This document shows positions 1 to 32,000 of a stretch of 32,000 bases of DNA, piece after piece (position 1 is the first letter of the stretch; the number at the start of each line of letters is the position of its first letter). This DNA is from an uncultured Chloroflexia bacterium. GTDB taxonomy: Bacteria; Chloroflexota; Anaerolineae; Anaerolineales; UBA11858. The DNA lies in contig CAWGOD010000005.1 in NCBI GenBank assembly GCA_963824175.1, positions 138,909 to 170,908 of the forward strand, written 5' to 3'. Made by a program: the position numbers and the translations under genes. The notes under the pieces are model-generated. The model had not been told where the DNA came from. It worked only from the letters and a program-made list of their open reading frames with translations, and searched no databases.

Positions 1-490
1 GGGATACCGATTGGGATTCTCCTGGCGCCAGTTCACCGGTCGAAAGATAGTGATCCGAGGGAGGAGCATATACATCCATTCCAGCCCGAACTGCGTAGGA
101 TACCGCCCTAGCAATTCCTACAGCGCCAATGGCATCAATTTTGTCCGCATCAAATAGGACTTTCGCTTCCAAAGTGTTGGGTTCTTCCTCCCGATTACGA
201 AAACGATGAGCCCTAATGCAATGCTGAACAGCCTGGATCTCACTCCCCTGCCAACCTTCCTTAATAAGGATCTTTTCAGCGAAATCTGCCGCTGCAAGGT
301 GATGGTTCTTCCGCACATCCACATCACCTTCAACATCGTGGAGCAGCGCTGCCGCTCTAAGGATCTTCAGATCGGCTTCTTCTTCTTTCCCGATCTTTTC
401 ACATAAACGGTATACCCTTAACACATGCGAAAAACCATGCACCGGATCATCATCCGGGTAATATGCCCGGGCTTGTTCAATTGTTGGCAT
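1..490 (-). CDS. HD-domain metal-dependent phosphohydrolase (N-terminus complete, C-terminus runs off the window)
   Basis: Absent from the ORF track because it is edge-truncated. Hand translation of the minus strand from ATG 490-488 stays open down to position 2: MPTIEQARAYYPDDDPVHGFSHVLRVYRLCEKIGKEEEEADLKILRAAALLHDVEGD...VLFDADKIDAIGAVGIARA. The H..HD..D spacing fits small HD hydrolases. Confidence 0.8.
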   Translation of the reverse strand, partial: MPTIEQARAYYPDDDPVHGFSHVLRVYRLCEKIGKEEEADLKILRAAALLHDVEGDVDVRKNHHLAAADFAEKILIKEGWQGSEIQAVQHCIRAHRFRNREEEPNTLEAKVLFDADKIDAIGAVGIARAVSYAVRAGMDVYAPPSDHYLSTGELAPGESQSVS

Positions 491-537
491 GAATGTTCTC
501 CAGATCAGGATCGTTGATTAGCCTGTATTTTCGATTA

Positions 538-717
538 CTACAGTCCAAATCCAGGCATCACATATTGAGTAATAAATAGATAGACAGCCACCGCCAGGCC
601 AATCATGATGGCCAGGGTGAGTATTTTTTTGGTTACCTTTAGAATAAAACGCAGGACAAATAAACCCACAGCCGCGATAGCTATCCAGATAAAAAGTGAA
701 TTATCCAAAAAATCCAC
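538..717 (-). CDS. hypothetical small membrane protein (59 aa, GTG start)
   Basis: Below the size cut-off of the ORF track. Minus-strand GTG at 717-715 overlaps the hutI stop by 1 nt (TAGTG). It reads VDFLDNSLFIWIAIAAVGLFVLRFILKVTKKILTLAIMIGLAVAVYLFITQYVMPGFGL*, which gives two hydrophobic helices. It lies between hutI and the HD gene on the same strand. Confidence 0.35.
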   Translation of the reverse strand: MDFLDNSLFIWIAIAAVGLFVLRFILKVTKKILTLAIMIGLAVAVYLFITQYVMPGFGL

Positions 718-1973
718 TATGCCTCCTCTCCTATGTAAAACTGACCCTTTTTTACCACGGAACCCACCAGATTTGTGCCAAAACGATATCCAATATGCCG
801 GTAATCAGGAATATCCATAATGAGCAGATCTGCTTGTTTTCCAGGTTCCAGGGATCCTACAATCCCATCCATTCCAATTGCTGCGGCAGCATTGATCGTG
901 GCCGCTGCGATGGCCTGGTTTGGTGTTAATTTCATATATCGGCAGGCCAATGCTGCTGCAAATTGCATACTCTCACACCAGGCTGTGCCGGGATTGATGT
1001 CTGTGGCAATTGCCAGCAAACCACCCGCTTTCAAGATTTCCTTGGCTGGTGTATAGTCCGGCTCAGCCAAACCAAAAGGCGTGCAGGGTAAAGCAACTGC
1101 AACCGTGTCGGATTTCCCCAGAGCCTGGATATCTTCCTTAGAAGTGACCACCAGGTGGTCCGCCGATGCTGAGCCCAGCTCCGCAGCCAGGCTGGCACCA
1201 CCCAGATTCTCGAACTCATCAGCATGGATCTTGGTAGGAAACCCATGCTCCCTGGCTGCTTCCAAAATCTGGCGGCTCTGTGATAGATCAAAAGCTCCCC
1301 GCTCACAAAATACGTCAACATAAGGAAGCGGTTTTTCCGTCCTGGTTGGCCACCATTCAGACAAAATTGGGATCAATTCTCGAGAAAGGAAGTCCGCATA
1401 TTCACCTGGATTTCCAGCATACTCCGGAGGAACAGCATGAGCGCCCAGGTAGGTGATCACGATGTCAGGAACTTCTTCCTGATCCAACTCCAATAAAGCC
1501 TGCAGCATAGCATGTTCGGTCTCTTGATCCAATCCATATCCCGATTTTGCCTCCAACGTGGTTGTGCCATGCATAAACATACGTCGGATCCGGTCCCGGG
1601 TCTGGTCTTTAAGATCTTCCAGGCTTGCATCCCTTGTAGCCCGGACGGTTGAGATAATTCCACCACCCCCTTCAAGGATTTCCAGGTATGTTGCCCCTGC
1701 CAGGCGTTTTTCGAATTCGCCTGATCGATCTCCTGCCCAGATGACATGAGTATGGGGATCGACAAAACCCGGCATAACTACTCGACCGCCGGCATTCCTT
1801 TTTTCTTCGTTAGGGTACTTATTCAGTAACTCTTCCGAGGGTCCAACATCCAGGATATCCGCACCTTTGAAAAGGACCGCGCCATCCGGGATCAGGCCCA
1901 GATCACCCAATCGATCACCACGTTGGGGTCCCCCGGCTAAAGTTAGAACTTGTGAAGCAGAGTGAATTAACAT
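717..1973 (-). CDS. hutI: imidazolonepropionase (amidohydrolase superfamily)
   Basis: Intact 418-aa ORF with HutI hallmarks: DPHTHVIWAGDR, ATYLEILEGGGGIISTVRATR, EAKSGYGL, KIHADEF, SADHL, ATDINPG. Confidence 0.9.
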   Translation of the reverse strand: MLIHSASQVLTLAGGPQRGDRLGDLGLIPDGAVLFKGADILDVGPSEELLNKYPNEEKRNAGGRVVMPGFVDPHTHVIWAGDRSGEFEKRLAGATYLEILEGGGGIISTVRATRDASLEDLKDQTRDRIRRMFMHGTTTLEAKSGYGLDQETEHAMLQALLELDQEEVPDIVITYLGAHAVPPEYAGNPGEYADFLSRELIPILSEWWPTRTEKPLPYVDVFCERGAFDLSQSRQILEAAREHGFPTKIHADEFENLGGASLAAELGSASADHLVVTSKEDIQALGKSDTVAVALPCTPFGLAEPDYTPAKEILKAGGLLAIATDINPGTAWCESMQFAAALACRYMKLTPNQAIAAATINAAAAIGMDGIVGSLEPGKQADLLIMDIPDYRHIGYRFGTNLVGSVVKKGQFYIGEEA

Positions 1974-2185
1974 ATTTTCCGCTCTCTGATGGTTGATATC
2001 ACAAATTGTATCACTACCATCAAGTTAACCTTTCACCTGGTTTACAAAGTCAAAAGAAGGGTTCTTTTTTGGTCCGGATTTATATAGAATATAGTAACGA
2101 AAATGGAAGATCGATGTTCTAGTAGTTGTGAGACCAGCTATCTGTAACCTTAACAAGAAATCATGAAATCTTAACAAATTGGCAT

Positions 2186-2215
2186 TTGCTATATATTGAC
2201 CTTTCACGATATAAT
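2186..2215 (+). promoter_or_regulatory. possible sigma70-type promoter for the response regulator
   Basis: TTGCTA (2186-2191), 18-nt spacer, TATAAT (2210-2215), about 50 nt upstream of ATG 2269. Sequence match only. Confidence 0.25.
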
Positions 2216-2268
2216 TGCCAGACTATCCCGTCAAAGAATTGGCTGAACTCCCCTTCAGGTAAACATTC

Positions 2269-2943
2269 ATGGCAAAAAACCCCATCCGAAAGACTAGAAT
2301 ACTCTGGGCTGGAAAGAGAAGAGCGGATATACCTTCCTTTGTGCCTGAGCTAGAATCGAAAGGATATAAGGTCACTTTTGTCAGCACCGGGAAAGATGCC
2401 CTCCTGAGATTAACCAAACAAAAACCTGATGTCATGATAGTGGATGCCGCTTCCATGCGCACTACTGGATCCCGGATCTGTAAATCTGTGCAGGCAAAGT
2501 ATCCTACTGTCCCGATTATCTTGATCAACACGCCCGATAACCTGCCCACCAATGAGATCGTAGCTAAAGTCCAGCTAATCCACCCCTTTACTATTCGAAA
2601 ACTGGAAAACCGTATCGTCCCATTCTCCCCCGGTGATGGAAAGAACATCATCCAGGAAGGTCCTATCAAATTGGATATGGAGAGACAGGTTATCCGCTGC
2701 AATAAAAAAGAAGAGCATGTCACTCCCCGAATGGTTGAGTTATTAAAGATGCTCATCAAACGCAAAGGTGAGGTTATAGAACGGGAAGTTCTATTCAGCA
2801 AGATCTGGAAAACAGACTATACCGAAGATACTCGCTCCCTGGATGTCCATATCAATTGGCTCAGGAAGATCATTGAAAAAGATCCCAAAAAACCCAAGCT
2901 GCTGGTAACTGTGCGCGGCAAGGGGTATAAGTTCGATCTTTAG
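2269..2943 (+). CDS. OmpR/PhoB-family response regulator (receiver + winged-helix) with a degenerate receiver
   Basis: Intact 224-aa ORF. The C-terminus has the winged-helix signature (LTPRMVELLKML...VLFSKIW...RSLDVHINWLRKII...LVTVRGKGYKF). The receiver keeps the DVMIVDAAS aspartate. It lacks the N-terminal acidic pair (ILWAGKRR) and has HPF where KPF is expected. Confidence 0.85.
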   Translation: MAKNPIRKTRILWAGKRRADIPSFVPELESKGYKVTFVSTGKDALLRLTKQKPDVMIVDAASMRTTGSRICKSVQAKYPTVPIILINTPDNLPTNEIVAKVQLIHPFTIRKLENRIVPFSPGDGKNIIQEGPIKLDMERQVIRCNKKEEHVTPRMVELLKMLIKRKGEVIEREVLFSKIWKTDYTEDTRSLDVHINWLRKIIEKDPKKPKLLVTVRGKGYKFDL

Positions 2944-2968
2944 GATATTATTTGTAGAGGTTTTATGC

Positions 2969-2989
2969 GGCCCCACTTTCGGTGGGGTC
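2969..2989. terminator. stem-loop between convergent genes (regulator / methyltransferase)
   Basis: GGCCCCAC-TTTC-GGTGGGGTC, followed by TTATTA on the plus strand. It sits between stop 2943 (+) and stop 2993 (-). Confidence 0.45.
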
Positions 2990-2992
2990 TTA

Positions 2993-4280
2993 TTAGTTAA
3001 TAACCTGGTGGATCTGCTCACCACTGACCAGAACAATCCGTACACAAACCTTTCCCCCCGTTTCAGGCAAGATCAATGAGGACGGCAAATCACCCTTGCG
3101 CAAGGGTCTGACAGCCTGAAAGCGGCTGTGGAAGATCTCTCCCTGCCAATCTGGATCTACTTCCCAATATTCCACCTTAGAAACCAATTCTGGCGGGAGT
3201 TGGATGATCCCATCTTCTATACAGATTCCAGGGTAACCCAGTTCTTCCAGATTTTTCAGCGGAACTTCTTTCCGCTCCTCTTCTCGCTGCAGAAAAACCG
3301 GTAAAAGGAATTTTTCCTTCCCCTCTAGATTTTGACCTAACTCCTGGTTTTTCAGGACCAGCCTGGACCGGGAAGTGATTACCGCTCTACTTTGCAGGTC
3401 AGATAGTATAAAGCGGCGGTTCAGCCTATTTGCAACAATACCGGTAGTTCCCGATCCACCAAAGAAATCTGCCACAATTCCACCGGGGTTGGTCGATGCC
3501 AGGATGATCCTCTCCAGCAGACGTTCCGGTTTCTGAGTTGGGTATCCTGTCCTTTCATGATGCAGCCTGGCGACCACTGGAAAATACCACCAATCCTCAG
3601 GGACTTTACCTCTTTCCAGATCAGGCATCTTACCAAATCCAGCTTTTTTGGATGACTTAAATGTCTCTACGGTATTAGAGGCGTAAGGAATCCGAACGTC
3701 ATCAACGTTAAAGACATACTTATCTGTTTTGGTATAAAACAGGATCATGTCATGTTTGCGATTAAAAGCGGTCCGGATAGGTGAGGGGCCGTGGTAGGTC
3801 CAGATGATCTCATTACGGAAATTTTCATAGCCGAAGATCTCGTCCAGCAGAATCCGGGCATAGGAATTAGCATGCCAATCAAGATGCAAGTAGAGTGATC
3901 CCGTTGGCGCCAACAAGCGGTGCATTAATTTCAGCCTGGGATAAAGCATATCCAGATAGGAATCCAGGTCTTTCCATTGGTCCGTATAACCCTCAGCCAG
4001 CTGCCATTCTTCCGGTTTGCGCGAATCTTCGCCCCGTCCAACACGGGAAGAGTATCCTTTGTTCGTAAAGAATGGAGGATCTACATAGATCAGGTCCAGC
4101 TTGCCTTCATACTCCCCCATTAAAGCATTCATAACCCGCAGATTATCTCCCAGGATCAACCTGTTATCTGCGTTGGCTGGATATTTTATCCTCTGGTCCA
4201 GGGTATAAAATGGACTCAGTGACCAGGCTGCCGCCAGGCTTCAGCTTCTCGGATTTTGAAGTCCAGTCTAATTTCGCCAT
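2993..4280 (-). CDS. beta-class DNA methyltransferase (N6-adenine or N4-cytosine), N-terminal exon-like piece out of frame
   Basis: The main ORF 2993-4159 has motif IV IYVDPPFF upstream of motif I ADFFGGSGTTG, which is the beta permutation. The frame stays open upstream (..YPANADNRLILGDNL) without an ATG. An ATG at 4280 opens MAKLDWTSKSEKLKPGGSLVTESILYPGPEDKI in another frame. The two join if one base of the T4 run at 4184-4187 is removed. Confidence 0.8.
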
Positions 4281-4325
4281 GAGGTATTACCAACTATTGT
4301 GAAATTTCATTATTCTTAAAAGGAT

Positions 4326-4367
4326 TACCCTGCGGGTATAGAAACCTATTCATTACTGCGCAGGGTA
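4326..4367 (-). terminator. stem-loop downstream of argS
   Basis: TACCCTGCG (4326-4334) pairs with CGCAGGGTA (4359-4367). T-rich tracts flank it on both strands. Confidence 0.35.
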
Positions 4368-4456
4368 CTGATTTTGTATTTATTTTACCTGACTTGTTTA
4401 ACCTTAAGAGGATATTTCCTGACGAGCCCCTCCATGGAAAAATAATCGAAAATTAA

Positions 4457-6217
4457 TTACATCACACGGGGAGCTTCTATCCCTAATAGATCCAGTCCGG
4501 TTTTTAGAACCTTCCTGGATGCCTCAACCAGCTGCAAGCGGAAATCACGTACTTCGGGCTCTGCATTCAGAACAGGAGCTTCCCTGTAAAAAGCGTTAAA
4601 AGACTTGGCTACATCATACAGGGCTTGACTGATATGGAGCGGTTTAAGATCCCTTGCGGCATTTTGGACAGCCATAGGGAATTGGGACAGGTTTTCGATT
4701 AACGTCACCTCAGTGGAATCCAGTGGATAACCAGGCTCTTTGACCTCGATTGGAGTGGTGGGAGCTTTTTTCAGGATGCTATTTGCTCGAACATGGGCAT
4801 ATTGAATATAGGGAGCGGCTTGGCCATTGAAATCAAGAGCTGTCTCCCAATCAAAGGTCACAATGCGGGTAGATTCACGATCCACCATCGGGAACTTGAT
4901 AGCTCCCAGCCCAACCGCTCGGGCAATATCCCGTTTCTGATCCTCTGAGAGATCTGGATTCTTCTCTTGAACTACATCGTAAGCCCGTGATTGTGCCTCA
5001 CGGATCAATTCCTCAAGCCTTACTACGGTTCCCTCCCTGGATGCCATAACCACATTACCCGGCAGGTTCACAACTTCGTACGCCAGGTGTTCACACTTTT
5101 TAGCCCAATCATAACCGGCAATTTCCAAAGTTTTCCAAACCTGCTGGAAATGCAGCGACTGTCTTACATCAACCACATAAATGGATCGATCCGGCTGATA
5201 TTCTTCTTGCTTAAGTTTTGCTAGAGCCAGATCCTCAGTGGCGTATAAGGCAGTTCCATCAGATCTGAGAACGACAAGGACTCGATACTTTTCCTTTTCC
5301 AACTCCAGCAGTTCATCAATGCGAACAATAACAGCATCATCTGGCCGCAAGTCTTCAGCAATGCCGCGCTTGATCAGGTCTTCAACCATCTCTTTACCCT
5401 GAAACTCGACTTCGCTATTGGAATAATAACGATCGTAGTGTATATCCAGGATCTCATAAAGATCTTCAAAACCTTTCAGAGACCAGCGGCGAGTCTTTTC
5501 CCATAATTCCACCAATTCAGGGTCCTGCTGATCCCAGCGCGCATACAGATTCCTGATCTCACTTTCTAGCTCAGGATTCTCTTCCAATCGCCGGCTTGCT
5601 TCTGCATAAATTTCGCCCATCCATTGAGTGGCATCTTCCGGAGGGCTCTCTCCCTGATGGAATTTTTGGTAATTCCAAAGCCATCTGATGACATGAAGAC
5701 CCATGTCGCCATAATAATTGACCCGGACAACCTTGTAGCCCGCAAAATCCAGGATTCGGCTGACCACATCTCCCAGGATCGTACTCCTCAGGTGACCTAC
5801 ATGAAAAGCTTTATGGGTATTGAGGTTCGAGAACTCCACCATTAAGGTTTGATCCTTGTCCTCACCCTGCCCAAAATTGCCAGCCCGGATGACACTATCG
5901 ATCACCCGGGCGCTGAATACACCTGAATCAAAATATAAATTCAGGTATCCACCTTTATTTTCGATTCGGGGGAAATATGACTGGGGAGTGATCTTCTCTG
6001 CAACCAGAGCAGCAATCTCTTCAGCTCGCTGCGGTACATTTTTTACTTTCCCACTTTTAGCTTCCAGGGCAGCGACCTTAAAGAAGGAAGTCGCTATACC
6101 CCATTCACCTGAAAAAGGGATTGGAGCCCAACCGAGGTCTTCTGGCACAGGAATGCCAGCTTCCTGGAGGATATTTTGGATCTGTACTTCTAGGTCTTGT
6201 TTTTCTTTCTGGAACAT
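4457..6217 (-). CDS. argS: arginine--tRNA ligase
   Basis: Intact 586-aa ORF with a class I HIGH-type motif (AFHVGHLRS), an MASREG (KMSK-like) region and a typical ArgRS C-terminus ending ..RVM. Confidence 0.95.
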   Translation of the reverse strand: MFQKEKQDLEVQIQNILQEAGIPVPEDLGWAPIPFSGEWGIATSFFKVAALEAKSGKVKNVPQRAEEIAALVAEKITPQSYFPRIENKGGYLNLYFDSGVFSARVIDSVIRAGNFGQGEDKDQTLMVEFSNLNTHKAFHVGHLRSTILGDVVSRILDFAGYKVVRVNYYGDMGLHVIRWLWNYQKFHQGESPPEDATQWMGEIYAEASRRLEENPELESEIRNLYARWDQQDPELVELWEKTRRWSLKGFEDLYEILDIHYDRYYSNSEVEFQGKEMVEDLIKRGIAEDLRPDDAVIVRIDELLELEKEKYRVLVVLRSDGTALYATEDLALAKLKQEEYQPDRSIYVVDVRQSLHFQQVWKTLEIAGYDWAKKCEHLAYEVVNLPGNVVMASREGTVVRLEELIREAQSRAYDVVQEKNPDLSEDQKRDIARAVGLGAIKFPMVDRESTRIVTFDWETALDFNGQAAPYIQYAHVRANSILKKAPTTPIEVKEPGYPLDSTEVTLIENLSQFPMAVQNAARDLKPLHISQALYDVAKSFNAFYREAPVLNAEPEVRDFRLQLVEASRKVLKTGLDLLGIEAPRVM

Positions 6218-6268
6218 ACAAATCTCTGAATTATTGATTAGGGAATGAATTTTAAGTATTGCACCGAG

Positions 6269-6277
6269 ATTATAACA
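6269..6277 (-). promoter_or_regulatory. possible extended -10 promoter for argS
   Basis: The minus strand reads TGTTATAAT about 50 nt upstream of the argS ATG. No convincing -35. Confidence 0.3.
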
Positions 6278-6281
6278 TGGG

Positions 6282-6373
6282 TAAAAACTATGGATGCGGG
6301 ATCCTGAAGCCAGGTTGGGATGAGTTCTTTTCTATCCCTTGGTCGATCATATTATCTCGATGATCCCGCATCC
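6282..6373 (-). terminator. large terminator/attenuator-like hairpin in the rpsT-argS spacer
   Basis: Perfect 12-bp arms GGATGCGGGATC / GATCCCGCATCC (6292-6303 and 6362-6373) enclose a 58-nt foldable insert. On the minus strand they are followed by ATAGTTTTT. Confidence 0.4.
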
Positions 6374-6436
6374 TTAGTGAGATTTTCGTCCATGATCTAT
6401 GATGATCAGGCGTCCTTACCACAGATCCAAGATATC

Positions 6437-6471
6437 AAAAAAGGGCTGTCCAATAATTGCTGGAGCAGCCC
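6437..6471 (-). terminator. rho-independent terminator of rpsT
   Basis: The minus strand reads GGGCTGCTCC-loop-GGACAGCCC followed by TTTTTTG, 25 nt after the rpsT stop. Confidence 0.6.
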
Positions 6472-6495
6472 TGATTTTTATTTCCAGTAGGAAAT

Positions 6496-6783
6496 TTAGG
6501 CAGCTTTTTCCAGAACCGCTAAACGTGCCATCAGGCGGCTCTTTCTGCGGGAAGCATTATTTTTATGAATGACGCCTTTGGCAGCAGCTTTATCCAGAGC
6601 CTGAATGGCTTCTGCGGTTGCAACTTTTGCGTTCTCCAGATTGCCTTCTTCCATAGCTAGAAAGGCTTTTCTGATCAGGGTCCGGGACTTGCTCTTGTAA
6701 GTTCGGTTCTGCAAGCGGCGCTTTTCATTCTGTCTTTCTCGTTTTTGTGATGATTTTAAGCCCAAGGGTATTCCTCCAATCAT
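6496..6783 (-). CDS. rpsT: 30S ribosomal protein S20
   Basis: Basic 95-aa ORF, ..KSSQKRERQNEKRRLQNRTYKSKSRTLIRK...KGVIHKNNASRRKSRLMARL. The true start may be a few codons inside the listed ATG. Confidence 0.9.
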   Translation of the reverse strand: MIGGIPLGLKSSQKRERQNEKRRLQNRTYKSKSRTLIRKAFLAMEEGNLENAKVATAEAIQALDKAAAKGVIHKNNASRRKSRLMARLAVLEKAA

Positions 6784-6901
6784 TTCTTACTGTTTCGAAG
6801 GGACATTTTAAGGTAAGGAAGGCAATTTGTCCACCCCATTGCTGATTCTGGAAAATGGATTTCTCCATATTCTTGGTAGTAATATACCACCTACCCTTCC
6901 C

Positions 6902-6930
6902 TTCAAGAAAATTCTTTAACATGTTATGAT
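6902..6930 (+). promoter_or_regulatory. candidate promoter of rnpB
   Basis: TTCAAG (6902-6907), 17-nt spacer, TATGAT (6925-6930), ending 4-6 nt before the first P1 nucleotide of the RNase P RNA. Confidence 0.35.
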
Positions 6931-6934
6931 GAAG

Positions 6935-7345
6935 TCCCCAGGTCAGCCAGGTGGTTGCGCCCCCTTCGGGGGGTGAGGAAAGTCCGCACTCCATCGAGCG
7001 TGATGCCGGATAACGTCCGGGGCGGAGAGATCTGCCGGATCGGGCCACAGAAACAAACCGCTCCTCCGGGAGTAAGGGTGAAATGGTGGTGTAAGAGACC
7101 ACCGGTGCAGGCAGTAATGCCTGCAGCCGGGCAACCCCCATCAGGAGCAAGGCCAAACAGGGATGAACTCCTTCGGGAGGGGAGGCTGCTCGTCTCCTTT
7201 GAATTCCAGGTAGGCTGCACCGAGGCGCACTGAGAAGTGCGCCCCAGACAGATGATCACCTCAGTGTATTAAAGGGAGGAAGCCCCCCGGGGTGTAAACC
7301 AGAAATACACCAGACAGAATGCGGCTTATAAGCTGGCCTGGGGAT
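6935..7345 (+). ncRNA. rnpB: RNase P RNA, bacterial type A
   Basis: Universal P4 strands GAGGAAAGTCCG (about 6976) and ACAGAATGCGGCTTATAAG (about 7314). Also GGGTGAAATGGTGGTGTAAGAGACCACC, GCAAGGCCAAAC and CAGACAGATGATCACC. The P1 pairing is CCCCAGGTCAGC / GCTGGCCTGGGG. The three ORFs listed over this region are spurious. Confidence 0.92.
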
Positions 7346-7655
7346 CTATATCGATTCTGGTCTTAGCTACTCTCCCTGTGCTTCCTATCTAGCTTCCATA
7401 TCAACCGAAAATCTTGAAAAATCATCGTATTCAAAGTAATCAGATTGGATATATTCAAACCTATCAGATTAGTTCTATGCCCCTCGCTCGGCAATATAGA
7501 ACCGATTATAATTATTATGTTACATATTCCTAATCTCATATACAAATACAATAGGTCAACCCCAAGAGAAGATAATTGACACATTCCATGAAAAGGCAAT
7601 TCCAAAATAGTACTGATTTGGACCTGTTCTTAGAATAAAAAAAGGCAGACTCGGT

Positions 7656-9420
7656 ATGAGTAATCTATCCAAATACTCAAATCATTTTTTCAATGAACTG
7701 GAAGTATATGAGGACATATCCAGGGGGCACAGTTATAAAGCCTATCTCCAGCAGGCAGTTCAGGAATTTTTGGAGCACGAAACCAAAGAAACCGCTTTTG
7801 CTGTATACAGAGCATTTTTTGACAGTTATCGGATCATTCTGGAGGGCAAGACCAATCCGTTCATCGATCTATTGGACGTACTTCTCAGCTATGAAGAGAG
7901 AGCTTCAACCCTGATTGATAAACAGAGGGATCATTACGTCCATTCCGTCAATGTTTTCATCCTCGGCCTTTGTGTTTATACACAAAACCCAAATTTTCGG
8001 GCTGCTTTTGATGCCGTAAATCTGGAGAAGACAATCTACCCATATTCATATGATACGAAGGGTGAAGAATTCTTCTATCGCTGGGGAATTGCTTCTCTCT
8101 TCCATGACGTCGGATATCCAGTGGAGATCATTGGAAAACAAATCAACAAATTTATAAGTTATGCGACAGAGGTTGATAGCGATATCAAGGTGAAATCTCA
8201 CCTTGAATTTGATAATTTCGAGGAGTTGAACAAAATCGCTGAAGTCCTTCCCAAGCAGGAATTTATCAAATCCTACTACGATAAATACCCGAGTTGTGTT
8301 TATGTGGATCTGCTGAAACCTAATGATCTACTGGCACATAAACTTCATCTTACATTAGGTGTTGATCTGACGGTAATTAAAACAGCCCTGGATAGTTTCA
8401 CTGAAATTATGGCAAAAAGTGGATTTATCGACCACGGATATTACAGTGCCATCATCGTCCTTAGATGGTATGGTTTCCTCATCCAAAGCTGCAACTATAA
8501 ACCGGAATACTTCTTTTTTTCTGTTTTGGATAGTGCCAGCGCGATATTACTCCACAACTATTATAAAAATGTGCTTTTGAAACCTCCCTTCAGCAAAGGC
8601 CCACTTTCACCACACGAGCATCCGATTGCTTATCTTCTTATTCTCTGCGATGAACTGCAGGAGTGGAATCGGACAGCCTACGGCATTATGGATAAGAAGC
8701 GCAATTTGGCAGAGGAAGCATCTGTATTGATCACTGATAAACGACTGGAAATGAGCTATATAGATAAGGATACCCCGCTTCCAGAACAATTTGCTGCAGA
8801 TAAGGAAACCACCCTCTCTAAATTATTAGATATGGGAGTGTTATTTTCAGAAGGTTTTTCGATAAAATGTGAGACCAGAAAAGTATGGACTCCATCTTCC
8901 AACGTTATCGATCAGGATTCCGCCATCGCCCCGCGCCAATTACTTGAGAATCTAGAGAAGTTAGCTATAGCAATTCATGATCTTTACAACCAAAACCAGC
9001 TTAAACGCAATCCAGATCAACCGCTGACTTATCCGCAGTTCTCTGACCTACCTGATTCTCTGAAATATTCCAATTTAAGGCAAGCTCGCGACATTACAAA
9101 AAAACTGGGGCTCATGGGATGGGACGATCCGCCCGGAAGGAACAGGTGGCGAAATTATATCTACAATACCCGATGAAATTGTAGAAAGACTAGCAATTTT
9201 CGAGCATGAAGAATGGGTTCAAGAAAGGTTAGAATTTGGCTGGACATATGGAGAGATTAAAGACACTGAAAAGAAGATCAGCCCCTATCTCGTGCCTTAT
9301 GATGAACTCAGCGAGGAAATCAAAGACCTGGATCGCGATACGATCCGAAATATTCCTGCCCTGCTTAAAATTATCGGCATGGCGGCCTATGCGAATCCGA
9401 GAAGATACCGAACTACCTAA
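7656..9420 (+). CDS. gene A: HD-superfamily phosphohydrolase fused to tandem RyR (ryanodine-receptor) repeats; one frameshift near 9120
   Basis: ORF 7656-9176 carries the HD motifs RDHYVHSVNV, ASLFHDVGYPVE, IDHGYYSA and LILCDELQEWNR, then a first RyR-like repeat (LAIAIHDLY...LKYSNLRQARDITKKLGLMGW). The +1 frame continues TIRPEGTGGEIISTIPDEIVERLAIFEHEEWVQERLEFGWTYGEIKDTEKKISPYLVPYDELSEEIKDLDRDTIRNIPALLKIIGMAAY and stops at TAA 9418-9420. This is a canonical RyR repeat (GWTYG, P.LVPY.EL). The junction MGW/TIRP parallels AGYRIAP in gene B. Confidence 0.75.
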
Positions 9421-9518
9421 AAAACGACAAATCACCATCAGAAGTTTGCCTGAAACGTATAAGGATTGAATCAACAAGGCTTTAAAATCAATTCGCAGTG
9501 ATATCAAACCTGTGATAA

Positions 9519-11273
9519 ATGGAGAAAATAATGCACCAAAGAAGGTTTTTACGGAATCTATGGTCGGACTATAGCTGGTTCATTATCATACTCCTTGGAA
9601 CACTCGCTTTAGTTCTTGGATATATTGGTTTCTGGAAAAATAGCCTGGTCCTTGAAGAAGGACGAACCTTCCTGGATAATCTTTACCTCACATTGGGATT
9701 AATTTCTTTGAACTCTGGTGCCGTGCCCCCGCCTATAGGTTGGGAGCTGCAGTTAGCCCGGTTTTTAGTACCGGCGGTCACCGCCTATACGGCTTTCCTG
9801 GCATTTACATCGGTTTTTATTCAGCAAACTGATCGGGTCCGGCTCTGGTTCATCCAGGACCATATCATCATCTGCGGCCTGGGTCGAAAAGGATTCCGCC
9901 TGGCAAACCAGTTCCTCCAGAGTGGCACGCCTGTAGTTGTCATTGAATTAGATGAAGGAAATGATTGGATTGGAAATATCCGTTCTGCAGGTGCGATTGT
10001 AATGAACGGTGATGCTTCAGATCCCGAGCTTCTGAAAAAAGTTAAACTCAACCAGGCCAGCTGCCTGATCTCGGTCGCTGGCGATGATGGCAAAAATGCC
10101 GAGGTTGCCGTAAATGCAGAAAGGATTTCACAGACTCGAAAAGACAGTTGTCTGACCTGCATCATTCATATCTTTGATGCCCATCTGTGGCGCTTGCTGC
10201 GGGAAAAAGAAATCCAGGTCAATAAAAGTCCACGTTTCCGACTGGAAATGTTCAATATCTTTGATCGTGGAGCCCACCTTATGGTGCAGAGCAATCCACC
10301 CAGGACTGATCAAGGCCCCGACCGGCCGCCCCATTTGCTGGTTGTAGGATTAGGAAAGATGGGCCAGCAGGTAGTCCTGGAAGCTGCCCGGAGCTGGCAG
10401 TTACTGGATTCAGTTTCGGACCGGAAAATAAATTTCACGCTGATTGATATAGACGCAAAAAAGAAAATGGACGCCCTGATGATCCAGCATCCCCGTCTGG
10501 AAAAACTGGGTATATTTGACCCCCTGGATATGGATATCTCAGCGGGTGATTTTGACAGGGTAGCAGAACGATTTATAGATGACAGCCGCTGCCAGCTGGA
10601 CCAGGTTTATATCTGCCTGGATAATGAAACATTCTGTTTGCAAACCGGGCTCAGGCTCAATAATCAGCTCCGGAATTATCAGATTCCAATTGTGATGCGT
10701 ATGGTCGAAAGCGGCGGTCTGGCCTTACTGATTGGTAATAAACAGGCTGATTGGGACAGTTTTGGCAATCTGCAAATTTTTGACCTGCTGGATCAGACCT
10801 GCACAGCGGAGCTGCTCCAGCGCGGCACTCATGAAGTCCTGGCACGCAATCTACACTCGGTGTATCTGGAAAACAGCAGTAGTGGTGACGGAGATGATGC
10901 CCTGGTACCCTGGGAGGAGCTGTCGGATTATCTGAAAGAAAAAAACCGCCAGCAAGCAGATCGGATCCCACTCATGTTGACTGCCGCTGGATATCGGATC
11001 GCTCCCCTGCAAGATTGGGATGCAGAAGATCTGACCTTTGATGAAAAGGAAGAAGTATCCAAGATGGCTCGAATGGAACATGAACATTGGTGCCAGGAGA
11101 AAAAAGAGGAAGGCTGGACTTACGGGGCCGAGAAGGATTCTGTAAAAAAGACCAATCCATGCCTGGTTCCTTGGATAGAATTGCCTGAGGTTGAAAAGGA
11201 TAAAAACAAAAAATTCGTCACGGGTCTTCCGCGCTTGCTGGTGCGAGCTGGATTTCAGATCGAAGAACAATAA
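9519..11273 (+). CDS. gene B: membrane protein with channel-like N-terminus, two TrkA-N/RCK NAD-binding domains and tandem RyR repeats
   Basis: Intact 584-aa ORF; ATG 9531, preceded by GGAG, is an alternative start. It has hydrophobic helices (WFIIILLGTLALVLGYIGFW and ARFLVPAVTAYTAFLAFTSVF) and two GxGxxG Rossmann motifs (IIICGLGRKGFRLA and LLVVGLGKMGQQV). The C-terminus reads LARNLHSVYLEN...LKEKNRQQADRIPLMLTAAGYRIAP followed by MARMEHEHWCQEKKEEGWTYGAEKDSVKKTNPCLVPWIELPEVEKDKN. Confidence 0.8.
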   Translation: MEKIMHQRRFLRNLWSDYSWFIIILLGTLALVLGYIGFWKNSLVLEEGRTFLDNLYLTLGLISLNSGAVPPPIGWELQLARFLVPAVTAYTAFLAFTSVFIQQTDRVRLWFIQDHIIICGLGRKGFRLANQFLQSGTPVVVIELDEGNDWIGNIRSAGAIVMNGDASDPELLKKVKLNQASCLISVAGDDGKNAEVAVNAERISQTRKDSCLTCIIHIFDAHLWRLLREKEIQVNKSPRFRLEMFNIFDRGAHLMVQSNPPRTDQGPDRPPHLLVVGLGKMGQQVVLEAARSWQLLDSVSDRKINFTLIDIDAKKKMDALMIQHPRLEKLGIFDPLDMDISAGDFDRVAERFIDDSRCQLDQVYICLDNETFCLQTGLRLNNQLRNYQIPIVMRMVESGGLALLIGNKQADWDSFGNLQIFDLLDQTCTAELLQRGTHEVLARNLHSVYLENSSSGDGDDALVPWEELSDYLKEKNRQQADRIPLMLTAAGYRIAPLQDWDAEDLTFDEKEEVSKMARMEHEHWCQEKKEEGWTYGAEKDSVKKTNPCLVPWIELPEVEKDKNKKFVTGLPRLLVRAGFQIEEQ

Positions 11274-11369
11274 CTATAAACAAGAATATATACAAGAAAC
11301 TGAGTTCGAACAGGTTATTATGGCTGGTTAACACACTTTGGGGTTATGGTTCCCGGGAGGAAAACACTC

Positions 11370-12531
11370 ATGGCTCACGATGCTTTCATCAGCCATTCAT
11401 CTAAGGATAAAACCATTGCCGATGCTGTCTGCGGCACTTTGGAGGGAAAGAATATCCGCTGCTGGATCGCACCCAGGGATGTACCTCCGGGCACCCATTA
11501 CGGTGCTGCGCTTGATAAAGCCATTGAAAATAGTAAGATTTTCGTCCTGCTGATTTCTAAAGGTTCCAATAACTCTGACCAGGTGATCCGCGAATTGGAG
11601 ATAGCTGCCGATAATGGGATCCCTATCATCCCCATTCGCATAGAAGACATCGAACCCACGGATGCCATGCGTTATTATGTCAAATCGCTCCATTGGCTGG
11701 ACGCCCTGACACCGCCTCTGGAACGGCATCTTGAGAAAATAACTGCTTCTGTTCAAGCCTTATTATCCATTGAAGCTGATGAAACAATCTCGCCTGCAGT
11801 CGAGACTATCACCGAAACACTTCCGAAAAAACGCTCGCCATTGCCTTTATGGGCATCAATCCTAATTGGCCTGGCAGCCCTGGTAATCGTGGCTGGTGGT
11901 GCCTGGTTTTTCATTAACCAGTCAAGGTTGGAAGCAGAACCAGAATCAGCGATAGAGATGGATTGGCAGCCAGTATCTTTTATATTCCCGAATCCCCAAA
12001 TATTGGGATCTGACGGTTGACAACCAATTTACCGCGCTTGATCAGCGCGATTCCGATGTGTATGCCTGGTCTACTGAAAGTTATCAAGGCGATCTGACAG
12101 TAAACCTGGAGCTAAGAAGCTCGGTGGAGGCACTTGACCTCAGTTGGGAGGATATGCAAAAGCAGATTCCAAACCAGAATTCAGGCTGCCTGATCCTCTA
12201 TGGAGACGGCACGATGGAATCCCATGGGAGCCTGGTTTTTTGTGTAGACTGGGATGGATATTATATAGATACACATTACCGGACATACGATGATGAAATC
12301 TTGACCTTCGTCCCGCATGATAACCCTTCTGAAACAATCTATGCAGTAACGGTCGAAGTGATCGATGATATGGCCAGTATGTATGTGAATGGGGAAAAAG
12401 TGTTGTCAACCTTTTTCGATCAGGAGGAGATCAACCCCAGCGGAAGGATCGGCTTATTTAAGTCCTGGATAGAAGGGGAAATCACTTTTTCGAATATTCA
12501 GGTTAAAACGTCTTCCGGGATCGGAGATTAG
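11370..12531 (+). CDS. gene C: TIR domain - single TM helix - concanavalin/LamG-like (DUF1080-like) domain; one frameshift near 11995
   Basis: The likely start is ATG 11370, preceded by GGGAGG (the track lists 11346). TIR motifs are DAFISHSSKDK, IRCWIAPRDVPPG, KIFVLLIS and QVIRELEIA. The TM segment is LPLWASILIGLAALVIVAGGAWFFI. The frame ends at TGA 12018-12020. The +1 frame is open from about 11960 (..IPKYWDLTVDNQFTALDQRDSDVYAWSTESYQGDLTVNLELR...GRIGLFKSWIEGEITFSNIQVK) and runs into ORF 12058-12531. The switch lies in the CCCCAAA run at 11994-12000. Confidence 0.8.
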
Positions 12532-12648
12532 CCAGTTCCTGAATACAGATCGGACAAGGGCAGATCCACACGCTTCCCCTGAATAATAATTATACCCAGC
12601 GCCTGGCCCGGGGTATAATGACGCCACAATCTCAAACCTGGAGTACCT

Positions 12649-13539
12649 ATGGAAAATTTAAAATCCCTTCTTCAATCTGGAAAACCCATCCTGCTGGACG
12701 GCGCGATGGGCACAATGTTATTTGCTGCTGGGCTGAATTCAGGTGATTCACCTGAAGAATGGAATGTCCTCCATCCCGACAAAGTGCGGGCAATCCACCG
12801 CGCTTATATCGAAGCCGGATCGCAGATCATCCTGACCAATACATTTGGTGGATCTTCGGTTCGCCTGGAAAGCCACGGATTGGCTGATCGTGTATTTGAG
12901 CTGAATGAAGCTGCCGCAAAAAATGCCCGGGCGGAAGCTGACTCAGCCGGACGACTTGTAATTGTTGCTGGTTCAATAGGTCCTTCCGGGCAGATCTTAG
13001 CACCGCTGGGAACTTTGAGCCTTGAAGACGCTCGCCAATCCTTCGCTGATCAAGCCTCCGGTCAGGCAGCGGGTGGTGTGGATCTGTTCTGGATTGAAAC
13101 TATGAGCGATCTGGAAGAGGTCAAAGCAGCCATTGCTGGGATTCGGTCAGTCAGCGATCTGCCCATCTCGGCGACCATGTCCTTTGATACCCACGGCCAT
13201 ACCATGATGGGAATCAGCCCATCTCGGGCTGCCGAAGAACTCAGCCAGTTAGGTCTGGCTGCCCTTGGCGCCAACTGCGGAACGGGTTCAAATGAACTGA
13301 TTGAAGCCATCCGTGCCATGAAAGAGGCAGCACCTGATTTAGTCCTGATCGCCAAAGCCAACGCTGGTATACCCCAGCTTATGGAGGATGGCGAAGTAGT
13401 GTATAACGGCTCTCCGGATGTGATGGGTAAGTATGCCAAAGAAGTTTTCCAGACTGGCGCCCGGTTGATCGGTGGCTGCTGCGGAAATACGCCTGCTCAC
13501 ATTGCGGAGATGGCAAAAGCCCTGGTAGAATTTTCCTAA
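12649..13539 (+). CDS. stand-alone homocysteine S-methyltransferase-domain protein (MetH N-terminal module / BHMT-like)
   Basis: Intact 296-aa ORF: ILLDGAMGT, ILTNTFG, and the zinc-ligand cysteines in LGANCGTGS and IGGCCGNTP. Confidence 0.85.
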   Translation: MENLKSLLQSGKPILLDGAMGTMLFAAGLNSGDSPEEWNVLHPDKVRAIHRAYIEAGSQIILTNTFGGSSVRLESHGLADRVFELNEAAAKNARAEADSAGRLVIVAGSIGPSGQILAPLGTLSLEDARQSFADQASGQAAGGVDLFWIETMSDLEEVKAAIAGIRSVSDLPISATMSFDTHGHTMMGISPSRAAEELSQLGLAALGANCGTGSNELIEAIRAMKEAAPDLVLIAKANAGIPQLMEDGEVVYNGSPDVMGKYAKEVFQTGARLIGGCCGNTPAHIAEMAKALVEFS

Positions 13540-13570
13540 TATTGAGCTAAAACTCCTGCTCAATATTAGG
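13535..13570. terminator. perfect 13-bp hairpin overlapping the stop codon of the homocysteine methyltransferase gene
   Basis: CCTAATATTGAGC-10 nt-GCTCAATATTAGG. There is no U-tract, so it is either a factor-dependent terminator or an RNA-stability element. Confidence 0.35.
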
Positions 13571-14070
13571 AAAACTGCTGTTGGAAATCATAAAGTCTTC
13601 CGGTCTTGTCCCCCGTCCGCAGCAGTCAACCACCGTGAAGGATAAACTTCCTGCGCAAGAAACAGAGCTTGAAAATTGGTTAAATTTGGACCCAATAGAA
13701 CAAATTATCCCAAATTCCGGATTTAGACGTTAGAAATATGAGTGAAATTAATCCGAGAAGTGACACTTGTCACAGGTAAGCTAAAGAATTCCTCCCTATA
13801 ATAATCTACATTACAAGAAGAAGCCCTATTTCAAGATATATCGGTTAAATAGCTAGTCGCCAGGATAGGTACCCAGTCTTATGACAAATTGTTACCCTCA
13901 TGATATATCACGAATATATCAGAGGGAGACAACCAGAGACAATGGTTTGGGGCCATTTATTCATTATCCAATCTGAAAAAAAAATTAAGGAGGTGCAAGT
14001 CGTAAGAATTCAAATACCAAACAATCTCTAACCCAGTATTTTCAAGCAAACCTTTAAGGAGGATTTCTTT

Positions 14071-15349
14071 ATGAAGTTCAAACAATCAAAAGTATTTATC
14101 ATAGTGGCTGTATTGATCGCGCTGTCACTCGTGATTAGCAGCCTGCCAGGCTCCTGAGCCCGAAGCTGAACAGGTCTTCAAAGTCGGCTTCTTGGGCCCA
14201 TACAGTGGTCCCAGTGCTCAGACCGGCAAACAGTTCAAGGGCGGCGCCACAATTGCTCTAGAAGAAGTTGACTACAGGATCGGCAACTACACCATTGAAC
14301 CAGTCTGGGTTGACTCCCAGTCTGACCCCGCCAAAGCCTCCCAGGCTTATGAGCAGGCCGTGGTGCAGGACGGCATCCAGGCCGGCGCCCTCAACTGGCA
14401 CAGTTCAGTTGCTGTGGCTGTCATGGAAGTGACTGCCAAACACCAGATCCCGCACATCTTTGGTTTCGGCGCTACCGAGAAGGTGAATGAGACCTTTGCA
14501 CTCCGACCCCGAGAAATACGGCTACTGGTCCACCAAAGGCTGGCCCACCCCCGCTAAACTTGGCAACAAGTATATTGATGCCCTGGAATACTACATTGAA
14601 CAGGGTGTTTATGCTCCTGAAGCCAAAACCGTTGCTATCTACGGTGAGGACACCGACTGGGGCCGCAGCTTTGCCGCTGGCGTGATCGATCTCTTTGAAG
14701 CTGCTGGCTGGGAGATCGTCTCGGAAGAGTATTTCCCCCTCGAGCAGACCGAATACACCGCCTACCTGAACCAGGTGAAAGACTCTGGCTCCGGCAGTTC
14801 TGGCTGGCACCAGCACCTCCCCTCCCCAGATTACCTCCCTGATCAAACAGGCTGATGAAATCGGCCTGGAAAGCCTGATCATCGCTGACGGTCTGGGCTG
14901 GGTGGACTTCTGCGGCCTGACCGGCTCCTCCGCGACCGGGGTCATGGACCAGATCGCAGGCTGGTCTGGCGATGCAGGTTTTGCCTTCGCTGAAGAATTT
15001 GAATAGCGCTACAACCTCATCCCCAGCACCTCCTCCGCTGGGCTGGCCCATGACGGCACCAAGATGCTGCTGGAAATCATGCAGGCTGTTTACGATGAGA
15101 CATGGTGAGATTACCAGTGAACTCATCCAGCAGTTTGTGGAAGAGAATGTCTGGACTGGTGAATGGACCATGACTGACGGTATCGTGATGGTGGAATACA
15201 AGTACACCGAGGAAACCACACCTGATCCCGTGGTTGGCCCTGGCTTCTACACCTTCCCCGTGCTGCAGTATGAGTACGTTGACGGCAAATGCCTCGGCAA
15301 ACCAATTTATCCGGTTGAAGGTGCAGTACAGGACCTGATGGTTCCCTAA
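14071..15349 (+). pseudogene. Liv/HAAT-type ABC substrate-binding (lipo)protein, disrupted
   Basis: AAGGAGG lies 8 nt before ATG 14071. The signal peptide is MKFKQSKVFIIVAVLIALSLVISS. The body (VFKVGFLGPYSGPSAQTGKQF...DPEKYGYWSTKGWPTPAKLGNKY...IIADGLGWVDF...AGLAHDGTKMLLEIMQAV...) is spread over frames 1>2>0>1>2. That is four frameshifts, plus an in-frame TAG at 15004-15006. Confidence 0.8.
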
Positions 15350-15373
15350 AGGGTGATCCAACCCGGATGAATA

Positions 15374-15409
15374 ACAAGGGGTGGTGCGGTTTTACCCGCC
15401 ACCCCTTGT
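15374..15409 (+). promoter_or_regulatory. intercistronic GC-rich stem-loop after the binding-protein gene
   Basis: ACAAGGGGTGG(TG)CGG-loop-CCGCCACCCCTTGT. This is the usual position for an mRNA-stabilising or partial-terminator hairpin in ABC importer operons. Confidence 0.5.
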
Positions 15410-15427
15410 GTTAGAGAGGAAAGAAAC

Positions 15428-16180
15428 ATGATATTAGACACAAAAGAGGTGACCAAAAGATTTGGTGGGCTTACCGCTGTCAACCAGGTATCCATGCAAA
15501 TCGAAGAGGGAGAAATCTTCGGTTTGATTGGCCCCAATGGAGCGGGTAAGACCACCTTTTTGAATTCGATCGCCGGCAAATTCCCCCCACCAGTGGGAAA
15601 GTAATCTTCCAGGGAGAGGAAACCACCGGACTACCGGCGGAAGCGATGTGCAAACGGGGACTGGCCAGGACGTTCCAGATTCCACGTCCTTTTCCGAAAT
15701 TGACAGTCCTCGAAAACGTCAAAGTTGGCGCTGTTTTTGGTCCCTCTGCACACGGATTGAAATCCGCTGAGATCCGGGCTCGTGAAGCCCTGGAATTTGT
15801 GGAGTTCAATCTGCCAATTGACACACCGGCCTCGCAGTTAAATGCCGTGCAGCTAAAACGAATTGACCTGGCTCGAGCCATATCCTGCCAACCGAAATTA
15901 TTATTACTGGATGAGCTTGCTTCCGGATTAACCCCAGGCGAGCTGGATTCCATGATGGCCCTCATCAAGCGCATCCGTGATGATGGTGTGACTATCATTG
16001 CCATTGAACATATCATGCGCGTGATTAAAGGGATCTGTGATGAGGTGATGGTGATCGAATACGGCATAGACCATCGCCGAGGGCACTCCAGATGAAGTGC
16101 TCAACAATCCCAGAGTCATTGAAGCGTATTTAGGAGAGAAGTTATCAGGAGAAGAGGAGGCCCCCAATGCTGGAGCTTAA
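15428..16180 (+). CDS. ABC transporter ATP-binding protein (LivG-like), two frameshifts as written
   Basis: Walker [11 protein letters not shown]-loop, signature-like [14 protein letters not shown], Walker B LLLLDE, H-loop IIAIEH, C-terminus PRVIEAYLG. The frames run 2>1>2, with breaks near 15595 and 16065. Confidence 0.8.
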
Positions 16181-16875
16181 GAACCTGGACTCCGGGTACG
16201 ATTTTCTTCAGGTACTGTGGGGAGTTTCCTTCACTGTTGAGAAAGGAGAATTCATTGCCCTGATCGGACCAAACGGCGCTGGAAAGTCCACTACATTGCG
16301 CACTATTGCTGGGCTGTTAAAACCCAAGGGCGGGGATATTCTGTTTAATGGGGAATCCATCAATAAACAAGCGCCCTCACATGATCAGTCGGATGGGAAT
16401 CAGCTATGTTTCGGAAGCCCTTGAATCTATTTACTGATATGTCTGTCCAGGAAAACCTGCTGCTGGGTGCTTATGCGGTAAAAGAGAAAGAAACCCAGCT
16501 GGAAACCCTGGATTATATTTTTGAGCTTTTTCCCCGCCTGGAAGAGAGAAAAGATCAGCTAGCAGGCACGATGAGTGGGGGCGAACGGAAAATGCTGGCG
16601 ATTGCCAGGGGTATGATGTCCAATCCCACCCTGATGCTTGTAGATGAGCCTTCCCTGGGACTGCAGCCCAACTTGACCTATGATGTTTTTGATGCTTTGC
16701 TGAAATTGCGTCAAACAGGGTGTGACCATTCTGCTCGTGGAACAGAATGTGAATGCCACCCTCGACTATCACCGATCGAGCTTATATTCTTGAACAAGGC
16801 AAGATCGTTATGAGCGGACCAAGCCATGAAATGAAAGCCAACGAACATGTCCGGAATGCTTATCTGGGCATCTGA
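16167..16875 (+). pseudogene. ABC transporter ATP-binding protein (LivF-like), disrupted
   Basis: Walker [10 protein letters not shown], signature MSGGERKMLAIARG, Walker B LMLVDEPSLGL, then VTILLVEQN and AYLGI*. There are three frameshifts, near 16385, 16725 and 16770. The ATG overlaps the end of the previous gene by 14 nt. Confidence 0.8.
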
Positions 16876-16937
16876 GCGGCTGAATTAATCTAGTACTGCT
16901 GAGTCAATACTGCAGTACAGTCTAAGGAGAAAAGTAT

Positions 16938-17995
16938 ATGGCAAAAGAAACTTCTGCGGCACCTATGACCACAGGAAATTTCCTGACCTGGCTCAAAGAT
17001 AATTTGCCCGTTGTGGTAGTGTCAATTTTTTCGATTGTTCTCTTTATCCTGGTCGGCTTTGAAGGCGGCGCACCCCAATTATTTAACGTGCTCGTAACTG
17101 GGGGTATGTGGGCTTTGCTGGCAACCGGCCTGGCGCTGGTCTTCGGCGTGATGAATATCCCCCACTTCGCGCACGGGGAATCATTCATGGTGGGGGCATA
17201 TGTAGCCTATTTTCGCATTTACCCCACTGAATAAAATTTTCCTGGCCACGCGGCAGCAAATTCCTGATCTATTCGGGACCAATTCTGGCGATCATCGCTG
17301 CCTGGCCTGGCTGGATGTGTGTTGGGCATCATCATTGAAAAGATTATATTTGCCCCCTTGCGCCATCGCACCAAGGAAGGCTGGGTCATGAATGCCTTCC
17401 TGCTGACGGTTGGTCTGTCTTTCATCCTCGATCAACGGCACTACCCTGACCCTGGGTCCAAACTTCCGGGGCATCCCCCGCTACTATGATGTCCCATCCC
17501 TGGAGATAATGGGTGCCTTTATCGCTGTGGACCGCATTGTCGCCAGCTGCGATTGCTCTGGTTACAATTGGCTTACTGTGGTTTTTCCTGCGACAGACCA
17601 AGACCGGACGTGCTATCCGGGCAGTCTCCCAGGACGAAACCGGCGCCCAGCTGGTTGGCATTAACCTGGACTTCATCCAAACTCTGACCTTTTCCCTGGC
17701 CACCGGCACTGCCGCGATCTCAGGTGCCTCGCTTTTATTCATGTTCCAGGCTTATCCCACCGTGGGTCTTACTCCGCTATATTTTGCCTGGTACGTGGTC
17801 ATGCTGGTAGGCTTGGGTAATATCGCCGGAGCCATTGTGGGCGGATTTATCGTCGCCCTGCTACAGTCCGCCACCCAGCTATTTATCGGACTCTCCTGGC
17901 AGTCGGTTGTTCCGACCGCCATCATGATCCTGGTGCTGATCCTGGCTCCTTCCGGTATATTCGGCAGTGAAGTCAAAGGCGTTCAGGAACAATAA
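16938..17995 (+). pseudogene. branched-chain-type ABC permease (LivH-like), disrupted
   Basis: The hydrophobic LivH-like sequence ([27 protein letters not shown]...RAIRAVSQDETGAQLVGINL...) is spread over at least five frame segments. The last and longest piece is ORF 17513-17995. Confidence 0.75.
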
Positions 17996-18014
17996 ACGAG
18001 GAGATATAAAACTA

Positions 18015-19199
18015 ATGAACTCAACTGCAACTTACGGAGAAAAAGGAACTGTCTGGGAGCAAATTTGTATCCTTCCTTAATAAGATTGGCTTTTCACCAT
18101 TGGGTTTGGTCCTGCTGATCATCCTGGCCGTACTGCCCAATTTTTATCCCTTTTCGCAGGAATATATTGTCCGCTGGTTGATCATGGGGGCTTTCCTCGC
18201 CGCCCAGTCTGTGGCGTTTGACTTCACAGCAGGATATATCAACATCGTTAATTTGGTTTTGCCGCCCTGTTGGGGTTGGGAGCCTATACATCAGGTATTC
18301 TTGCCAACACCACTCCCTTTTTGCTTTATGCCCCTGGTCTCAACCCCTGGCTTACGATCTGGCTCGGTGCCATGATGGCCGGACTGGTGGGATTTGTGCT
18401 TGGCATTCTCACACTGCGATTGCGTGGTATTTTTGCCGCCGTGATGGCTTGGTTTGTTGGTATCGCCTTGATGGGGGTGGTCAATAACCTGACCGACCTC
18501 ACCCGCGGCCCACTGGGTATGAACCCGGTGAAATTTATCGATACGCCCAACAACCTGCCTTATTTCTATATCATTTTAGCGATGATGGTTTTTATATACA
18601 TCGTCCTAAAGCTGGTCGTGGGATCCAATATCGGGTTGGCGTTTAAAGCGATCGGCCAAAATCCAGACGCAGCTCGGGCTTCAGGGATCAATCCCACTAA
18701 ATATCTGGTCTTCAACTTCACACTTTCCGCTTTTTTTGCCGGTCTGCTGGGTGGATTCTATGCCCATTTCTTCGGATCCTTAACTCCCAGCACGTTGATG
18801 CACACCTCAAAAACCGTTGAGGTGCTGGCAATTGCCTATATTGGGGGCAGGGGCAGCTTGTGGGGTGGTATCACAATCGCCTTCCCATTTGTGTTCTTCA
18901 TCGAGTTCCTGCGCTCAAACCTTTCCAGTTTGCCTGGCCTGCACCTGGTCATTTATGGTGTTTTGATGGTTTTGATCATGATTTACTACCCAAAAGGTTT
19001 CAGCGGCTTTTACTTCTGGGCAGTTGCCAAAGTGAAAAGCTTCATTCAAGAAAAAATGCACCACGATCCCCCGGAAAAGAACACCCTTGCTGTTCGGCTA
19101 TATGCAGCAGCCAGAATTGACGTCCGTTCTTCTGCGGGGTGTTCGCGGAAGAGAAATATGATTCTCTTTCTCGCTTCTACTTCTCCCCAGATCAAATGA
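18015..19199 (+). CDS. branched-chain-type ABC permease (LivM-like), two frameshifts as written
   Basis: ATG 18015 follows AGGAG. The frames run 0>1>0. One break is a missing T in AATTTGGTTTTGCC near 18250 (expected ..INIVNFGFAALLGLGAYTSG..). The body includes AFKAIGQNPDAARASGINPTKY. The C-terminal 50 codons are doubtful. Confidence 0.75.
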
Positions 19200-19231
19200 C
19201 CAACGAATAAGATATAAGGAGATAATAATCC

Positions 19232-20641
19232 ATGCAACCGACTTGATTACCTCACTGCCTCTAACCTGGAGGCGATCCACCAGGCCACAATGGAAATCCT
19301 CCAGGACATTGGCATCCGCTTCCCCCACCCGGAAGCTCTGGAGATCTTCAAAAAACACGGGTATCAAAGTGGATGGACAATTAGTTTACTTCCAGGAAGA
19401 ACAAGTGATGGAAAAAATCAAGGATATCCCTTCCCTATTCACCATTCAAGCCCGGAACTCTAACCACAACGTCACCATCGGCGATGGCTTTCCCGTATTT
19501 GCCCCCGGTTATGGAGCTCCTTTTTTAATTGATCCCGAAGTTGGCAAACGTGTGCCTACCATACAGGATTATAGAGAATCTGGTCCGGCTGGCCCACATG
19601 CTGCCCAATCAGGATATGAGCGGCCATCTGCTGGTAGAACCCCAGGACATCCCTCCGGAAACTAGCCACCTGCAGATGGTCGCTGCCAATATCCGCTCTC
19701 AGATAAAGCCTTTATTGGCAGCACAGAGGGAAAGAACGGTGCTCAGCACACCATGGATTTGGTCAAAATCCTGTTTGGTGATCCCACCAAAGGCCATTTC
19801 ACCACCGGCCTGATCAACCCGCTCAGCCCGTTAGGCTACAGCATTGATATGGTGGACGCCTTGCTGATCTATGCCCGCTCCAATCAACCAGTCGTGATCG
19901 CCAGCTTGATCATGGCTGGCTCCACTGGCCCGATCACCCTGGCAGGTGTGCTCGCCCAGCAGAATGCAGAATTACTCTCCGGGATCGTCCTCTCGCAGTT
20001 GATCAACCCCGGTGTGCCCGTAATCTACGGATCCACTTCCACCAATATCGATATGAAAACTGGCGGTCTGGCGATCGGCAGCCCCGAGCTTTCCCTGTGC
20101 ATTGCTGCCCATGGCCAGCTGGCCCGTAAATACGGCCTGGCTCAGCAGAGGAGGTGGTGCCCTGACCGATTCCAGCACCCTGGATGCCCAGGCAGGATAT
20201 GAATCCATGTTCAGCCTGTACACCACAATCTACAGCGGCATTGATTTTGTACTCCACGCGGCGGGCATCATCAGCTCCTACCTGGCCTTTTCCTATGAAA
20301 ATTTGTTATGGATGATGAGCTCTGTGGCATGCTGAAACACTTCTTCCGGCGGTATGGAAGTCACCCCTGAAACCCTGGCCGTGGACGTGATCAAAAACGT
20401 CGGTCATGAAGGCCATTATCTGGGAGAGTCCCACACTATCGAACGCTGCCGGACTGAATTCTGGATGCCTGATCTCGGTGACCGCAGCGGCCTGGAAGCC
20501 TGGTGGGGAGGAGAACAGGAAGACACCACAGCCCGCTGTACAAAACACTGGGAGAAACTGCTCAATGAATACCAAGAGCCTGATCTGGACCCATCCGTGA
20601 AAAAACAAATCCAGGAATACCTCGACCAAGAACTCAGTTAA
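19232..20641 (+). pseudogene. MttB-superfamily (non-pyrrolysine) methyltransferase paralog 1, disrupted
   Basis: AAGGAG lies 10 nt before ATG 19232. The reconstructed protein is MQP.LDYLTASNLEAIHQATMEILQDIGIRFPHPEALEIFKKHG..GLINPLSPLGYSIDMVDALLIYARSNQPVVIASLIMAGSTGPITLAG..GGGALTDSSTLDAQAGYES..GHEGHYLGESHT. Reading it needs at least six frame changes. Confidence 0.8.
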
Positions 20642-20781
20642 ACGCGGATTGGGGCGATAAAAATACCTGCTTTGTATTACATATATCGAATATTGCCCCA
20701 ATCCCTTCCTCCTCTGATATATTTGTAATATACTAAGAGATAGAAGCATAGATATACGATCGAATTATGCAAGGAGAAATC

Positions 20782-21649
20782 ATGACAGAGAACCTGAAAA
20801 CCATACGTCAGTTCACGAAACAAAAACAGTAGAGATCCATCGCTCCAAACCCACCGTGATTATTGGAGAAAGGATCAACCCCACTGGCAGAAAATCCCTG
20901 CTGGCAGAGCTCAAAGAAGGTAAATTTGATATCGTCAAACGTGATGCCGTTGCCCAGGTGGAAGCAGGCGCAGCCATCATCGATGTCAATGCCGGTGTAC
21001 CAGGCGTTGACGAAGAACCTATTCTGAAAGACATGATGCACGCTGTCATGGAAGTCACAGACGCCCCCCTCTGCATTGACACAGCGGATACTACCGCCCT
21101 CGAATCTGCCCTTTCCATATATAAAGGGAAAGCCTTGATCAACTCGGTCAATGGTGAGGAAGAACGACTAGAAGCTGTTCTGCCCCTTGTGAAGGAGTAT
21201 GACGCTTCTGTGATCGCTCTCTGCATGGACGATGATGGCATCCCCCCCACAGCCAAGGACCGTTTCAACGTGGCCGCCAAAATGATCGAGCGAGCAGACA
21301 AACTGGGCATCTCCGCTAGAGAGGTTGATCTTTGATCCCCTGGCTTTGACGATGGGATCCGATCACAATTCCGGCATGATTGCCATCGATACCATCCGCA
21401 TGATTGTGAATGAATTTGGAGCCAATATCACCATGGGAGCCAGCAACATATCCTTTGGCCTGCCGGACCGACCGGTTATCAACGCCACATTTATTGCCAT
21501 GTCCATCCTGGCGGGCTGACCTGCCCCATCACAAATCCCCTGGAAGAAGAAGTCAATCTGGCATCCAGGCAGCCGATCTGGTCATGGCAAGGGATGAATT
21601 CGGCATGAACTGGATCAAGGCCTTCCGAGCCCGATCCAAGGAATCCTGA
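20782..21649 (+). pseudogene. pterin-binding methyl-corrinoid:tetrahydrofolate methyltransferase (AcsE/MtgA/MtqA-like), disrupted
   Basis: VIIGERINPTGRKSLLAELKEG, AGAAIIDVNAG, LCIDTAD, ALINSVNGE, LIFDPLALTMG and ASNISFGLPDRPVINATFIAM resemble MeTr/AcsE. There are three frameshifts, near 21330, 21515 and 21560. The start is either ATG 20782 (good AAGGAG, but needs one more shift) or GTG 20856. Confidence 0.75.
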
Positions 21650-21657
21650 GACAAACT

Positions 21658-22310
21658 ATGAATCAAACCAACGCTGAGCAAGCCTATCAGGAAATAAAAA
21701 AGAGGATCATCAGAACCGAGCTGGCTCCTGGTGCTGTGATTAATGAATCGGAGTTGATGGACGAACTTGGATTTGGCAGAACACCGATCAGGGAAGCCCT
21801 GAAAAGGCTTGCAGTCAGATGATCTGGTGGTTGTAAAACCCCGTCGGGGAATCTTTGTGTCCGAGCTGGCCATCACAGATCTTATCTCAAATCTTTGAGG
21901 TCCGGATAGAGCTGGAAGCCCTGGCCGTCCGACTGGCCTGCCAGCGAATCTCGCGATGAAGAGCTTCAAACGACTGGAAAATCTAGCCGATCAGTACACA
22001 AAAACTCAACTGACAACTCGAAAGAAGAGATGATCGACCTGGATGGAAAATTCCATGCCTTGATCCGGGAAGCCACCCACAACCGATTCCTGATTTCCAA
22101 TCTGGAGTATTTTTACAATCTTTCCTTGCGGATCTGGTACCTGGCACTGCCCCAAGCTGCAGCAGAGGAAATTGATGTCAAGGCCCACTGCGATATCTAC
22201 TCAGGCCATCGCCGCCGGGGAATGAGGAATTGGCCGCAGAAAGAATTGCCAAACACATTCGGGATTTTCACAAAACCATAAAAAACTATCTTATAAATCA
22301 AATAAACTAA
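21658..22310 (+). pseudogene. GntR-family (FadR/FCD-type) transcriptional regulator 1, disrupted
   Basis: The N-terminal wHTH is AYQEIKKRIIRTELAPGAVINESELMDELGFGRTPIREALKRL. FCD-like helices follow (IFEVRIELEALAVRLA, KFHALIREATHNRFL). At least five frame changes. Confidence 0.7.
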
Positions 22311-22347
22311 TTCATCCACAACAAGCAAAATAAGGAGGCTAATTCAA

Positions 22348-22985
22348 ATGAGCGAAATTTTATCCACCATTTCCACCCTGGTCATCGAAGGAAACTTCGC
22401 GGACATGGTGGACATAACCAACGCAGCTCTCGAAGAAGGTTTGGGAGCTGAAGAAATCCTCAACAACGGGCTTATGCCAGGTATGGACCACGTTGGTGTG
22501 GAGTTCAAAGCCGGCAACATGTTCGTCCCCGAAGTGCTGCGTTCAGCAAAAGCCATGCAGGAAGCCATGGACATCATCCGCCCCATGCTGGCGGAATCCG
22601 GGGCAGAGACTGCTCGGCAAGGTCCTGCTGGGGACAGTCAAAGGCGACCTGCATGATATTGGCAAAAACCTGGTTGGCATGATGTGCGAAGGCGCTGGTT
22701 TTGAGATCATTGACCTCGGCAAGGATGTTGAGCCAGAAGCTTTCGTCGAAGCAGTAAAAGAGCACAAACCCAACATCCTGGGCATGTCCGCTCTGCTGAC
22801 CACCACCATGCGAGTCCATGGAACGCACCATCAAAGCCCTGGAAGAAGCTGGCGTGCGCGACACCGTCAAAATCATGATCGGCGGCGCTCCTGTTACCCA
22901 GGACTTTGCGGACCAGATCGGCGCCGACGGCTATGCGGCCAATGCTGCTTCCGCCTCTGAAATGGCCAAACAGTTTGCCGGTTAA
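22348..22985 (+). CDS. cobalamin-binding corrinoid protein 1 (MttC/MtgC-like), two frameshifts as written
   Basis: A B12-binding cap helix bundle, then the GTVKGDLHDIGKNLV (DxHxxG), GMSALLTTTM and IMIGGAPV motifs. The frames run 1>2>0, with breaks near 22610 and 22810. Confidence 0.85.
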
Positions 22986-23014
22986 TACAGGAATTAACCT
23001 CAAGGAGCAAAAGT

Positions 23015-24483
23015 ATGAGAACAAATTACCGAGCAAATTCCGGCGTGCGGTTCCGGATGTTATCAGATGATCAGATTGAGGAGCTGTTTGACGGCGTACT
23101 CCATGTCCTGGAATATATTGGACTGGAAGTAAAACATGAACATGCCAGCGAGGTCCTGAAAGAAGCTGGCGCCTGGGTAGATGGAGATCGAGTCCGACTG
23201 CCATCCTACATGGTCAAGGATGCCCTATCCAAAGCCCCCCGCAGCTTTACTATCTATGCCCGCGACGGCAATCCCGAACATGATATTCACATTGGCCCCG
23301 GGCGAGCTCACTTTGGCCCCGGCCCAACCTGTGTGAATTTCATTGATGTGGAGACCATGGAACGGCGCCCTTACCAGCTCAGCGATGTGCCCATACGTCG
23401 CCAAGGTAGTGGACTCCCTGCCCAATATCGATTTCTGCGAATCCCTGGGATCCGTGGACAATGTCCCCTATGACCTCAGTGCCCTATACGAATTTGCGGA
23501 GATGTTCCGCTACACCACCAAACCCATTGTGGCCTGGTCATTTGATTATTATGACTCCAATGCCATTCACCGTATTGCCGTTGAAGAAGCCGGCGGACAG
23601 GATGCCTTTGAGAAACGCCCCACCTATATCCATTACTGTGAACCGCTTTCCCCGCTGATCTCCACCACAGATTCCCTCAATAAACTGGTCTTCGCGGCTG
23701 AAAAACGAATTCCCCTGATCTTCACCCCCTGCCCCCTGGCAGGCGGCACTGCCCCGGTTACCCCCGCGGGTATCATTATCCAGGCCGCAGCAGAATCCTG
23801 GATGGGGCTTGACCATCGCCCAGAACATTCAGCCAGGAAAGCCCTTCATCATGGGCGGCGTGCTTTCCGTGATGGATATGAGCGCCATGATCCTCAGCTA
23901 CGGCGCGCCCGAGCTTTCTCTGATGATGGCTGGCATCACTGAACTGGCCCATTTTGCGGGACTGCCGCTCTGGCAGACCGGTGGATGCACTGATTCCAAG
24001 ACCTTTGACGAGCAGGCTATCACCGAAGGATCCCTATCTGTGTTCTTCTCCGCTCTTACTGGCGGCGACCTTTGCCATGATGTTGGCTACACCGAAAGCG
24101 GCATGACCGGCTCAGTTTTCCAGCTGACCGCCATGGATGAGGCCATTGGTTATGCCCGCCGCATCACCCGGGGCATTGAGGTCAACGAAGACACCCTGGC
24201 TGTGGATGCAATCCACCGGGTTGGTCCCAATGGACATTACCTGAAAGACGAACACACCCGCCGCTACTACAAATCCGAATACTGGCTGCCCAATCTGAAT
24301 GACCGGACCTCCTATGAAGACTGGGTGATGATGGGCGAAAAATCATTCAAGGACCGCACAGTCGCCAGAGTTCAGAAAATCCTAGCCGAATATGAACAGG
24401 TACCCCTGAAACCTGAAACTGAAAAACTGATTGACAAGGTTTTAGCAGAAGCAGAAGAATGGGTGAAGCAGCAAGAAGATTAA
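23015..24483 (+). CDS. MttB-superfamily (non-pyrrolysine) methyltransferase paralog 2, two frameshifts as written
   Basis: LSDDQIEELFDGVLHVLEYIGLEV, YCEPLSPLISTTDSL, PLIFTPCPLAGGTAPVTPAG, WQTGGCTDSKTFDEQA, GPNGHYLKDEHT. The frames run 2>0>1, with breaks near 23390 and 23810. Confidence 0.85.
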
Positions 24484-24500
24484 TGAGGAGATCATAAAAA

Positions 24501-25168
24501 ATGAGTGAAAAAATATTTGAGAAACTATCTACTGCAATTCTGGAAGGCGACAGCGATGCCAGCGCTTCCCTCACCCAGCAGGGACTTGATGAAGGCGTTA
24601 CCCCCGAGGAATTGCTAAATAAAGGGCTGATTGTGGGCATGGACGAAGTTGGTGTCCGTTTTAAAGCCGGCGACATGTTTGTTCCTGAAGTTCTGATGTC
24701 CGCTGAGTCCATGGCCTCCGGTATGACCTGCTCCGTCCACTTCTGGTCGAAAGCGGCGCCCAAATGGCAGGAAAGATTGTCATGGGCACAGTGAAAGGCG
24801 ACCTGCATGATATTGGCAAAAACCTGGTAAGTATGATGTGTGAAGGTGCCGGGTTTGAGATCGTCAATATCGGTTTTGACGCTGCACCCGAAAAATTCAT
24901 CGAAGCAATCAAGGAACACCAGCCAGAGATCGTCGGCATGTCCGCCATGCTGACCACCACCATGCGCGCCATGGGCCACACCATCAAAGCCATTGAAGAA
25001 GCCGGTTTGCGCGACAAGGTCAAGATAATGGTCGGCGGCGCCCCGGTTGACCAGGAATTTGCAGACAGGATCGGCGCAGATGGATACGGCGCCAATGCCC
25101 CTGCCTCTTCCGAATTGGCGAAACAAATGGTCGGACTTGAGCTGAGAGGAGAAAAACATGCAAGTTAA
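24501..25168 (+). CDS. cobalamin-binding corrinoid protein 2, one frameshift as written
   Basis: Paralog of 22348-22985 with GTVKGDLHDIGKNLV, GMSAMLTTTM and IMVGGAPV. The break near 24730 is consistent with a lost G in ATGGACCTG. The stop overlaps the next gene by 11 nt. Confidence 0.85.
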
Positions 25169-26664
25169 AAAAACAAACTACCTAGTCAACAGTACACCGA
25201 CATTTGAAGTGCTCACTCAGGAAGAGATCGAAGCCATTTATTACGCGGCCTTACTGTCCTCTCTGAGACCGGTGTTCGCGTGTATAACAAAGAGGGTTAC
25301 GATCTACTGGGCGCACATGGCGCAACTGTCGAAGATGTGGAAGAAGACAGCGCCCTGGTAAAACTGCCGCCAGAAATGGTGGATATTGCTCTCTCAACCC
25401 TGCCCCGCAAGGTTGTCATTTACGGCGCGGATCCCGAAAAATACAAAATGGAGCTGTTCAAAAACCAGATCTATTTTGGCGCTGGATCGGACACTCCCTT
25501 CACCATTGATCCCTATACCGGAGAACGCCGCCGGGCCGTGTATAAGGACGTCAAGAACTTCGCCCGCCTGGCGCAGGCCCTGCCCAACCTGGACTTCCAT
25601 ATGTCCCTGGGCATCGTGCAGGATACCGCGGTCGGAACCTATGACCGCTGGCAGTACCTGGCCATGCTGGAAGGCACCACCAAGCCGATTAACATCACCG
25701 CCGTAGATAAAGACGGTTTGAAGGACCAGCTGGAAATGGCTTACATCCGTGTGGGCGGGGAAAAGGAATGGTTAAAAACCCCCATTTTTTCCCTCTACAT
25801 CGAGCCTGTGTCCCCCCTCAGCCACTCGTTCGAAGTGATCGATAAACTTCTCTTCTGTGCTGATCATCGCATCCCGTTTGTGTATACACCCTGCCCATTA
25901 GCCGGGGCGACTTCCCCGGCCACACTGGCAGGCACCGCAGTGCAAGCCCTGACGGAGAGTTTGCTGGGCATCGTTCTCAGTCAGCTGCGCCGCCCGGGCG
26001 CCCCCATGATCATCGGCGGTTTGATGTCCGCTATGGACATGCGCACAGCAGTATACTCCTACGGTTCACCAGAAATGGCACTGCTTAGCGCAGCCTACAC
26101 CCAGATCACCAAATGGCTCGGCGTACCCGAATACGAGACGGCAGGATGTTCAGATGCCAAGATGTACGATGAGCAGGCCGCCATGGAAGCCACTATGAAC
26201 ATCGCCACTGCTGCCCTGGTCGGCGGCAATATGATCCACGATGTAGGCTACCTGGAGCAGGGACTGACCAGCTCCGCAGAGATGATGGTTGCCTCAGATG
26301 AGATCATTGATATGGTCAAACGCATCCTGAGAGGAATTCCCGTCGATGACGAGCAGCAGAGCCCTGAATGTCATCAATGATGTTGGTCCCGGCGGCCACT
26401 ACCTGGCCCATGACCATACCTTTGATCGCTTCAAAGATGTCATCTGGCAGCCCAAATTGCTTGACCGCCAGAACTTTGAAGGTTGGGAAGCTTCCGGAAG
26501 CAAGACCCACCGCCAGCGTGTCAACGAACGCGTCACGGGAAATCCTGGATCGCGAAGATGAACCCCTCCTGGATAAGAAGATGTTCAAGGAGCTCAAGCG
26601 CATCTGCGACCTGGCTGATGAGAAATACAAAGACCAGGAACTGGATCTAGATATGTTTGTGTAG
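25158..26664 (+). pseudogene. MttB-superfamily (non-pyrrolysine) methyltransferase paralog 3, disrupted
   Basis: LTQEEIEAIYYAAL, YIEPVSPLSHSFEVIDKL, PFVYTPCPLAGATSPATLAG, ETAGCSDAKMYDEQAA, GPGGHYLAHDHT. The frames run 0>2>0>1. The main piece is ORF 25280-26380. Confidence 0.85.
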
Positions 26665-26688
26665 GATATCTATCAGTTGAAAAGACAA

Positions 26689-26730
26689 GGGGCGTGATCA
26701 GGGATTAATCATCGGTCACGCCCTTTGATT
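26689..26730 (+). terminator. rho-independent-type terminator after MttB paralog 3
   Basis: GGGGCGTGA-18 nt-TCACGCCC followed by TTTGATTG, 25 nt after stop 26664. Confidence 0.5.
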
Positions 26731-26746
26731 GTCATGAGGTAGGAAG

Positions 26747-28760
26747 ATGAACAAAAAAATCCCGCCAGAAAATCTAGTATTGGGCATTGATACTGGAGGA
26801 ACTTACACCGATGGTGTGCTGCTGGAATATAACACCCACCAGATCATCGCCGCCCACAAAAGCCTGACAACCAAACGCGATTTTTCGATTGGGATTGAAA
26901 ATGTGATCAAAGAGATAGAACTGGAGGATCCTTCCGCGATCCAGATGGTCTCAATCTCCACCACTTTGGCAACCAATGCCATTGCCGAAGGGAAAGGCAA
27001 ACGTGTCGCTCTGTTCTTAATCGGATATGATCCCGATCTGATCAATTCCTTCGACATGGGAAAACGATTCTGCTACACCCCATTATTACTACATCGATGG
27101 GGGACATGACCTTCATGGCCAAGAAAAAGCGCCCCTTGATCTTCCAGATTTGCTTGAAAAAACCAAAGCCAATCAAGAACAAAGTGGACGCCATAGCAGT
27201 CTCATCCTATTTCAGTCCCCGCAATCCTGAACATGAAATCCGGGCCCAGAACGCAATAACCAGTGTCTGCGAGCTGCCTATCGTGCTCGGTCACCAGCTG
27301 TCCACATCGCTTGGGTTCTATGGAACGGGCAACCACTGCGGCACTGAACGCTTCCCTTCTGGCTGTGCTCCAGGATTTCATCATCGCCGTGCGCCGGGCC
27401 ATGGAGAATCGGGGAATTAATGCCCCACTGATGGTTGTTCGCGGTGATGGCACCTTGATGAACGACTGAATTTGCCGCCCAGTCTCCAGTGGAAACGATC
27501 CACTCTGGCCCCGCAGCAAGCGCGATCGGCGGCAAGATTTTTATCTGGTGAAGACCAGGCCCTGGTGCTTGATGTTGGCGGAACAACCACCGATCTAGCA
27601 TTGATCAAGGATGGCAAAGTCACAGTATCTGAAACCGGCGCATCCGTATCTGGCTATCAAACTGCTGTAAAAGCTGCCAATCTATTATCTATTGGGCTGG
27701 GCGGGGACAGCCATATCACTCTAGGACGAGGGAAATGAGATATCTCATCGGTCCAGAACGAGTGGTTCCGCTGGCTTATCTATCTCATCATACATAAAAA
27801 TGTTAGCGAACGACTGAAAGCACTTGCTAAACGGGGCTGGCCTGCCCCCTATCCCCGGGAGTTTGAATACTGGTTCCTGCAGCGGGAAGTTACCTGATCA
27901 AAATTCCTTCACAGCACGGGAACAACAGGTTATCGAGATCCTGAGATCAGGCCCAAAACCTGCCACTGAAGTGCTTAAATCCCTGGGTTTACTGGATCCC
28001 AGCCAGATCGATCTCAGCAATCTGTGGCGGGAAGAAATTACTGGCAAATCAGGTTTCACACCCACAGATATCCTCCACGTGGAGGGACAACATACACCCT
28101 GGGATGGAGAGGCCAGCAAAGCCGCCCTGACTGTGTTCAGCCATTACCTTAATTGGGAGGAGGATGCATTTCGAACGCGTTTTCTGGGAAAGCGTGTCGC
28201 GAGAAAATAGTCAAGGCTGTGATCTATTTCTTGACCGAAAAGGATATACCTGCCCGGAACACAGCCCATTCACAACCTGGCGAACTGGTTCCTGAACAAC
28301 TCGCTGAAACCTGAACACGAGCAGCTGGCAACCCAGATCAACCTTAAATTCCCTCTGATCGGGATTGGTGCTCCAGCAGAGGTTATGCTGGAGAATGACT
28401 GCCCGAATATTACATACGGATCTAGTATCTGCCGGCTCATTATCAGGTCGCCAACGCGGCCGGGGCGGTTGCCGGGAGCGTCATGGTAACTGAAGAGATC
28501 CTGATATACCCGCACTTCTCTGCTGGAGATGTGGATGTGATTGGATATTACCTCCAGTCCCGGGACAGAACGAGAGGAAATAGAAGAACTGGATGATGCT
28601 CTCGCCAAAGCAAAAGAGATTGCTGGGGAAAACGCCTCAGTGCTGCCCTGCGCTCCGGCGCAGACAACCCCCAGGTGATATCTAGAAGTAATCCAGGATG
28701 GGATGGACAGTTACCGTGATGAAAGCCAAGGCAGTTGGAAAACCCCGCCTGGAAGGATAG
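26747..28760 (+). pseudogene. hydantoinase/oxoprolinase-family (ASKHA fold, MutL/GlmL-like) protein, heavily disrupted
   Basis: LGIDTGGTYTDGVL (Hydant_A_N-type phosphate-1 motif), SISTTLATNAIAEGKG, MVVRGDGTLMN, ALVLDVGGTTTDLALI, LSIGLGGDSHI. It can be followed across at least six frame changes and several stops, to ..TVTVMKAKAVGKPRLEG* (TAG 28758-28760). Confidence 0.6.
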
Positions 28761-28770
28761 GAAGAATTAG

Positions 28771-29419
28771 ATGAAAATGAATAAAGTTGATACCGAAAAA
28801 GTTTACCAGCTCTTATGGGAGAAAATAACCTCCCTGGAACTGGCACCAGGAGAGATCCTGGATATCGCCGCTCTGGCAGATGAAATGGGTTTTTCACAAA
28901 CATCCATTCGGGAGGCCCTCAGTATGCTTGTCCACGACCACCTGGTGGAAGCTCCTCCGCGAGGTTTATATGTTGCCGAGTCTAAAGTTCAGCGATCTGG
29001 AAAAAATCAGCACGATCCGCCTGAATCTAGAAACCCTGGCTGCACAGCAGGCGGTCCGCAACGCCAGCAAAGATGATCTGGTCATCCTGAGTACTTTATG
29101 TGAAGAAGTTGCCCAGGATACCCGCGAGTTATTTAAGCTAGACCAGAGATTTCACCAGGCCATCGCCAGGGCTGGCCCACAACAGCTACCTGGCTGACAC
29201 TCTTGGATCATTTTTATGGACTTTCTAAACGGCTGTGGTTTTTAGCCCTCCCCTACCTGGATTTCCTTCCCAGCGCAGTGAAATCACATATAAATCTGGT
29301 CGCAGCCATTCAGGAAGAAAATGAATCCGCTGGCCATGGAAATCATGCAAAACCACATCGAGGAATTTTATCAAAAAATCCAAGAGATCATTAAGGATAA
29401 AAATCTTATCAGAGAATAG
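28771..29419 (+). pseudogene. GntR-family (FCD-type) transcriptional regulator 2, disrupted
   Basis: VYQLLWEKITSLELAPGEILDIAALADEMGFSQTSIREALSMLVHDHLVE, then IRLNLETLAAQQAV, DQRFHQAIARA and SHINLVAAIQEENE. At least three frame changes. Paralog of 21658-22310. Confidence 0.7.
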
Positions 29420-29477
29420 TTGGTTTTTTCAATGATCAGCTTTAACTTTTATTGGTAATTGGAATGGAGCAGAAAAC

Positions 29478-31134
29478 ATGGCTAAAGTTACGGTCGTATA
29501 TGGCACAGAAATTAAAACTGTCCAGGCAGAGGAAGGAGAAATTCTTGGTGATGTTGTTGCCAGAACAGGTCTGCCCCTGGAACAACCTTGTGCTGGGCGT
29601 GGAACATGTGGCAAGTGCAAGGTGTTGGTCGAAGAAGGAACAGCACCTCCTGATGAAATAGAATTAAAGAATCTAACCGCGGGAGAAATCGCCCTTAATA
29701 ATCGCCTGGCCTGCCGGGCCCGGGTCCAGGGGGAAACACGCATTATGCTCTCCCCCATCGTTGTGTACTCCAATAAGATATTCCGGGGAAGCAGCCGCTA
29801 TAAAAAAGAAACCGACATTCCCTTGGGTTTGGCTATTGACCTCGGATCAACAACCGTGGCTGCCTTCCTGACCTGCTTGGACAATGGCGAGGTTGCCGCG
29901 GGAGGCGGGGGTCTCAACCAACAAACAGTCTTTGGTTCAGATGTGATTTCTCGCCTGGCATCTGCCCTGGACGATGATCAGAATAAAAGACGTCTCCACC
30001 GCCTGGCATTGGCATCTATAATCCAGGCCGTTGATTCCCTGAACCTTCCTGATAAAATTTGGCAGCGTATTCAGCAGGTGACCATTGTTGGTAATGTTGC
30101 CATGCACCACCTGCTGACAGAAATGCCACTGGAAAAACTGGCTTATATCCCCTTCCAACCCCACGACAGTGCTCCCATCAAAGACGCCAGCAGCCTTGCT
30201 GGATGGTATATTCCCGGAGCATGTAAAGGTATCCCTTCCTCCGCTTATTGGTGGATTTGTGGGCTCAGATGCCCTGGCCTGCTTGGCCTATTTTGGATAC
30301 GATCAGCCGGAAGGACCCCAACTGGCCATTGACCTGGGCACGAACGGAGAAGTGATGGTCACCGATGGGGAGCGCATCCTCACCGCATCGACTGCAGCCG
30401 GCCCGGCTTTTGAGGGTGTAAATATATCCTGCGGCTCCCGGGCTGTGGATGGTGCAATTACTGACCTCACATTAGAGAACGGAGAGGTTAAACTGTCAAC
30501 TATCGCCGACGCCGATCCTGTTGGATTAACAGGATCCGGTTTGCTGGCAGCTATCGCAGCTTTCCGTCGGGTGGGCTTGATTGAGGAATCAGGAAGAATT
30601 AATCCCGAATGTGAATCATTGGCTGAAAAACTTCGGAATGGAAAGGCAGATCAGGCAGAATCTGACCTGGACAGTGGAAACATTCCCCAACCTTGTCTGG
30701 ATTATCTTCAGAAAATCAGCCAAGACGATAAAGGGAGCCGCCGCATTCAGCTAGCAGAAGATCAGGACCTGTACCTCTCTCAGCTGGATATCCGCGAGCT
30801 TCAAAAAGCCAAGGGGGCTATCCGGGCCGCTGTGGATGTCCTGCTGGCCAACCTCAATCTCAAACCTGAGGATTTAACCCGGGTGATCCTGACCGGATCT
30901 TTTGGCGGCCAGGTGGATATCCAATCAATATTGGATATAGGGATGATACCCCCTGTTAAAATAGAAATTGTAGAAACAGTAGCCAACGGAGCTGGTTTCG
31001 GCGCAGCCATGTTCCTGACCGAGGATGGATTTGCCCTGGGGGAAAAACTGGCCCAGAAGGCAGAACAAATCGACCTGGATACTGATGCAAATTTCCAGCA
31101 GTTTTATATCGAAGGCATGAAGCTAGCACCCTAG
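29478..31134 (+). CDS. RACE-type reductive activator of corrinoid enzymes (2Fe-2S ferredoxin + ASKHA/DUF4445), one frameshift as written
   Basis: The N-terminus has the plant-type ferredoxin pattern CAGRGTCGKC...LACRA. The ASKHA motifs are LGLAIDLGSTTVAAF and LAIDLGTNGEVMV, then AAGPAFEG. The frames run 0>1, with the break near 30200. Confidence 0.8.
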
Positions 31135-31186
31135 AAATTCAAGCGAGGTATTATTGACCCCCACAGGAAAGACTCTATCCAGCAGG

Positions 31187-32000
31187 ATGTTAGGTATTCT
31201 ACTGGTTATATCAGCGACAATTTGCTGGTCGACATCCGGTATCTTTATTAACCTGATTATCCGGAGAAGCGGACTATCCGCTGTTGGATTAGCTTTCTGG
31301 CGTGATTTAGCCACTGCAGTGATTCTGTTGGCCTGCATTCTGGTCATCAAACCAAAACTACTCCTGGTTAAGATTAAAGACCTGCCCTGGTTGATCGGCA
31401 TGGGCGCTATCAGCATTGGTATATTCCATGTGTTCTGGAATAAAGCCGTGGTCATGATCGGAGCATCGCTAGCAACCGTAGTGCAGTGCAACGCTCCCAT
31501 ATTTGTCACCATCATGGCCTGGTTCTTGTTTGGCGAAAAGATCACTTCCCGTAAAATTATCGCTGTGATCCTTGCAGCCGCGGGCACTATCCTGGTTTCG
31601 GGGATCAGCAGTGCCGGTGACTGGAAAATTGTCCCCATCGGCCTGATAATTGCCCTTGGCTCCGCTATCACTTATGGATCACTAAGCCTGTTCGGAAAGA
31701 AGCTCAGCGGAGATTATAACGCCTGGACAATCATGTTTTATATTTTTACCTTCGGCACACTGACCTTATTTTTGGTCCAGCTTGGTCAACCTGACCCATG
31801 GCCAGCAAAAACTGATTTTTTGCCCCTTTTTTCCGGGTTTGTTTTGTTTTCCACAATTTTGGGTTTTGGTCTCTACACCAGCGCCTTGAAACTGCTACCT
31901 GCCAGCGTCGCGTCAATTACAGCCACATCAGAAATCTTCTTTGCATCCATCCTGGCCTATATTTTCCTCCAGGAGCGCATGGACCTGTGGCAGGTGTTTG
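31187..32000 (+). CDS. EamA/DMT-family transporter (C-terminus beyond the window)
   Basis: Absent from the ORF track (edge-truncated). ATG 31187 opens MLGILLVISATICWSTSGIFINLIIR...FWRDLATAVILLAC...NAPIFVTIMAWFLFGEKITSRKIIAVILAAAGTILVSG..., which is open to position 32000. The listed minus ORF 31123-31671 is its antisense shadow. Confidence 0.85.
   Translation, partial: MLGILLVISATICWSTSGIFINLIIRRSGLSAVGLAFWRDLATAVILLACILVIKPKLLLVKIKDLPWLIGMGAISIGIFHVFWNKAVVMIGASLATVVQCNAPIFVTIMAWFLFGEKITSRKIIAVILAAAGTILVSGISSAGDWKIVPIGLIIALGSAITYGSLSLFGKKLSGDYNAWTIMFYIFTFGTLTLFLVQLGQPDPWPAKTDFLPLFSGFVLFSTILGFGLYTSALKLLPASVASITATSEIFFASILAYIFLQERMDLWQVF

Follow-up and report, generated by a model that had tools for sequence, protein, structure and literature searches.

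What would join, in one stretch of bacterial DNA, a TIR-domain gene and the genes of two proteins that end in ryanodine-receptor (RyR) repeats, one of them a channel-like membrane protein? The question is raised by genes A, B and C, which lie close together on the + strand between positions 7656 and 12531 of a 32,000-nucleotide stretch from an uncultured Chloroflexia bacterium, referred to here as the window (Table 1). The sequence-only reading of this locus had proposed three same-strand genes separated by gaps of about 97 nt with no terminator between them. The shared strand was confirmed, and no + strand terminator-like site was found between A, B and C, which makes the layout operon-like. 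The spacing is correct for B and C, which are 96 nt apart given that gene C most likely starts at 11370 (the alternative start is 11346), but not for A and B. Their gap is 49 to 61 nt, because A stops at 9469, not at 9421; its true stop codon at 9467-9469 follows a C terminus, RSLPETYKD, that is also found in 603-aa homologues. The homologues of B start at the Met encoded at 9531.

Table 1. Features of the A-B-C locus, numbered from the first nucleotide of the window (aa, residue number in the encoded protein).
Feature	Position	Strand	Basis or remark
Gene A	7656..9469	+	~603 aa once two +1 frameshifts are read through; HD-type-motif domain and tandem RyR
A, N-terminal effector-like domain	7656..8870	+	~420 aa, conserved; HD-type metal motifs
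A, motif RDHxxHS	7926-7946	+	residues invariant or nearly so in relatives
A, motif FHDxGYP	8100-8120	+	residues invariant or nearly so in relatives
A, motif DHG	8427-8444	+	residues invariant or nearly so in relatives
A, motif LLHN	8547-8564	+	residues invariant or nearly so in relatives
A, motif LCDELQEW	8643-8666	+	residues invariant or nearly so in relatives
A, RyR-like repeat 1, degenerate	8928..9134	+	Repeat12 fold match; His retained, Trp to Tyr (relative to Tad gp68)
A, first +1 frameshift	9115..9134	+	GATCCGCCCGG context
A, RyR repeat 2, canonical	9160..9393	+	Pfam RyR; pocket His 9205-9207, Trp 9214-9216
A, second +1 frameshift	9393..9398	+	tblastn frame change
Gene B	9519..11273	+	uninterrupted, 584-aa membrane protein
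B, membrane part, 2TM pore-like layout	9576..9821	+	hydropathy
B, TM1	9576-9632	+	hydrophobic helix, aa 20-38
B, loop LDNLYLTLGLISLNSG	9672-9734	+	90% or higher conservation, 41 B-family sequences
B, TM2	9765-9821	+	hydrophobic helix, aa 83-101
B, TrkA_N / RCK Rossmann domain	9864..10136	+	PF02254, E 5.5e-18, aa 116-206
B, GLGRKG (GxGxxG)	9876-9893	+	aa 120
B, second Rossmann-like region	10347..10718	+	motif only, conserved in B family
B, GLGKMG (GxGxxG)	10347-10364	+	aa 277
B, tandem RyR module	10806..11264	+	Pfam RyR in two stretches; repeat 1 degenerate
B, RyR repeat 2	11040-11264	+	His521, Trp524, Lys562 invariant; Asn563 replaces catalytic Asp
Gene C	11370..12531	+	TIR / TM helix / lectin-like domain, one +1 frameshift read through
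C, TIR domain	11385..11708	+	Pfam TIR_2, E 1e-21
C, catalytic-type Glu	11592-11594	+	aa 83, in QVIRELEIA
C, TM helix	11859..11915	+	aa 172-190, hydropathy
C, +1 frameshift	11995..12002	+	CCCC run
C, concanavalin-A-like (DUF1080 / 3-keto-disaccharide-hydrolase-like) domain, predicted extracytoplasmic	12003..12528	+	PF06439, sub-threshold

A genome scan yielded 137 A-family loci, and we surveyed flanks of ~7 kb in the best 80 of these, each from a different species genome, counting genes within 300 bp of each other as adjacent. A TIR ORF was present in 45 of these best 80 loci and was adjacent or fused to A in 39, mostly on the same strand; with DUF4062-NACHT/STAND-WD40/TPR partners included, the counts rose to 57 within the locus and 47 adjacent or fused. 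The linkage spans Chloroflexota, Bacillota, Actinomycetota, Bacteroidota and others. The partners were borne out independently by Pfam, which scored TIR_2 in 40 of 55, ThsB_TIR in 29 and DUF4062 in 8. No TIR-like gene was seen in the surveyed flank of 23 of the best 80 loci, at least 8 of which are short contigs. The adjacency of A and TIR genes is not due to chance, and the co-occurrence proposed from the window recurs in other genomes.

The two domains can also be joined in one protein, as A+TIR fusions of 740-750 aa (P0078, P0089 and P0100) or as TIR-TIR-A-RyR fusions of 1036-1173 aa (P0418, P0427, P0439 and P0450); in the A N-terminal family, 7 of 65 representatives of clusters have a fused TIR_2 domain. 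Of 88 partners, 80 have the TIR domain at the N terminus, and the partner proteins also bear variable sensor domains of the LRR_4/LRR_5, WD40, NACHT, TPR or lectin type, which are frequently arrayed. Two to four TIR genes are present in 12 of the best 80 loci. Genes A, B and C are found together again, at this same site of the chromosome, in related Anaerolineales (L094 and L095). Among related Anaerolineales, the order argS, rpsT, A, B, TIR genes, S-methyltransferase stays fixed and the TIR genes are swapped, the variants being TIR-TM-lectin, TIR-WD40 (one to three copies) or TIR-SBP_bac_5. This constant A-B block with exchangeable TIR genes matches the pattern of Thoeris, a constant effector with variable and multiple ThsB proteins.

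The TIR gene of the window, C, had been described as encoding a TIR domain with its catalytic Glu, a TM helix and a lectin fold. The first three elements were all recovered. The column of Glu83 holds Glu in 71 of 85 aligned partner TIRs, and the helix is preceded by KKR and followed by an acidic stretch. According to the positive-inside rule, the TIR domain is predicted to be cytoplasmic and the C-terminal domain extracytoplasmic. The lectin fold stood less firmly, as C matched PF06439 (3keto-disac_hyd) with E values of 0.002-0.006 and 17-19 bits, under the 26.8 cut-off. Such a fold is plausible because relatives of C carry PF00059, PF07081 with PF17851, or PF06439 at this position. An extracytoplasmic lectin-like sensor would be unusual as a phage sensor.

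The feature common to A and B is their C-terminal module. Pfam RyR (PF02026) matched A with an E value of 1e-16 (61.5 bits against a cut-off of 27.4) and residues 508-582 of B, in two stretches, with an E value of 4e-21 (75.5 bits against the same cut-off). In Foldseek searches with the model of an A homologue, the C-terminal ~200 aa had a fold like that of the entire RyR3 Repeat12 tandem (9ls7, 9l9b and 6uhi; E 3e-6 to 1e-5, TM-score normalized to the target 0.53-0.64, about 200 columns). Across A-family loci, RyR is a modular tail found on different effector-like heads, namely the HD-like domain, 2TM-RCK and a STAND-like NTPase. According to two preprints of 2026, phage RyR domains bind TIR-made 2'cADPR, 3'cADPR or cADPR with nM affinity, or hydrolyze them (PMC13232231; 10.64898/2026.06.04.730250). 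Equivalents of H129, W132 and K147 of the phage protein RyR Tad are kept in repeat 2 of both A and B. In A, the pocket His and Trp of this repeat, together with the Asp equivalent to RyDEP D117 and Tad D171, are invariant or almost so across the family. The phage proteins RyDEP (PMC13232231) and RyR Tad gp68 (10.64898/2026.06.04.730250) contain the same Pfam domain, are 40-55% identical to A repeat 2 and have the pocket His, Trp and Lys in common with A and B, but they are small, form homodimers and shut signaling off as sponges or glycosidases. In contrast, the modules of A and B are intramolecular tandems at the C terminus of large host proteins encoded beside TIR genes, and they are therefore likely to act as receivers. 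The idea that RyR is the shared receiver of the locus thus gained direct support, from the phage proteins and from the pocket His, Trp and Lys conserved in A and B.

For A, described earlier as an HD phosphohydrolase with tandem RyR, the tail was substantiated by the profile and fold matches, whereas no profile matched the head. Homologues of A are numerous (1407 found), and H96, H150-D151, D259-H260, H300 and D332 show no or almost no variation among relatives at 25-49% identity. The same H...HD...H...H...D pattern on a helical domain characterizes phosphohydrolases of the HD superfamily (PF01966), among them the HD effectors of defense systems; the AF2 model of the N-terminal domain is mostly helical (pLDDT 79, pTM 0.85). 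However, the HD region of the window protein matched no Pfam, NCBIfam or PDB profile, and PF01966 was matched neither by the full protein at E values up to 1 nor by the N-terminal domain alone at E values up to 5. Weak, sub-threshold PF01966 matches were obtained for 6 of 26 relatives, the best with an E value of 0.0037. The best Foldseek match of the domain was 3rf0, the C-terminal domain of an exopolyphosphatase (E 0.037, probability 0.69, TM about 0.3), a domain of HD-like type. Unlike the PF01966 enzymes, A has no significant profile or fold match, and it adds the conserved motifs RDH and LCDELQxW and a beta-rich sub-domain at residues ~354-407. The domain is thus a candidate HD-type domain by its motifs and sub-threshold signals, an assignment that is not established.

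The description of B as a membrane protein with two GxGxxG Rossmann domains and an RyR tail was borne out by its two helices, its TrkA_N domain, both glycine motifs and its RyR match, the second Rossmann-like region being recognized by its motif and having no Pfam match. Like the RCK-gated 2TM K+ channels and regulators MthK, Kch, TrkA and KefC, B has two TM segments with an intervening loop, followed by a TrkA_N Rossmann domain. It differs from them by the additional Rossmann-like domain and the RyR tail, and by the lack of both an Ion_trans_2 match in Pfam and the K+ filter TVGYG, in place of which the loop has TLGLISLNSG, at least 90% conserved in the B family. On these last two grounds, a K+ channel pore of the Ion_trans_2 type is not supported. 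In NCBIfam, all scores of B were far under the cut-offs.

We favor, with a probability of about 0.65, a Thoeris-like TIR system in which RyR (Repeat12) domains let the effectors sense the TIR signal. C would be the ThsB-like sensor and signal generator, with its cytoplasmic TIR domain controlled by the outside lectin-like domain as a variable input module. Once activated, the TIR domains would oligomerize and turn NAD+ into a messenger derived from ADP-ribose, for which a cADPR isomer is the likeliest candidate. A and B would be two effectors that read this one messenger through their tandem RyR modules, each of which would form a pseudo-dimer within one chain, as animal Repeat12 does, and have its single canonical pocket in repeat 2. 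Messenger binding would switch on the N-terminal metal-dependent (HD-type) hydrolase of A; in B, jointly with the RCK domains, it would cause the 2TM pore to open or be remodeled, so that ion gradients dissipate. The stimulated cell would be expected to stop growing or die. We infer signal production by C, the nature of the signal, its binding by A and B, the substrate of A, the conductance of B and a phage trigger alike.

A might instead terminate the signal, its RyR domain cleaving the ribose-ribose bond as RyDEP does or its HD-like domain hydrolyzing the messenger, with membrane proteins (B in the window, SLOG-SLATT in other loci) or the TIR protein as the real effectors. Repeat 2 of A indeed keeps the equivalents of both residues of the RyDEP catalytic dyad, His75 and Asp117, whereas in B the Asp site is occupied by an invariant Asn. 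HD enzymes are common degraders of nucleotide messengers. Moreover, A often lies beside an effector-like membrane protein: among the best 80 of 137 loci, a SLOG-like-SLATT protein is a recurrent partner in 28, 18 of which combine it with TIR, and B is present in 11. However, the dyad also occurs in phage homologues without catalysis, and of 8 phage RyR homologues whose pockets are conserved, 6 bound the signal without cleaving it (PMC13232231). The conserved His and Asp are thus no predictor of catalysis, and glycosidase activity of A cannot be inferred from them. In addition, A and TIR-type gene(s) are the sole recurrent components in 33 of the best 80 of 137 loci, and TIR, A and RyR make up the whole system in the fusions, so that a terminating A would leave no effector unless the TIR domain simply depletes NAD+. 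We therefore regard this role of A as unlikely.

The pockets of A and B also differ from those of the phage proteins. The phosphate-contacting His of RyR Tad (H154; H100 in the other phage protein) is replaced by Ser in A and by Asn in B, with His at this position in 8 of 41 B-family sequences, K170 corresponds to Leu in A and Lys in B, and D171 to Asp in A and Asn in B, the catalytic Asp being replaced in the latter. The ligand of A and B could therefore differ from 2'/3'cADPR. That the phosphate-contacting His is not conserved would also fit a scheme with no dedicated second messenger, in which the TIR proteins are NAD+-depleting effectors and the RyR/RCK proteins sense metabolic state (ATP, ADP, NAD(H) or linear ADPR) to tune ion flux and nucleotide pools. 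Nucleotides, NAD(H) among them, are ligands of RCK domains. ATP and ADP are bound by animal Repeat12 (PDB 6uhh, 9l9b). Yet the partners have the architecture of ThsB signal producers, with an N-terminal TIR domain and a variable sensor, often in multiple copies beside a constant partner; the tight TIR/A-RyR fusions would be hard to account for; and phage RyR domains favor cADPR isomers, with nM affinity. These points make a purely metabolic role very unlikely.

As to what the preferred TIR-messenger-RyR pathway responds to, an anti-phage role is weakly supported. The window locus sits among housekeeping genes, and PADLOC matches were only scattered among 140 flanking proteins (the nearest flanking genes of the 80 related loci), so that a defense-island signature is missing. 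This context and the stable chromosomal site would suit a receptor pathway with the same wiring that monitors surface glycans or envelope state in filamentous multicellular Anaerolineales, with a cue that might come from kin, from competitors or from a damaged cell wall, and with a controlled arrest of growth or death of the cell as output. Consistent with it, C and its relatives are predicted single-pass membrane proteins with lectin-type extracytoplasmic domains (ConA-like, C-type lectin, DUF1349), and in L095 a SBP_bac_5 (solute-binding-protein) domain is fused to a TIR protein. We give such a pathway little credence, as the partners outside Chloroflexota, which are TIR-LRR, TIR-WD40 and DUF4062-NACHT proteins, are cytoplasmic and typical of anti-phage pattern recognition, and the TIR genes are hypervariable and differ in copy number, which is a signature of conflict systems. 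Furthermore, phages encode RyR sponges; such signals therefore matter during infection.

Two of the genes are broken in the window. In tblastn searches, homologue P0002 matched A in frame 3 (7656-9134), frame 1 (9115-9393) and frame 2 (9398-9466), and P0243 matched C in frame 3 (11370-12002) and frame 1 (11995-12528). Each is a single gene, since full-length homologues exist for A (580-603 aa) and for C (374-402 aa, 79-81% identity, 98-100% query coverage). Three +1 frameshifts inside 4.9 kb might denote a decaying pseudogene cluster in which A and C are genuinely inactivated, but this is improbable, as many other ORFs of the window, chiefly at 14-32 kb, are also broken into short same-strand pieces, C-runs are found at at least two of the three frameshifts, the sequence outside them is 78-84% identical to intact homologues in frames without internal stop codons, and A is split likewise in another long contig, L094. 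On this evidence the three 1-nt frameshifts are probably assembly errors; with them, the window copy could be inactive.

The module also invites comparison with animal ryanodine receptors, whose tandem Repeat12 fold is matched by A (Foldseek E 3e-6 to RyR3 R12) and whose nucleotide-binding pocket is a probable further likeness to the modules of A and B. Activation of the animal channels by cADPR is debated. B similarly joins RyR to a channel-like membrane protein, beside a cADPR-making enzyme class, but its membrane part is a small 2TM/RCK unit unrelated to the 6TM RyR pore, Ca2+ conduction by B is without support, and what is shared is a module, not orthology. We raise, as a tentative and on balance doubtful proposal, that RyR/Repeat12 is an ancient receptor that recognizes cyclic ADP-ribose signals made by TIR domains and gates bacterial effectors, including the channel-like B, that phage RyR sponges were captured from such effectors, and that the animal cADPR-ryanodine-receptor link descends from prokaryotic TIR-to-RyR wiring. 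If this were true, the B/C pair would provide a minimal, tractable model for asking whether Repeat12 binds cADPR-type ligands directly and whether these gate ion flux.

Is the locus a known system? As the sequence-only reading had surmised, no PADLOC model matches A or B, and C matches generic TIR models only. Each of the checks proposed with that reading and carried out here favored it. TIR signaling with RyR-domain effectors is described neither in the searchable literature nor in PADLOC models. Neither RyR nor HD is mentioned in the text of Yirmiya et al. 2025 (10.64898/2025.12.03.692087), a matching unverified category in its Table S1 being possible; as far as that text and PADLOC go, A and B fit no described Thoeris effector family (ThsA, ThsC-ThsL). 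According to the same text, the Thoeris anti-phage systems comprise types I-XI, in which a ThsB TIR protein works with ThsA or other effectors, and in types VII and VIII two different effectors share one operon and one signal, as we propose for A and B (10.64898/2025.12.03.692087). The general arrangement is also that of Thoeris, with a TIR protein bearing a variable sensor, often in multiple copies, beside a constant effector with a ligand-sensing domain, and the co-occurring SLOG-like-SLATT protein resembles the untested "4TM SLOG" effector class named in that text. In contrast to the Thoeris sensors listed there (SLOG, Macro, DUF2270, DUF6650, SLATT and TPR), A and B use RyR (PF02026); their effector heads, the HD-like domain and 2TM-RCK, match no PADLOC model; and C is a transmembrane TIR protein with a predicted extracellular lectin-like domain. 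The RyR-effector locus is new relative to PADLOC models and the searchable literature, and it is of a kind already known, Thoeris-like TIR signaling.

Three genes, all on the plus strand, occupy positions 7656-12531 of the window: A (HD-like with tandem RyR repeats), B (2TM/TrkA_N/RyR) and C (TIR-TM-lectin-like). Upstream lie argS, rpsT and an RNase P RNA gene; the ORFs called on both strands within the region of the latter (6725-7259) are spurious. An S-methyltransferase gene follows C and, together with argS and rpsT, forms the conserved borders of a variable TIR site in related genomes (loci L005, L007 and L094).

The reading frame of B (9519-11273) is unbroken. By using tblastn with P0002, a 603-residue homologue of A, we identified two +1 frameshifts in A: residues 1-493 are encoded in frame 3 (7656-9134), residues 489-579 in frame 1 (9115-9393) and residues 581-603 in frame 2 (9398-9466). 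The corrected C terminus, ...RSLPETYKD, is the same as in the nearest homologues. A single break in C separates frame 3 (11370-12002) from frame 1 (11995-12528). Cytosine runs are found at no fewer than two of the three frameshift sites, uninterrupted full-length homologues of both A and C are known, and much of the rest of the window, especially 14-32 kb, is split into short same-strand ORFs with shifting frames. The latter suggest frequent indel errors in the assembly, so that gene calls across the whole window need frame correction. On these grounds, we read the frameshifts in A and C as assembly indels; real pseudogenization is the alternative, and this copy could then be a pseudogene cluster. 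After correction, the intergenic gaps are 49-61 nt (A-B) and 72-96 nt (B-C), with no plus-strand terminator-like site found between the three genes. The sequence-only reading was thus right about the genes, their strand and the lack of a terminator, but not about the end of A or an A-B gap of about 97 nt.

Coordinates of the features discussed (window positions, unless a relative's locus, L, is named)
Feature	Location	Strand	Remarks
RNase P RNA gene, bacterial class A, complete	6939-7344	+	251 bits, E 6e-81; 311 nt upstream of A
Gene A	7656-9469	+
Gene B	9519-11273	+
Gene C	11370-12531	+
S-methyltransferase (homocysteine methyltransferase-type) gene, intact	12649-13539	+	next after C
Short same-strand ORF run (example)	14192-14557, 14487-14855, 14972-15349 (within 14192-15349)	+	shifting frames
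STAND/AAA-like NTPase with C-terminal RyR tandem	L009:3692-6361, L011:3680-6358; also L010, L012		889-892 aa; at the position of A; Anaerolineales
Third recurrent partner of A	L021:8910-10502, L037:8801-10528, L061:8658-10307 and 25 other loci		455-575 aa
TIR-SBP_bac_5 protein	L095:1434-3752	-	extracytoplasmic-type domain

The RyR tail proposed to be common to A and B was recovered in both proteins (E 1e-16 in the C-terminal part of A; E 4e-21 for two stretches in B). In the AF2 model of an A homologue (82% identity), the last 200 or so residues superpose on the complete human RyR3 Repeat12 tandem and on a Bacteroides/human Repeat12 chimera (E 3e-6, TMt 0.53-0.64 for the set). The N-terminal 420 residues or so of A form a confident, mainly helical domain (pLDDT 79, pTM 0.85), in which the motifs RDHxxHS, FHDxGYP, DHG, LLHN and LCDELQxW are invariant in relatives down to 25% identity. 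By sequence, these motifs follow the H...HD...H...H...D arrangement typical of metal sites in the HD superfamily, as expected of the HD phosphohydrolase initially proposed, and weak PF01966 matches were obtained in 6/26 relatives. However, this domain of the window protein had no match in Pfam, NCBIfam or PDB profile searches, PDB profile searches with the full-length family or the N-terminal family alone returned only RyR repeats or noise, and Foldseek found nothing at E ≤0.001 for the N-terminal model, its top match being an exopolyphosphatase C-terminal domain (E 0.037). We therefore call the domain HD-like rather than HD. The sole clear Pfam HD match among the relatives, in P0473 (1366 aa), was rejected as proof, since it corresponds to a separate, canonical C-terminal HD domain (aa 1194-1269) that accompanies the A-type domain and is uninformative on its status. 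The A-type domain also occurs as stand-alone proteins of about 400 aa devoid of a RyR tail (P0362, P0373, P0376 and about 20 others).

The membrane part of B comprises two TM helices in an N-in orientation, connected by a loop, LDNLYLTLGLISLNSG, with a conservation of 90% or more across 41 sequences of the family. It is followed by a TrkA_N domain (E 5.5e-18) and the RyR stretches; the second of the two Rossmann domains initially reported is present only as a GxGxxG region. B has neither an ion-channel Pfam match nor a TVGYG filter, and thus the term channel-like is one that we infer from its layout. In C, the predicted order of a TIR domain and a TM helix was borne out (TIR_2, E 1e-21; one helix), and a KKR sequence on the N-terminal side of the helix indicates that the TIR domain is cytoplasmic. 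As for the proposed lectin fold, the C-terminal domain of C itself has only a below-threshold match to 3keto-disac_hyd, but near relatives carry C-type lectin, DUF1349/GH43_C2 or PF06439 domains in its place. This domain swapping supports the view that it is an extracytoplasmic lectin-type input module. The lectin-like domain of C is confined to the Anaerolineales clade and has no counterpart among the TIR partners of the other 92 loci. C-type lectin, DUF1349+GH43_C2 (ConA-like) and 3keto-disac_hyd domains are interchangeable among the Anaerolineales TIR proteins P0242, P0249, P0266 and P0314. Where the TM helix is present, as checked for C, the lectin-type TIR family is predicted to have a Toll-like-receptor-like topology. 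Not every partner TIR can be a membrane receptor, however, since the TM helix is missing from those of L001-L003.

The A family has 1407 matches in the 90%-clustered collection, and its N-terminal domain is found in 1111 representative clusters at E ≤0.001. TIR_2 abutted A in all of the neighborhoods inspected first, which came from a 4.2-Mb genome, from a Clostridia MAG and from a fusion protein. We then scanned one genome per species, which yielded 137 encoding loci, and analyzed the best 80 by scoring every ORF with HMMs built iteratively from the loci. These 80 come from Anaerolineales and other Chloroflexota, Bacillota (Clostridia, Syntrophomonas, Peptococcaceae, Oscillospiraceae), Coriobacteriales, Bacteroidales, Terriglobales and others. 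A TIR ORF is present in 45/80 and lies within 300 bp of A or is fused to it in 39/80 (32 on the same strand, 6 on the opposite strand, 1 fused). In seemingly TIR-less loci, Pfam revealed DUF4062-NACHT/STAND-WD40/TPR proteins, DUF4062 being a domain that we take to be TIR-like (Pfam STIR clan). With both types of partners counted, the association is found within the locus in 57 of the 80 best loci and is adjacent in 47, showing that the A-TIR pairing recurs across unrelated genomes. Of the 51 loci whose flanks extend 3 kb or more in each direction, 39 and 30, respectively, show the association.

Pfam identified TIR_2 in 40/55 partners, ThsB_TIR in 29/55 and DUF4062 in 8/55, in addition to LRR_4/LRR_5, WD40, NACHT and TPR domains. 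The TIR domain is N-terminal in 80/88 partners, its catalytic-type Glu is kept in 71/85, and twelve A loci harbor two to four TIR genes. Fusions of A with TIR and of the TIR-TIR-A-RyR type were found; among long representatives of the A N-terminal family, TIR_2 is present in 7/65 and RyR in 54/65. The survey and the fusion proteins exclude chance adjacency and also argue against a housekeeping K+ transporter beside unrelated genes.

Homologues of B (291 matches) occur chiefly in Anaerolineales/Chloroflexota, on contigs common to A, and B also adjoins A in two Bacteroidales MAGs. In related Anaerolineales, the argS-rpsT-...-A-B-...-S-methyltransferase site contains A, B and TIR genes that differ between genomes: TIR-WD40 (one to three copies, on the opposite strand), an additional TIR of 463 aa, TIR-SBP_bac_5 or TIR-TM-lectin. 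The exact A-B-C order was found again in L094 and L095, and at least six C homologues lie on contigs identical in length to those bearing A and/or B homologues. Some relatives have, in place of A, a STAND-like NTPase-RyR protein; there (L009-L012), a soluble SLOG-like protein of 186-210 aa follows the NTPase-RyR gene, and as many as four or five TIR genes are present. A third recurrent partner, found in 28 of the best 80 A loci, has a LOG/SLOG-type N terminus (GVTGHRDL ... GGCGTAETV, matching GHRDL ... GGxGTxxE), a multi-TM C terminus and a weak DUF4231/SLATT match. It resembles the "4TM SLOG" putative Thoeris effector class of Yirmiya et al., and at 10 loci it adjoins A while the flank analyzed is devoid of TIR genes.

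Phage RyR domains bind 2'cADPR, 3'cADPR and cADPR at nM affinity or hydrolyze the ribose-ribose bond (PMC13232231; 10.64898/2026.06.04.730250). The key residues are H75, W78, H100 and D117 in RyDEP (PMC13232231) and H129, W132, K147, H154, K170 and D171 in RyR Tad (10.64898/2026.06.04.730250). We aligned the latter protein, gp68 of Pectobacterium phage CB1, with the second RyR repeat of A and B, the first being degenerate in both.

Residues of A and B aligned with the RyR Tad pocket
RyR Tad	A repeat 2	B repeat 2
H129	His, invariant	His521, invariant
W132	Trp, 90% or more	Trp524, invariant
K147	Lys, majority residue	Lys/Arg in 40/41
H154 (phosphate contact)	Ser	Asn (His in 8/41)
K170	Leu	Lys562, invariant
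D171 (= RyDEP D117)	Asp	Asn563

RyR-domain proteins with 40-55% identity to repeat 2 of A are encoded by 213 phage genomes (e.g., MT152150.1, PQ051113.1, NC_023579.1), several being misannotated, for instance as "alanyl-tRNA synthetase" or "minor head protein". The sequences are consistent with exchange of the RyR module between hosts and phages.

Judged from their sequences, the A/TIR loci follow the Thoeris pattern: constant effector(s), variable and often multiple sensors with an N-terminal TIR, occasional fusion and a conserved TIR Glu. Based on this pattern, on ligand binding by phage RyR domains and on the pocket alignment, we propose that C, or elsewhere the LRR, WD40 or NACHT partners, would produce an ADPR-derived messenger once the sensor domain is engaged. 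The messenger would bind the RyR tandems of A and B in their canonical pocket, and this would switch on the HD-like hydrolase of A and the RCK-coupled pore of B in parallel. Such dual activation would resemble the ThsH+ThsI operons, where a single signal acts on two effectors (10.64898/2025.12.03.692087). We give this mechanism a probability of roughly two in three; the identity of the messenger, the substrate of A, the ion of B and the trigger are points that we infer.

Alternatively, A could be an off-switch that degrades the signal, as it keeps the RyDEP dyad and possesses a hydrolase head. However, the phage proteins show that catalysis cannot be deduced from a conserved dyad, and among the best 80 loci, 33 lack any further recurrent candidate for an effector. 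The RyR and RCK modules could also sense ATP, ADP, NAD or ADPR, with the TIR protein merely depleting NAD+. Finally, the same wiring could serve a purpose other than phage defense: C-type partners are predicted to be outward-facing lectin receptors, the window locus lies among housekeeping genes, and the defense-island context that had been envisaged came down to scattered PADLOC matches among the 140 nearest flanking proteins of the 80 loci (mad3/6/8, IetA, DolB, PD-T4-6 and MkoA, as raw hits without a baseline).

If the proposed TIR-to-RyR signaling is correct, it would provide a native receiver role for the RyR domain and explain the source of the phage sponges. At least two kinds of effectors would be gained as well: a family of HD-like hydrolases comprising over 1000 representative clusters, and a channel-like protein of the RCK/2TM type. 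With a RyR channel-like protein beside a putative cADPR-class synthase, the old debate over whether cADPR acts directly on RyR Repeat12 becomes testable in a small bacterial system. The Toll-like receptor topology of transmembrane TIRs with predicted extracellular lectin-type domains suggests that some bacterial TIR signaling may be triggered from outside the cell.

No PADLOC model matched A or B, in line with the initial view that the system is not a described one. The survey of Yirmiya et al. defines Thoeris types I-XI, with an ion channel in type X and a HIT hydrolase in type XI, and unverified classes; "RyR", "TrkA" and "HD domain" are absent from its text, and the part of its Table S1 up to near "DUF2270" contains no RyR and no C-like or LRR-partner TIR peptides (10.64898/2025.12.03.692087). 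With a type X TIR as query, all sequences obtained were plasmid-borne members of the same TIR cluster, and the Vibrio pectenicida one belongs to a type II (Macro) system. Host RyR proteins with a link to TIR genes are mentioned in neither of the two RyR preprints (PMC13232231; 10.64898/2026.06.04.730250), and a full-text literature search for RyR with Thoeris, TIR or SLOG returned nothing further of relevance. Comparative genomics and literature more recent than the sequence-only reading favor its interpretation of the trio as a candidate NAD-signal conflict system. The described Thoeris effectors all read their signal with domains other than RyR, and RyR binding of TIR products, reported in 2026, was shown for phage counter-defense proteins only. 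Here, host proteins with RyR domains are tied genetically to TIR genes in several phyla, through both operons and fusions. What is new relative to Thoeris is the sensing module, RyR, and we rate the whole as a system of Thoeris logic in which the receptor domain, the effector heads and the transmembrane class of TIR sensor are new.

Follow-up and report, generated by a model that had tools for sequence, protein, structure and literature searches.

The window analysed here, a 32,000-nt stretch of a public metagenome contig from an uncultured member of the Anaerolineales, contains 15 neighbouring genes of a transport and methyltransferase cluster, all broken by frameshifts. This raises the question of whether the organism has lost the pathway or whether the deposited sequence is faulty. 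As the genes carry no sign of real decay, the broken frames almost certainly represent uncorrected long-read consensus errors in the deposited contig, and the cluster is very probably intact in the organism. Judged from the sequence, the block is most unlikely to be a real biological feature.

Extent, spectrum and localisation of the indels

In the stretch from 14 to 30 kb, the longest ORFs have a median of 330-600 nt, compared with 1200-1870 nt in much of the left part. Indels were called by aligning the intact orthologous proteins of the relative L003 to the DNA with a frameshift-aware method, and were counted a second time in nucleotide multiple alignments with 6-7 intact relatives. The two methods concordantly revealed about 58 insertions and 10 deletions of one nucleotide each, together with 2 insertions of two nucleotides, the latter located in an intergenic position (20746) and in the first GntR regulator gene (22010); one in-frame TAG accompanies the indels of the block (Table 1). 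Both kinds of alignment confirmed the claim of the first-pass annotation that all 15 genes need frame changes, since 15 of 15 contain frame-breaking indels. Its total of 45-50 breaks was too low, with about 68 events in coding sequence. The hydantoinase-like gene, given there with at least 6 breaks, was rightly recognised as broken and was the most under-counted: with 17 insertions and 1 deletion, its event density is the highest of the block.

Table 1. Coordinates of the error-rich block, its genes and their events in the window. SBP, substrate-binding protein; MttB1-3, MttB-family methyltransferases 1-3; event sites are window positions.
Feature	Coordinates	Strand	Length in relatives (aa)	Events
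Isolated 1-nt insertion	4182	-		in N6/N4 DNA methylase gene (~2993-4273); not at homopolymer
Error-rich block	14134..30191	+		first to last window-private indel; ~70 events, ~4.4 per kb
Peripla_BP_6 SBP	14071..15349	+	423	4 one-nt insertions: 14134, 14500, 14784, 15100; in-frame TAG 15004-15006
ABC ATPase 1	15381..16177	+		3 events: deletions 15424, 15582; insertion 16071
ABC ATPase 2	16167..16872	+		4 insertions: 16364, 16418, 16711, 16766
BPD_transp_2 permease 1	16938..17995	+		5 insertions: 17210, 17250, 17303, 17430, 17545
BPD_transp_2 permease 2	17967..19052	+		insertion 18060; deletion 18251
MttB1	19196..20641	+	468 (most relatives)	5 insertions + 2 deletions: 19240, 19364, 19573, 19695, 20144, 20298, 20348
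Pterin-binding (MtrH/MtgA-like) methyltransferase	20767..21649	+		3 insertions + 2 deletions: 20805, 20816, 21318, 21512, 21561
GntR/FCD regulator 1 (GntR1)	21658..22295	+		7 events: 21809, 21882, 21953, 21967, 22010 (2 nt), 22201, 22221
Corrinoid (B12-binding) protein 1	22348..22985	+		insertions 22614, 22815
MttB2	23015..24483	+	488	insertions 23393, 23809
Corrinoid protein 2	24501..25168	+		1-2 events: deletion 24725; insertion 25137 (last codons)
MttB3	25158..26664	+	501	deletion 25252; insertions 26353, 26536
Hydantoinase/oxoprolinase-like protein	26747..28760	+	665	18 events
GntR/FCD regulator 2	28716..29419	+		4-5 insertions: 28717, 28981, 29174, 29203, 29329
RACo/RamA-type corrinoid reductive activase	29478..31134	+	551	insertion 30191; clean downstream

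Alignment noise in divergent genes was rejected as the source of these frameshifts. Each frameshift was charged 12, as against 8 for a codon indel, and nearly all events are insertions without compensation nearby. The hydantoinase-like gene exceeds its orthologue by 16 nt, the very difference predicted by 17 insertions and 1 deletion.

One-nt insertions outnumber one-nt deletions by about 6:1 (58 vs 10; binomial P = 2e-9), insertions make up 85% of the events, and no event is longer than 2 nt. An identical neighbouring base is missing at 44 of the 58 insertions; the remaining 14 have one, where chance alone would give about 25 (P = 0.003), so that identical-base adjacency is depleted. Clear examples of insertions in otherwise conserved text are GAAAGAC[T]CTGGC and ATGAACGA[C]TGAATTTG. 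The spacing of events is Poisson-like (CV 1.0), and no common motif, slippery site or homopolymer was found at the ~70 event sites. The least conserved quartile of the sequence has 9.2 events per kb and the most conserved quartile 1.7 (P = 0.001), a roughly fivefold difference, and the event density per gene correlates with dN among intact relatives (Spearman rho 0.77, P = 7e-4). The single in-frame stop beside ~68 frameshifts compares with at least 10.6 expected on the assumption of 5 or more substitutions per indel (P <= 3e-4).

The indel density is ~415-435 per 100 kb in the block and about 9-17 per 100 kb in the flanks. At the rate of the island, the intact ORFs of the left part, which add up to ~11.1 kb, would be expected to hold ~46 events, and none breaks them (P ~1e-20); 7.5 would be expected in the 1.8 kb past 30191, where none was observed (P = 6e-4). 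The localised nature of the disruption, described in the first-pass annotation, is borne out by these figures. Of the three breaks reported there for the left part, at least two of them at homopolymers, one was verified (4182) and lies outside any homopolymer, the stretch of 7.6-13.5 kb having no comparable relative for this check. The insertion costs the methylase ~40 N-terminal residues (388-aa ORF here vs 428 aa in three relatives); it is of the same kind as the insertions of the block and is the background error level outside it. A broken gene at 6.8-7.6 kb was rejected, as this ORF-free stretch is the RNase P RNA gene; tRNAs were sought in the window and none was found. A GC shift was likewise rejected as a marker of artefact: the operon has the same GC content in intact relatives (0.49-0.53), so that the higher GC is incidental and native to the operon.

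A local mutational process, for instance repeated error-prone repair of breaks or a mutator targeted to the region, might have made real insertions fast. That the events keep within a single block of 16 kb, whose edges are fairly sharp, would suit such a process, as would the near-pure spectrum of one-nt insertions with almost no substitutions, which it requires. To our knowledge, however, no insertion-generating process of that kind is known in bacteria. The sites lack a sequence motif; an isolated event of this type lies outside the block, and others are seen in an independent contig that looks error-prone. The density also tracks conservation, which would be invisible to a mutator acting on DNA but not to a consensus built from mapped reads. 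We consider this process extremely improbable.

Comparison with relatives and selection on the repaired genes

Alignments with seven relatives (L001, L003, L005, L007, L002, L004 and L006) revealed none of the window's events in any of them, and in all, over 15 syntenic relatives with intact genes are free of these events; the JGI metagenome contigs L091-L100 and L131 carry the full set of ORFs intact. The check proposed in the first-pass annotation, whether indels are common to relatives, thus gave a negative result: no event was shared in the frameshift-aware or the multiple alignments. The closest relative, L089, matches the window at 93.7% identity over 25650-28347 (2.7 kb) and lacks all 14 coding insertions and the 1 intergenic insertion that the window has in this stretch. 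It has two private 1-nt insertions of its own in the hydantoinase-like gene, not shared with the window, which could be read as a tendency of the lineage.

The dN/dS of the repaired genes, a calculation proposed in the first-pass annotation, resembles that of the relatives: 0.060-0.073 (about 0.06-0.07) between window and relatives and 0.052-0.079 among the relatives themselves. Replacements at residues that are invariant in all other sequences number 24 in the window and 56-161 in each relative. Between window and L089 (dS ~0.2), MttB3 has a dN/dS of 0.056 and the hydantoinase-like gene one of 0.19; third codon positions account for 41 of 48 and 67 of 108 mismatches, respectively, and there are no stops.

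Very recent pseudogenisation of the whole transport/methyltransferase island, with frameshifts gathered once the pathway had become dispensable, was one of two explanations offered at the outset. It would account for the involvement of all genes of a coherent cluster beside nearly clean housekeeping flanks, and the frameshifts do stand in the deposited record. Relatives of the left flank (95% nt identity) are common and the closest relative of the island is rare, which suggests a losable accessory region. The indel spectrum, however, is opposite to decay in its lengths of at most 2 nt, its excess of insertions and its lack of a homopolymer or slippage preference; bacterial pseudogenes reportedly show a deletion bias and mixed indel lengths. 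The explanation is further contradicted by the single stop against ~68 frameshifts, by the unchanged dN/dS and by the private replacements, which are fewer in the window than in any other sequence. Against L089, 14 frameshifts coincide with 0-1 window-derived replacements, and an event density graded by conservation would have no basis under neutrality. Pseudogenisation thus appears very improbable. We hold it to be highly unlikely, too, that the insertions are real in another sense, namely that the strain recently inactivated its quaternary-amine methyltransferase island by a burst of non-templated single-base insertions, through an unknown local insertion-biased process too recent for substitutions to follow.

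Amino-acid identity to the orthologues between the breaks is 81-95%. Such full conservation would also be compatible with genes that are functional as written, their frames being restored at expression by programmed ribosomal frameshifting, transcriptional slippage or RNA editing. Yet the ~70 sites share neither a slippery motif nor a homopolymer, and a slippery motif conserved in the orthologues, the expected mark of programmed frameshifting or slippage, does not appear at them. Orthologues in more than 100 related loci are in frame without recoding, and the sites are absent from L089. Recoding has in our view next to no probability.

Consensus error as the proposed origin of the block

Consensus error remains the preferred reading, and several observations bear on where the errors sit. 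Truncated products of 284, 152, 120, 102, 101, 98 and 97 aa occur verbatim in a public protein collection, all from one NCBI/ENA contig of 204,493 bp, which places the errors in the public deposit. The idea that errors had been injected into the window was rejected, as the truncated products are public and the density follows conservation. An intact copy of the island from the same population was not found in protein, GTDB and JGI metagenome searches. The best identity was 94% in a protein search with an MttB3 fragment, 94.7% among members of the 90% clusters, 84% (nt) in the GTDB genome scan and 87.8% (nt) in the JGI metagenome scan of Illumina contigs. A chimeric consensus, with the island as a mosaic of near-identical pieces of relatives, was rejected because every relative shows 72-90% identity in every gene.

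Published indel densities are 474 per 100 kb for long-read-only and 22.8 for short-read-polished assemblies; polishing removed 172,854 insertions vs 12,674 deletions, and PacBio subreads are insertion-enriched (PMC6487183). The densities of block and flanks match these unpolished and polished figures, respectively. The other initial explanation, a locally unpolished, low-coverage or strain-heterogeneous region, thus agrees with the published densities as well as with the indel spectrum, the non-sharing and the purifying selection; only its link to the GC-richer zone proved incidental. Biased indels of 1-2 nt, private to one assembly and found in genes under undiminished purifying selection, are what a long-read error block would be expected to contain, and all of these traits were observed here.

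The contig would derive from a long-read or hybrid metagenome assembly in which consensus building or polishing was effective in the flanks, where some 10-20 indels per 100 kb would be left, and ineffective in the block. The likeliest cause may be that own-strain reads are of low depth in this segment, which would be accessory and variable between strains, or that very few long reads bridge the patch. Reads from co-occurring related strains would map to conserved sequence and out-vote random insertions there, which may explain why residual errors are rarer in it. We infer both the sequencing platform and the reason for the sharp block edges. Non-homopolymer insertions are unusual in well-polished nanopore assemblies, and a PacBio-CLR-like or very low-depth consensus would be needed.

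The case is mainly one for caution. With such a block in a public MAG contig, annotation would call the 15 genes pseudogenes or split them into dozens of short hypothetical proteins, and pseudogene and gene counts are inflated; read at face value, it would imply a false loss of quaternary-amine and methyl-group metabolism in the lineage. Error can be told from decay without reads by a battery of tests that considers the indel spectrum, whether relatives share the events, the ratio of stops to frameshifts, and dN/dS together with private replacements. The error density graded by conservation is a small methodological curiosity that hints at cross-strain read recruitment in consensus building.

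The repaired cluster and comparison with known systems

The methyltransferase content is the biology of the region and is separate from the indel anomaly. Pfam searches with the intact L003 orthologues identified PF06253 (three times), PF02310 + PF02607 (twice), PF00809 and PF14574 + PF17651 + PF00111, and the gene identifications of the first-pass annotation were correct. In L003 the ORFs are uninterrupted, and the MTTB-domain, corrinoid, pterin-binding methyltransferase and RACo activase genes are encoded together. The cluster comprises an ABC uptake system, three MttB-family methyltransferases, two corrinoid proteins, one pterin-binding methyltransferase, a RACo/RamA activase, two GntR regulators and the hydantoinase-like protein. 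Betaine/methylamine utilisation is predicted, the substrate hints being limited to homologue names such as 'Glycine betaine methyltransferase' and an adjoining BHMT-like gene.

The non-pyrrolysine MttB superfamily includes MtgB/MtgC/MtgA of Desulfitobacterium hafniense and MtcB, MtpB and MtyB of Eubacterium limosum, which act with a RamA/RACo activase. The repaired cluster has the features of such a non-Pyl MttB/corrinoid/pterin methyltransferase system for quaternary-amine demethylation, as far as gene content can indicate: its MTTB-domain proteins lack an in-frame amber codon, and they are encoded with B12-binding corrinoid proteins, a pterin-binding methyltransferase, a RACo activase and an uptake ABC transporter, next to a betaine-homocysteine S-methyltransferase gene. 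In contrast to the named systems, the host belongs to the Anaerolineales (Chloroflexota), the substrates are predicted from homologues only, MttB occurs in three paralogues, and a conserved hydantoinase-like gene is part of the cluster.

The block resembles real pseudogene clusters of host-restricted or niche-shifted bacteria in the disruption of a whole module with many frameshifts per gene. Unlike them, it has no build-up of nonsense codons, no larger deletions, no deletion bias, no relaxed dN/dS and no natural indel spectrum, and its lesions are not common to the nearest relative.

Residual indel errors in long-read assemblies are said to fragment genes. Such gene-fragmenting indels in long-read or hybrid (meta)genome assemblies are the subject of the Kastor tool (PMC12007338). 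The block is similar to these assemblies in its isolated 1-nt indels, insertion excess and shortened gene calls, in its density (~400-470 per 100 kb unpolished, ~20 polished) and in genes that are otherwise of orthologue quality. It differs from evenly spread long-read error in that only a single 16-kb block of a 204-kb contig is in the high-error state, and from known long-read error in that residual errors become rarer as sequence conservation rises.

Frame-breaking indels of the island

The median length of the longest ORF reached up to 1872 nt on the left of the window and fell to 330-600 nt over 14-30 kb. We counted the breaks by two independent methods: the intact proteins of the relative L003 were aligned to the window DNA with a dynamic programme permitting 1- and 2-nt frame changes, and the window DNA was aligned with six to seven relatives and the window-private columns were listed. 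Both methods gave the same picture for the island (14134-30191), with about 58 one-nt insertions, about 10 one-nt deletions and 2 two-nt insertions. All 15 genes are disrupted, as the first-pass annotation had described, from one event in the activase RamA to 18 in the hydantoinase-like gene; the annotation's total of 45-50 breaks, however, was too low, as about 68 lie in coding sequence. The single true in-frame stop of the block is a TAG at 15004, where relatives display GAG, GAC or AGC. No events were found in the 1.8 kb past 30191 (7.5 expected, P = 6e-4) or in the intact BHMT-like gene (3.7 expected, P = 0.025), and no ORF-breaking events in about 11.1 kb of intact left ORFs (46 expected).

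Every lesion in the block is 1-2 nt long, and the one-nt events are skewed towards insertions (58, compared with 10 deletions; P = 2e-9). The inserted bases were T (19), A (16), G (12) and C (11), the spacing of lesions showed a coefficient of variation of 1.0, and no motif common to the lesion sites was visible in the block. Of the 58 insertions, 44 have no identical base beside them and only 14 do, whereas random insertion would have placed 24.9 next to one (P = 0.003). The extra base stands out plainly in conserved text, for example in GAAAGAC[T]CTGGC and ATGAACGA[C]TGAATTTGC. In bacterial pseudogenes, indels typically vary in length and deletions predominate, neither of which holds for the block.

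Gene decay or assembly error

Two explanations had been offered by the first-pass annotation, recent pseudogenisation of the island or a locally low-coverage, strain-heterogeneous or unpolished long-read region, with dN/dS of the repaired genes and the sharing of indels with relatives as checks. After stripping the window-private indels, dN/dS between window and relatives was 0.060-0.073, level with the values among the relatives themselves (0.052-0.079), and the gene-by-gene result was alike. At positions where all the other sequences share one residue, 24 replacements are private to the window, compared with 56-161 for each relative. About 3% of random substitutions in the island genes yield a stop; assuming, conservatively, five substitutions for each indel, 10.6 or more stops should have arisen, whereas one was observed (P = 3e-4). 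The window shared no event with any of the 6-7 relatives in the alignment, and the JGI metagenome contigs nearest to the island (L091-L100, L131) have an intact ORF set.

The closest relative found, L089 (2685-nt contig, run ERR11523668), is 93.7% identical to window 25650-28347 and lacks all 14 coding insertions and the one intergenic insertion of the window in this stretch. The two differ by a dS of about 0.20, with mismatches mostly at third codon positions and a dN/dS of 0.056 in the methyltransferase gene MttB3 and of 0.19 in the hydantoinase-like gene. When polarised by outgroups, 0-1 replacements are window-derived; with 14 frameshifts and no more than one such replacement, the balance is opposite to that of any natural mutation spectrum. 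Within the limits of sequence evidence, pseudogenisation of the island is rejected, contradicted by this spectrum, the one stop, dN/dS and the private nature of the lesions. L089, a Logan assembly, has private 1-nt insertions of its own at 1363 and 1803, none common with the window, which break up its hydantoinase-like gene so that three ORFs result; run ERR11523668 may be error-prone long-read data too.

In a long-read metagenomics study (PMC6487183), assemblies from long reads only had 474 indels per 100 kb, short-read polishing lowered this to 22.8, and short-read assemblies had fewer than 2; polishing took out 172,854 insertions versus 12,674 deletions, and PacBio subreads were called insertion-enriched. 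Indel densities of about 415-435 per 100 kb in the island and about 9-17 in the flanks match these figures, so that the block resembles unpolished long-read consensus within polished sequence, in line with the second explanation. We therefore consider the block very probably an assembly artefact. The errors are present in the public record: seven truncated products (284, 152, 120, 102, 101, 98 and 97 aa) occur verbatim in a public protein collection, begin at true gene starts and stop at frameshift-induced stops. The 284-aa product (P0273) is a truncated RamA. Each of the seven comes from one and the same 204,493-bp NCBI/ENA contig, on which the window's ArgS, imidazolonepropionase and BHMT-like proteins are also encoded, all three intact.

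Confinement and local conservation

Three relatives of the left flank (L081, L084, L085) were reached through protein-cluster look-ups, L084 being 95.3% identical to window 1-6281. The only window-private coding indel in this comparison, a 1-nt insertion near 4182 that is not at a homopolymer, removes about 40 N-terminal residues of the N6/N4 DNA methylase and is probably an assembly error like those of the block. Public metagenomes often contain close relatives of the left flank (95% nt, ArgS 97% aa), whereas the nearest relatives of the island are far more distant or rare. This suggests that the island is a strain-variable segment with a low depth of own reads, or one bridged by very few long reads; its size of about 16 kb is within the range of single long reads.

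Conservation was measured in 61-nt neighbourhoods among intact relatives only. Event density (window 14100-30200) dropped from 9.2 to 1.7 per kb between the least and the most conserved quartile (P = 0.001), and per gene it correlated with the dN found between intact relatives (rho = 0.77, P = 7e-4). The gradient speaks against neutral decay or random injection, since both would give a uniform density, and random error governed by read depth alone would not be expected to produce it. It suggests cross-strain read recruitment in consensus or polishing, in which reads of co-occurring related strains would map where the sequence is conserved and aid the consensus there. Compared with L001, L003, L005, L007, L002 and L006, the repaired island (14071-29416) has the shortest terminal branch and the fewest private amino-acid changes (three-point dN branch about 0.017; L001 0.034, L003 0.048). 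This short branch could be real or reflect a consensus drawn from mixed strains; cross-strain read mapping would also fit it.

Gene content of the region

Features of the window
Feature	Position	Strand	Remarks
N6/N4 DNA methylase gene	about 2993-4273, insertion near 4182	-	388-aa ORF here, 428 aa in L081, L084, L085
Class-A bacterial RNase P RNA gene, full length	6939-7344	+	RF00010, 251 bits
506-aa ORF without Pfam match; 584-aa TrkA_N/RyR-domain protein; 224-aa TIR-domain protein; 157-aa ORF	within 7656-12531		
BHMT-like gene, intact	12649-13539	+	296 aa, homocysteine S-methyltransferase domain (PF02574); directly upstream of island
Peripla_BP_6 binding protein, two ABC ATPases, two BPD_transp_2 permeases	island	+	Pfam, L003 orthologues
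Three MTTB-domain proteins	island	+	Pfam, L003 orthologues
Two B12-binding corrinoid proteins	island	+	Pfam, L003 orthologues
Pterin-binding methyltransferase	island	+	Pfam, L003 orthologues
Two GntR/FCD regulators	island	+	Pfam, L003 orthologues
Hydantoinase/oxoprolinase-like protein	island, 26747-28760	+	665 aa; Pfam, L003 orthologues (L003 12936-14933)
RACo-type activase, then EamA transporter	island 3' end	+	Pfam, L003 orthologues

The RNase P RNA gene accounts for the lack of ORFs at 6.8-7.6 kb, between rpsT and the gene that follows it. No fetched relative covers window 7.6-13.5 kb, and 7656-12531 is a variable, defence-like neighbourhood unmatched in every fetched relative; in L085-L087 a 760-aa TIR/SBP_bac_5 protein lies at the position beyond the RNase P RNA. 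Homologues of the BHMT-like protein carry the name betaine-homocysteine S-methyltransferase. A homologue with 75% identity (P0018) is also present on the contig behind L007. The closest homologue other than the protein itself reaches only 87% identity, compared with 97% for ArgS and HutI.

The window belongs to an Anaerolineales (Chloroflexota) genome, and a scan of species-representative genomes with one island protein returned 80 loci, nearly all from Anaerolineales/Chloroflexota MAGs. Five relatives (L001, L003, L005, L007, L002) align colinearly with window 14.0-32.0 kb, with a nucleotide identity of 78-84%, and have 15-16 uninterrupted plus-strand genes in the matching region. Pfam analysis of the intact L003 orthologues agreed with the gene list of the first-pass annotation. 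The aligned Anaerolineales relatives and most related loci retain the hydantoinase/oxoprolinase-like gene within the MttB/corrinoid cluster; a role for it in methyl transfer is not obvious. An intact orthologue of the methyltransferase MttB2 is present in more than 120 related loci, and what underlies the block biologically is a conserved cluster of non-Pyl MttB, corrinoid and transport genes in Anaerolineales, of a known and widespread kind.
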